Positions 1-64,000 of a DNA stretch of 64,000 nt are shown in pieces (the first letter of the stretch is position 1; every line of letters starts with the position of its first letter). Under the pieces are notes generated by a model. The model did not search any database and had not been told where the DNA came from. It was given only the letters and a program-made list of their open reading frames with translations. Origin of the DNA: Amphiscolops sp. MND2022 (taxonomy: Eukaryota). The stretch is from positions 46,378,001 through 46,442,000 of the forward strand of contig OZ076409.1 in assembly GCA_964187785.1 (NCBI GenBank). The letters are read 5' to 3'. A program made the translations under genes and the position numbers.

Positions 1-2530
1 TCAACTTTCATCGCTAAGCTTGGCGAGTATTAATAGGCTGATTAGCTCAAGGAAATAAAAAAAATAAAATGGGCGAATCCATCGGCGAAAGCCACGGCTG
101 CCCTTCGAAATTTCATGAGCTTCTGTTACCTGTAATCACGACAACGATCGTATTTTTTTGACAAACCGGTCAACTTAAAAGAGAAAAAACAAGTTATGAG
201 TTTCATGAAGACGCTTTAAAAAGCTAGAACAACCTCGAAATGGATATCTGTTCTCATCAATAAATTTTAAGTATTTCCATTAAGTAGTTTTTTTTCCAAT
301 TTTTGTAAACTTTGCCGATTTGCAAATGGAATTTCCCTAGTTTGATTTAATGAGCAAATCGATTTGCTCAGCGTGTTTATAAAGTGGCGTGTATATAAAG
401 TACACGATATCTTGAATTTTGTTTTTTTTTCACCGACCACTCGTTTATTTCAAGCTACTCAAATGTTGAAGGAGTTCAACTATTTATACATAATTTCAAA
501 TAAAAATCCAACAACCAAAGTTTGAATATAACTGATAGCGAAATATGGCACGTATTTATAGAATTAGACCCACTCTCAATGAAAACTGGTTGAAAATATT
601 CAACAGATTACATTTCAGAATTCCTTCTCTGAAAAATAGCCTGGAGATTTCCATGCACTTGGGCCCAAGTAGTTCACGTGTGTGTGGGATGAAAAATATC
701 CCTTGCAGGTTTGCAACTACACACTTTTGAGCCGCATGTTCTAAACGTCAAAGGAGAGGCGAAGTTCGAGCTCTATATGTTTCACAGCCGGCGGGCTGCA
801 AAGGGCCATTTATAACAAAAGCGCCATAGGTGTATTTCAGTTATGGTTGTATATTGAAATTCTATTGAAGCGTCGATTAAATCATAAAAGTTGTTTTGAT
901 AATTTTATCCCCTTTTCCCGTACCTCTCACGATTAACCCCTACAGCGACACCTCCGTGATTAAAATTTCACTCCTTTGTCCCCTCTATCACCTGAAGCAA
1001 AAAATTGGCGGTAACAAACATGTCAAACGAGCTATAACAAGTTATAACTAATTACTACTGATTAATAACTAACACGATCAGAGAAAGAGGAAACAAAAGA
1101 TTCCAACCGCTTGAACTGGAAAGGTATTTGTGGTAATCTGTGCTAACAAGACGATAACATCATTCACTGGTTTTACGCTTGTCTCTCAATCATGTCTTTC
1201 GCTACTTTTCCTCACAATTCAGACGTGATCACGTTACAGATTGTAAATATTTACACATGTAAGCAAGACCGAACCATTGATTAGCTGTCACTTTCAATTG
1301 ATTGACAGCCTCAGAACAAAAACTTCCGAAGGTGGTCAAACCAAGGTTCATAAATTTATCACCTTTGTCGAAAAATGAAGCTCAAGAATTGCCTGTTGAA
1401 ACAATTTCGGTACCCATTTATCAAATCTTAAGTTAAAATCAGATTTTCAAGCCTCAATTAGTCCAAAAAGTATTACTTTTTGGATGTTCATATATAAGGA
1501 TATATACATCAGATAACGTTCAAAGTTACATCATTTTTCAACAATTTTAGATTTTTTCACTTCACATCAAAGATTTCGATACTGGTCGCTGATATTGAAT
1601 TTTCAGCGCAAACAATGTCGACGTGGTTGTATTTGTTCTATACTTCGCGGAGCAAACATAAAACCTTACCTATTTTTTCCCTTTGATTATCATATAATTT
1701 ACGCTGTTTGCAATAAACCTTCTTTGGTTTATTCTGCACTGTGTCGACTTTTTAAATTTATATTCTTTCGTTTTTAGTCCGGACTTTATGAAATAAAACG
1801 CAACAAATACATTGGCTTTTTGTCCTGTTTTTTTTTATCTGGCTTTGAAAAACTTCTTACTGCATGGAAAGCGAAATTAATTGGTTCAAAAAACAACGAG
1901 ATTTAACAAAAAATGGGACTATATTTTTACAACAGAAATTTTTCTACTACCTATATTTTCATTACAGAAAACCAAAGATTTGTGGGATGCCATGCGGCGC
2001 CTGACACCATTACATATCTTAAATCAATGAGCAGCACATGTTAGCAACTATTACTAAGCTTTTAAAAACACAGTAGCGACAATTCGGCCACAACATAACT
2101 GAGAATCATACGAAATTATCTGGATTACTGAAAACAGGCGAGCTATTAGTCCAGCAGTAACTGCAAAATGAATTGAAATACTTTTAATTTTGAATGGTTC
2201 AGTGGATAATCATAGATAACAAGGCCCATGTTTCTTAAGCAACCCCCCCCAGGTACACCTTGTTCCCCCAACACGAAAACAACTTTTATTTTTGAAAAAA
2301 AACTTCAGCGAATGAAAGAAAATTGATATAGCTATAAACACTCACATGATTGTATTGTCTCTAGAGTTGTTTCGACTTTTTGATATTTTACTCAGGACCA
2401 TGTGTCTTATCTAACACTCCCTAACAGGTACACCTTGTTTTAAAGTTTCGATCTCTTCATCCATCGATTAAATATTACAGTACTAAATCGTGTCGAGGGC
2501 TATTTTTCTCACTGGAGAAAATTAAATGTA

Positions 2531-3259
2531 TGTAACGGCAAGCAGTAGCTGTCGCTTTTCCGTCCGTCAGGATAGAGGAACCTATGACATGGGTATTCGC
2601 CCGGGACAGGCGCCCATAACCATAAGACCATTTTGCCTCCCGAGGTAACTTGTCCCGTCAAAGGATTCCGCCTCTAACGAGTACCTGCCGACCTGTTCCA
2701 GTCTGTAACTGCTATCAGCAACGGGCATCTTGCCTTTTCCTTCAGGATCACCGCTTAGACAGATTTAAGAACATGGTGTCAACGATAAATTCTTCGGATC
2801 ACAGGAAATTGAGAAATAGTAGCTCACGAGGTCAGAAATTGAGAAAATACGAGAATTGACAGCTCTATTGACTTCATTATTGACTTCAATAAGAAGTGGG
2901 ACAGAAGCACCGTAGGCTTATTTAAACAGAAAGACTCATTTTGAGCAATTATAACAAATAGTTGCATCATGCTAAAGAAAGCACATGGTTCAGTTTGAAA
3001 TCTGTCTTGAATAGATTAGCACCTGACTAATTGGGTCTATTTCGCATGAATTTAGCGTTACATATGCCAGCTTTTTGGGTTCTGCGCCGTGGCACTTTAC
3101 GTGTGATTCTCGTTCTCTGCATTTCTCGGGACAGGGCTTTGAGCTGACACGAACACGGTTTACAGAATATGACCAAAATCCGTAGACCCTCGGATTTGAA
3201 CGAAATTTTCAGCTATGATGTCACAAATGTTGATGATATGACAGGGGATTGTCGCGACC
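2531..3259 (-). mobile_element. Diverged LTR related to the LTRs of the Gypsy element at 10819-26743 (solo or relic LTR)
   Basis: Starts TGTAACGGCAAGC like the LTRs at 10819 and 25968. The first ~230 bp share blocks (GAGGAACCT, CGGGACAGGCGCCCAT, CCATTTTGCCTCC, AACGGGCATCT). The right end is approximate (GATTGTCGCGAC resembles GCTTGCCGTTAC). Confidence 0.7.
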
Positions 3260-3788
3260 CGCTCCTACTGGCTGTTTTTCGTGCTGCTCCGGCATACCAG
3301 GTTTCGGGAGAGGACATGGACATGGCTACAGGAAGTACTAAAACTTTAGTTTAATTCTATTTAAAGTACAGCTAGAGCTGTACTGTACAATTCTGCTTGC
3401 AGTACATCTTGTAGGTAAATTTTCAGATGACAAAGTTTACGTAAGCGTCACGGAAAGATTTTGGGAAATGATTTTAACCTAACTAAAACTTCCGGTTTGA
3501 ACATTTTACATGTGATCATTTTATTTCCGGTTTATGTTCTGCAATTTACATGCCGATCTGAATTAGCAAAACAGAAACAAATTAAGTAAAGGAAAATTCA
3601 GCTCTTCTTTTTCCACCCTGAACTGAAAACATCAAAGATAAAAGTTTAACTCCGTAATCACAACGGAATTCATACAATCTAAAATGAGAAGGACATACAG
3701 AATAGTACAGTGGAGTGTTCCCCAGTATTAAAATAGTTGTCGATATTCACCTAAATTACAGTCAAGCAATTTAAGCGAATATTTACAA

Positions 3789-4237
3789 CGTTATGACAGC
3801 CTCACTCCACTAAACTAGTTGCTGGTGTTTCTATTTTTAGGGACCAATAACGTCATCCCTCAGCTGAGATATTTGAGCTCAGTCCAATAAGACTCGAGCC
3901 TAGTTTAATAAAAATGTCACCATAGCAACGCCGACTAGCTGAGAGAAAAAGATTGAACGCCTACGCGCTCCGGTATATCTCCGTCAGCCACCGCTCAGCT
4001 ATACCTAAGATGTCTCTGAGAAAGGAAATTATGTGTGATCTAAAATCCTCACTAAAATCCTCGCTGATAATCAATAGGAGATGCTAAACCTGATAGCTCC
4101 AACCATCAAAAAGACATCTATTCAAAGCGTGGAAAACTCTGATTCTGAAGCAGAAAGCGCTATACAAAACACAACTTCAACTCCAACTAGAACAAAGACG
4201 ACTACTTCTAAAACATTTCCGGTAAATAGTCGTAACA
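3789..4237. mobile_element. Possible decayed LTR relic of another family
   Basis: CGTTATGACA...AGTCGTAACA imperfect inverted ends resembling TGTTACGAC/GTCGTAACA; S/T-rich coding-like interior with a stop; no TSD seen. Confidence 0.25.
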
Positions 4238-5039
4238 GGGATCGTTACAGTAGATTATAACTCTTGCGCTACTGTTAGAAAAAAAATTGGCATGAATGAA
4301 TGTGTCGGAAACTCTGAAAGTGAAAACGATTGGTTCGAAATGGAAAATAATTAATCCAAATAAACAATAAGGAAAGTTACGAAAATTTTGTTCAATTCAA
4401 TCCTCGATTTGAGTGAGGTGTCCACATTTTTCAATCTTAATTTTTCCAATATCTTTTTGCACTCATGTTGAATTCAATCCAAAATCCTGGAACGTATCAA
4501 GGAACGTAGCAAAAATTTGCTTGATTTTGAGTATTTTGATTCAAAAACTACAAAACGGAATAAGTAAAAGTCATGAAACATTTTTTGTTACATTTACATC
4601 TCATTTCAAAGTCCTTAAAAATCAATTGCAAGTGTAATTCGCTTGACGTGACTGATTAAGTTTCTACTGGCGAATGTCGGTAGTTTCATAACCAGCGTTT
4701 TGGCTTGGTTCCCAAAGCGAATAACTGTTTTAACGCTTGATAAAAACAAGATGCTTTATAGCGACACGTTTTTAGGCTTGGTATGGATTTTGCAAGGAAA
4801 CTTGTGAATTTTGCTTCCACAAACTGGCACAAAAATTTACAGGACATCGGCTCTATAATGTCTTTTAAATGAGAACAATGTTGAAAATTGTTGGAAATTT
4901 GCTACATTTCTAAACACTCCTGTTTTTTTCTGCTTTAGGATATAAGATACATAAGATCTATGTTAGAAATGTTCATGTTACCTCGTCAATTCTCCTCTTT
5001 TGATGACCAATTCTCTAATACCTGCTGCTGCCGGTTTTT

Positions 5040-5554
5040 AACAAGACGAGAACGTCTAAAGTCAGCGCTATGTTTAAGGCTCAAAAAGTGCAAAGTTTTT
5101 AAAACATTCCCAGCACTTATATATGAGAAGCTCAGAAAACAGTTTTGAGACACCCAAAGGGTGCCTTTCATGCTCGACAAGACTCGAAAACCACTTTTTC
5201 CCCAACTGGGAACAAAAAACTTTTTTTTTGAAAAATAATTCGGATTTTTTCTTTCGGAAAATGTCGCATAGTGCCCACAGATGCAAAATATCAAAAAACT
5301 CAAAGGCGGAAAAAAATCGAAAGGGACCCTATAGACTCGTCCGGTTTTGTAGGTTACGTTTAAACAGTAAAAAATGAAAGGGGGACGGACCCTTTGCGCT
5401 CAGCTTGCCATGGCCGGCAAGTAGTTTTAGTAGTCTGAGTAGTTTTAGTAGCTTTTGTACAAAAAGTGGACCAATCAGTGTGAGGATTGTCATCTGAAAA
5501 AAGGCCACTGTAAGAATCGGGCATTTTTCCTTAAAAGGAAAAAGCGCCGACTAA
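5040..5554 (-). mobile_element. Non-autonomous Helentron-like (HINE/DINE-1-type) element
   Basis: Subterminal inverted repeats AGTC(A/G)GCGC / GCGCCGACT, terminal hairpin AGACG-AGAA-CGTCT next to AACA, in an A/T run. The family recurs more than 10 times in the window. Confidence 0.65.
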
Positions 5555-7089
5555 CAATGACTATAGATTACCATTCAACTACAGATTGTTCTGCTAAGTT
5601 TCGACTTCACATGATTGTTGGGTGAAACAACAGCAATAGAAATTTCTAATGAATCATTTTTTTTCTGAAACATTTTTCATTGTAATGTTCAGAAACCATT
5701 TTTATCTTTATTTCCAGCAAATGCTATCAGCCGAACCGTCCGTCTCTATTCTTCTAAAGCACCGCTGCCCGAACTCACTGATAACTTTTTGCCGAACTCT
5801 TCTTGAAAATGTTCAGCACTGAATAGGTCTTTACCAAAACACTTTCTTTAAATTCCATTTTTGGGGCTTTCAGCTCCGCGAGATGCCCATATGTTGACGT
5901 TTTGTTTTTGTTTCACATATTTCGTGAAGAGTGCCTAATTTTCAATCGTGATAGGCAAATTTCTGGAAACCGAGAATAGATAGAGAAACCATGTTTTTGC
6001 TAAAAGTTGCGCAAGATTATAGGCTACATTTTCGCCGATAAAAGTATTCACAAAAATTCCGCTTCATGTTTTTTGCGAATTTTTTGAAAAAACGCAATTT
6101 CACAGTTTCTCATTTCCGATTTCCGTTATCTTAGGACCTAGCCCAGATACAAAGTCATGATTTCGTCATTTACAAGGACTTCGTGGGCTATATTTCACAA
6201 TAAAAGCACGTCAAACATTTTTTCGCTCTTGTGTTTCGGGAAAAAATTAAAAAAGTGTTGTAAATTTTCCCAACTTCTAGCCTATACTTCTCAGAACTGA
6301 AAAAGTATACAGAAACCATTCTCCCTCAAAAAGTACGGCGAGGATGTGAACTAGATTTTATGCAATCAAACTTTCCGTCATCAAGTATGTCGCCTTGGAT
6401 TTTCAACCAAAAAGACTTGATGAACGTTTTTTTTCCTAGCCCATTCTTCAAGAAATCCCGACCTGAGACTAGATAAAAGTTCAAATGGTTTTGTGCCTTG
6501 GAATCTAAATATATCGTACCACCTGCTGCACACCATTAAACGTTTTGAATCGGTGCAAATCGCCGCATACCGTTTCCTATAGTGTGATAAATTTGTAATA
6601 AATTTTGAGCTTTTGAGATAACTCAGTTTGGATGCAGATATGAACAGGTCTTCTAGAGAACAACATTTTTGATGGCGCTAAGATCCAACAGTGCTTTCTG
6701 TCGCAACTTAGAGCTTTCGTTCGAACCGCTTAGCAACACCTAGTGTAAAAGAAACTTCGAATCGCCTTTGTAATTTTTTTTCAAACTCAAGCTGTACTTT
6801 AACTCAAGTCATGCGAATGCAGGATGAACGTTATTTGTTCTATTATTGCATTCGGGATATTTATGCGTTATTCCCCGAACCATATAATTTCTACCTTAGT
6901 GTATAAGTAACGCATTTGATACATAGACGTTTGCATAGAATTTACACGTCAGATTACCGAACAGAATAGTATCACTGTGGAGTATCAAACATTACTCAAT
7001 GATTCATTTGCTAGTACGACTCATACATTGTGACGTACTATGAAATCGCCAAATGACAAGCAGGTCATTTGCAACATGACCCATACTGC

Positions 7090-8565
7090 GAGGGCCTATC
7101 ATTATTAAAGTAATGTCATTATTAATGTACCCTTGCATTCATTAAATGTTAATGTTAAAAACAGTTTTACATTAAATGCAATAATTGTCATTAAATGTTC
7201 AATTATGCAAAGGTGAAGAGTTGAGCAGTTCCTGAATGTCATTTTCTTTCCAAAACGAATGGTTCACATGCAGAAACAATTGAGCTTCGAGATTTCCAGG
7301 CAGTATAGCATGTCGGTATTCCGGATGAAAATATTCTGCTTTCGCTGTAAAATTCTGGTAGCAAAATCGACAGAATCTGAGACCTGATAAACTTCTCCCT
7401 CGGGGTTGTCTACTGGTAAATGGTTGCTGAGCATCGCCATCTCTGCAGGCGTTAGGGCGTGCCCTCCAAGTGAACTCCGAATAGCTGCTTCAAAATCCGG
7501 GTTCATAACGATTGACCCTGTTGCTTGAAGATACCTGCAGTTAAACTAATATATATTTTTAATTTTTGCCTACAGAGTTTTTGCCGGACGTTTCAGAAGT
7601 TTACGTTCTGTTTTTACCACCGACCCAGTTTACAACAACCAGTACACGTTCTGATGTCACGGCGTCCTCTTCGTCAGTTCAAGGAGAACAGCGTGACGTG
7701 CTTCGTTTCTCAAATACCTTAACCAAGACTTGATTTTAACTGATAAGTTGCAAATACGTACCGTTCCATTCCAGAATATTTTTCACCAAACTCTTTCAGA
7801 AGTGAGTCGAAGAGAACCCGCACATTTTGCATCGTAGTATCGTTCTTCTGCAGGGTTTTGGAAACTGACTCGAATGCCTTCAAGTCTGTAAGTAGTTCTC
7901 GTAAATTACAAGAAATAACAATGCTGAAAACTGATTTAATTCCGTTAGAGCGTACTTCATCCAGATATTTCTTGTGCTCCCGTGTAATATGTTCTAATAA
8001 GTTGCCATGGCCTCGTTTGGGATTTTGCTTTCTTTCCTTGCCACATTTGCAAAGGAATTTGTCAGAAATTCCTGGCACCGGAGTGAAAAAGAATTTAACA
8101 ATTTCCGTGTTTTTTGATGTAGCACCAGCCATGTTACGAAACGAGATGCAAGTTGAAAGTTATCCGCACACAAATAGATGCTGATTGCGATTATTAATTA
8201 TGTCACTGAGTAAACAATTTCTGAAAGGTAGTTGGCTGTAGCAGTTGCGGTGTCATGTTAAGTGCATGTGAAAACAGCGTGAAAACAATTTGGAAACTAC
8301 GTGTGAAATTAGGTGTGAGCACATATGCACCGTGACAAATACGCATCTCGGTATATCGCGTCGCCCACGCACGCATTACATGTATTAAGTATGGAACTCC
8401 TGATCAAAATGTGTGATTTCGCTGAAGTTGCGGTTTATATTAATGATAGCAATAATTGTTTCCATATACAATCATTAAATGTTAATATTAACAACGCTCA
8501 TTCTTTAAATGCATTTTAATTAATGTCATTTAAAGTGATACACACTACATTAATGATAGGCCCTG
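7090..8565 (-). mobile_element. hAT DNA transposon, internally deleted (1476 bp)
   Basis: 15-bp TIRs gAGGGCCTATCATTA / TAATGATAGGCCCTG and a perfect 8-bp TSD CATACTGC (7082-7089, 8566-8573). Confidence 0.9.
7264..8132 (-). pseudogene. Deleted hAT transposase, two exons (8132-7762, 7534-7264)
   Basis: BED-like C-x-C...H-x4-H N-terminus (CKCGKERKQ...NLLEHITREH) joined to a late-transposase segment (LKAFESVSKTLQ...VRVLFDSLL). A GT-AG intron at 7761-7535 joins MER to YLQATGSIVMNPDFEAAI in frame. A hATC-like tail (RHAILPGNLEAQLFLHVNHSFW) lies in another frame. The catalytic core is missing. Confidence 0.8.
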
Positions 8566-8714
8566 CATACTGCATAATGTTTTAGTCTTTACCTACAGCT
8601 AGTATTACGGTACAAATGGGGTGACGAAAATATCAGTAAAGGTGGAATATCAACCAATCAGAAGACAGTCTTACTGGTGTCATGCAGGATTATATTCATA
8701 ATCATTATATGAAA

Positions 8715-8962
8715 ATTCAGTTTGTTGCAAAATATCAAAAATATTGAAGGAAGAAAAAATTTTAAATTTTTTTCAAAACTTTTTGCTCCGTTTCCAGTTG
8801 GGGAAAAAGTGATTTCCGAGTTTTATCGAGCATGAAAGGTACCCTTTGGGTGCTTCGAAACTGTTTTCTGCATTTTTTTTAAAAAACATCCCGGCGATAT
8901 TTTGGAAACTTTTCGCTTTTTGAGCCCTAGATACCGCGCCGACTTCAGACGTTCCCATCTTT
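8715..8962 (+). mobile_element. 3' fragment of the Helentron-like repeat family
   Basis: Ends GCGCCGACTTCAGACGTTCCCATCT (subTIR plus decayed hairpin); the interior is the reverse complement of part of the 5040-5554 copy. Confidence 0.55.
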
Positions 8963-10818
8963 TTTTAGCTTGTGTACGTTATGATGTAAGGTTGATTCCT
9001 TGAAAAATGATTGTCAATAACTGAAAATTGTTTCCAATGAAAAGACTAAGAAAACACAACAGCTAGAAAGTTGTTTAAAAATAGCTCACAAAAACCGGCC
9101 TTCATTTTGATTTCTTCAAAACTTCTACAAGTTTTTTCAATAATGTTTCACTTTCAATCTCTTCTCACACGATGTTTAACCTCTCGAACTTATTCAACTC
9201 TGCTTTTCATTTCTTTTGTTCGATCTTTCAAGACGTTTTCTCTGCACCAAAACATTCTTTCCGATCATGGGAGACAAAAAAAAGATCTAGAAAAAACGAT
9301 CGCCCTGATTAAACAGAGGGATAAGTGGTTGAGAAGCAGACGCGTCGCAACGTAATGAGACTGCTATTGAAAATAGTAGTACCTGTGAAAGTGTTAGTTT
9401 AGTTACGTATAAAGAAGCATGTCTAAAAGAACGTACACAAAATGAGAATGAGATTCAAAGGCCGATTTCATGGTAGAACAAAGAAAAAATGTCCGAGCTA
9501 AAAAAAAAGAAATGAATGAGAAGCTAGGTAAAATGGTGCAGTAAATGAAGAATAGCCAAAGCGCGCAATCAGTTGCAATTATAAAGGATTACGAACAAAA
9601 TACATCACTAATAGAAACGCTCGATTGTGCGACCAACAGGGACCGTGTATTAAACGCATCTAATATAGACAATCAAGATAATAAAATGCAAATTGTCCCT
9701 CACAGTCCCTTTGAATTAAGTGAGCTTAAAGCACCCGTTCAGCGTGTGAACAACTGAAATTGAAAGTTCGACTCAAACGACCCTGTAATTATAAACGAGG
9801 ACCGATCATAAAGGGTTATGACACTTGGTAAATAAATAATAAACAAAAAACATTTTCTTTAAATTTTACCAATAGATCTATGAAGGACGTTTCTAAATAT
9901 AAAAATGCAGATACCGGAATATGTTTCCTCGTATAACGATTTCCAGCTTTCAAGAATCTGTTATTTCCTAGAAGTAGTTGCACCGTTCATCACGAAACTT
10001 CCTGAAGTGCTAGAGATTTTTATTTTCGGCATTATTTGTTGCGGCGCTGTTCGATGCAAGTTTCTAACAAAAAGGAAACACCTGGACGTGAAAAAAAACA
10101 AGTATTTAACCCGAGCTTTCGCCATTTTTTGGACATTTTCAAAAATAACACCAAACGTTGGTGGAATGCACTTCCTGCACATGTTCTGATAAAACGTCCA
10201 TACACCCATCAAACCGTCCTGGTATTTTGAACTTTCTGTATTTAATATTCGTTGTGTCATTTATGAACAATAGTTACCATTTTGCCGTGAATACCCTGTG
10301 TGTCCAAAAACGAAAGATGGCTCAAATTATTCAGAAGGTACTCTTTTTAATGTCGGCCCTTTTTGTTCAAGTTCAGTTTGAAAATGTGTAGTTTTTGACT
10401 CTGTTCACTGACAGTTCGCGCTTTAGTTTTTTTTCGAAAATATTTCCTGATAAAACCCAAAAGGTACTTTAAGTCCGGTTTTTTATGAAAGTCTGAGAAG
10501 TTTTTTGTAAAACGTTTCATTTGTGATTTGAAGTAGTTTGCGCTGTATGGCTCCTTAGCGGGGCGCCAACCTACGTTGTTCCCGGCTTGTTTTTTAAGGC
10601 CTCACTTCCCCACTCTTTGAAATTACATTCATACGATTGTATGATTTTGGAATAAAAACGGTTTTCGGTGGAGTTTTTGGCTGCCTTGAAGTTTGTTTTT
10701 ATTGCTTTCAAGGAATCACGGAGTTGTTTTGTTTTGAAAAAAATGGAGGTACTATTGTACACAGCCATCAAACACATTAAATTTATTCAATCTGAAATTT
10801 GAATTTGCGAGAAATAAA

Positions 10819-11584
10819 TGTAACGGCAAGCTGTTATCGGTCGCTTAACACGTTAACAGAGGTGGAGGAACCTGCAGGAATGGGTGAATCGCTCGGGACA
10901 GGCGCCCATCGCCACAGATCCATTTTGCCTCCAGGGGTGAAATACGTCCGCGGGTGCTTCGACGAATACTGTCCAACCGGTCCTAGTCTTTGATTGCTAA
11001 TAGTAACGGGCATCTTTCTGGCTCTCTAAAGACCACCGCTTAACTAGCATATAAAAACAATGCCAAGAATAAGGTAAATTTCCAGTTCCAGGGTGACATG
11101 TGAATAAGATCTAAAATTGGGGAATAAGGTCTAAACTAGCGCTAGCGCTACTGAATACAGCCAAAATCACTGAAAATACATGAAAACAGGCACGAATATG
11201 GCAAACCACACAGCTAAAAAGCTGGGGCGCAGGGGCTCCAAGCACCAAACAAGGATCTTTAGGCGGAAAGACTCATTTTTACGGTTTCCGCTACATAGGG
11301 TAGCATAATGCTGAAAATCGATAAAACCGGTGTTAGCACCTCAAAAAGAGTCTTTTTTCGGATGTTCTCGCCGTCTCTGGCTTCTGTCATGGCGGCGCGC
11401 CCGTGTTTTTGCTCGTTCTTGCTCTTTGTTGTCGAAGTACCTGCCAATTTCGTGGAAACAGCGAAAAGAGCAATCACATGCTCAGTGCCACGTCACACAT
11501 CGGATTAGAATTTTTGACAAAATTTCTGAACATGTCAAAGTTGCAAAATCGGTTGATATTGCTGTACCAGAGCTTGCCGTTACA
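10819..11584 (-). repeat. 3' LTR (766 bp)
   Basis: Perfect 14-bp terminal inverted repeat TGTAACGGCAAGCT/AGCTTGCCGTTACA. By eye it differs from the other LTR by ~6 substitutions and indels of 7 and 3 bp. Confidence 0.97.
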
Positions 11585-11593
11585 TCACTCCCC
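11585..11593 (-). promoter_or_regulatory. Polypurine tract (short)
   Basis: Minus strand reads GGGGAGTGA immediately before the TG of the 3' LTR. Confidence 0.75.
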
Positions 11594-12692
11594 GGGCTTT
11601 ATGCATGACGTCCCTTTCATGCGGAGAGGCTCGCATTGAATACATCGCCACATCATGAGTGCAATCCACGGGGGTCTCAAGCTGGTGATGTTGCAACGGT
11701 CCAGTGGCACTGTCATCTCTTCCTGATTGGGCAACCATGAGGTCTTGCCTCTTGCCATCCAGAGAACCTGCATCGTCCACAAACTGTTGAAACAGAGCTA
11801 GCTCGAGAGCTAGAAAACCAGTACTCAAAAATGCACCTTGAAATTGATCAAATCCAAGATTCCATACATCAATCAAAAAAGCACCACTTTTTTAGCACGA
11901 GTTTTCTGCAAAAGTCTCAATAGGATCCTGCTAGCACTTTGGTTTTTGGACGTCTAAAATTTCTTTTCACGGAGCGCTCACGCTCCAAAGCGCACGTGGT
12001 TTTCAGCAAAAACATCTTTTCCACGGCAATAAAACTTCAGTTTGCAGCACAGTTAAAAGTTCTTTTCGCTAAAGCTTCTTTTCAGCAGTAAAACCACTGT
12101 TTAAAAGGAAGACAAACTGTTTCTTTGATACTTTTTTTTGACAGTTCGGCTTGGTTTGGGCAACACGCACTGATGTGCAGCTCCATACCTGTATAGAGTT
12201 CAGTAGCATCTGTCAAGGAGCGCATCAGAAGCAAACTACGAACTGCTCGTAAGAGTAAGCACTGGAGTAAAGCAGACAAAGGTAGATCAAATCTTGATAT
12301 ATGCAGATCAGGAGCGCGCGCGCTCCTTATTTTTCCGGATATCACGTTGGAATCTGGAGGAAATTTCAGGAAATCTTGAAAAAAATAGCACCTTTCGGGC
12401 GTAGCAATACATGTAGTGTTTTTGGGTTATTTTTTGCACTGGGGCTCCCCGGGCTTTAATTGTTGAGCACCTTCATTAAAATAAAGATAGCAATGACTAA
12501 CAAAAAATGCGAAGAAAATGCAAGAGGATGGATTGGGCGTTGAAGACACCCCTTCCCTCTTGAAAAGAAGTGGAGTGTGGTTCTGGCAATGGATTTCAAC
12601 GCATGCTACCAGAAAGTAACAAGCACCGCGTATCAAGCATGAGATATCAGGATAGCAAATAGAAAATTAACCAAAAAAAATTTACGTTGAAG

Positions 12693-13232
12693 CTAAGTGA
12701 TGCCAGGAAATTGTTCAATACTGGCAATGGAGACATAGACGCGATCATGCAGAAATACAGTGATATCAGTTCCTGCAAAAACGTCCATAACACTATGATA
12801 AAAATTGTCCAAACTGCGAAGTGGGCGTTCAGGGTCCACTATGGGGAAATGAATATCAGGGGTTTCGTTGGACAATAATGAAGCTTTCAAGTGCTCCAAG
12901 CATAAGACAAAGTCATCGGTGATTGGTGGTGAACGCTGGGAGGGGCGTGTTATCATTAGGTGAATAACTTGATTATCCATAAAGGACAATGAGGATGGGA
13001 TAGTTAGGACTTCACCAACTGTTGGGCGAAGTTGGAATATTTTGTCGCTGCCACACTCGCGAAGAATGTAGCGCAAGGCAGCAGAATTGGTATTAAGGTC
13101 TGCAGGGCAGCAAACTGCTACGTGGCCCTGCACCTGCAAGAAATCAATCAGTTTGATCGTAAACAATGTAGTCGACCGAATTTGGTCGTAGGGCACCAGG
13201 AAACACAATCTGACGTCCGGGACCTTTTTCAT
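12693..13232 (-). pseudogene. Degenerate TARG1/Poa1p-like macrodomain; frameshifted C-terminal part of Pol
   Basis: VAVCCPADL / VGEVLTIP / IHLMITRP / CLEHLK / IHFP / DVFAGTDITVFL are collinear with LAHCVSEDL / VGKVAILP / IYYLVTKK / SLVEMR / ISMP / EVFLHTDIDITIY of the host ORF at 55553. Removing one AATC copy at 13142-13149 fuses it to Pol. Confidence 0.75.
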
Positions 13233-16200
13233 CAGCTGGGTCTATATGGTTCTGTCCACGAATAGCAGATAGATCCTGCCATACGGACCTCGACAGATAC
13301 TGATTGTCCACATTTGCTGTTGACCATGAATCCAGGGTACCAAGTGCAGTGTGGATCGTTACAGGCTCGGTGAAGGAATGGGTCCAACCATCCAAAAAGC
13401 GGATACGAGGGAAGCTGGCGAACAAAGTGATAATCAGCTCTAGCCACCATCGGAACCGTAGTTTTCCACGATAAAGATCAACGATGTGGAAGCACAAAAT
13501 CAGTTCCTCAGTGACAACAGTCCGCAAACTCTCTAGACAGCTCCGCAAGCTGTCAGGCTGGACCAAAGAGTGAGCATGTGGGGCAGTTACAAGCAACCAC
13601 CAATATTGGGCTGGGCGATACACTTCACCAGGCTGACAGGTGATGCCGTATTTGTCAGATAGGAGGTCAGCGGTGATACAGCGGACCATTTGGATGGGTT
13701 CCCTCTCATAATTGAAAGGTACAAATACAATGTTAGGAGTGACAGGAGGCACTGTGACGGCAAGTGTGAATTCCAATCCGCGGAGATCGCTTGTCCACTC
13801 TTTGAAGCGAGGACAAGGTTCCTCAGCAATCTTGGATTTAGATAATTCTTCCAGCACGACGTCTACAGGGAGGATACGTTCTCGTTCTAGACCGCTGTAT
13901 GTCTTCTCTGCGCGGATGACAACGCGACTGACAAGAAGCTTACCATTGTGGATAAAAGGTTGAGGCTTTGGATCCACCGGAGTTTTCACAGGTCCAAGTG
14001 CGATAGTGGGCGATTTGTTCAGAGCCATAACACAAGTGCAATCGCGGAACCCACAGGTTCCACATCGATATCGAGGTACTCGATTCCGGCGTAAGCCATA
14101 GTGTGGGTTAACCTGCGTTGCGCCTTGGTCAACATCGGATGTAAGCTGCGCGGTGGGCGCATCAGAGTCAGAATCGGATGTAATTGATGGCTGTGTGTCA
14201 TTTTCACGAGCTGTTTGCCGTGAAGAATTAGTGTGTCCTCGTGGCCTCCGAGGAGGTCGTCCTCGAGGACGTCCTCTGCGACTGGGAGTCCTTCGAGCGC
14301 GCACGCTCACGTTCTGCGACCGGGAATTTGTTGCTCGTGTCGAACAACGAGATAGAGCAGCTCGCGATCTGCCACTGCCACGCGTGCTAGGGACATTGTT
14401 CCGAGCAGTTGGCTCGTTGGTGTTGGATAACTCGGTGTCACGGGTTTCAGTGTTTTGGAGGTTGGAGGTACCATTCGGCAATTGAGGAATACTAATAGGC
14501 ACATCCGTCAATGTAGGATTTGTCAATAGAGGAGCAGATGTACCCGCTAGTGATACACCGGCTTCTCCAGTTGCAACGGGAATATCTTGCGATTGAGGTA
14601 CTCCCGGAATAACTTCAGATTCGGATAAAAATGGAAGCTCGTAGTCATTGGCAGGTTCAAATGACCGAGGTTGTTCATCGAGAGGCATTGAAGCTTCGAA
14701 TAGCGCCGGAGGTTCTGCCTGGGAATGATCTCGGGCATCTGACAGCAAGTCGTCAGAGCGCGAACGCTCTGGGTCGGAACTGGAATAGTCAAATTGCTGA
14801 TAGTGGAGACGACGGCCTCCAACTCGCATTCTAGTACGCAACCTGGTGTCCATCCAGTGGCGTCTCCTTGATGGTAGCGATACATCTGATGCTTCAGAGA
14901 GCGGTTCTTCCTCGCGATATGAGGGTTGTGAGCAGTCATCTCGGATCTCTTCAGCAGAGTGCTCAGGCTCAGGATCCATGACAACGACCACTTCGCCACC
15001 CCCCGAGGGAAGCGCAACAAACTCCGTAGGGCCACCATGATGAGGTTTCAGCCGCTCAAAGTGCACTTTTTGTCCTGAGTCCAGGATGTACACGCGGCCA
15101 TCTTGTAGTACATGGACAACCTTGTGCGGACCACGCCAAGCTCTCATCAACTTCGGTGATCCTTTTTGAGGTACATAGCGGCAGAATACCCAAACGGGGT
15201 CTCCCACATTGTATGCGTTTGCACAAATAGCTCGATCATATTTTAGCTTTTGACGTTGTTGCGCCTGATGCGTGTTTCTACGCACCAAGTCATGAATCTC
15301 TTGCTGGCGAGCAAGAATATGCTCCACATAAGCTCCATGCGATTCAAATGATCTGGCTGCGAACTCCGGATACAGATAGGTGAGAGGAATAGCCTTTTCG
15401 GTCCCTCGGGTCAGCATGTAGGGTGAAAACCCAGTCGTGGCATAGCGCTTTGAGTTATACGCTCCCATGACTTCATCCAAATGCTGGTCCCAATCTCTCA
15501 TGCGACGCGAGCAAAATACCCGCAACAAAGTCAGCAAAGTCCGATTCTGTCGTTCAACCAGGCCTTGGGTGCGCGGATGACCCGCCGTAGAGGTAACGTT
15601 TGTGACCTGAGATGCCCTCATGAACTCATTGGATACCTCTGCAGTCAAGTTGGGGGCATTGTCTGATTGCATCCGCGTAGCCGTGCCGTGTCTGGCAAAC
15701 CATTTCTGCAAAAGCAACCTAGACGTGGTCACGGCATCGTAGTCTTCATGGCTGCAAGGTACAGCCTCCGCAAACTTGGAGAAATGGTCAATTATTACCA
15801 ATATGCCGGTGTTATTGTTATCGGAGGGGCATATTTTTAAATGGTCATACTGGACTAACTCATTGAAATACCCACTTTGGATATTTTTCAAGTGAAATCG
15901 AACGTCACCCGGCCTGTCCCGTACTTGCTGGCACGTGAGGCACTGACTCACGTACTGACCAACACTGCGGCGAATACCTGGCCAGGTGTGGCGTTCTTGG
16001 ATTCGCGAAACCACCTTTGCAATGCCTTGGTGGCCCATGGCATCATGAGCACGAAACAAAATTTCATGCTGGTACAATTGTGGCATTACAATCATGCACG
16101 GACGTTCGTGCAATGGACGTTGCTGAGGTGGATACTTAACACAAAGAATTCCATCTTTGTTTACAAACGAAAGATCTTTTTTCTGCTTGCAATAGTTACG

Positions 16201-18249
16201 TGCGAACGCACGCACGTCTTCAGGAAAAATGTCATGATCCATAGACTCTTGTGCTACCAACTTCTTTATGGCTAGCACATGCACATCACGATTCTGTGCC
16301 AAAAGCAGATCCTTGATGCCATGCACCGTGTTGGCATGTTCATGAAGTTCCGTGTCTATGTCTTTGATGGCTAACGCAGCTTGCCTAACCACCGTTGGAG
16401 CGGAAGCCATGGCTTGCTCCACTGTTTCGTCAAGGGCATATGTCATGCGTGAGGGGATATTTGCCACATGTGTAGGCAGCAAGTAATCTTGCCTAGCCTC
16501 CTCAGTGACGTCAATCCAGTCCTCAGGATAATCTGGGTAGAAGTCTTCGTGAGTTTGCAATATAGGCACTAGTGCCTCAGGTAGAGGAGCGCGCAGCGCC
16601 CTCTCCCTTTTCTCAGCGGCCTGACGGCGCTTACGCCGTCGTGCAACACGACAAACTGCATTTGTGGGGTCTGGTTTAGTGTTCCGCAAGTGAGCGGGCA
16701 ATTGGGGGTGATTGGGTATCACCCGACCATGCAAATCGAACAAAGGTGCAACGGGCAGCTGGTCAAACTCCTCCTGTGAGAGGAAATTCCATTTGTCTGT
16801 CACAGCTGGCAGCTTGAGCTGCTTCTCTCGCCCCCGATAATCATTGGTTCGTTTACTGAGGCCATCGGCATTCCTGTGCTGTGTCTTGGGACGATGCTCC
16901 ACTTTGAAATGGTACTTCTCGAGTGCCATAACCCATCGACCAATCAAGGCCTGATCAGTGGAATACGTTTTGAGCCAAGAGAGAGCTTGATTGTCAACCC
17001 GAAGGATGAACTTTCTGCAGCAGAGATAACTGTGATTCTTCAAGATGAAATAATAGGCTGCGTACATTTCAAGCTTAGGAGCGCCATACTTCGCTTGAGT
17101 GGCATTCAACTTCTTGCTACCATACACAATTGGTCTCAGGCGCCTTTCGCCCGGAGGACCCTGCCACTGATGCAAAATGCCGGAAATTGCAACAGCACTG
17201 GCATCAGTGTCCAGCACAAATTCGCCCTCCGAGTCCGGTTGCGCCAAGGCAGTTGCCTCGATCAAAGCCAATTTGACGGCGTTGAAAGCCTGTTGCTGCT
17301 CATCCCCCCAGGCGAAAGTCGCGCCCAGGCCGGTAATAGCATGCAAGGGGGCCACAAGCTTGGCGTGCCAAGGAATAAACTCTCGATAATAGTTGGCAAA
17401 GCCCAAAAAGCTTCGCATCTCCGTTTTGTTCCTCGGTACTTCCCAATCGCGTAGTTTTGCCACTGCTTTAGGATCAGGTTTGATACCTTCGGCAGAGACC
17501 ACACGTCCCAGGTACTTGATTTCCGACTTCATAAAGTCGCACTTAGCGACTCTCATTTTGAAGCCAGCTTCGCGCAGACATTCAAATACCTCGCGTAAGC
17601 GTACCATGTGGTCCTCGACTGTCTCGGTAGCAATGACGATGTCGTCAATGTACGCCATCACCATGCTTCCTTCCCGGTTAACAATTTTCCGTAGCGCTCG
17701 CGCTATGGCTCGCTGGAAAGTAGCTGAAGCGTTACACATCCCAAAGGGCATACGTCTCCATTCAAACAAACCCAGCTCGCAAGCAAAGGCCGTTTTCTGC
17801 CTATCTGCTTTGCGCACTGGTATCTGCCAGAAAGCCCAGGCCGAATCAAAACTGGTGTAAATCTTGGCCTTACCCAAGCGTGAAAGGCTTTCATCGAAGC
17901 GTGGCAGGGGATACGCGTCCTTTATTGTGACAGCGTTGAGGGGGCGAAAGTCGCAGCAGAATCGCAACTCCCCATTTTTCTTTTTTACCATCACAATCCC
18001 ACTCGCCCAAGGTGATAGCGAAGGTTGGATCATGCCCGAAGCCAGGAGATTGCGTACCTCTTGATTGGCACGCTCCGCCTTGTCAGGCGACATTCTTCTC
18101 GCGCCTTCACTGTGCGGTATAGCCCCAGGCTCCAACTCAACAGGATGCTTGGCTATTGTGCAGCGACCAATGTCTGCTTTGTGCTTCATGAATAGGTCAT
18201 CAAATTCCGTAAGGATGTTGTTCAGCGAGTCGCGGGCAGTCTTCCCCAC
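13144..18249 (-). CDS. pol: Gypsy Pol: RT, RNase H, integrase (HHCC, DDE, GPY/F-like) and a long C-terminal extension
   Basis: RT MPFG and YIDD; RNase H TDAS...LE...VDN...NADGLS; IN AHDAMGH...CLTCQ, YDHL/SDNA/VERQN; KLMRAWRGPH. The listed GTG start is probably an artefact of the break at 18245-18272. Confidence 0.95.
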   Translation of the reverse strand: MGKTARDSLNNILTEFDDLFMKHKADIGRCTIAKHPVELEPGAIPHSEGARRMSPDKAERANQEVRNLLASGMIQPSLSPWASGIVMVKKKNGELRFCCDFRPLNAVTIKDAYPLPRFDESLSRLGKAKIYTSFDSAWAFWQIPVRKADRQKTAFACELGLFEWRRMPFGMCNASATFQRAIARALRKIVNREGSMVMAYIDDIVIATETVEDHMVRLREVFECLREAGFKMRVAKCDFMKSEIKYLGRVVSAEGIKPDPKAVAKLRDWEVPRNKTEMRSFLGFANYYREFIPWHAKLVAPLHAITGLGATFAWGDEQQQAFNAVKLALIEATALAQPDSEGEFVLDTDASAVAISGILHQWQGPPGERRLRPIVYGSKKLNATQAKYGAPKLEMYAAYYFILKNHSYLCCRKFILRVDNQALSWLKTYSTDQALIGRWVMALEKYHFKVEHRPKTQHRNADGLSKRTNDYRGREKQLKLPAVTDKWNFLSQEEFDQLPVAPLFDLHGRVIPNHPQLPAHLRNTKPDPTNAVCRVARRRKRRQAAEKRERALRAPLPEALVPILQTHEDFYPDYPEDWIDVTEEARQDYLLPTHVANIPSRMTYALDETVEQAMASAPTVVRQAALAIKDIDTELHEHANTVHGIKDLLLAQNRDVHVLAIKKLVAQESMDHDIFPEDVRAFARNYCKQKKDLSFVNKDGILCVKYPPQQRPLHERPCMIVMPQLYQHEILFRAHDAMGHQGIAKVVSRIQERHTWPGIRRSVGQYVSQCLTCQQVRDRPGDVRFHLKNIQSGYFNELVQYDHLKICPSDNNNTGILVIIDHFSKFAEAVPCSHEDYDAVTTSRLLLQKWFARHGTATRMQSDNAPNLTAEVSNEFMRASQVTNVTSTAGHPRTQGLVERQNRTLLTLLRVFCSRRMRDWDQHLDEVMGAYNSKRYATTGFSPYMLTRGTEKAIPLTYLYPEFAARSFESHGAYVEHILARQQEIHDLVRRNTHQAQQRQKLKYDRAICANAYNVGDPVWVFCRYVPQKGSPKLMRAWRGPHKVVHVLQDGRVYILDSGQKVHFERLKPHHGGPTEFVALPSGGGEVVVVMDPEPEHSAEEIRDDCSQPSYREEEPLSEASDVSLPSRRRHWMDTRLRTRMRVGGRRLHYQQFDYSSSDPERSRSDDLLSDARDHSQAEPPALFEASMPLDEQPRSFEPANDYELPFLSESEVIPGVPQSQDIPVATGEAGVSLAGTSAPLLTNPTLTDVPISIPQLPNGTSNLQNTETRDTELSNTNEPTARNNVPSTRGSGRSRAALSRCSTRATNSRSQNVSVRARRTPSRRGRPRGRPPRRPRGHTNSSRQTARENDTQPSITSDSDSDAPTAQLTSDVDQGATQVNPHYGLRRNRVPRYRCGTCGFRDCTCVMALNKSPTIALGPVKTPVDPKPQPFIHNGKLLVSRVVIRAEKTYSGLERERILPVDVVLEELSKSKIAEEPCPRFKEWTSDLRGLEFTLAVTVPPVTPNIVFVPFNYEREPIQMVRCITADLLSDKYGITCQPGEVYRPAQYWWLLVTAPHAHSLVQPDSLRSCLESLRTVVTEELILCFHIVDLYRGKLRFRWWLELIITLFASFPRIRFLDGWTHSFTEPVTIHTALGTLDSWSTANVDNQYLSRSVWQDLSAIRGQNHIDPADEKGPGRQIVFPGALRPNSVDYIVYDQTD

Positions 18250-18269
18250 AACTTTTGTACCTCCTCTAA

Positions 18270-21200
18270 CTAAGATTCGGGTCCAGGAATAGGGGCCAAG
18301 AGATCAGGGTCAGTGCGCTTTCTGATCTCGCGCTCTGACAACCCCTCCTCCGATGGGTCTGTAGAGGAGAGAAACTCGAACTCCGACGACGACGAACATT
18401 TTGAATGCGAGTTCAGGTCCATTTCAGAATAGACCCTGTTGACGAACTCATTTGAGGAGTCCGATTTTTCGTCACTCTCGCCTTTGTGCGCTAGCGCACA
18501 TTGGGGGACTGCATGGTAGACTAGGCGTACTGGCGCAGCAGTACCAAGCATGGTGCCGCACTTCACTTTCTGGGCATTGCTTGTCAGATTGCCAACAGAG
18601 ACATAGAACGAACCTGTCTCTCCAACAGTGGCTAGAGTGTCTTCCACGAATATAGTGTTCTTCAGCAATCGGTTCGGTGTTGCAAAGTTGATCACCACAT
18701 TTCTGAAAGCGAAAGCTTCTAAGTCCGAAGTGACCACCTTGGCACGTAGAACAGCACGCTCGAATGGCTGTAGCACCACGTCTTGATCCAAAACTACTGT
18801 GCTGGATAAAGTTTCATCGCTCGTCTGGGCGTGTGCGTGATGCCACATGGGCTTAGCCGGGGCTCGCACCACTATTTTCATGGCGGTCAGATCTACGAGC
18901 ACGTTATATGCTCGCAGAAAATTCCTACCCAGCAAGAAATCTTCCAAGCCATGTGCGTCATCAACGACCACGAAATTTGTTTCGAGTTCATATCCACCAA
19001 GTTGGAAGCGCACACGCTCCGCTATTCCAAACGTTTTCATCGTCTTCCCATTAGCAGCATACAAGTCGATTCGATAAGGTTGTAGCGCTACACCTGTCCG
19101 CAAGGCTACACGGTTGAAGGCTGAGAAACTCATGATTGATACGCCTGACCCCGTGTCGACCATTCCTCTCAGTGGAATAGGGTTGGCATCTGGCACTGCA
19201 AAAGATACTACGAGCAACGCACGCTCATCAATGCGGGCCTCACCCGTGGGCTCCTGCTTGCTGATGCTGTAGCAGCGGAGTTCATGTGGCCCTAGACACA
19301 CTCCCTGAGGGAACACATCTACTACCACGCTAGCATCAAATTTCATGTCCACGCCATCTATGTTAGCGTGCACCGGAACAGGCGAGTATGCCGTGCATGT
19401 GCTAGCTTCGTCTTCAGTGTACCATTCCTCTGGCAGTGGCAAGGAGATCCTCTTGACAGCCGGGTTGCTGGCCAACTCCAACTTCAATTTTTCCAAGGTC
19501 AAATATGGGCGTATTTGTTGCTCCGAGGCCAGCACTAGGTGTACAGTCAATAAAGTCCGGCCACTAGGGTCAAACGTTGTGGACTCCAAACTTGTCTGCA
19601 CCTGCTTTGTGCCACAGGTGACTGTCAATGGAGCATTTACAGTGGCTTGGTCAGCTGGACGTAGCATTAATACCCTGCCAGAGGCAGTAGACAGGGTTTG
19701 CGTTGCATCCGTTTTCTTCTTGTCTTCAGCCCTAGGGCTGGAAGTTTCTGACTGGATTGATAATGTTGGACAACCTGGAGACACCTCAGTTGTGCACGAT
19801 TTCACTGGGACAGCAGGTGCTGGAACCGCTGCTGCAGCACCTTGCTGGGGCTCACTATGTGGGTCAAGAATATGCTCCGGGCGATGCACCACCAGCTTGC
19901 GTCTCGCGCAAGCACTCTGCAAGCAGCGTGCGGATTGCTCTAAGGTTGCGGTCTGTCTGTATTCAGGGGTTGTGTGTACTGACGCAGCCGGCATCGGCAA
20001 TCGCGCCGACCGGCGTGCAATGGGTGGCAGCGATTCATACTGCTGAGCCACAGGTGACCCCGGCACTTGGTCGCTCTGTAGGTACTGATAAGGTACAGTC
20101 TCGGTGCTTCCTGGGTCACGAGGCTGTTGTTGGTGACGACTCCTTTGGAGTTCCTGTACAGTGAACCGAAGTGATTCCACGGTAGGTGGGTCGGCTAGAT
20201 ACGCCTCAGTCGCAAACACTACCGTCAGTTCTCGTTGCAACACGGGATCGCTGACCCCGTCCATGAACCGATGCAAGATTTCATAGCGTCGGGTAGTGAT
20301 AGGCTCATCAGGAAAACCCTGACTCCTCAGACCCTCTAATGCATCTAAATACTGCATCAGGCCCTCTTTCTCAAGCTGATTTCGCAACCTGAAAGCCTGC
20401 CTCACTGGCCAGCGGCTATTCCCAGTCCCAAATCTGCTGGAGAGCAAGGTCGTCACCTTCTCGTGAGAATCCCGTTCGGACTCCGGTTTGTTGATTATAA
20501 AACTCCGAGCTTCATCACCTAAGTGATCGATTATCGCCCAGGCCTTGTCGACAGGTGAAGCATTGGAATAAACTGGCTCCAAATACCGTTTCATCACGAG
20601 CAACCACTCTTCAACAGTCCAGTCTTTTGAACCTCTGTATAAGGTTGGTCGAACAGCGATTTGATCACGATTGGCAATCAGGGGAGCCAACTCTTTAGCT
20701 ATAGTTTTGGATATCGCCTCCGTGAATTTCAACTGTTCGGGAGATATCAATTCATCTTTTGGGTCATCAGTACCATGATTGTCCTCGAGCAACCCGCCTC
20801 GATCCATAGGCGACGTGCGAGCCATGCCCATGGTTGCGTTGTTCGAAGATATCGAGGCCGGTTCATCGATTGGTTGTGCTGCGCTGGTGCCCTCTCCCCC
20901 CTTCAAAAGGAAGCAGTGGCGTTGGAAATTTTCCGAAGGTTTCATTCCAGCGTTAGGTGTAGCAGAATGTGGCTCAAAGGAGTCTTTCAGCAAACTCGGT
21001 AGCAACTTCGTAGTTGATATTAGGGACTTGGTTCCAGGGAAGTGAGAGTTGCTTAAAGAATCCTGCGATAAGGAAATGGAGGATGAGATAGATATTCGTT
21101 CATTCTTCGTATCACTCGAGTAGAAGTTGCGCTCGCGCAACCCATTATCACCGGCGTGATATTCAGGCAAAGTGTCAGCAATACCCATGGTTGTATTGTC

Positions 21201-21440
21201 CAAAGATATTGGGTCCGATGACGTCGTCGATCGTTCATGTTCGTCTACCATTTGGGATTCATTTTGAGGTTGAAAATCATGAACATCCATTGGTTGTGCT
21301 GCACGGACACTCCTATTCCCTTGAAAAAAGGAATGGAGGGGGCGGGAGAATCTCCCATGTTTAATTTTAGCTTTAGAGGTTCCGAACTGCATCACTAGAA
21401 CAACCTGTGTACCCAAGTTCAGTGTCAGGGTCAAAGTCAA
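18270..21440 (-). CDS. gag: Gypsy Gag plus aspartic protease plus dUTPase-like region
   Basis: Capsid-like region (VEEWLLVMKRYL...HLGDEAR...RFG...RFMDGVSD) and retropepsin VDTGSGVS...FLLGRNFL (Asp at 19157). No clear CCHC knuckle. True start uncertain; first ATG ~21392. Confidence 0.9.
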   Translation of the reverse strand: MTLTLTLNLGTQVVLVMQFGTSKAKIKHGRFSRPLHSFFQGNRSVRAAQPMDVHDFQPQNESQMVDEHERSTTSSDPISLDNTTMGIADTLPEYHAGDNGLRERNFYSSDTKNERISISSSISLSQDSLSNSHFPGTKSLISTTKLLPSLLKDSFEPHSATPNAGMKPSENFQRHCFLLKGGEGTSAAQPIDEPASISSNNATMGMARTSPMDRGGLLEDNHGTDDPKDELISPEQLKFTEAISKTIAKELAPLIANRDQIAVRPTLYRGSKDWTVEEWLLVMKRYLEPVYSNASPVDKAWAIIDHLGDEARSFIINKPESERDSHEKVTTLLSSRFGTGNSRWPVRQAFRLRNQLEKEGLMQYLDALEGLRSQGFPDEPITTRRYEILHRFMDGVSDPVLQRELTVVFATEAYLADPPTVESLRFTVQELQRSRHQQQPRDPGSTETVPYQYLQSDQVPGSPVAQQYESLPPIARRSARLPMPAASVHTTPEYRQTATLEQSARCLQSACARRKLVVHRPEHILDPHSEPQQGAAAAVPAPAVPVKSCTTEVSPGCPTLSIQSETSSPRAEDKKKTDATQTLSTASGRVLMLRPADQATVNAPLTVTCGTKQVQTSLESTTFDPSGRTLLTVHLVLASEQQIRPYLTLEKLKLELASNPAVKRISLPLPEEWYTEDEASTCTAYSPVPVHANIDGVDMKFDASVVVDVFPQGVCLGPHELRCYSISKQEPTGEARIDERALLVVSFAVPDANPIPLRGMVDTGSGVSIMSFSAFNRVALRTGVALQPYRIDLYAANGKTMKTFGIAERVRFQLGGYELETNFVVVDDAHGLEDFLLGRNFLRAYNVLVDLTAMKIVVRAPAKPMWHHAHAQTSDETLSSTVVLDQDVVLQPFERAVLRAKVVTSDLEAFAFRNVVINFATPNRLLKNTIFVEDTLATVGETGSFYVSVGNLTSNAQKVKCGTMLGTAAPVRLVYHAVPQCALAHKGESDEKSDSSNEFVNRVYSEMDLNSHSKCSSSSEFEFLSSTDPSEEGLSEREIRKRTDPDLLAPIPGPES

Positions 21441-22199
21441 GAGAATTACTCAACACTTTACAGACTGCTCAGTGGACTAGAAATTTTTGCTCTAGAGCAA
21501 ATTGCTGCAGCCAAGTTGGATAGTGCGCACCAAACAGACAGTCGAGCGGTTTGTCGACCTCTCAACCTCAATGGATTTGGATGTGTTGTGATTACCCAAA
21601 AAAGTTCTCTGCAAATTTGGCGTGATATTCGGCTTTGATGCTACTCGATACAGCGGAATAACACCAAAATGAGGCACCAGAGTGTTCAAAAAGGTGTCAC
21701 ACTCGGGCAATCCGGTCAAACTTTTCGTCACTAGGAAGTTGCTCCTCCCAAAATCTTGTGATTTTGGCTAAGTCGGAACACTCAGGGTCTCTTTTGGATA
21801 TCGAAAACCCTGCTCAAGGTAACTCCTAGCGATTTTTGTTTGGAAAATGTAGTCCAGAGTGCGTCGCAGGCACTTAAAACTGCTGACTTGATTTGTTCAG
21901 AATCAAATTTCGAAGTCCCAGAAGAGTCTAAAATTTATGACCCTTGCCGGCAATTTTTTTGAACCGTGGGATTTGCCTCGTTTGCACCCAGGAAAGTCTA
22001 CTGGACCCCTTCCGTTGGAAAATGAAGGCTTTTTGGGTCTGCCTCCTGTACAGCGGAAGTATTGAAGATTTACAATGATAGATTTTCTGGTGTTTTTTGA
22101 ATTTTGTTCAAGACGTATGTCTGAACAGAGTCAAATTCAGTTTTATCGATCGTACTGGGTACAAAATGACACAGCACGTTTCGTCAGCCACACAAGTCA

Positions 22200-24390
22200 G
22201 AAAAATATCCTACCGTAGCTGATAATTGCCTCCAGCTCCAATCTAGAGCCTTTTTCAACGATTTTTGGATTTTTCAACTTTAATCGGAAATTACTCAAGT
22301 GGCTTGTACAAGTGCTGGAAACGTGGTATTGGGCTCAAAATTGGTCATGCGATCACACGTATAGCCAGCTACACTACAGTAACAACCAATGAGAATTCAG
22401 ACCACAGGGCATGATTTAGATCTGATACTGACGTTCCGTATCACCGTGTCTCGATTGACACGATTTTTCACATGCAATCAAAGACTCTCGTCCACAGTGC
22501 TGAGCTCTCGAGCTCACTTTTTCAGCAACGGTGCATCAAATGACACTAATAAGAATAGTCCAGGGCAATGTAATCCCAACTTCCCAATAAGGTGCGCCGA
22601 TAGTTCCAAAAAATGATCCAATTCGTTACAATACACAGGATATCACAACTTCAAGTAACAAAATGCTATGATCCAGCAAGGCAGCCACTCGATACTGATC
22701 AAATTTTACACGCACAGCAATGAACAAACTACTGGAAGTTCAAACTAGGGATTTCTACAGGTTTCCAACACGTAGAAATGATTTTTCTCTCACTTTCCCA
22801 GTTTTCGTCTCGGTGAGACCTCTAACTGACACAATGAATATGCACGTCCGAGAAGCGTCGAAACAAGTTCCAAGGGTCGCAGTGTGCCGAAACCTATACA
22901 GCACTTCCAGATTGATGCACTGACCCAAAAAGTGAGTCCAGAATCGGGGTATTAGGATCCAGTCACAGGTCAGAGGTTTTTCAGATGTTTTTTGGGTTTT
23001 TCAGCTTCACTTGAAAAAAACTCCAGAGGCTAGCGCTAACGCTAGAAACGCAGGATCGGCTTCAAAATCAACCACACAGTCCCACGTAAGTTGAGGTACA
23101 AGGGAAGAATAGCTGATTTGTGCTGAGATGACTAGGTGAAGTTTCAACACAGTACAGACGTTCGGTATCACCGTGTTCCAATATGCAGTGTTCTTCACGT
23201 GTCAACTCATATTCCGGCAAACAGCAAAGAGCTCTCAAGCTCGTTTTTTCGGCAACAATACGATAAACTTGCACTGGTTACGATAGTGGGCAGCAATTTG
23301 GCCCCACTCTTTGAATAAGGTGTTCAGGCAATCCCACAAGACTTCGTAGAATTCGCCTTCTTGCGCACCTTCTTGTGCAGTGTGACTGTGTTTTAGTCAA
23401 TTTCTCAACAGATACAGTACCATTTGACACCAATCTTGGCAGACGCTGTCAGTAGGCACCAATCACGCTGTTAGAGTAGTGAAATAGGCGGTGGTAGGCT
23501 TGCAGGGGGTCTTCTCAAGGATTTGGCCCTCTGCTCGTCTCGGTGAGGACTTAAGAAAATTGATGTTTTTTCAACGTCCAAGATTTTTCAAAACACGTTC
23601 TAAGACTCGTAGGCTGTTCAAATTTGCACAGCGGTTTTCCACAAGCACACTGGGCTAGAAAATTAACCTGGTTTAGGGCAAAAAGTCTCCGGTCACTCAC
23701 AGGAAGAATTTCAGAGAATTTTTGGATTTTCCAAAAATCGCACAACAACTCTCCAGAGGCTCGTGTGTGCACTGGAAGCGCCGTATCCAGCCCAAAACTG
23801 ACCAGCAGATCTTAGGTACACGAAGGTTTACGAAAATGAACACAGAATTGAGCTGCGCCCCTTCTACACAGTTTCACCTAGGTATAGACGTGCGGTACCA
23901 CAATGTACCGAACTACACTGTTTTTCACGTCTTTTTCAAGATTGCGGTCCACTGGAACGAGCTAGCAAGCTCAAATTCTCTGCAGCAACGTAGGAACTAG
24001 CACAGGTTACGATGGTGGGCTGCAATATAGCCCCACCCGTCGGCTAAGGTGCCCGGGTTTCTCGGAAAAATTAGGAAAAAACTGCCTTTTTGCGCACCTT
24101 TTTGGAAGCCACGTTTTTCCTATTTTCTCAACAAGTATCACACAGATCGGCACCAAACTTGGTAGTCTATGCCAGTGGGCACCTACAATGCCACTTATAT
24201 GGTCGAATTGAAGCGCGAGCGCTTATTTGAGGTTTCGACCCACTATGTACGTTGTACACGAAAAAACACTGTTTTTGACGACTTTTTTCACAAATTGACC
24301 AAGAGGATCACCTCAGAAGGTGATACGGCGGGCAAAATGGGACCAACGTGTTGCCCCACTATCCGTAGCACTGGGATAAACCCTCAATTG
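22200..24390. repeat. Three degenerate ~728-bp tandem units in the retrotransposon 5' leader
   Basis: Collinear anchors at 727-730 bp spacing: GACGT.CGGTA/CCGTA (22430, 23157, 23887), TTTGG.TTTT (22267, 22994, 23724), AAGGTG (22589, 23317, 24046), GGTTACGAT.GTGGGC (23276, 24005). Confidence 0.8.
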
Positions 24391-25934
24391 GTCGTGCCCG
24401 TTATGTATAAGGAACTGACAGTCCTGCAGTTTTGGATTTTTTCGGTCCTCTGACGCTTCTCTGAAGTCGAAACGTCAGAGAGCTTTTCTCAACTTTGGCG
24501 ACCGATACGCTCACCAAATTTTCGGCACTAACGTTAATTTTGGTGGTAGTTACGAAAATACAACCACTTTTTGGCTAGGGTTCAGGAATCGATGACCCGA
24601 CCCTAGCTCAGAGACAGTCCGGTTTTGTGGAAAATTGATCAATTTCAGTGCGTTTTTCCACTTTTCTCAGCACTGAATGGGAGTTTTTACACGCGGTTTT
24701 CACCACCACGCGTTATTTTTGCTATAAAAACAGAAAATGAGAGCGCGCGTGCTCCCAGGTCTCGAAAACACTGAGTGCCCCAGAGGTTTTAATGATGCAC
24801 TCTGGCACTCCTGAAACTGGCCAAAAATCAAGGTTTTTCGACCTGTTCTCACCAAGAAAACGTTACAAAATCTCTTAAATCCTATTTTCGGTACTGTGGA
24901 GTGTGCCCCAAACTAATAGCAGCACGGACGAGGCAATTACATTACAATCCAGCACTCTCCCAGTGCCATTTAATAGTGGTTTTTTGCCAATTTCTCCAAA
25001 AACCGGGTTTTTTCATGCAAAATGTGTCTCAAAAAGGTCTCCAACGGCCTTTCTGGTTGTCGTTACATTATGTAGCAAAACCCTCAAGGTTTTGGGCTGC
25101 TTTCTATTCATTTTTGCAACTGCTGTGGCTGATACTTCGAGCGCTCGCGCTCGTACCAAGAAAAGTACTCAAAAATGCCAAAAATCACGTTTTTGCGACT
25201 TTTGCACTAAAAATCGCACTTTTTTCACTGAAAACAGGTGCAAAAGCACACACTCAGTTGCAACAGGGTAAAACTAGCATGCACAATTGATTCCCTGTCA
25301 AAAAATACACAATCTAAAAATTTTTTCATACCATACTCCAAAAAACCGATTCTTGCGGAATGAGGGGTGGTACCTTCGCCGTCTTTTTTCTCAACAACCA
25401 GACCAGCCAGGGAGAAACGGTTTGGACCGTCGGCAACGTCAGTGTTTGTTCTAGCTTTCCACCAAAAACCATGCTTCTAGCACGTCTCCACGGGAAATGG
25501 GAAAGGAGAGTCGGGAACACTCGTTTCAGCTCATCTCAACACTGATAGGCTATCGGTCAGATGGAACATGGCGCATCCATCAACTGAATACCTCGTACAT
25601 AGCCAAAAACGCTGAAATGAGCTGTAAAACACCTGTTACAACATGCGTAACGGCTTTCTAGCGGTTCGCTAAGCCATTACAAAGGTACCCGCTGATGGGA
25701 ACGTGCAATTTTAGACGATACCTGTCAACAAATACCTGTTATCAAAACATACCAAAGGTTATCGGAAAAATCCCCCGAAAGACTGGAAAAACACCAAAAT
25801 ACAACGTCATAACATCTAAAAAATTTGGAAAAACTCTGGGTAAACGTCTCTTTCCAGAGTCCAATCGTTCTTGGCGTCCAATACCAGGGGGTCGGAAATT
25901 TCAAAACCATAATATAGGGCAGTAATCGGAAGCG

Positions 25935-25952
25935 ATCCCTCTGTGGTCGCCA
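25935..25952 (-). promoter_or_regulatory. Primer-binding site, tRNA-Arg(TCG)-like
   Basis: Minus strand TGGCGACCACAGAGGGAT resembles the complement of the animal tRNA-Arg(TCG) 3' end (TGGCGACCACGAAGGGAC, from memory). It lies 15 nt from the LTR. Confidence 0.7.
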
Positions 25953-25967
25953 AAAAATGAGGTCTCA

Positions 25968-26743
25968 TGTAACGGCAAGCTGTTATCGGTCGCTTAACAC
26001 GTTAACAGAGGTGGAGGAACCTGCAGGAATGGGTGAATCGCTCGGGACAGGCGCCCATCGCCACAGATCCATTTTGCCTCCAGGGGTGAAATACGTCCCG
26101 GGGCCGCGGGTGCTTCGACGAATACTGTCCAACCGGTCCTAGTCTTTGATTGCTAATAGTAACGGGCATCTTTCTGGCTTTCTAAAGACCACCGCTTAAC
26201 CTGCATATAAAAAAAACAATGCCAAGAATAAGGTAAATTTCCAGTTCCAGGGTGACATGTGAATAAGATCTAAAATTGGGGAATAAGGTCTAAACTAGCG
26301 CTAGCGCTACTGAATACAGCCAAAATCACTGAAAATACATGAAAACAGGCACGAATATGGCAAACCACACAGCTAAAAAGCTGGGGCGCAGGGGCTCCAA
26401 GCACCAAACAAGGATCTTTAGGCGGAAAGACTCATTTTTACGGTTTCCGCTACATAGGGTAGCATAATGCAAAAAATCGATAAAACCGGTGTTAGCACCT
26501 CAAAAAGAGTCTTTTTTCGGATGTTCTCGCCGTCTCTGGCTTCTGTCATGGCGGCGCGCCCGTGTTTTTGCTCGTTCTTGCTCTTTGTTGTCGAAGTACC
26601 TGCCAATTTCGTGGAAACAGCGAAAAGAGCAATCACATGCTCAGTGCCACGTCACACATCGGATTAGAATTTTTGACAAAATTTCTGAACATGTCAAAGT
26701 TGCAAAATTGGTTGATATTGCTGTACCAGAGCTTGCCGTTACA
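25968..26743 (-). repeat. 5' LTR (776 bp)
   Basis: Direct repeat of 10819-11584 with the same 14-bp terminal inverted repeats; adjacent to the PBS. Confidence 0.97.
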
Positions 26744-28684
26744 AAAACTCGACTTATATGAGTTGTGACTCGGATTATAGATAGGTCTTACTAGGGATAT
26801 CTAGCGTCCTGCTTTCGCCACTCAGCTATTCAGTCGACACTGATGAGTGGAATCATCCGAGTTTTTTCTTTTGGAACTGTCGTTTCCAAGCGTTTTCCTG
26901 ATTACAATCAATTGTGAAAAAATTATTCCAATGAATTCTGCTCACACTCAACATATGAAAAACAAGAAAAATATCAGCAAGCTGTTTCCGTCCGTTTTCA
27001 GCAGCGAGACTGAAGTTCGTAATCCTGTGCTGTAGTTCTGTTTTGGTAACTTTTTTTCCGCCTATATTCCGTATGAGAAAAAGAACAACTTCAACTGCGT
27101 TTTTTTCAACATTTGCCTTTTTCCAATTTTATATCCATAAAATGAATATGCGTTTGTAGAGCTGTTTGAATTTTTGTGGGGAAAACTGTCCCAAAATGTC
27201 CTCGACAAAACCGACAGCATGTTGTCGTTGGTATGAATATCCCCAGAGTGTAACCACAACACAACCAGCTACTTAACATACTGTTGTGCAAAATTGTATC
27301 ACAACTCCCTCAAAAAGTGTCAAACACTGCTATGCTCAAGCATTTAAAAATATGTTGTCGCCATAGTATTTTGGAGCGAAATCTATTAACTGTTTTAAAT
27401 ACCATTTTTATTTCAAGCGGGGCATGTATTTCGGTCGCCGTAGCTTTTGGTTCGTCAGTTTTCAAAACTGATCAAAACGCCAAAGTTGGATGAATTCTCA
27501 GATGTTGGTTTTATTGAGTACTTTGTGAATATAAATGTTGGAGGTTGTGAGTACCAAAACACAGTTAAAAGTATCAAATTGTATGAAGTTTTCCGAAGTT
27601 GTCTAAACTTTTGACCATGTTTCTCGATTCACGTACCGATTGGATTTTAGGAGTCTGATTTAAAGCAATATACGCTGAAGAATGTACGAACAGATTCAAT
27701 TGACAATTCTGTCAAATGTGCAAGTGATCGCAATTTTGGGCAGTTCTTCCAAACACCCTTCTCTTCGCTCATTCCACAAGCTAAATTTAAGGAATGTTTT
27801 GTTTTGCAGTCTAGGTGCTAAATCATAACGAATCCGTTTTTTTCGTCGTTGAATTCTCTTAGAGTACAATTAGAGTAAGGCAAGTTTTTTGAATAAAAAA
27901 ATGTGGTTGAGAGATTATTTGCAAAATAAGTATAACAAGGATGAGTCCTGGATGACATTAGCTGCTCAGTAAAACTTATTTTAGAAATTAACTCTGAGGC
28001 ACAGCGATTTTCATTCAGTGCTTGTAAATAGAATTTATATGCGTATCAACCGATAGTATCTGAAAACTGCTTATTCTATGTCCATCCCGCGGAAATAGGA
28101 AATATCGTTTCTCCTTGATTTTCTTTATGAAAATTGTCGCAGCTTTTGGTTTTCTTTCAGATAGCACATTCCTAAAAGATGAATTTTAAGTTTTTTTTCA
28201 ATCTATGAAATTTACTAATCAAAATTTTCTACAGGAAGAGTTTCTAGCTCTCTCAGACTTTTGAAATAGTCGCCAACGCTTAAAACTGGGCGCCCAATAT
28301 TCTAACATGACTTCCCATAAGGCAGAAAACATAATTATTAGATACCATAAACACTTAAGCTTAAAAAATGCACTTGAAGATTCCTTTTTACGCGTTGCAA
28401 AGCGAACCTATCAGTCAACTGTGATCATCTTAGTTTCTGTAGTTTGTAACTTTTGTTTATCTTAGTCTACTGCCACTTACATCTTGCACTTGTTGTCTTG
28501 AACAATAACAACAAGCATATTTATTACAAACTTGTAAGAATAGCCAGCGGTCCCTTTCCCGGGTCTACATTTCAAAGCGGCTGTTTCACTGGCTCCTACT
28601 CGAGCTTAAAGACCTTCTTGAATGAACAGAGGTTGCATAAATCACAAACATCAGTTGAGTTTGATGATATTCAGTCGAGAGTGT

Positions 28685-28704
28685 GAGAGAGAGAGAGAGA
28701 GAGA
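28685..28704. repeat. (GA)10 microsatellite
   Basis: Directly visible. Confidence 0.95.
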
Positions 28705-31700
28705 TCCAATGTTGGGGAGCCGATGGAAGTTCCTTCCCTAGGAATTTCAGCTACTCGGTTGGCAAGTGTTTACTTAGCAGAAGCGCCGCAGGAGATTAGC
28801 AGAGAGACTCTCTCACCGCCACCCTCTTCCATTAAAACAAATATTTATCTTGTCACTCAATCACTGCTCGAGTCGGCGACGGCAGCCGCGGTTGCTTCAG
28901 CTTTAAACGCACGGCACATTCTAACAATGCCAACTTCTACCGAGGAGCTAAAACAAAGGAAAGAGAAGAAGGAAACAAATCAAAGAAAAATGGCTTTGCA
29001 TACGAACTTTACTTGAAAAGAAAAGCTTTTGCCATGGTTGAGGTTAATGAAAAGCTGTAATAATGGCTAGTAGCCATTGGCTACTTTTGTCGCGAAGGAG
29101 AATTGGTTTAATGCAAAAATGGACATGTAGTTTATAAAACAATAGCATAGAAAATCGCCCAATGTTTCAACAGATTGGAAAAAAGTTGCGACTGAAATTT
29201 CCAGGGTCTAATTATTTAGGATCGAATTTTACAGGGCACTATAGCAATGGTATAATATGAACGAAATTTTCACTTCTTTCGATCCTAGATAAAATCGATC
29301 CATATCAGGTCACAATTCGATCCTAGATAATTTTGCACCTTTTTCGATCCTACATAATTCGACTCTGCACAGCAATCCCACGTTCCTAGTCTAGAAAAAC
29401 AGTTTAGCTAAAATTCAATAATTATCATCGAATAGCACCAGACGATCGATTTCGTATTCCTATTCTTTCGTGCGATGCTCCTCTCGGGATCACACACACC
29501 ATTCCAGGTCTAGCTGAGACCTAATTAAGCGATTCAGCTATTCTTCTGAATAGGCAAATTGTGCAATTTTCTGTATTAGGTAGACGTTACAACGTTTTGA
29601 TTTTCAGATAAGCTCTAATCCTCATAATTTAACGAAACGCGGTCGATGTCATAATTAAGCAGCTACGTAAAACTTTTGCGACTTGAAAATGGTATTTGAA
29701 ATGACAGGAAAACGTCAAGGAAAATCGATAAAATTCGAATGAAAAATGTTTAAATCTTTTCTGCCTGAAAGGAGGAATGCTTGTTTTCGAATGAGAAAGA
29801 GAACAACTTCTACAAAATGTTTTCTCTGACTACTCTGTCTTTGACTTTATCTTCTGCTCTTCTGGTCGATGCATTCGTTCTTCTTCATCGAAGAAACATC
29901 GGCCATTTCATCAATAGTTGCAGATTGGGGCGCGAACAAGGGCGCAAACAAGAGAGTAGTATTACTCATTTGGCTTCCTTATTGGATGTTTTTTTTTCAT
30001 TTTCTAAAAATTATTTGTCAATCAATTCTGTACGAATCATGTCCAATGAAAACAAATGTTATGATATGTTGTGATGATTGGACCTAGATATTTTGGAAAG
30101 GAGCAAGTTTTGAGTTTATTGATGGGTGGAAATGAGAGAAAATGAAGCGATGGGTGCATGTTTCGAGCACTTTTATGTGGCTCCCATATGAATCGCTACG
30201 TGTGATCTGGGCTTTTGTTTCAGTGACTGCAATTTGAAACAAGCTGCAGGGCGAATCAATAATTGTATAGCAGCAAAATAAATGAAACTAATCATATTTT
30301 ACAACAGAGGCCCACAAAATTTAGCAGTGAGGATAGTTTTGTGATTGGAAACAGTGATCTGCAATAAAATTTGGAAAATGATAAAGTTGCATAAAAATTA
30401 GTCACTCCTCTAGGTTGCTGGAAGCCAATGTTACGTCGGACTAGCTAAGCACTTGCCAGCCTTGAAGTAACTGCTTAAATGCCCTCCTATGGCTACATTT
30501 GGTTAAGGATTAGCCCAATTTTTCACTCTCTCCCATTGCGACATGACATGTGGCGGGGATTGAAAGTTTCCGAGGGTGGCTTCAGCAATAGGCAAATGTG
30601 ATAATCCCGGGACCCGCTCTTGTCGCAATTAGAAACATGTATCTTTTTATATTTGTTCAAGGCTTTCCGGGCAATCTTTGCTTGAAAGGCGTGCCATAAG
30701 TGCTGCACATTGAGACGGAAGCGGCTTATTGTTGGATTTAAAGCAGCAGCTAAAATCATAAGTCTCCTATGACACGTAATTTGCAACATTCTTTTTTTTC
30801 AACCGGTCCGACGGCTGAATTGAGCAAGAGGATTTCGAGCACGCGTTGAATGAGTTTGTCGGTGAGCCCAAAGCGAGCGTGCTGGATAAAGTTTTCAAAG
30901 AATACACAATGTTTCAATAAACTAGAATTACCTAATTCAGCCGGAGTTGATAAGTTTCGATTATTTATTCAAGATTACTTGTTTCCGTAAACTCACCGCT
31001 TGCAGAACGGCAAACTGGAAATTAAGCAATATTCGGCTAGTTAAAATATTAAACGGGCTTAACAGGAATTAAGAGAAGCAAAAAATGGCGGTCTTCTCAT
31101 TTCTAAACCCAAACAAACTTCATTTGTTAATGAAGGAGTCGTGAAAATTATCAGTTGAGACCAGATTTGAGCCTTTAGAAGTGTCTTCTGTTGGATTACG
31201 AACAAATTGCAGTAAAAACGCGTTCACTTCTTTGAAGTTAATCAACTGCACGATAAGTTAAGCGGTCAGTATATTTCAATTAGGAAAATTGGATTCTTAA
31301 TAATGAAATAATCCAAACTGGATAGCCCGGATATTCCCAATTCAAATCCAGACAATTGATTTGATAAACAGCGTCCAGGGCTTCCCAATAAATAATTATT
31401 GAAAAAAATTGTCAATAAATAAATTAAAATAATTTATTTTTCGACAATTCCAATAACAATTATTGTCGAAAAGCGCAAAATTATTGCAAGATAGAAAACA
31501 ATAATTGCTGGAAGTTAAAGATAATCATTTTTCTATATATTACGTTAAATGTCTTTATGTAAGTTATGCCTTTATGTTAGTCCGGGCGGTTTTTGCAGAT
31601 TACCAAAAAAGTTTGTCCCCGGTTTGTTTGGAGTCTCAAATTTTCTTGAAATACAACAAGAACTGTTGGGACATTTAAACTGTTGCCCTGCTTTGAGCTC

Positions 31701-32004
31701 TTATCGAAAATTGTACAATATTGATATTTTGTGTCAATACTTGATATTTTGTGTCAATAATTGTAATTTTTGTCTAATAATAATTATAGTTATAATTATT
31801 TTTCCTCAATAACTATTGAGCTGCAGCAGTTTTTTTTCAGCATGTTTTTTTCATATTTACAATTATTGTCCGCTTTGGGCGTAATAACCTTGGGCGTAAT
31901 GCCAGGCATCGAAATTACAGTATTACCTTTGAAATAGGATTTCTTTGATCTCAAAGCATATGGTTTATTATTAATGGAATATCAGGTTTTTAATATCCAT
32001 ATTA

Positions 32005-33378
32005 CACCTTTTGTGATTCAAATAGAACATTGTGAACATTCGAATAGAACAATTGGAGATTCAAATTGAACACAAAAAAATTCCATGCCTAGCGGAAGTT
32101 CAAATAGAACAGCGGAAATTTAAATTCAACAAAAAAAATTTATATAAACAACGGGTATAAATACTTGATATAAGTCCTTAACATCAACTGAAATCACAAG
32201 TTTCCATGATGTCCTCCATCTGGAGACACCTAGCATAATAGGTAACGTTGTGGTTTTCCCACGCAACACACTTGTCGGTTGTAATCGGTCTGCTGCTTTC
32301 ATCAATAAGGGCCTTCAACTGGTTAAGTCGAAATGCAGATAAAGTAGCTTCCCCTCTTCCATGGCCATCTGGATTGATGAAGATATCTTGGTTGGCAGAT
32401 AGAAGGTTTTTAAGCTCTGCTTTCCAAGAAGAGAAAACACATTCGATTGGGTTGAGCATAGGTGAGTATTTTGGAATACGTCTCATGGGCAGAGTATGAG
32501 AGTATAAGCTATCATCCAGGTTGTGGTGACTGGGCGTATTGTCGAACAGCATTTGGACGTCGGGATTTGAACCATATTCAGCAATTACATTCGCACTGAC
32601 TTCCATAAGAAACTGACAGAACATGCCTCTCTTCATCCCGCACGGCAAAACGATGTAGTGCATCAAACCGTGGCGGGAGCTGATAGCGGCGCAAACGGTA
32701 ACGTTGCTGCCAGATTGGGTCGAAGCCAGTCGAAATGATCGTTGTCCTTTTCTTGATCGGCCAAAATTGCGTTTGGTGCGGATGTTGCATCCAAATTCGT
32801 CGATGTAAATTTTTAATGAATTTACGACTTCCACACTCATCATCCATTCAATGTGTTGTTTTCGGTCGACTTTTGTCTCTGAGCTATTTTGTTGAGCTGG
32901 AGAATCGCGACTCAGCTTCAGTGTAAACGCCAAGCATAAAGTTTTGTCACAAATTTCTGGCTTGTTTGGATACCGTCTTCGAAGCTTTTTATTGAGGTTT
33001 GAAATTGTGACAAGCGGATTGTCTTCCATAATTTCGAGAATAAAATCCAGTACAGAACTATCAACTTTTTTGTAAGTTTTCCGCCCCGCTTTTTCTCTAC
33101 AACCTCTCTTGTACGCACAATATTGTACGCTGTTGTCCTGTTTATATTAAGTTGCGTTGCTAAATTCAAGAAATCACCTCCATTTCGGTAAACTTCTTTA
33201 AGTCTTTCTTTATCAAGACGAGAAATTGTGTTGTAGGCTTGACGAGGCATTGAAAAATTTGTTAAAATAAACGTATCTATTTAGAACAAATTAGGAGAGA
33301 AACGATTAAAAACGGATGTTCAATTTGAATTTCCGCTGTTCTATTTGAACTTCCGCTAGGCATGAATTACAAAAGGTG
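32005..33378 (-). mobile_element. Tc1/mariner-IS630 superfamily transposon (1374 bp)
   Basis: TA|CACCTTTTGTGATTCA ... TGAATTACAAAAGGTG|TA, plus a ~48-bp inner inverted repeat at 32084-32131 / 33317-33364. Confidence 0.9.
32184..33250 (-). pseudogene. Frameshifted Tc1/IS630-like transposase
   Basis: HTH region (LATQLNINRTTAYNIV, KRGG) in ORF 32918-33250 and DDE core (IYIDE, FDNTPSHH, YSPMLNPIE) in ORF 32184-33029; frameshift near 33065. Confidence 0.9.
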
Positions 33379-33468
33379 TAAATGCTTTGATTCTGAGAAA
33401 AAACACAATCGAAGAAAGGAGCCAAAATTCTAAAAACTTTATTCAGTTTTAATACAACTATTAACAGA

Positions 33469-34175
33469 AACAAGCCGGGACCGGCCCAAGTCGGCGCCAT
33501 ATCCAAGGCTCAAAAATAGCAAAAGGACTTCCAAGAGTCAATTTACAGTACTTTACTAAATCGAAAAAGCAAAAAAATGGACGGAGTGGTGCGCCGGGGC
33601 ACGCTAGCGCGAGCCCCTGGCGCGCTAAAAGGGGGACACTTCCGATATTGTCAACATTTTTGTCGCAGTTGAAGGTGGGACCCTTTGGAGAAAAAACAAA
33701 TTTTCGAAAAAAAGTCTCACAATGCCGAAAAACTGAAAATGGACCCTTTGGATTTTTTCAACACTCATTCTGTCTCAAAACATCAAAAAATTGAAGGGGG
33801 AAAATTTTTATTTTCGGAAACAAATCTCACAGTGCCGGACAAAAACTGAAAGGGGGACCCTTAGGATTTTCCAACATCCATTCTGACGCAAAACAGCAAA
33901 AAAAGTGAAGGGGGGCCCTTTGGGGAAAAATCATCTGAAAAAAAGTCTCGCAGTGCCGAGAAAAATTAAAAAGGGGACCCTTTTGTCTCGCCCGGTATGG
34001 TATGTTACGGGGAAAAACAGGAAAAACTTTTTTGGTTCAGTTCGCTAGGCCAAATGGTGCAATTTGGTGCAATAATATTTTGTAGATTTTTTAAGAACTA
34101 TTTTGGTCAGTTCCTGTGGATAGACAAGAAGAGTCACTATAATAGTCGCGTTTCACTCCATGAAGCGCCGACTAA
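33469..34175 (-). mobile_element. Non-autonomous Helentron-like element
   Basis: AACAAGCCGGGACCGGC hairpin, then AGTCGGCGC ... GCGCCGACTAA; internal GGGGACCCTTT subrepeats. Confidence 0.7.
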
Positions 34176-34368
34176 AAATTAAAGACACAAAATTTTAAGA
34201 TGCACCCGATCAAGTTAGAATGACTATTCGTATATACCAAATCCAATCTTTGTTGAGCTACTGATCACAACAGTGATGACGACAATTTTAAATCATATAT
34301 ATGATCATTTATATGATCTGTTATACTTTGATATAAATAAGCGAAATCATTTATATAGAAAATAATTT

Positions 34369-35693
34369 AACAAGACGAGAACGTCTAAAGTCGGCGCTAT
34401 ATCTAAGGCTCAAAATGCTCAAACGTTTTTTTTTTGAAAAAAAAACTTGAAATTTTTTCTTTCGGAAAGTGTCGCTTAGTGTCGAAAAATGTAAAAGGGA
34501 GACCTTTTGGGATTTAATAACATACATTCTGTTGCAATATATCAAAAAACTCGAAGGAGAGACCCTTTTGAGACAATAAAAAAATTTTCGAAAAAAGTAG
34601 CACAGTACCGAAAAAAATCCAAAGGGACCCTTTAGGCTCGTCCGGTTTTGTAGGTTACCTTGAAAAAGTAAAAAATGAAAGGGGGACCCTTTGGACTAAG
34701 TTTTGCACTGGCCGAGCTTGGCCTTAGTGGTTTCAGGATTTTCTCTAAAAAGTTGACCGATCAGTGTGAGGTCTGTGGTCTGAAGAAACAAGACGAGAAC
34801 GTCTAAACTCGGCGCTATATCTAAGGCTCAAAAAGCGCAAAAGACTTTTTTTTGAAAAAATACATGAAATTTTTGCATTTATTTTCTTTCAGAAAATGTC
34901 GCATGGTGCCGAAAAATGTAAAAGATGGACCCTTTGGTCTTTATTAACATATATTCTGTTGCAAAATATCAAAAAACTCGAAAGGGGGACTCTTTTGAGA
35001 CATCAAAACATTTTCGAAAAAAGTCGCACAATGCCGAAAAAAATCGAAAGGGGGACACTTTAGTCTCGTCCGGTTTTGTAGGTTACGTTAAAAATGTAAA
35101 AAAAGAAAGGGGGACCCTTTTGCACTTTATATATAAGGCTCAAAAAGCGCAAAGTTTTTGAAAACTGAAAAGAAAACACTTTTTGAGGACAAACGATTAT
35201 CACTTAGAAAACTCTCACAATGCCGAAAATTGTAAAAGGGGGCCCTTTGGGCTTTTTCAACTTTAATTCAGTTGCAAAAAGTGGAAAAAATGAAGGGGGC
35301 CCTTTGGAGACTTTGGTAAATTTTGGGAAAAGTCTCATAGTGCCGAAAAAAATCAAAAAGGGGGACCACTTAGTCTCGTCCGGTTCTGTAGGTTACGATA
35401 AAAAAGAAAACAAATAAAAGGGGAGACCCTTTGGGGACATCTAAAAATTTTCGAAAAAAAGTCGCACAGTGCCGAAAAAAATCCAAAGGGGGACCCTCTA
35501 GACACGTCCGGTTTTGTAGGTTTCCTTGAAAAAGTAAGAAATGAAATGGGGACCCTTTGCACTGAGTTTCCTCTGGCCCGACTTGGCCTTAGGCCTTAGT
35601 AGTTTTAGTAGTTTCTGTTTTAAGAAAAGTGGACCAATCAGGATGAGGATTGTAGTCTGGCATTTTTGCTTAAAACGAAAACGTGCCGTTTAA
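34369..35693 (-). mobile_element. Two tandem or nested Helentron-like elements (second begins at 34787)
   Basis: Two AACAAGACGAGAACGTCT ends, at 34369 and 34787; decayed far end GTGCCGTTTAA. Confidence 0.7.
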
Positions 35694-38600
35694 AAAACAT
35701 ATTTAGTTTTGACAGCATATTTATGATTTTGAAGTAACTTCAACAAGAGCTAGAAGTTTGCTATCACCTTTGGTTGAAACCGCTTCAACTTTTTATTTTC
35801 AAGTTTTTGTAGGTTACCAAGCTAATTGTTCATGATTTTATAAAATTTTCAAGGAAATTTTCTTTCATAAAAATTTCACTCATTCGATTTATTTTATAAT
35901 ACTGTCTATAAGATGCATCCTAAATATGCCGACACTTTCGAGCCTCGCAGGTTTCATTAAGAAAGCTTTCTTATTTTGAAAGCAGCTAAGACCAAATCAA
36001 AATTGCAGGTTTCATTAAGAAGGAGTTCTAATTCTGAAAGCAGCTGAGACCAAATCAAATATACCGCAATTTCAATGCAAAAAAAGTTTCAGTCATTTTA
36101 TAATTTTCAACGTAGCGTCATACTCAGCGTGCTATTTGACTAACGATGGTTACATAAGGTACTTAGTGAAGAAACTTGAGCGTGAAACTGAAATGATAGA
36201 CACGGTTAGGAAAGGAAATGTTTTCAGTTTTAATTGGAATAGTGGAATCTGCAATGTAATCCTACAAAATGTTTCCATGTATGCTCTCTGAGTTTTCTGT
36301 TTTGTAAAAAAAATTAGCCCGCATGTTGCCATGCAGGATGTAAAAAGTTCGAGCAATCTGGACTAGGGATGTCTCCCGTGAACTGCTAAAGAGCATTTTC
36401 GAAAGTCGGTTTTGTAATATCAGGACAAAAAAACCGCCTCTCCATTGAGTCTATTCGAAATAGCTTCATTACATCATAATTTCATTTGTGTTTTTATTTC
36501 ACATGAAGTTTTGTGAACACTTAAACGAAATGAATGATTCGTTCAAAATCATATTTTCAAATGGAAAATAGTTTATATAAATCGTCAAAATATCATATAA
36601 ATAAACACATTTTTAGGGTTTATATGGTCATCACTATCTCAGAAGATGCTTCAAATGTTTAGACATGTTACGATATAAAAATATGAGTTTATGAAAAGTA
36701 TATTTTAAAATTTTATAATTGTTTAAGTTATCCAAAAGATATCGATATAAAAATCTACCCACACTTTGGATGAAAATTTCCAAGATGTTTTATATAAGAA
36801 ACTTGAGTTTTAGGCACAACGCAAAGAACCTCGCAATGGGAATAACATCTTGTCATGAAATAAATACAAAAACGTTGTCCAAAGAGGAATTGCAAAATAT
36901 TTTATTATCAAATCCTAAATGTTTTAGTGGAGTAACAGTTATGCTCAAGGTTTCCTGTCGCCACATATGTTCACAGGAAAGCGACAAAATTGAAACTTGA
37001 AACAGCGAGATTCCTAGATTTAAGTTAAAAGAATTATGAATAGAAGCGGAAAATTTAAAGAAATTTAAATTGAATGAATATCTCGACCATGCTTCATAAC
37101 TTTCGGGTAGATTGAAACAAAAAATGGAAGGTTTCAATCAATTGAAGTTCGACTTCAGTTTCAGAAAGAAAATGTGAGAGCTTTTTAGTTTTTCTTTCAT
37201 TTTCCCGGAAGTTTGGTTGTAAACCAGATCTGAGAGGTCACTCAGCCAATGAAAGGGTCGACAAAAAGTGCAGTGTATAAGCTACAGTGAAACTGGGAAC
37301 ATATGAAAAAAACAATAAGCTGATTACATTTTGTTCAAATGAAGCAGACAGTGCTAATATTAATTGCAACAGATACATACAATGTCTTTAATTTCCAATT
37401 TCTTTGAAAAAATTAAAATTTATATCAGATAAAGAAGTGAAGGTGCTACATGTTACGTATTACCAATTGATAATTCTCTCATTGAATCACTCGGATTTAT
37501 TTTTTCCGCAATTGTTTTTCGCTCGGACAAGTTAAATTAGATACATTGTTTTTATTAGGAAAACTCGTAGGTCACAAAGGGAAGAATTTCTGTCCAGGAG
37601 GAACTGTATCCAAAATTTAGTCCGGAAACAACGAAATCAATTTATGGCCGTCGTGTTGAAAACCTGTCAAAAGTCGGCTTGACTTCTTCACTTTGGTGCC
37701 AATATAAAGAGAAAACTTCATAAATAGGGCAAGAAATTAAGTCAACTTCCGTTGAACTCTTGCGCAAAAATGGGCAAAAAGACGGCCTTGTTGCTTTGAT
37801 GAAAGTTCAAGTGCAAGCCTGCCATTGGATTAATTCCTTCAAGTTGTTTGGCAGGTGTACAGCACATTTATGGGAAGTTGGCAAATTGGGAAGGGGTGTT
37901 GGGTGTTTTGCTCATCCACTTCTAAAGATCAGAGGCGGGGGTACCGGATAAAAAGGAAGTTTTGCTTATATTTACAGGTGACTATATCCGGTTACAGTAT
38001 CTTTTTGGGATCCCCTAAGCAGGGAGGAAAAGCTATGAAAACATTTAGAGAGGCTTTGTAGACTGAGGCGTGAAAACATACAAACAAAGAAAACAAACAG
38101 CGGTATAAAGGGGATCAAAACTGCGCTGGAAAAGGAACATTAGTTGCAATGAGCAGCACATTTGCTCCACAATTTGAAGCCGCCGACACGGGGCTGTGAT
38201 TGCGCAACGGAGTGGCGGTTGTGTCGAAACATGTGTCTTCAAACTTCAAATTGGTCTAATGGGATAATTTGGTTAGACTTAAGGAAAATGCCATTTATAT
38301 GGGCGATAAACATAATCACAGGTAGAAATCAATCCTACCAGATTACTTTTATCATATTTTGTTTGCCGATTTGCCCACATTTCAGCGACGGAATGTGGTC
38401 TTGCATAAGAGGTGGAAGGATTTTAGGGGGGAATAAATAAATTTGTAATGTTTATCAGATTTGCCTAATCCCCCCACACAAAGATTATAGTTGATTGGGG
38501 TACAAAATTTTACCAAAACTAGCGAGCTTAGCCACTGTTGGTGGAGAGAAATCCGCTGCGGTATCTGAGTTTGGCACCACAGATTTAGCAAGATGCGAAT

Positions 38601-38942
38601 TGAAACTCAAGCTTGAAACTGGCCTTAGTTTCAGCCAATCAAATCGCGAATAGCATAAGTTCCCACCAACTACTAGCAGATAATCTAAGCACTCCGAGTC
38701 TGCAGTTGAGCAGTGTTAATTCTATAAATTGTTTATCCTCCATTCATTCTAACTTTCTTCCACACTCGGATCCAAGTTCCAAAATTGAAACCAAACTGCA
38801 GGACCTTTCATTTTCAACATAAATTCTGAAATAATTAAATTAATTCAACAGCTTCTGAAATCTCAAAAAACTGCTCGAAATTAAAACTGAGGATTTCACT
38901 TACAAATCGGAAGCATTTTATTGGCACTAATAGAGGTCCAGA

Positions 38943-40194
38943 ATGATCAGCACCAATATTGACGGTTCTTTTACGAGCCCTAATTTTTGCATATCTACAA
39001 AACACCAGACAGAAGATCCGCAAATGTTAGAATCAGCTCCGTTGACATTAATGAATACCTCGAATGGATCCTCCAACGTGGAGCACAACGAAATTTCCGA
39101 CCACAGTCCGGTTGATTCGGCCCAGCTGATTAAAGAAGAAGTCGGGGATCAGTTGTCTGATGATGACAGCATCTTGAGAGAAGATGCCATGGATGGGAAT
39201 GACTTAGAAGACGAGCTTTTCACCGGCGACGACTCGGATAAGAAAAACGGAAACATGGGTCGACGACCAGAAAAACCACCTTACTCCTACATTGCACTGA
39301 TAATGATGGCCATTCAAAGTTCCCCCTGTAGACGTCTAACTTTGAGCGAAATATACCAGTTTTTGCAACAACGCTTCCCGTTTTTCAGAGGTTCTTACCA
39401 AGGTTGGAAGAATTCAGTGAGGCATAATTTGTCCTTGAACGAATGCTTCATCAAACTCCCGAAAGGACTTGGTAGACCGGGAAAAGGTCACTATTGGACA
39501 ATTGACCCTGCGAGCGAATTCATGTTTGAGGAAGGGTCATTTAGAAGACGACCCAGAGGCTTCCGAAGGAAATGCCAGTCAGTGAGATCACCATACATTT
39601 ACAGCCAATCACCGACCGGACAACCAGTAAATCCAAACGTTTTCCCTGGCTATTCCAGCTACTTGAACTCAGCATCAACAGATCTTGTTTCAGCAGCGCA
39701 TTTGCAAGGAACACCGAACAACCCAAGCGCCTCAAGTTCTTACTTCACCGGATATCCCACTCCAGGTTCTCACAACTCAGGTCTTTACTACGGGGCGGCT
39801 TCCTTAAGTTCATCATCTGATTGTGGCCTAACCACTGAAAGTGCCCCACAACTAGACCCACAAACTTTGCTGATGTATTCCGCAGCCAACCCTGAAAACA
39901 GCCAATCAGCAATGGCTATGCAGAATGCAATGGCAGTTGCAGCTATGAACCCCTGGACGTTCCAGGGCTGTTCCCCCAAGTTAGAGTACGGCACATCTTC
40001 TGGGGGAGCTGCAAGTACAGGGTCTGCGTACTACAACACCATTCCCGGAAGCACTTCGGCTGCAGCAGCGGCCGCCGCCATCTACCAGAACCACCCAACT
40101 TCCACAGCTTCGTACTCGCACGTGAACCAATTCGCAGCCATCAACCCGCATTCCTTGCAATATAACCATATTCCATTCTTCTCCCCTGACTCCG
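38943..40194 (+). CDS. FoxF: Forkhead box F transcription factor, exon 1
   Basis: FoxF-type forkhead domain [14 protein letters not shown]...[62 protein letters not shown]; phase-1 donor G|GTACGT at 40194/40195. Confidence 0.95.
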
Positions 40195-41939
40195 GTACGT
40201 TTTGCATCAAAGAAGATGCATAATTCTTAGCGCCTGAATAGATCAACAATTGAATGAAAATCAAAAAGATGTTCTGAAGCTTGTCAGAAAAACAATTTTT
40301 ATGCAATGAAGCTACAGTGATTAGACTATAGATAAGAGACAGCTCTCTTTAGCATAACTTTTGACGTGGCATTCCTAAAAGTAAAGCCTATCAGCATATA
40401 GGTGAAACTCACATTAAACTACACGTACAAGCAAGCACTAAAGAATATAAATTATACAAAACTCTAAAGCTACATTTTTTTGGTCAAAGTTTCACTCTGG
40501 TTTCACACTTAATTGATTCAAATTTTGATGCAGGGACTTTTCTATTCTTGAAAACTAAAACTACCCGTGCTACTACTATTTGCTACATACTATTGGGATG
40601 CTCTTTGTGATACTGCTACAGTTATTGAGAGTTTGAAATTGACATATCAATGAGCAACAAACGTTAAAAACTTAGCGTATATCACAAGATTTTCATAAAT
40701 TTTAGAACCAAATTGAAGCCAATATTTTCAAACCCTACATGTTAGAATATTCATTCAGAATTTTTACACTTTTAGACGTTATTTTAGTTATCATGGCAAA
40801 AATCCACGTAACTGCAGGGTCGTTTTAATTGACGTGAATTTGTTATTTCCATTATCTGATAAAACTATTAAATTTATCTTTAATTCAAACAAACCCAGCT
40901 CATCAGATGATCCCCGATTAGCACTTACTTCCGTGGACAAAACTGGCTCCGCGCAATCATTTTCTGTTGATAAAAGATTAACACTCGATGGCTTTGTACA
41001 CAAACAGATCAACATAATCATATACTGGCTTTTCGAATTGCGCAATAGCCGTAGTAGCAGAGAAATGGACAGAAACCATTTCGCTTTTTAGTGGTGCTTT
41101 TCTCTTTCACATTGTAGTACATGAGAGCCAACAGAATTTACTGTCGAACACTTCAACAATAACAAATAGCATGTAAAAGTTAATTTTGTTCGAAAATGAC
41201 TTTTTTTGAAGAATGGGCACAAACTTGAAAATGGGCACAAACTTGTAGAGCACTGATGCTCATTTTGTGTCCATATTGGATTTTGTATACATTTATATAA
41301 TACTCTTAATGTATGTCATGTATATTAATCCAATGAAATTCAATGTTTCAATGTTCTTTAAAAGATTCCAGAAATGTTACTTCAGAAGTATATTTCATTT
41401 CGAATAAATAACGCATCGGAATTTTTGATAAAAACATGTATTCGATAGTTTCAGGACAGACAATGAGCTAGAGTTTACTGAGCGTCTTGAAGAATTGAGT
41501 ATAGGCTAGTCAATTTGTCAATTTCTTTGCATTGCGCAATTCATTGCATATCTTTGATTCCAAAATTTTTCAACAGTTCAGGAGACAATTCGAAGATCCA
41601 CAAGACTAAGCTTCCAAAATGAGTACTGTAAATATTTTCTTCGTTAGGCAACATTTTCGCCATTGCTATGTAAGACCAACTTTCTCTTGGGCGAAAAATG
41701 AAAATTATTATATTAGATGAACAGAGAGAAAAATGATTATTTTTCATTATTGATGATATTGCGGTGTAAGTTTATATTTTTCTTACCTCTCAATCTTTTG
41801 CTGAAATTTTGTCTCGATTTGGGGCATTATAAAAATCCAAATCGAGGCAAAGGTTCATGAAAAAGTATTAATTTTTGTATACTTGAACATTTTGTTGATT
41901 AGAAAGAAGTGATGGATTAATACAGTATTTTCATTACAG

Positions 41940-42349
41940 GTTACGATAACCAACTAACAAATATGCAGTCAGCACTAGCAGCCAGTTCAACCAGTTCTGC
42001 ATATTCCCCTAACATGGACACACACGGGGGGCTTCTCCAATCAGCCACACCGGGACACCTTCACCATTCACAGGTCACACCACCCTCTTTGACCTCATCC
42101 TTGACCCAGAGGTCAGCCGCCACGTCTGACCTCTTAATTCCGCCTCCATCTTCAGACATTGATTGTTCTAATAAACCTTCCACAGAACTGAGAGGAAGTC
42201 CGGCCGCAGCAGCAGCAGCTGTTGATAAGATAACTTCAGTTGTTAACATGCAACATGCACCCTTAAGACTAGATACCAACCCTGCAATCACAACCCCGCA
42301 GATGAGTCATTCAGGCTCCCATCAGAATCCCTTACATCCCCCTTTTTGA
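41940..42349 (+). CDS. FoxF: FoxF exon 2 (spliced product 553 aa)
   Basis: Acceptor TTTTCATTACAG|G at 41939 joins in frame (GYDNQLTNMQSA...) with the 41963-42349 ORF; S/P/A/H-rich like exon 1. Confidence 0.8.
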
Positions 42350-42404
42350 GACTGCTGCATTCATCGCAGCATAGAATTTGTACGAACTTAGATTCATATT
42401 TTAC

Positions 42405-42410
42405 AATAAA
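42405..42410 (+). terminator. Candidate polyadenylation signal of FoxF
   Basis: AATAAA 56 nt after the stop, followed by a T-rich tract. Confidence 0.5.
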
Positions 42411-43082
42411 ACAAATTGTTTTTTTCTTTTATCTTTTTTTAGTCAATTTGAATTAAACAATGTTTATCAGTGTTTTTGTTGATAAGCTACACAGCCACGA
42501 TACTTAGTTAGCATGACTTGACCGCAGACGATTTTTTAGTTAAACTGTTTTTCTTTCGCATCTCTTTGTCCACTTTATTTTGTCTAGCAGTGTCCATAAC
42601 ACCAATTTTTTTGTTATTGTTTTCAGCCCGTATTTCCATATTGGAAAAGAAAATTATTACTGAGCCGTATTTTTTCCAAAGTTCGCCATTAACCAATTTT
42701 TTACCCAAATTATAGTTTCTTCCAAATAATTCAACAACCATAAAAAATAGAATCGTAGCAGAATATTCCTACTTTTTTGAGAGTAAGTGCCACAAAACGA
42801 CAAAATAGCCAAAAATGCCAATAATGCTGAGTATTTAGAGTTCAACAACAGAACAAATAGCTACTTGACATACTCTTGTACAAAGAAACTTGATTTCTTC
42901 TCCGAAAAAGGGTGTTAAAGATGGTCAGCACATCTTGCTTCTAAAAATTCTCGCATTCATCGTTTTCAAACTCTTCTTTGTTCATTCTTGAAAGTCTTTC
43001 ATATAAACCACAGCGCATTGACAACTTTTTTGTCGGCCCATTTTAGTAGAAATGAGCGCACTAATACAGTGGCATGTTTTTT

Positions 43083-43660
43083 TTAATCGGCGCATTTTCC
43101 TTTAAGAGACTAGTTTTTTTCGTCAGACAACAAAACGTATGCGTAGTGGACAATTTTTACAGAATTACTAAACTACTGGACCGGTAGCCGGAAACGCATC
43201 TAAGTTAGTGCAAAGGATCCCCCTTTCATTTACTCCATTTTTAAAAGTAATGTACAAAACCGGATGAGACTATATGGCCCCCCATCTGATTTTTTTTTCG
43301 GCAACGTGAGACTTTTTTCCGATTTTTTTTAAATGTACCTAGAGGGCCCTTCAATTTTTTTGATATTTTGCAACAAATTGGATGTTGAGAAAGCCCAAAC
43401 GGTTTCTTTTCGACGTTTTCCGGCATTGTGAGACTTTTCAAGATGATCATTTTTAGTCGGCGCTTTTCTTTAGAAAAGAGTCGACTATAGTCATGGCTTT
43501 TCGTCAGTGTTTTTAAAGACCACCTGAACTGACCAAAATAGTTCTACCAAAACTTCTACAAAATTTTCAGAAGACGCCAAAATGTACCTGTTGGCCCAAG
43601 GAACTGAACCAAAAAGGTTTCCCGCGTAACATACAATACCGGACGAGGCCAAAGGGTCCG
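43083..43660 (+). mobile_element. Two truncated Helentron-like family fragments
   Basis: 5' ends TTAATCGGCGC (43083) and TTAGTCGGCGC (~43454) with family-typical interiors. Confidence 0.55.
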
Positions 43661-43999
43661 AACTTTTGATGTATTATCCGAAGTAAGTTGCGTTTCAACG
43701 AACGGGTGGCCGAGGCGAGGTTTGAATATAATGCGCTATATGCGAAGTTCTGACGTTATATCGAAGTATTTTGTGTTTCACTAAGGAGGAAGCGGAGCTT
43801 CGAAGATATTGCGCTATACCCGATTTTTGTTTTCCTTAAGACAGGCGTTTCTTTCGATACTATGCTGCTTTTTTACAATATGTTTTCATCGAAGCGCTCC
43901 TCGATTTTTACTAGAAACAAAACATTCTGGGGGCATAGAGGACTCCCTTAGGGATCAACAATCCAACTTATGCAAGCCAACCATTAACACTACAAAAAG

Positions 44000-45640
44000 T
44001 ATAGAAATAAAGTTATGGCATGATTCGTGAATCCAAGAAAATAGATAAGTTCAAAACAGTCGGTCAAAATCCATCAGCGAGACTGAAATACAAGACTCTG
44101 AAAACTCACAAATGCCAACAACGCCAGTCACGCAGACTTCCTCAATTAGAAAACTTGAATACATACTTTGCTAATGTAGGAAAATCTCTGTCGTCCAAGT
44201 TAACAAAAAAAATTTGAAGCGCCAGCTTCTTCTTTTGAAGAAACCGCGTATTTTCAAGCCACCGATGACTTTGAAACTGGGTCTTTAATTGCAAAAATGA
44301 AAAATAGAAAAGTTGCGGCATCGATGGAATCAGTAATGTAGTTTTGAAATGTTGTTCGCCAGTGATAAAGAAGCATCTATCGTTACCTTTTATCAAATGC
44401 ATAGATGAAGGTATTTTTCCGAAATCGCTCAAGAGAGCTAAAGTGATTCCTCTTTACAAGAAAGGTAACAAAGATGACCCGGCAAACTTGCCTCTTGACC
44501 TCTTTAAGTACTAAAGTGCTTAAAAAGATTATACACAAATCAATGTTGGATTTCGAACTAAATTAGGTTTGTTATCCCCCGCAAAATATGGTTTCAGAGA
44601 TAAACTGTCTTGTGTTGACGCAATATCAGCAGTAACAGAGTAAATGCGTTCTGAGATTGACCAAGCGCTCAAGGACAAGGATGTTTAATCGACTTACAAA
44701 AAGCTTTCAATACCTTAGATCATAAAATACTGATGTCTAAACTTGAGACTTACGGCTTTGGGGGGAAGATCCGTTCCTCCATTGGGGGGTACAGATACTA
44801 TTGATAGTTATCTCTCAGATAGGCAACAATATATCTCTTACAATCGAACGAATACGCCATGTCTGAACATTGATTCTGGTGTGCCCCAGGTTTCAGTCTT
44901 AGGACCTTTTATAGTTTTGGTTAATATAAATGAAATCAACTTAGCACAGAGCGATTGCAAATTGGCCATCTTTGCTGATGAAACTATAATCATCGTATCC
45001 AACCGTGAAGGCTGTTGCTCATTTCAACTAGAAATCGATTGATCATCTAAATGGTTTTGCGCGAATAAGGTAAGTAAATTCAAATGTGAAAGAATATCTT
45101 TTGGAAAGAAGGCACCCTAGTAAACTCCGTATACTGGACAAAACTTTGACATATAAAAGCGGTTGCAAATATCTAGCTGTTTATGTAGACAGATACCTAA
45201 GATTCAATGAATCGAGTACGTAATGAAGAAACTCAATAAATTTTGTGGCCTTGTTTATAGAATACGACACATGGACACGCTGAAGTGTTTCCTGATGTTT
45301 TATAACTCATTTGCAAAACTGTAAAATGCCAAGATCTCCTGATTTATGGATCAACGCAACCAAATCGAACTTGAAAAAAATCGAATCTGCTCAACAGAGC
45401 ATTATTCGACCAATCTGTTTTAGGAAAAAAATAGACTCTCTGCTAGAAACTTTACAACGCAACAAAATTCGAACTATTTTCGAAATCTTCATTGTACAGA
45501 ACGTAAAATATCGCTTCCGACAACTACGGCAAAATGGGTAATTACAAAAAATGCTATTGATACGCCTTCTGAAAACTCGTTTTGAACCAGGTGGCCAAAA
45601 AGGGTCTCTTCGCAACTGCGTACAGTCGAACAACTACTAA
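44000..45640 (+). pseudogene. Decayed non-LTR retrotransposon ORF2 (CR1/L2/Jockey-like RT)
   Basis: Broken frames give NTYFANVG, GIDGIS, FPKSLKRAKVIPLYKKG, YGFR, DLQKAF..LDHKIL, SYLSDRQQ, GVPQ.SVLGP and FADE; many stops and frameshifts. Confidence 0.9.
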
Positions 45641-45653
45641 CTTTGAGTACTTT

Positions 45654-46012
45654 TTAGTCGGCGCTTTTCGTAGAAACACAGACTATAGCAGTGATTTTTC
45701 TTTTTTAAAAAAACCTACGAAGTGACAGATTTTTAAAGTTTTATAAGCTGAGTTGCACCAATACTAACTGCCACACTACTGCTACTGGCACTTGAGATAG
45801 AGGTTAATTAGGCTCTTTGAGGTCCCCTTTTACATTTTTGGGCACTATGCGACTTACAGGAGACCAAAAAATTTTGAAAAGTTTCGTTCGGATTTTTTTT
45901 TCAATGTTTCCCTCATGAGGGTACTGTAGAAGAGAATACTTGACAGTTTGAAGTCCTTTTGCTATTTTTGAGTCTTAGATATGGCGCCAACTTGGGCCGT
46001 TCCCGGCTTGTT
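45654..46012 (+). mobile_element. Non-autonomous Helentron-like element
   Basis: TTAGTCGGCGC ... GCGCCAACTTGG-GCCGTTCCCGGC-TTGTT. Confidence 0.7.
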
Positions 46013-48478
46013 TAATTTAAAGAAATTTTTCAACTAGCTGACAAAAGCCAGTCTGCTACCCTGCAACTTGAAGGAACTCAGTCGATTTCAATTTAAGGGT
46101 TTGATATCAAAAATACCAATTGTTTTTATTGCTGATAAAAAAGCATCTGTTCTCGCTTTATTTCAAAAAATCTGAAACCTAATTTTGAAATAAGTGTAAA
46201 TTTCCTTACCGTTATAGTTATGAGTATTAGTCGACGAATCTTAAGTATTGTATTAGTACATATCTCACCATCCCTAGTTGGTTCTCTTCAGGCGAGGACT
46301 CGACGAGTTTTGATAACTCTTTTTCTATCTTGGATTGGTTTTTACCTCCCAACGTAAAAGTTGTTATTCTCCTTTTCAATCAAATAAATTTTTCTTCCAT
46401 GGTGAAAATCTTGACGGAATCTGCTGATTTTGTGAACTTGAAAAAAAACGAATTGAGTGCAGAAATGTTAAGCAATTAGGTTGCTCCACATTGGCAACAC
46501 TATTGGATGGTTTTTAACTGAAATATTCTGCAGCAAGCTGTTAAAATAACGTTCGTCAACAAACCCTTCGATGAAATGAAAATACGGCACGCAGAGTGCC
46601 GAAAAGACCCAAAGGGACTCGTTGACATTTCAAAGTTTGCAAAAAGTTATTTAGCGATGTGAGCAAACTCTGTGCAAGAAGTAGACGGTACACGTACATT
46701 CTGTGGTCTGACAAAAAACTAGTCTGTAATAGTCAAGCACATTTCTTATAAGATTGCCTTCACTGATAGCTACGGAAATAATTTTCATGGCAACGGTAGT
46801 GGTCCAATGGAGGCTTTGTGATGCACTCTTGGCCACCAAAGTAACTTAGCGTTTTCAGCCCTAGCATTCATCATTTCATAACTAACCTGACTTTAACCTG
46901 AAACGAAAAGTAGCTCAATAGTTTTCAATACCCTAATATAATTCATTTCACATGAAATGAGAAACAAACTAATCTTCTCAATGAGAGCAACCTTCATGAG
47001 TCCCTTCATTGATCACTGTAACAAAAGATCCTTTTCTCTGTTTAATAGAAAAGTGTTGTTTGGATCGAAATATACTGTAAAGGTAAAGTCATTTTCACAC
47101 CAAAGTTGTTCAAACGCAATGTATCGATACACCTTCAGGCATGATACATGTGATGGTAAAGGTGAAAAACTCGAAATGTAGTACCCTGGCTTTTTAGTCG
47201 TGCATTTGGTACTTGAGTGATGGCTTGATAATATTGTATGCAGTGAATAGTAAGTACATATGGTGACAATTTGCCAAAGTTCCAATTTCAGTTCCTGAAG
47301 TCCCAGTTCGCGAGCTGAGGCACCACACTTAGTGCTTATAGCATAATTTGGCTGAGCAAAGAGTGCTATTTAGTTCAAAAACTACTGCATTAATTTGTCA
47401 TTACAATTACCCTGAATGTTGAAAACTGATAGGACAGTGATTCTTGAGCAGGCAAAATGCCCGTCGCATTCAACAAGCCGGGAACGGCCGAAGTCGGCGA
47501 TATATCTAATTCTCAAAAAGCGCGAAGTTTTCAAAATTGTAAAAAGGGGACCCTTTGGACTTTTTGAAAATCCAGTTTGTGGGAAAATAGGACAAATTGA
47601 AGGAATGTCCATTCGAACACTTTTAAAAAACATCGGAATAATAAAAAAATTAAATTAAATCAAAGTGTCACATTGCCGAAAAGTGTAAAAGGGGTACCCT
47701 TTGAGATTTTTTAGTATCCATTCTGTTGCAAAATATTTAAACAATTCAAGAAAGTACCGTTTGGTGCAATCCATAAATTTTCAAAAATAGATCATTGGTG
47801 CCGAAAAAAATCTAAGTGAAAAACAACAAGATAGCTAAAGGGGGTTCCTTAATATATTTTTGAGGTTTGATTCTGGACGTCGGTTTATTTTCTTTACGTT
47901 TTGCACTTTTTCACGAGCATGAACAAATGAACAATAAAGAGGACCTTACGCGTCTAAAAACACTACCAACTGTAAAAGTCGGGCACTTTTTTCAAAAGCA
48001 CTGACCAACAAGCCGAGAACGGCCAAAGTCGGCGCTATATCTAAAGCTCAAGTTTGTAAAAGGGGGACTCTTCGGGCTTTGTGAAACTCCAGCTGGTTGC
48101 AAAATATGAAAAAATTGAGGGTAGCCCTTTGGGGACTTGAAAAAATTTCCCAAAAAATTTTTTAAAAAAGGATTTTTGAACAGTGTCACAGTGCCGAAAA
48201 ATGTAAAAGGGGGGACCCTTTGGGGTTTTTGACATCCATTGGGTTGCAAAATGCCAAAAAAATGGAGGGGGGACCCTTTGGTGCAATCCAAAAAGTTTCA
48301 AAAAAAGTCGCATTAGTGCCGAAAAAAAGTGGGGCTATGGGGGATCCTTAGTGTGATTTCGAGGTTCTGGGCGTCTGTTTTGTTTCTTCTTTTCGTTTTG
48401 GACGCGCTTTTGAGGTTCGAGTTGTTGAGGTTTGACGTTGTTGAACAAATGAACAAAAAAGTGGACCTTACGCGTCTA

Positions 48479-49460
48479 AACCAGAGCCGCATGTGCGGTA
48501 AAGGAGTCGGCTTAGGTTTTTTTCTGAAGTCGAAAAATGGCCCTTTTTTGACCATTTTTGGGCTAATTTTGGCTATGTTTCTCACATCCCAGCCATACGA
48601 TTTTGATGCCATTGCACATATAGGACTCTAATATGGTGTAGAATATCTGTAGAAAATTTCGTTCGAATCGTATGGACAGTTTTTGAGAAAATCGAAAAAA
48701 GTCGAGAAATGGCTGTTTTTTGGCCATTTTTGGGCTAATTTTGGCTGTTTCTCACATCCCAGCCATACGATTTTGATGCCATTGCACATATAGGACTCTA
48801 ATATGGTGTAAAATATCTGTAGAAAATTTCGTTCGAATCGTATGGACAGTTTTTGAGAAAATCGAAAAAAGTCGAAAAATGGCTGTTTTTTGGCCATTTT
48901 TGGGCTAATTTTGGCTATGTTTCTCACATCCCAGCCATACGATTTTGATGCCATTGCACATATAGGACTCTAATATGGTGTAAAATATCTGTAGAAAATT
49001 TCGTTCGAATCGTATGGACAGTTTTTGAGAAAATCGAAAAAAGTCGAAAAATGGCTGTTTTTTGGCCATTTTTGGGCTAATTTTGGCTATGTTTCTCACA
49101 TCCCAGCCATACGATTTTGATGCCATTGCACATATAGGACTCTAATATGGTGTAGAATAACTGTAGAAAATTTCGTTCGAATCGTATGGACAGTTTTTGA
49201 GAAAATCGAAAAAAGTCGAAAAATGGCTGTTTTTTGGCCATTTTTGGGCTAATTTTGGCTATGTTTCTCACATCCCAGCCATACGATTTTGATGGCTTTG
49301 CACACGCAGGGGCCCCTTTGGGTGTAGAATGACTGTGCAAAATTTCGTGAAAATCGTATGGACAGTTTTTGAGAAATTTGAAATTTTCATGAAAAGGTCG
49401 GGAGGAAAAAAAAAAACAACACGATTGCATAAGTAGTCGAAAATTTTTTCCGACTCCTAA
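48479..49460 (-). mobile_element. Nested second-family Helentron-like element
   Basis: SubTIRs AGGAGTCGG (48502) / CCGACTCCT (49450) and hairpin CCGC-ATGT-GCGG (48487). It interrupts CGTCTAAA|AA, which is intact at 47951. Confidence 0.75.
48527..49376. repeat. Tandem array of ~5 x 172 bp
   Basis: CTCACATCCC anchors at 48581, 48751, 48923, 49095 and 49267. Confidence 0.97.
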
Positions 49461-51312
49461 AAATCTACCCACTGTAAGAGTCGGGCACATTTTCTACTAA
49501 AATGCGCCGACTGAAAAATACCCACTGTAAGAGTCGGGCACATTTTCTACTAAAATGCGCAGACTAAAAACACTACGATCGATCGAATGGTATCCATAAT
49601 CGGGACTCCACCATGGGAATCTCTGGAGATGAACGGACACATAAGTCCTATTGTTTTAGGCTTCTGTAATTGTTCTATTGCCATTCAATTGTCAGAAAGG
49701 TACTGCTTTATTAGTCACTTGTCAGAAAGGAACTGCTTTATTAAAGTCTTGTTTTGTCTGTTCTTCTCTACGTCTCTCCATGTGTTGTCTCTGTCCTCCA
49801 CTTACATAGCAAGACTAAAACATTTCAAGATAAAGTTTGAAAATGTATCACTTATCTGTTGACTGCTGTCAGTGGACTTTCAGGTTTGCTCCAGCTAGTT
49901 TCTTCCAATCTCTTATTAACTCATCAAAACTGACGTGATTCTACTTTGGATATTATACAAGTGATGTCGATCGTGAATTTTGACCTTCTTATGTCGCCTC
50001 ATGTACACGTGCATCTTCGGGCAAGCTATTTAATGTGATACAAAAAAAATTGGCACGATTGCTAACTTCTCCGTACGAGCTGCACGATCTACTAACTTTG
50101 CTTTGAGTCAAAATGTGATATTTCAGCCATGTCTCTGTCATCCTTGAAGTTTTCTTTTGACTGTTAATTTAGGACGCTGGCAAAAAATTTCAATATAATT
50201 CTCGTTGCTTTTACCTCAAATGAATGTACACTTGTAGGTCTTAAGTCTGCTGTTTTTCATTCGCTATAATCATTTCTATTGTTTATCAATTTCCGTAATT
50301 GGAATTGGAGTCTTTTACTACTTTTACTTCAACACTCGCATCTTCTAGGTTAGAATCTTCCTAGAAGCAAAGATAACTTCGTTGCAGACTTTACCAAGTT
50401 GATGCCAAAAACTGTAGATGTCAAAGTAGAAGAAAGCAAGAAAAAACAAAATGCCCAAATGAAAATCCAATCAAAATCAAGCCATGGCTTTTTTCATTTT
50501 TTATTACTCCGCGTCGAAGACTTTAATGGTTCAATGAAGAAACTTGCAGGGAGTTTCACCTATTCCGAAAAGTTGGGTTGATGTCTCAACGAAATCATTT
50601 TCGTTGAACAGTAGGAAAGGGCTTGGAATTCCTTTTTCTGCAAAACCGATAATCTATCTCAAACATGTTTTAATAAAGAAAATATTCAGACGTTTCAAAG
50701 TCAAAGCAACGCATTTGAACGATTGAAAAATCTGAAAATTACTGAATTTATATACTGTAAGAAATCGCCGTTGATCTGAGATGTCGGTTTCGCGTGTTCA
50801 GCTCCTCGTTTGAGAAATCAAAACCTTTTTCTCAGGTTTGACCTTCGGTTTTTGTTTCTCAGATTCGCCCATAGCAAGACGCCAGTTAAGTACTGGGATA
50901 TTCTTCTCCCTCATTTTCGAACATAGTCGCAGTAACAAAAAACTGTTCAACCTAAAAGGAATTTTTTATTCGCACAAGAAATATCAATCACTTCGGATAT
51001 AACGTCAAAAATTTGAATATAGCGAGCTTTTTTCGACTTTGGAAGGACATCGGAAGATGAGATTCAAGCCTCCGCCTCTTCCTTAATATTGCGCAATTAC
51101 TTCAGATATAACGTCATAAACTCGGATAAAGCGCAATATTTTCGAAACTCCGCCTCCGTAGTAAAACAATTTATTTCGGATTCAACGTCAACAATTCGAA
51201 TTTAGTATGCTGCGCCAAATGGGAGCGTTTTCAAACCTCTGCCACCTCTTTAGTATTGCGCAATTCACTTCGGATATAGAGCAATATTTTTGAACCTGTG
51301 CTTTCTCCGTAG

Positions 51313-51490
51313 TAGTGGAAGCCGCTTAAATGGGACACGCGTATACGAGACAACGCTTGATGACGCGCGCATATTTCGGTCCTTTGGACTACCTGGCCCG
51401 GTCAATTGTACTACTGATATAAGAGACAACGGATATAATAGACAAGAATACCCGGTCCCGAGGCATCCCATATAAACGGCTTCCACGGTA
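51313..51490. mobile_element. Small MITE (Tc1/pogo-like ends)
   Basis: Imperfect TIRs GTGGAAGCCGCTTAAATGGGA / TCCCATATAAACGGCTTCCAC; lies within degenerate ACTTCGGATATAACGTC repeats (~50990-51610). Confidence 0.6.
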
Positions 51491-51698
51491 TAATGCAATT
51501 TACTTCGGATATTACGACCGACATTCGGATAAAGCGCAATGTTGGGAACCTCCGAATCCTCCTTAGAAAAAAGCTATTTACTTCGGATATAACGTCAAAA
51601 ATTCGGAAAAAGCCCGCTGGGCCAAATGGTACATTTCAAGATTTTGTAGAACTTTCGTACAACTATTTTGGTCATTTCGTGTGGATTGAAAAATAATG

Positions 51699-52134
51699 AC
51701 AAGCCGGGAACGGCATAAGTCGGCGCCATATCTAAGGCTCAAAAATAGCAAAAGGACTTCAAAGTGTCAAGTATTCTTTTACAGTACCCGAAAAACCCAA
51801 AAGTTGGTGGACCGAATTGGAGTGCTAAAAGGGGGGACCCTTTGGAATTTTTCAACATTTCTGTCGCAAAACATCAAAATTCAACAACTTCAACTTTGAA
51901 GTCATTAAAATATTTTCGAAAAAAGTTTCACAGTGCCGAAAAAAAATTGAAGGGCGGTATTGTATCGCCTGGTATTGTATGTTACGCGAAAAAAGGAAAA
52001 CCTTCTTGTTCAGTTCGCTAGGCCGAATGGTTCAATTTGACACAAAATGTCGTAGAACTTTCAAGAACTATCTTGGTCAGTTCGTAAGGATTGAAAAAAG
52101 CCAATAGTATAGCCTTTCATGAAGCGCCGACTAA
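51699..52134 (-). mobile_element. Non-autonomous Helentron-like element
   Basis: ACAAGCCGGGAACGGC, then AGTCGGCGC ... GCGCCGACTAA. Confidence 0.7.
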
Positions 52135-55100
52135 AAACCAACGAAAAGCCTCTCAATAGGCGCGCTTTTTATTTTCAATAAAACTCTAAATATACCAACT
52201 GTGAAAATATTTCCCCATGAATCAGATATATAACCAGAAAAAAACAATCGGCAGAATGTTATGATAAGACTACATTTCGACTATCGAACTACTCCTCTTA
52301 TTCCTTGATTTTTAATGATCTAAACCATATATAATCACTCAATCTAATTTTTCGCTGTATCAGTAACCCCATTTATATAGCTTGTGTGACAAGTTTTTCT
52401 CGAGACCATAAATCGCAGATAAATAGGTAACTCATTAACCGATTTTGTTCAATAAGGGTGCCTGGCTGGGGAGCATCTCGAAACCGGTCCAATTTTTTAT
52501 CACGTTTGCAAAAGTAGACGAGCTTCCATTACGATTTTACCGGCACTGCGACTTTTGATTCTTTTTCGTTTCATCAAAGGATTTTCTGATTTTTGCAAAC
52601 GCTTTTTGAGCTCAAATGGTCCCGATTTGGAATTTTTGGCCGTTTGTTTTTTTTCGGTTTCGGGTTAGGGGAAAATGCTTGAGACTGAAGGGCCCATGGG
52701 ATACTTTCTGCAATATTTTCCAGTTAACCATTAGCATATTTAAGACTCGGCGTTTCTTGCTGTGTCTTTTTGAATATTCCGTGTTTCGACGATGAATTTG
52801 ACGACAGTACCAACCAAAACGGCATAAGTCGGTGTGCTGCTGGAGGCTGTTTGGTTCAGACCTGTTAGTAGCGCACAACTTCGAAACAATTGTCAAGTGT
52901 CGAGGAAATCCGGAATGAAACATTTTGGGTTTGCTTTGCTTCCACGGTTGCAAATTCCCTTGCATACTAATTAATCTAAGGTGGCCTTTTGGCATAAAAA
53001 CTCAAAGTTGAAAAATTTGAAGATAGTGAACTGATCTCTTCTAGTTCCTCAGAACAAAATACTCACGCAACTAAAGGGAGAACTATTTGAAAGTATTTTG
53101 GAATTTTGACTGGACAATACATGACGTACTGATAAAACTGAACGAATTACAAATATTCCGACCTTCCGATAGGAGACCGAAGAAAAAAACTAGTCAATGT
53201 GCCGGCCGAGGTCTCACCTACCTTGCTGAAAGTTCATCACGAGTGTCACAGACTTAAAATAAAACGCTGAAATCGAGGCAAAGCCCCAAACAGCGAGGCA
53301 ACATTGATTTCACGGTAGCAATATCAGTAACTTTATAATAAAATTCATGTCATTTGTAACGCAACATCTCCCTCCTTGTGACTGAACAATAATGCAGCCT
53401 GCTTTTGAAAATGATTTAAGAACAGTGATGTCCTGTTGAATGAAATTGATCCAATTTTTAACCAAAATTCTATTCGAAAAAAAAGATTATTTGATGGAAT
53501 CATAACATAAATACCAAAATACATACAAACTGAAACAAAAGAAACAAATCTGGACAAACAAGCCTATTGGCTCGTCAACGATCCTGCTATGAAGAACCAA
53601 ATTCAGCGATTTTTAGAAAGATGTTTTGAAACTATTTCAGCCCAAAGGTCTTTGCTGAAGTTCACTACCGAAAAAACTTCAAAATCAGCAGAATTCTTTT
53701 TCAAAGTAATATGCAAAGAGAAGCTTATCAGCTACATAGTTCGAGGTTATACTTCTGATGAGCTTTTTACCTTGATAACGTGATAGTTTCCTCAAATCTA
53801 TTGAGATGACGGTCAATAAAGGGAGAGCAGCATTCCAAAAGTTCATTACTGATTCCATCGATGCCACAGCTTTTCTTATTTTTCAATGCTTTGATGATAC
53901 TTCTATCTTTCCAGTAGAATCAAAACTCAATGTTTAGTCACAATTAAAGGACCCCGAAAGTTATGCAGTTTAGATAGCCTGGATGACAATGATGACCCAA
54001 CAATTACAAAAAAATCAAGTCGTGTAAATGAAGCAGTTGATTAGGTTGCTGGTCGTTTTCTTTGTTTTTAATGTCCTATTTACTCCTCGTGCAGTGGGAT
54101 TTACGTTAAGTTTTCCGAAGTTATCCTGTTTCTTAGCTTCGCGAATCATTGGACAAACTTTGTTTCCGAATAACTTATATAATCATAATGATTACTTTCC
54201 GTGGGTTTTTCTACACAAGTCTTGAAGTTTTTACATTCTGTCATTGCATTTTTGATTTTGTTAGTTATCCTTCGATTGGATGGCCATTCAACCGAACAGA
54301 CCCTGCGGTGCAATTTATCTACAGATTCACTGACTGAGTTAAAAATGGATACTATATGATATTCAGCCAATGTCTGGTCATCAATTTTTGATATGAAAAA
54401 AAAATGTAATGTGTTGTCCTTCCACATTTTTTGTGTCCATGGTCCTTGTTGGGTTTGAAACCGTCGTTTGACGAAAAAATGTTTCTTGGTAAAATGGAGT
54501 AAAACAGTAAAATGACTACTAATGGTAGTCGAAAGGGTTCCAGTGCTAACTACGTTTTGGGTTATCATGTGATCAATATAACTTAGTAATAGGGGTGACC
54601 CTTGTCGGTAGTTTTTTGTTTCTCAAAAGCATACGCGTATCTCAAAATCATACACATGTCTCAAAATCATACGCTGATTATATTTAAATGTTATTAACAA
54701 AAAGGAATAACCAAAACTCCATAGAGGTTTAATCTGGAATTCCAGAATACCAGGATTATTCAACAAACGGTGCTTCAACCCAAAATTTGAAACATTTTCG
54801 GTAAATATTTCCAGCTGTGTTCCGGAATGAAGGGTTGTCCATGTTCCAACATCGCCTATCAAAGGCACTGTATTCATCGTCCCAATTTGAGTCCAATTTA
54901 GCCGAATTGGTGAAACCGATCGGTTAGTAATCCAACTAATTTAACAGTTTCTTAACCAAGTTGTTTAACAGATGGTTATACAACCGGGTAAACTGGACAT
55001 CACTGCTTGTGAAACAGTCCCAGAATTTTCCATGTTTGATAGCCTACAAGTCCCAATGCGGGACATCATCTGGGCTGGACTTGACTTGTTTGGCGCATGT

Positions 55101-55552
55101 ATTTTGTTTTCGATTTCATCAAAAAGTTGATTCCATGATATTTCACTGCGTCTGGAAGTGCTTCAATTAAATTCTCGAAAAGAGTCATCTGTACCATTTG
55201 ACAATAAAGTCTAAATAGGATACTTGAAATTGTGTATTGGACTGCCACATCTCTTCAATTTACTCTAACAGTGTGCCTCTTGTGTATGATAATACTTAGC
55301 GTCAAAACGTTGAACTATTTTGAGACCGCTCAATTTAAAAGAAATTCAAGCGTTTACTGTATGTTTCAATACAGCGACGAATAATCCAGTAACCTCAACC
55401 ACTTGGTCACAGATAGTTTAAACTTTCAGGGCATAGCTATGCAATAAGAAAAACCCATCATGGCCATTCAAACATTTAATGAAACAATCGTTACAAAAAG
55501 GAAGACTTAAATTGAGGCTAAACAGACTCAAGTTATAATTCTGAAGCTCAAC

Positions 55553-56488
55553 TCACAGCAGGTATATAGTGATATCAATATCTGTATGCAGAAAAACTTC
55601 CTTGATTATCAGCTTCATTCTATCCCAATTCAGCTTGTCTAGACCGCAGCCTATCGCAGGCATGGAAATTTGGGACACTTGTTTTTCAAGAGCATGATTC
55701 CTCATTTCAACTAAAGAATATCTCACATTTGCGTAGGTTGGTTTGTCAAAGTGTCTCTTCTTGGTAACCAAGTAATATATGAATCTTGAATCTACAGGCA
55801 GAATAGCTACCTTTCCGACACCTATTCTTTGCTGGCGCAAGTACTGTACGTTCTTGAACTGATGTTTGAATATTTTTGCGATTCCAGCTCCCATGGCCAA
55901 ATCCTCAGACACACAATGAGCCAAACTTTGCCTTGAGGAGAAAAGATCGCCATTGATTTCCTTCACCGAGCTCTTACCACGGCAAACAAAAAATTGAGCA
56001 TCCGTGGAAAAACTGATATCACTTAGAGCTTTCGTGATAACATCTACCATAGTCAATTCTTTTTTGTTTTTGGCAAAAACAGCATCGAGCACGTAAAAAC
56101 TTGTAGCTTCGGGTTTGCTTTGATGTTGGTATTTTTTCTTGAGGAAACTTTTGAGAGCTGAAACTGCGTCGCCATAACTTTCCTCCTTGAAGCTCTTATT
56201 TCCTTTAATTCTAGGAGCGACACTATCGACGCTTAAAGCACAAACCAGAGGCCATTCCTTCGTTTTCCATGCTTTGTAAGATCCATATCTGAACTCTCCA
56301 TTTATTCTACCATGGAAACGTGTCAACAGCTGGTTATAGTCTCGTACATTGGGTGCACAGAAAATAACTTGGTTGCCAAATGATTTTCCGAAGAAATCGT
56401 TTGTAGAAGAAACATGAGAGTGTATAATTTTAAAAGTATCAAACGCTTGAGTGAAAGTGCGCTTTGTAGATCTTCTGGGGCTGCCCAT
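55553..56488 (-). CDS. OARD1: TARG1/OARD1-like ADP-ribose glycohydrolase with an N-terminal extension (311 aa, single exon)
   Basis: GDLF..SLAHCVSEDLAMGAGIA..YYLVTKK..KPTY..MPAIGCGLDKLNW..ITIY is the TARG1 signature, with catalytic Lys and Asp equivalents retained. First ATG at 56488, with an in-frame stop upstream. Confidence 0.9.
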   Translation of the reverse strand: MGSPRRSTKRTFTQAFDTFKIIHSHVSSTNDFFGKSFGNQVIFCAPNVRDYNQLLTRFHGRINGEFRYGSYKAWKTKEWPLVCALSVDSVAPRIKGNKSFKEESYGDAVSALKSFLKKKYQHQSKPEATSFYVLDAVFAKNKKELTMVDVITKALSDISFSTDAQFFVCRGKSSVKEINGDLFSSRQSLAHCVSEDLAMGAGIAKIFKHQFKNVQYLRQQRIGVGKVAILPVDSRFIYYLVTKKRHFDKPTYANVRYSLVEMRNHALEKQVSQISMPAIGCGLDKLNWDRMKLIIKEVFLHTDIDITIYLL

Positions 56489-57724
56489 CTTAGTCAATGT
56501 TTATGGCATGCTCAAGTTGCTTCCGCCGTGGAGTAATTGAGTCAGTGTAACAAGTTCTAGTACGTCATAGCAAACTGAAGAGTGCAGGAAGATTCATTTT
56601 TTATCTTGAACACATTTTTATCCTGAACTACTGATGTAATGCCGTCAAATCTCCGCACTAATGGCATTTGTCGAAAACGTTTGTGAAAAAGTAATATGTT
56701 GCAATGAATGAATTTTCACAAAAATGAATTGCAATTATACCCTTTCTTAAAACATGGAACGATGAGAAAAATTATGTTTTTTTTTTCAAAAACCTTGTAA
56801 AACTAAAATGGTAGATAAGATTGAGAGCTACCGGAAGAGTACTCCTAAACTGGTATTCTTTGTTTTATAAACCAGAAATTTCACCAGAATATCGCATATG
56901 GAGGCAGTGTATCAATGAGCTAAATGTCAAATTTCAGTTTCTGTGAAATGCGTTGAGGCATTCGGTATTATTCAGTCAGGGACACAACTTTTGTCGGTAA
57001 GTGTACTTTTCACAGGCCTTGAAACTTTTGCAGTTGCCATCAAAATTGTCGAAAATGGTGGCAATAATCAATTGCTTTTGGTACCTTTTTGTCAGAACTT
57101 TTCTTACGAAAATGCACTATGCACTACCTCGAAAACTAGATATCAAAGAAATGTTTTTTCTCACTTTTTGCGATAATTTTTTCATGAAATAGTTGACCTT
57201 ATTTTTTGCATTTAGAGCTACAGGAGGAGTATTCTCAAAATAACACTTAGTTTTGAAACATGAGATTTGATCAAAACATCGCAATTCTGTATCAATAGGG
57301 CAGTTACGAAGTTTCCATAACCACGAAATGAATTAGATAGGGATAAAAATTTCAATACATTTTTGAGAATTCTTTTGGTACGGAGGGGAAACGATTTTAA
57401 GCAGATGGACTTGATAAGGGACAGAAGTTTGTTTCTAAGTGTTACACAAGTCAGTTGGATTGTACTAATCAACGAATTAACTATGTTGTTTCAATTGAAT
57501 TAAGGAATTCAGATTGACAAAAGGGTATTACAACTAAACTTTTCAAGACCGGTCCGTAACCGCAGCGTATAGAAAAAATGGAAAGATTTTTGCCGCGATT
57601 TTCGCTAGTCATAACTTTCGCTTTCATCTCTTGACGTTGGAAGTACATTTATACATTTACCGACAAAAGTTCTGTCCCTGGCTGAATAAGTTCAACTTCT
57701 TCAAAACGTTTATATAATACATTT

Positions 57725-57814
57725 TTTTATACTTACAGTGTCGACATATCAAAAGAGTTCCCAAAAATGTTTTATACTTACAGTGTCGACATATCAAAAG
57801 AGTTCCCAAAAATG
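57725..57814. repeat. 45-bp tandem duplication
   Basis: TTTTATACTTACAGTGTCGACATATCAAAAGAGTTCCCAAAAATG twice. Confidence 0.9.
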
Positions 57815-58881
57815 ATTCTAAATTTTCTGCGGAATTCGTGAAGTTATGGGAACTTCGTATTCGACCCATTTCGAAAAAAAATGTTTTGGTGGAAATTCGT
57901 GTTAGTAAAATAGGCCCCTCCGGGGCTCAGTACTATTTCTGCTTTAATCTTTTTTTTTGAAACAAAAAATTCATTAATAAAAGAAACATCTGGAATTCCA
58001 ATACACTCTTGTTTAATCATTATTTAGCGCACAATTACATGTAATCACTGTACAAGTCTACACCGCCTTTAATTCTTCCCGGACTAAAGAAAATATAACA
58101 ACTAAGCGTAGACGAAGTTTCGCATTCGCATTTGAATACAGGCGAAGCTCTCAACGAACGAAAAATTACCACTCATTCGCTTCATCTCAATAACTCGGGG
58201 CAACGAAAGCACAATTACGAACATTCGCTCGCTTCATCTCGATGACGTCAGCATACGAATGGATAATTACCACTCGCTCGTTCCATCGCACTAGAATTGA
58301 ATTGTCTTCGGCAGCTCTCTCGCTTACACTCACTGCCGAACAAAATATCTGAATTATTCAGATCGTCCGAAAAATTGTACTGAAAAAAAAATAAGTAGAC
58401 ATTTTCGGATTTCAATAATATTCCTGCTAAAGCAGAAATATTAAAAACAAAGAATGCATGTTTGAGAATACTCCTCCCTTGTTTCAAGATAGGACATAGT
58501 GACAAATTTCCGTTTTTTTCGAAGTTGTGAAACATTACTGTTCAGAGAATTTTGTTACTTATAGGTTTTCGGAAACTGCTTGTCACTGAAGTGACAAGCA
58601 GTTTTCGAAAATATTTTCGATAAATGCAACCAGTGCCAAGATTTTTGACGAAAACTGCTAAAAAACTTGAATTTCAATTTGACGTGGAACGTTTTTCTCA
58701 GCATTTCAGCAGTAGTTCAGGATAGAAGTGTGAATGAATTCTTTGTGCAGCAGTACATTTCTCATGCAGTTTCCATTTCTGACGCTCAATTTCTTCACAA
58801 AAAGTTTCCACACACTTCCTGCCTCATCAAACTAAAATTCATTTAAGACAGAACTTTTGCCGGTGAGTATATTTATCAACT

Positions 58882-59968
58882 TTCACTCACCTCTCTGCAC
58901 GGAAATGAAAGAAGAATCAGAAAAAAATCATGGACCACGAATCATTAACAACGCAACGGAATACGTATAACAATAGTTTATTTTGATCATTGAAAGTAGT
59001 GATGTACATTTATATTCAAATTTTGAATTAAATTTGAATTCATTTCAATAATAATAGAACGGAAATATATGAATTGTAAATTACAAAAAATTGATGAATT
59101 AAATGTACAAGCGCTCGTATTCATAAGCCGTCGGTCGTAATGTTCACTCACCTCTCTTCACAGAAATGAAAGAAGTATCAGAAAAAATCATGGACCACGA
59201 ATCATTAACAACGCAACGGAATACGTATAACAATAATTTATTTTGATCATTGAAAGCAGTGATGTACATTTATACAAAGTGTTTTTTTTAGTTGTCACAC
59301 TTTTGAATTGCAATAACTTCCCTTGACGTGGAGCTAGGAATACGAACTTTTGCATGTGTCGAGCTAAGATAATAGAAGAGCGTTTGTGTTAACATGAAAC
59401 GATTACTACCGTTACCTCGTTTCACAACATGTGAAAGAATTTTACTTCCGATTCAAAAACCGCCGTGATAAAACACCACTTTGCACAATGCTTTCTCATG
59501 TTTCTCAAAGCAACCACTATACGCGGCTTAAAAGATCGGATCAAGAGCGCTTTTGACGATATTCGAGGCGATACAGGTCTATTTTTGCGAGTTTGGGCGA
59601 ATCTGTTACACCGTTGCAAATTGGTGGTGGAAAACACGGTGAACACATTGAGCCGCTTTCTAAAACCCAGCGAAAAATTTAACTATCTGTTACGGTTGAA
59701 GTAAATTGAATTGAAGCAATTTTTTGTTATAGATCTTTCTTCTATTATCTTGGCTTCATGCATGCAAAATTTCATCTTAGTAGCTTAACTGGTCAACGAG
59801 ATATTTAAAAACAAAAGTGTGACAACTAAAAAAAACACTTTGTATTCAAATTTTGAATTAAATTTGAATTCATTTCAATAATAGAACGGAAATATATGAA
59901 TGTAAATTACAAAAAATTGATGAATTAAATGTACAATCGCTCGTATTCATAAGCCGTCGGTCGTAATG
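58882..59968. repeat. ~261-bp tandem duplication, second copy interrupted by a MITE
   Basis: TTCACTCACCTCT...GTCGGTCGTAATG at 58882-59142 and again from 59143. Confidence 0.9.
59275..59842. mobile_element. Tc1/mariner-type MITE (568 bp)
   Basis: ~30-bp TIRs CAAAGTGTTTTTTTTAGTTGTCACACTTTTG; TA duplication shown by the empty site in the paralogous copy (TTTATATTCAAA, ~59010). Confidence 0.9.
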
Positions 59969-60185
59969 TCACTACTAAAATGACAGAATTTGAAGTTTTC
60001 GAGCAAAAGCGTCCACATTTTAAGAACCATGAGAATTTTCTCGAGGTCTTAAGTTGGCCATTTCACTTGGATTTTAAAGCTCTGCGACATTTGGTTGGCT
60101 GAGAATTTAGCTCAAAACGAACTCCTTGAAGTTTCTGTGGAATCTTTTCGACGTCTGGCGTGAGTCCAGGCATTTTAAATTATTT

Positions 60186-60378
60186 CAAGAAATTTTAACT
60201 CTGTGGAGAACTCGTAGAGATGAGAATTTGAGTAACAAAAATTGTTTACAATATAAATGAAGATCAATGGTCGAAATTTAAATTATTACAAGAAATTTAA
60301 ACTCTGTGGAGAACTCGTAGAGATGAGAATTTAAGTAACAAAAATTTTTTATAATATAAATGTACATCAATGGTCGAA
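60186..60378. repeat. 103-bp tandem duplication
   Basis: CAAGAAATTT.AACTCTGTGGAGAACTCGTAGAGATG at 60186 and 60289. Confidence 0.85.
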
Positions 60379-60691
60379 AGGAAAGAAAAGTAAGGCAATC
60401 AATAAAACAGTTTCACTGCTTTGTGAAATTGATATGTAACATTAAAAAACATCTTGGTTGCTGGTGTGGAAAAATTCTGAACATCGAAGAAACAAATTAT
60501 TTTCAACCAATCACACAATGAAAATAGTTAGTACCATGTGACAGGAATACGTTCAAATGCAAAGCATAAGTTACTCAAGATTACAAAGATCAACGATAGA
60601 TGGGGAGAAACAAACGCAAAGTCCACTTTGAGACGGCTGTATGACTCATTTGTTAAGTTTTCAATTTAGAATTGTCACGGTGACGTTATTT

Positions 60692-60825
60692 TCAATAGCC
60701 TCTAGAACTTCCACCACCTTGTCTACCTCTTCCTCGATTACTACCGCCGACAGAAAAATCTGAATCATTCTGACGTTTGCCACGTCCGCGTCCTTTGCCT
60801 CGCGCATCACTGAATCCGTCATCGC
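60692..60825 (-). CDS. Last exon of the second TARG1-like gene (RG-rich tail)
   Basis: Acceptor TTTGTTTCTAAAG|GC, phase-compatible with the donor at 61058; encodes GDDGFSDARGKGRGRGKRQNDSDFSVGGSNRGRGRQGGGSSRGY*. Confidence 0.75.
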
Positions 60826-61058
60826 CTTTAGAAACAAACAATTGTCAACAAAAAACTTCAAAATAATGAGCAGTCTGATTGCATAGAATTTCATGGCCAA
60901 AATCTGTTGAAGTGTGTTCAAACGAGATGAGTACAAAACAATCCATTTGGATTTTCATACGGTTTTGAAATTTTGACGAATTAAAAACCGCAAATGACCC
61001 GCTTTGCAAAATTTAGCGAACTGAGGCCCCTTTGAGAGACGGTCCAGACTTTTCATAC

Positions 61059-61457
61059 CTCTGAAATGGCTTGGGTTGAAGTTGCCCGTTTCGAAACTTT
61101 GGCCACTTGCATTGCTTTGCCAACGACCACCACCACCACCTCCTCCTCCTCCTCCTCCTCTGGGGAGACCACTGCCTCTATTTGCGAAATCGTAGATGTA
61201 GACAGTGATCTGGACACCGGAGCCATCGAAGATTTCGTCAATTAATCTCGATACGAAATCCCAATTTAGACCGTCCAACCCACAGCCTATCTGGGGAATG
61301 CTTATTTCGGTGACTGAATTTTTACAAGCGTGCTTCTTCATAGCTTGCAGCGAACTGATAAAATCGGGATATTTAGGCTTGTCGTTGAAATGTTTCTTCG
61401 TGACAAGGTTATACACGTATCTTTTTAATCTTCGATCTTCATACACAGCCACACCGC
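61059..61457 (-). CDS. OARD1: Internal exon of the second TARG1/OARD1-like gene (C-terminal half of the macrodomain plus poly-Gly); upstream exon(s) not found
   Basis: YVYNLVTKKHFNDKPKY...SLQAMK...IPQIGCGLDGLNW...ITVY. Acceptor at 61458 (alternative at 61468); donor G|GTATGA at 61058. Confidence 0.85.
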
Positions 61458-62394
61458 CTGTCAACAACTGCCAGTTTCAAATTTGTTGAAACTGAAGACA
61501 CCAACTGAATAGGTAAAAATTCTTAAAACAACATAAAACACACCAAGACGGAATTTAGGAGAAACCCGTGAAAAAGGAATATGTTGATTCGCATATATTG
61601 TATATTGATAAGCTTAAAATAAACAAGTCCGGATCGGTATAAATCGGCGCGCCGCTCAAGACTCAAAAAGAACAGTTCCTTAGATAGATATGCTCAAGTA
61701 GGGTTTTGAATAAATATATCTAATAAAATGAAACTTTCAAAAAGGGGCCACTTTTCAAATCTTAGGCAGTAAATGGAAAGCATTGAATTTTTCGGCCAAT
61801 TCGGGTGTATTGAAAACCACATTAAGCGCCGACTTAAAGATAACGTTTTATAACGAGGCCTTACTTTTGTTGATAGATAATCAATACTGAAAGCTTTATT
61901 CGCTGCATACAAATTGAGACACCGTTTTAAAAGCAATTAGCCGCAACTATACGTCGCAAAAGCACGGCACTAACTCCTAGATTGCTGTTTAGCAGCGAGT
62001 TTCATGCAATGTCCGGGTTATGAGTCACACTTATGTGAAATCAAAAAACGAAACTTTTTACTCATTTTTCGGCTTCAATTGCGAGTAATTGAGTTGGATA
62101 TTTACACAAAAAGTGGTGTTTCATATTAAACAAACTTAATATAAAATATTACAAAATGCCTTTTTTTCTAACGAAAAACGACCAAAGAGTAAGAGAAGAC
62201 AGTAAAACGGTTATTATCAATACTTACTCTTAACTGGCGCTGACAAGACGCCCGCTGACCAGCAGGATATTTTCCGTCCAAACTGTCCTAGCAACGACAT
62301 AATTTTGAGGCTCTAAAGTAGCCAATGAAAATACAGAGAAGTTCGAAGAAAAGTAAGTTTTGACATATTGACAAGCTCATAATGTCACCCATTT

Positions 62395-63136
62395 TTAGTC
62401 GGCGCCTTTTCCCTTAAGGAAAAAAGCCCGACTATTACAGTGGGTAGTTTTTTTTCTTTTTCAGCTTACAATCTCACTCTGAATGGTCCACTTTTTACAA
62501 TTTGTTCATCTGTTCTGTTGTTCATCTTCGACTAAATTTCTGAAGCCGGAGAGCGGGGGTTCGATTCTCGCACTAAACCATAATATTTTTATGCTTCCAA
62601 AAGTACAGCAGGTGAGACCAAAGGGTCCCCCCTTTGGGTTTTTTTTCGGCACTCTGCGACTTTTTTCGAAAATTTTCGAATGTCATCAAAGGGTACCCCT
62701 TGCATTTTTTTGAAGTTTTCGGTTTGTAAAAAACGTTTATTGGGCCTAAATGACCTCTTTTTGGGTTTTTCGGCACTGTGCGACTTTAACCGAAAAATAT
62801 ATATTTTTTTCAAATGCTTCCAATAGTTGTTTTCGGCTTAGTGAGACTTTTTTTCGCAAATTTTTCAAATGTCCCCAAAGGGTCCCACCCTTCATTTTTT
62901 CCTATTTTTCCAAAGAATGGATGTTCAAAAACTCCCGAATGCCCCCCTTTACATTTGTCGGCACTATGCGACTTACCGAGGACCAAAAAAAATTCAAATT
63001 TTTTTTTAAAAAATTTATTTTTTTTCTATTTTTTCCTCACGTGGGTTTTGTAGAAGAGAATACCTGACACATTGAAGTCCTTTTGCTATTTTTGAGCCTT
63101 AGATATGGCGCCGACTTGGGCCGTTCCCGGCTTGTT
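62395..63136 (+). mobile_element. Non-autonomous Helentron-like element (complete ends)
   Basis: TTAGTCGGCGC...GCCCGACT 5' fold-back; 3' GCGCCGACTTGG-GCCGTTCCCGGC-TTGTT. Confidence 0.75.
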
Positions 63137-63408
63137 AAAGGTAACACCCGATTCGAGGACACACCCAATACCACGAGCTGTAAGGATACCAGTACCTAAC
63201 CTACCAAATTATGATTTTATACAAAAAGCCACTAAAAAATTCAGAATAAAAAGATGAAACTTTTGATTTTGGTTCATTCTTATTGTATTATTCTACCTAG
63301 CCTCGACAGTTTTTTTTCACAACTTGCTAAAACTTTGATTTGTCACTTGATTCAGACGTTCTTTCGCATTTCTATGCAAAACATGTTTGTAAGAAGTAGG
63401 CTGAGGTT

Positions 63409-64000
63409 TTAGTTGTCCTCAATTGAGGACAAATGGTACCCCGATGCTTGATATGTATCACTAAAATTGTCAAAAAATATGCAGTTGAAAACTTTATTGC
63501 AGTATGAAATTTTACTATTCCAAACTGTATGGAAAAGTTTGAAACAATTATTTCGATCATTGAGACACATCGGAACGTTGCATTTCATGCACATCCAGCG
63601 AGATTTTCCACCACACGACTTTTTTGAAGGTCCATATAACGACATCTGGTGGCATTTTTGTTGCTACAGTGAACAGGAAGATGCCCGTCGGAACCGCGTT
63701 GGGATGGTACTGGTACGGGTTGAATTCTTAGAATATCTCCACTGATGATTCCGGAGCGCGTTTCGAGTTTTTTTCGCATGAACTGATATATCGTCAGTGA
63801 AAAGTATAGTGTATTCGAATAGGCGCATGGGTTTTCTCGGTCGAACCATATATTTATGGCGGCAAGTCTGAAACAATCTAAAATTACGCGGACAGTCCAC
63901 TTATTTGTCCTGTGTGCGAAATGTGGAAAAAGTGCAAGCATACGATCCATAAGATCCACAACACCCATGTTCGCATTGTATTCGCCACGGAATCAGATTG
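63409..64000 (-). pseudogene. piggyBac transposase C-terminal remnant (continues beyond the window)
   Basis: YNANMGVVDLMDRML...RTNKW...AAINIW, plus the cysteine-rich domain C..KC.VPMC..RNNCF..FH in a shifted frame. Confidence 0.85.

What the first reader, a model, noticed from the sequence alone, without database searches (positions are those of the whole stretch)
12693..13736. Gypsy Pol ends in two tandem, apparently catalytically dead TARG1-like macrodomains
Seen: after integrase, Pol contains IVFVPFNY..MVRCITADL..PGEV..WLLVTAPH..SLRSCLESLR..FHIVDLYRGKLRF..LIITLF..IRFL (~13736-13388), then YIVYDQTDFL..VAVCCPADL..VGEV..LMITRP..CLEHLK..IHFP..DVFAGTDITVFL (~13170-12740). Both follow the motif order of the intact TARG1-like host ORF at 55553. 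Established: TARG1/OARD1 (Poa1p-like macro class) removes ADP-ribose using Lys84 (YLITK) and Asp125 (GCGLD), and viral macrodomains counter PARP-based defence. Seen: both copies lack the Lys (TA, TR), the GCGLD motif and the MGAGIA loop. Inference: a captured, duplicated pseudo-macro module on integrase, in the position where chromoviruses carry a chromodomain. It could act as a chromatin or ADP-ribose reader for targeting, or as a decoy against ADP-ribosylation defence. Macro domains have been noted in some retroelements, so the novelty of this tandem post-integrase architecture must be checked.
Basis: partly seen in the sequence, partly recalled or inferred. Interest (0 to 1): 0.9.

Follow-up and report, generated by a model that had tools for sequence, protein, structure and literature searches.

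The report
Retrotransposon integrase with twin dead macrodomains
A large, recently active group of jumping genes carries, on the tail of its integrase, two strongly conserved copies of an ADP-ribose-removing enzyme fold whose binding pocket looks blocked, and the same group inserts into DNA with an unusual 3-base footprint, which suggests the dead enzyme pair was repurposed to help integration.

Summary
Confirmed and extended. Both segments fold as TARG1-type macrodomains (D1 Foldseek E 1.6e-5, D2 E 4e-10). The frame break between them is peculiar to this copy: 25 of 29 other copies read through. The pair is kept in at least four families down to 43% identity, under purifying selection like integrase (pN/pS 0.07-0.11). 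Lys84 and Asp125 are gone. The diphosphate loop is also remodelled: D2 has Glu where TARG1 has Gly123 (41 of 50), and G123E abolishes ADP-ribose binding in TARG1 (PMC5928194). The tRNA primer site lies 15-16 nt beyond the LTR. A related family with an intact macrodomain has 4 bp and 1 nt. The only LTR group I found described with 3-bp duplications is Troyka, and this is not Troyka. Other gypsy-like lineages here carry intact TARG1 domains at four positions. Best reading: an ADP-ribose-blind integrase accessory. That link rests on one clade and is inferred.

The parts
25968..26743 (-). 5' LTR, 776 bp, TGTAAC...GTTACA
   Evidence: 760 of 766 aligned bases equal to the 3' LTR
25935..25952 (-). 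Primer-binding site, 18 nt complementary to the 3' end of tRNA-Arg(TCG), 15 nt beyond the LTR end
   Evidence: spacer 15 nt in 15 of 15 family A and 8 of 9 family B 5' LTRs
26744..26746 (-). Upstream copy of the 3-bp target-site duplication (TTT on the element strand; inside an A/T run, weak on its own)
18270..21449 (-). Gag-protease part of the single gag-pol ORF; separated from pol by a frame break in this copy; protease at about 18912-19175
   Evidence: open frames of about 3050 aa in other copies
16912..17988 (-). Reverse transcriptase (YIDD at 17641-17652) and RNase H
   Evidence: best solved relative Ty3 Gag-Pol, E 1e-99 over RT to integrase
15040..16083 (-). Integrase: H2C2 finger, D-D-E core, GPY/F domain (WRGPH)
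14236..14280 (-). AT-hook-like basic motif (two GRP cores) in a low-complexity spacer of about 310 aa
   Evidence: GRP core seen in 8 of 8 in-frame spacers examined; Pfam AT_hook only weak, 8 of 116 members, best E 0.26
14032..14064 (-). Conserved CxxCGxRxCxC motif, probable zinc site
   Evidence: each Cys kept in 33-35 of 35-36 rows; low model confidence here
13756..13956 (-). N-terminal half of a conserved beta/alpha subdomain that packs with D1
   Evidence: pLDDT 88.8, pTM 0.83 together with D1; not covered by fold matches
13390..13734 (-). Pseudo-macrodomain D1, TARG1 fold; loop-1 GAGIA stretch deleted; Lys84 site Ala/Ser; loop 2 D-x-Y-R-G
13171..13389 (-). C-terminal half of the wrapping subdomain and the linker to D2
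   Evidence: pN/pS 0.09-0.16 in close pairs
12735..13170 (-). Pseudo-macrodomain D2, TARG1 fold; Lys84 site Arg; loop 2 D-P-E-R; frame break near 13141-13150 in this copy only
11585..11597 (-). Purine-rich tract abutting the 3' LTR
10819..11584 (-). 3' LTR, 766 bp
10816..10818 (-). Downstream copy of the 3-bp target-site duplication

Best explanation
A Ty3/gypsy-like LTR retrotransposon clade has a single gag-pol ORF whose integrase continues into a spacer with an AT-hook, a four-cysteine motif and a folded module of about 400 aa built from two TARG1-type macrodomains. SHOWN: the fold of both domains, in-frame fusion, conservation across families, purifying selection, loss of the catalytic pair, remodelled pocket loops, 3-bp target duplications and a primer site 15-16 nt from the LTR. 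INFERRED: one retroelement-borne TARG1 domain lost its ADP-ribose pocket and was then duplicated. The pair no longer binds or removes ADP-ribose. It stays attached to integrase and serves as a binding surface during integration, gripping cDNA ends, target DNA or chromatin, or a host protein at the site. The distant primer site predicts about 15 extra base pairs on one cDNA end that must be trimmed, and the 3-bp stagger implies an unusual intasome geometry. The module is the obvious candidate accessory for these steps.
For: Fold. Fusion: 25 of 29 copies open across both domains; dozens of database proteins carry both this integrase and the module, which ends at or near the C-terminus. Selection: pN/pS D1 0.07, D2 0.08-0.11, integrase 0.06-0.07, spacer 0.23-0.24 in two close subfamily pairs. 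Pocket: D2 Gly121->Asp 46 of 53, Gly123->Glu 41 of 50, Gly43->Ala 61 of 74; D1 Gly121->Asp 65 of 73, Gly123->Tyr 55 of 74. TARG1 G43E, I44E and G123E lose ADP-ribose binding and activity, while G43E and G123E still bind RNA (PMC5928194, passages). Neighbouring AT-hook and Cys motif point to nucleic-acid contact. Integration oddities in the same clade: 3-bp duplications in 14 of 16 family A, 6 of 8 family B, 6 of 6 family D insertions; mismatched flanks give 8 of 462; control family 4 bp in 5 of 5. Primer spacer 15-16 nt against 1 nt.
Against: Module, 3-bp footprint and long spacer all sit in one clade, so their co-occurrence is a single event, not a correlation. No module-less member of the clade was found to compare. 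Target-duplication length is usually attributed to the integrase core (own knowledge). A 310-aa spacer could be cut by the protease, freeing the module. The domains are not basic overall (median net charge -2 and -1), which is no support for direct DNA binding. Between families the module diverges far faster than integrase (D2 52% and D1 71% against 92%). SCO6735 is active without Lys84 and Asp125 (PMC9411070, passages), so missing catalytic residues alone do not prove inactivity. D2 keeps the adenine-site Asp20 (58 of 70). No expression data.
Confidence: 0.48

Rival explanations
1. The pseudo-macro pair is an ADP-ribose-blind accessory protein that works away from integration, for example binding RNA in the particle, steering localisation, or binding a host restriction protein. 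The 3-bp footprint and long spacer are unrelated properties of the integrase core.
For: Long cleavable-looking spacer. Faster change between families than integrase, as expected for a host-facing protein. Pocket-dead TARG1 still binds RNA and goes to nucleoli (PMC5928194). Intact macrodomains sit at four different polyprotein positions in other lineages, so position need not imply an integrase role.
Against: Within close pairs, constraint equals that on integrase. The AT-hook and Cys motif travel with the module in all families examined.
Confidence: 0.27
2. One or both domains have become a new enzyme or a binder of a different small ligand, using the conserved Arg, Asp, Glu, His and Cys residues around the old pocket.
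For: Polar residues are fixed at old active-site positions: D2 Arg at Lys84 60 of 68, D-P-E-R, His; D1 D-x-Y-R-G-K, out to 31% identity. SCO6735 shows this class can switch mechanism (PMC9411070).
Against: Those side chains replace the glycines that make room for the diphosphate. Asp121 with Arg124 could simply be a structural salt bridge.
Confidence: 0.13
3. One reading: the pair still binds ADP-ribose, as a reader that guides integration to ADP-ribosylated chromatin or as a decoy against PARP-based defence.
For: TARG1 fold. D2 keeps Asp20 (58 of 70). Other lineages in this genome keep intact TARG1 domains, so ADP-ribose matters to retroelements here.
Against: Gly123->Glu or Tyr, Gly121->Asp and Gly43->Ala; D1 lacks loop 1 and Asp20. 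Equivalent changes kill binding in TARG1 (PMC5928194).
Confidence: 0.1
4. The region is a decaying passenger with no function.
For: Catalytic residues are lost, and this copy is broken.
Against: pN/pS 0.07-0.11 with near-saturated synonymous sites. Open in 97 of 112 best-scoring copies (a biased sample). Kept in families 43-57% identical.
Confidence: 0.02

Closest known systems
Human TARG1/OARD1 (C6orf130; PDB 4j5q, 4j5r, 2lgr), TARG1/ALC1-like macrodomain class with DarG and Poa1p
   Same: Top fold match for both domains; ungapped alignment through the Lys84 strand, the following helix and loop 2.
   Different: Lys84, Asp125 and the pocket glycines are replaced; D1 lacks loop 1 and is wrapped by an extra subdomain; tandem pair fused to an integrase.
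Chromoviruses (Ty3/gypsy with a C-terminal chromodomain on integrase, e.g. MAGGY)
   Same: A captured host-type fold at the integrase C-terminus; targeting role known for chromodomains (passages in 10.1101/2021.11.30.470311; PMC12440569).
   Different: No chromodomain here; a module of about 400 aa with two pseudo-macrodomains; targeting not shown.
Troyka LTR retrotransposons (PMC12440569, parts 1-4 of 5 read)
   Same: 3-bp target-site duplications; single gag-pol ORF; no env in family A.
   Different: TG..CA instead of CG..CG ends; GPY/F domain present; LTR 717-776 bp against 100-400; internal part about 14 kb against at most 7.7 kb; the paper has no occurrence of 'macro'.
Fish endogenous epsilon-like retroviruses with extra macro-domain ORFs (Basta 2009, seen only as cited in PMC4977317)
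   Same: A retroelement carrying a macrodomain.
   Different: Described as additional ORFs in retroviruses, not a degenerate tandem fused to a gypsy-like integrase. The original paper is not held, so its macro class and position are unchecked.
Gypsy-like families in the same genome with one intact TARG1-like domain (L067-L082)
   Same: Same macro class inside gag-pol; L069 and L070 carry it after integrase; the RNaseH-macro-integrase group is the nearest RT lineage sampled.
   Different: Single domain with Lys, GCG and Asp intact; RT-RNaseH only 23-36% identical; 4-bp duplications and 1-nt primer spacer in the one family tested.

Membership tests
TARG1/OARD1-type ADP-ribosyl hydrolase | TARG1/ALC1-class macro fold | tested here: met
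   D2; D1, weaker: Z 8.6
TARG1/OARD1-type ADP-ribosyl hydrolase | Catalytic Lys84 | tested here: not met
   D1 Ala 44, Ser 24 of 72; D2 Arg 60, Lys 2 of 68
TARG1/OARD1-type ADP-ribosyl hydrolase | Asp125 and G-C-G diphosphate loop | tested here: not met
   D2 D-P-E-R-P/S, D1 D-x-Y-R-G
TARG1/OARD1-type ADP-ribosyl hydrolase | ADP-ribose binding and hydrolysis | not testable with these tools
   needs biochemistry
Ty3/gypsy (Metaviridae) | Domain order protease-RT-RNaseH-integrase between LTRs | tested here: met
Ty3/gypsy (Metaviridae) | GPY/F domain on integrase | tested here: met
   WRGPH domain aligns with WRGPY domains of related elements, E 3e-9; no Pfam hit in this copy
Ty3/gypsy (Metaviridae) | RT phylogeny inside Metaviridae | tested here: inconclusive
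   Ty3 is the best solved relative, but no named reference RTs were available for the tree
Ty3/gypsy (Metaviridae) | 4-6 bp target duplication (typical per PMC12440569; a usual trait rather than the formal definition) | tested here: not met
   3 bp in 26 of 30, 4-7 bp in 0 of 30; hence filed as gypsy-like
Troyka | 3-bp target duplication | tested here: met
Troyka | CG..CG LTR termini | tested here: not met
   TGTAAC..GTTACA in families A, B, D
Troyka | No GPY/F motif; LTR 100-400 bp | tested here: not met
Troyka | RT groups with Troyka | not testable with these tools
   no Troyka sequences were available as stored data
Chromovirus | Chromodomain at the integrase C-terminus | tested here: not met
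   no chromo hit at E up to 1; the C-terminal domains fold as macrodomains

The most novel reading that the evidence does not exclude
An undescribed LTR-retrotransposon lineage with its own integration chemistry: long (15-16 bp) trimming of one cDNA end and a 3-bp stagger, made possible by a duplicated, pocket-blocked TARG1 module on integrase. It would be a case of a dead ADP-ribose eraser turned into an intasome part, arising from a wider and also undescribed habit of gypsy-like elements to carry active TARG1 erasers.
Probability: 0.25. Interest if true: 0.9.

Novelty: new variant of a known kind. Interest (0 to 1): 0.76.

Why it matters
It adds a new kind of accessory module to retroelement integrases and a second LTR lineage with 3-bp duplications, which a 2025 survey treats as unique to Troyka. 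Annotation tools that expect 4-6 bp duplications and an adjacent primer site may miss such elements. One genome holds both intact TARG1 domains at four polyprotein positions and a dead tandem version. That makes two questions directly testable with purified proteins: whether ADP-ribosylation restricts LTR retrotransposons, and how an eraser fold is reused once its pocket is lost.

Tried and rejected
Pfam and NCBIfam give no family for the module. The ESM Atlas gave only sub-0.9 leads, one a Macro cluster at 0.86, and nothing for the D1 region. Pairwise D1 against the 55553 ORF: no signal. A tandem host donor: the N-half of the 55553 ORF looked macro-like by eye but scored 0.1-0.5%; rejected. 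A relic macrodomain between RNase H and integrase: 0.1-0.2%; rejected. A 5-bp duplication hidden by the LTR's terminal T and A: the flanking bases do not fit; rejected. Troyka membership: rejected on termini, GPY/F and size. A shared target repeat or tRNA-gene target: no tRNA in 11 flank pairs, and the one shared hit involves a mis-parsed row; only a symmetric bias, A three bases before (15 of 18) and T three bases after (13 of 18) the duplication. Sequencing runs: none was listed. An integrase-module complex model gave no verdict. No fold match covered the wrapping subdomain, which was not folded alone. Earlier scan notes held nothing relevant. Literature: ten searches found no description of this architecture or of another 3-bp LTR lineage. 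The short-block tree (62 columns) is open to long-branch attraction, and its intact set was picked by motif, so only unselected columns (99, 103, 124) count as shared changes, together with Asp121 shared by D1 and D2.
Full report
The element. The finding lies in a 15.9-kb LTR retrotransposon on the minus strand, with LTRs at 25968-26743 and 10819-11584 that agree at 760 of 766 aligned bases. Pfam gives protease, RT, RNase H, H2C2 finger and integrase core in gypsy order, and the best solved relative is Ty3 Gag-Pol (E 1e-99). The family (A) is young and abundant: 112 scored matches at 97-100% among 4438 candidates, several with open frames of about 3050 aa. Four full-length copies, read stretch by stretch, show one long gag-pol ORF and no envelope-like ORF. 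This copy is broken twice, near 18270-18303 and near 13141-13150. Of 29 other copies, 25 read through D1 and D2 in one frame, 4 have a stop and none has this break.

Are they macrodomains? Yes. D2 aligns with the TARG1-like ORF at 55553 (E 7e-5); D1 does not. A 116-row profile finds only TARG1 chains in the PDB below E 0.02, all on D2. The model of the last 463 residues of a natural copy (pLDDT 84.5, pTM 0.56, so the relative placing of domains is unsure) matches TARG1 first: Foldseek E 4e-10, VIA Z 16.7, rmsd 4.1 over 142 residues. D1 folded with its flanks (pLDDT 88.8, pTM 0.83) also matches TARG1 first: E 1.6e-5, Z 8.6, rmsd 2.6 over 114 residues, followed by other macrodomains. Z 8.6 is near the tool's noise level, but Foldseek and profile comparison agree (D1/intact 53%, D1/D2 78%, D2/intact 95%; reversed controls 0.5% or less). 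D1 is embedded in a further conserved subdomain of about 110 residues that no fold match covered. Upstream lie a CxxCGxRxCxC motif (each Cys in 33-35 of 35-36 rows) and an AT-hook-like GRP motif (8 of 8 in-frame spacers; two more spacers were read in a wrong frame and are not counted).

Is it maintained? Forty-five database proteins of 637-2000 aa match, most at 41-67% identity, nine with integrase or RT families. A full scan of cluster representatives gives 328 hits. The own genome holds sister families B (ORF 3193 aa), C, and D (ORF 3116 aa, module 43% identical to A). Three database fragments match this genome at only 35-45%, so the module probably occurs in other genomes too; their taxa are unknown. 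In two close subfamily pairs pN/pS is 0.07 for D1, 0.11 and 0.08 for D2, 0.07 and 0.06 for integrase, and 0.23-0.24 for the spacer (one copy per subfamily, Nei-Gojobori counts). Between A and B synonymous sites are saturated; integrase is 92% identical, D1 71%, D2 52%. So the module is strongly constrained but changes faster than the enzymes over longer times.

Is it dead? Mapped on TARG1 through the printed alignment, D2 has Arg at Lys84 (60 of 68), Asp-Pro-Glu-Arg at Gly121-Leu124 (46 of 53, 43 of 51, 41 of 50, 43 of 48), Pro or Ser at Asp125, and Ala at Gly43 (61 of 74). It keeps Asp20 (58 of 70). D1 has Ala or Ser at Lys84, Asp at 121 (65 of 73), Tyr at 123 (55 of 74), Arg at 124 (61 of 74), and lacks the GAGIA stretch. 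Lys84 and Asp125 are TARG1's catalytic pair, yet the relative SCO6735 works without them (PMC9411070, passages). The stronger argument is the pocket: TARG1 G43E, I44E and G123E neither bind ADP-ribose nor hydrolyse, while G43E and G123E still bind RNA (PMC5928194, passages). The family has fixed the G123E-type change. I therefore put ADP-ribose binding at about 10%. This is inference from sequence mapping; pocket geometry was not measured.

Origin. D1 and D2 share Cys99, Leu103, Asp121 and Arg124, where 106 motif-selected intact domains have mostly Ser (93), Met (91), Gly and Leu (99). This fits decay first, duplication second. A 62-column tree joins D1 and D2 (100) and nests them among element-borne RNaseH-integrase macrodomains (83); long branches make this weak. 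The context is clearer. Gypsy-like elements in this genome carry intact TARG1-like domains at four positions, and all seven aligned keep Lys, GCG and Asp. On an RT-RNaseH tree of 26 rows without named references, families A-D form one clade (100/100) whose nearest sampled relatives carry the intact domain between RNase H and integrase.

Exact direct repeats at the LTR ends are 3 bp in 12 of 14 parsed family A insertions, plus two more pairs read, giving 14 of 16. They are 3 bp in 6 of 8 family B insertions (one of 9 had a damaged end) and 6 of 6 family D insertions (4 of 10 fell outside the fetched windows). None of the 30 has a 4-7 bp repeat. Mismatched flank pairs give a 3-bp match in 8 of 462. 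A control family with an intact macrodomain gives 4 bp in 5 of 5; for three of these I set the LTR start by hand at T(A/G)TAGC, consistent with the other two. The primer-binding site is an 18-nt complement of tRNA-Arg(TCG), whose genes were found in the genome. It starts 15 nt after the LTR in 15 of 15 A and 8 of 9 B copies; a similar TGG-started site lies 16 nt away in 2 of 2 D copies (its tRNA not identified). The control has 1 nt in 5 of 5. From the standard reverse-transcription scheme (own knowledge), such a spacer is copied onto one cDNA end and must be removed, where about 2 nt is usual.

Comparison with what is known. Kojima 2025 (PMC12440569, parts 1-4 of 5 read) states that LTR retrotransposons other than Troyka make 4-6 bp duplications. 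Troyka has CG..CG ends, no GPF/Y motif and LTRs of 100-400 bp. This clade has TG..CA ends, a GPY/F domain and LTRs of 717-776 bp, so it is not Troyka by those traits; RT placement against Troyka could not be tested. Macrodomains in retroelements are mentioned once in what I could read, as extra ORFs in fish endogenous retroviruses (PMC4977317, passage). Chromodomain and PHD fusions to retrotransposons are known (10.1101/2021.11.30.470311, passages). PMC4120745 and PMC12440569 contain no 'macro'. PMC4982230 (passages) shows PARP13/ZAP restricts retrotransposons but says nothing on element-borne macrodomains. PMC12905397 and PMC10741241 mention 3-bp duplications only for DNA transposons (passages). 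Ten searches found no account of this architecture. Repbase and GyDB were out of reach, so prior annotation there is possible.

Mechanism and odds. Shown: fold, fusion, selection, pocket changes, footprint, spacer. Inferred: an ADP-ribose-blind binding module that stays on integrase and assists cDNA-end handling or target capture (0.48). Rivals: an accessory working elsewhere in the life cycle (0.27), a new enzyme or ligand site (0.13), an ADP-ribose reader or decoy (0.10), a passenger (0.02). The main weakness is that module and footprint coincide in a single clade, which is one event. Whether integrase and module touch remains open.

Verdict. A real, conserved and apparently undescribed integrase-tail module in a gypsy-like clade with an unusual integration signature. 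New variant of a known kind; interest 0.76.

Noticed in passing
L067-L082; window 55553-56500 as query: Intact TARG1-like domains occur in gypsy-like ORFs at four positions: after protease at the end of an 834-aa gag-protease ORF (L068), between protease and RT (L071, L073, L080), between RNase H and integrase (L067, L072, L078), and after integrase (L069, L070). At least 150 matches of 956 candidates. Three separate RT lineages.
   Followed up: partly
L068:1719-4220: The gag-protease-macrodomain ORF has no pol ORF of 300 aa or more within 3.8 kb downstream; it may be a non-autonomous family that keeps an intact eraser.
   Followed up: no
L161:416-4000: Sister family B has a second ORF of at least 1195 aa after pol, absent from family A; no Pfam, NCBIfam or PDB match. 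Part looks SGNH-esterase-like by eye only.
   Followed up: partly
L177:272-2695 and L187:2719-4500: Two intact-macro families have a downstream ORF that looks envelope-like by eye (basic cleavage-type motif followed by a hydrophobic stretch); no meaningful Pfam match.
   Followed up: no
window 55553-56500 and 60955-61476 (-): Two neighbouring TARG1-like ORFs with intact Lys and GCGLD. The first is single-copy (next match 52%) with an unexplained 170-aa N-terminal part; the second holds only the C-terminal half of the domain plus a Gly-rich tail. Host origin is likely but not shown.
   Followed up: partly
window 16083-16870 (-), pol aa 481-740: A conserved insert of about 260 aa between RNase H and integrase, 37-65% identical across families, not macro-like.
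   Followed up: partly
G000:C1:34054065-34111528 and C5:37401393-37413604: Five family A copies in a row at about 14.1-kb spacing, and 1.9-kb tandem duplications of the module region.
   Followed up: no
G000:C9:57537654-57568193 (L232): A tandem array of tRNA-Arg(TCG) genes at about 174-bp spacing; 372 pattern matches genome-wide.
   Followed up: no
P0283, P0284, P0285, P0361 and others: TARG1-like domains also occur in a protein that looks like a non-LTR retroelement (P0284, by eye), in RNA-virus-like polyproteins (P0283 by eye; P0285 with PF01660), and fused to the C-terminus of DNA ligase III-type proteins in many records.
   Followed up: no
window 38934-40223 (+) and 32184-33146 (-): A forkhead transcription factor exon and a DDE_3 (Tc1-like) transposase ORF.
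   Followed up: no
window 21450-25934: A 5' leader of about 4.5 kb without an ORF of 100 aa on the element strand.
   Followed up: no
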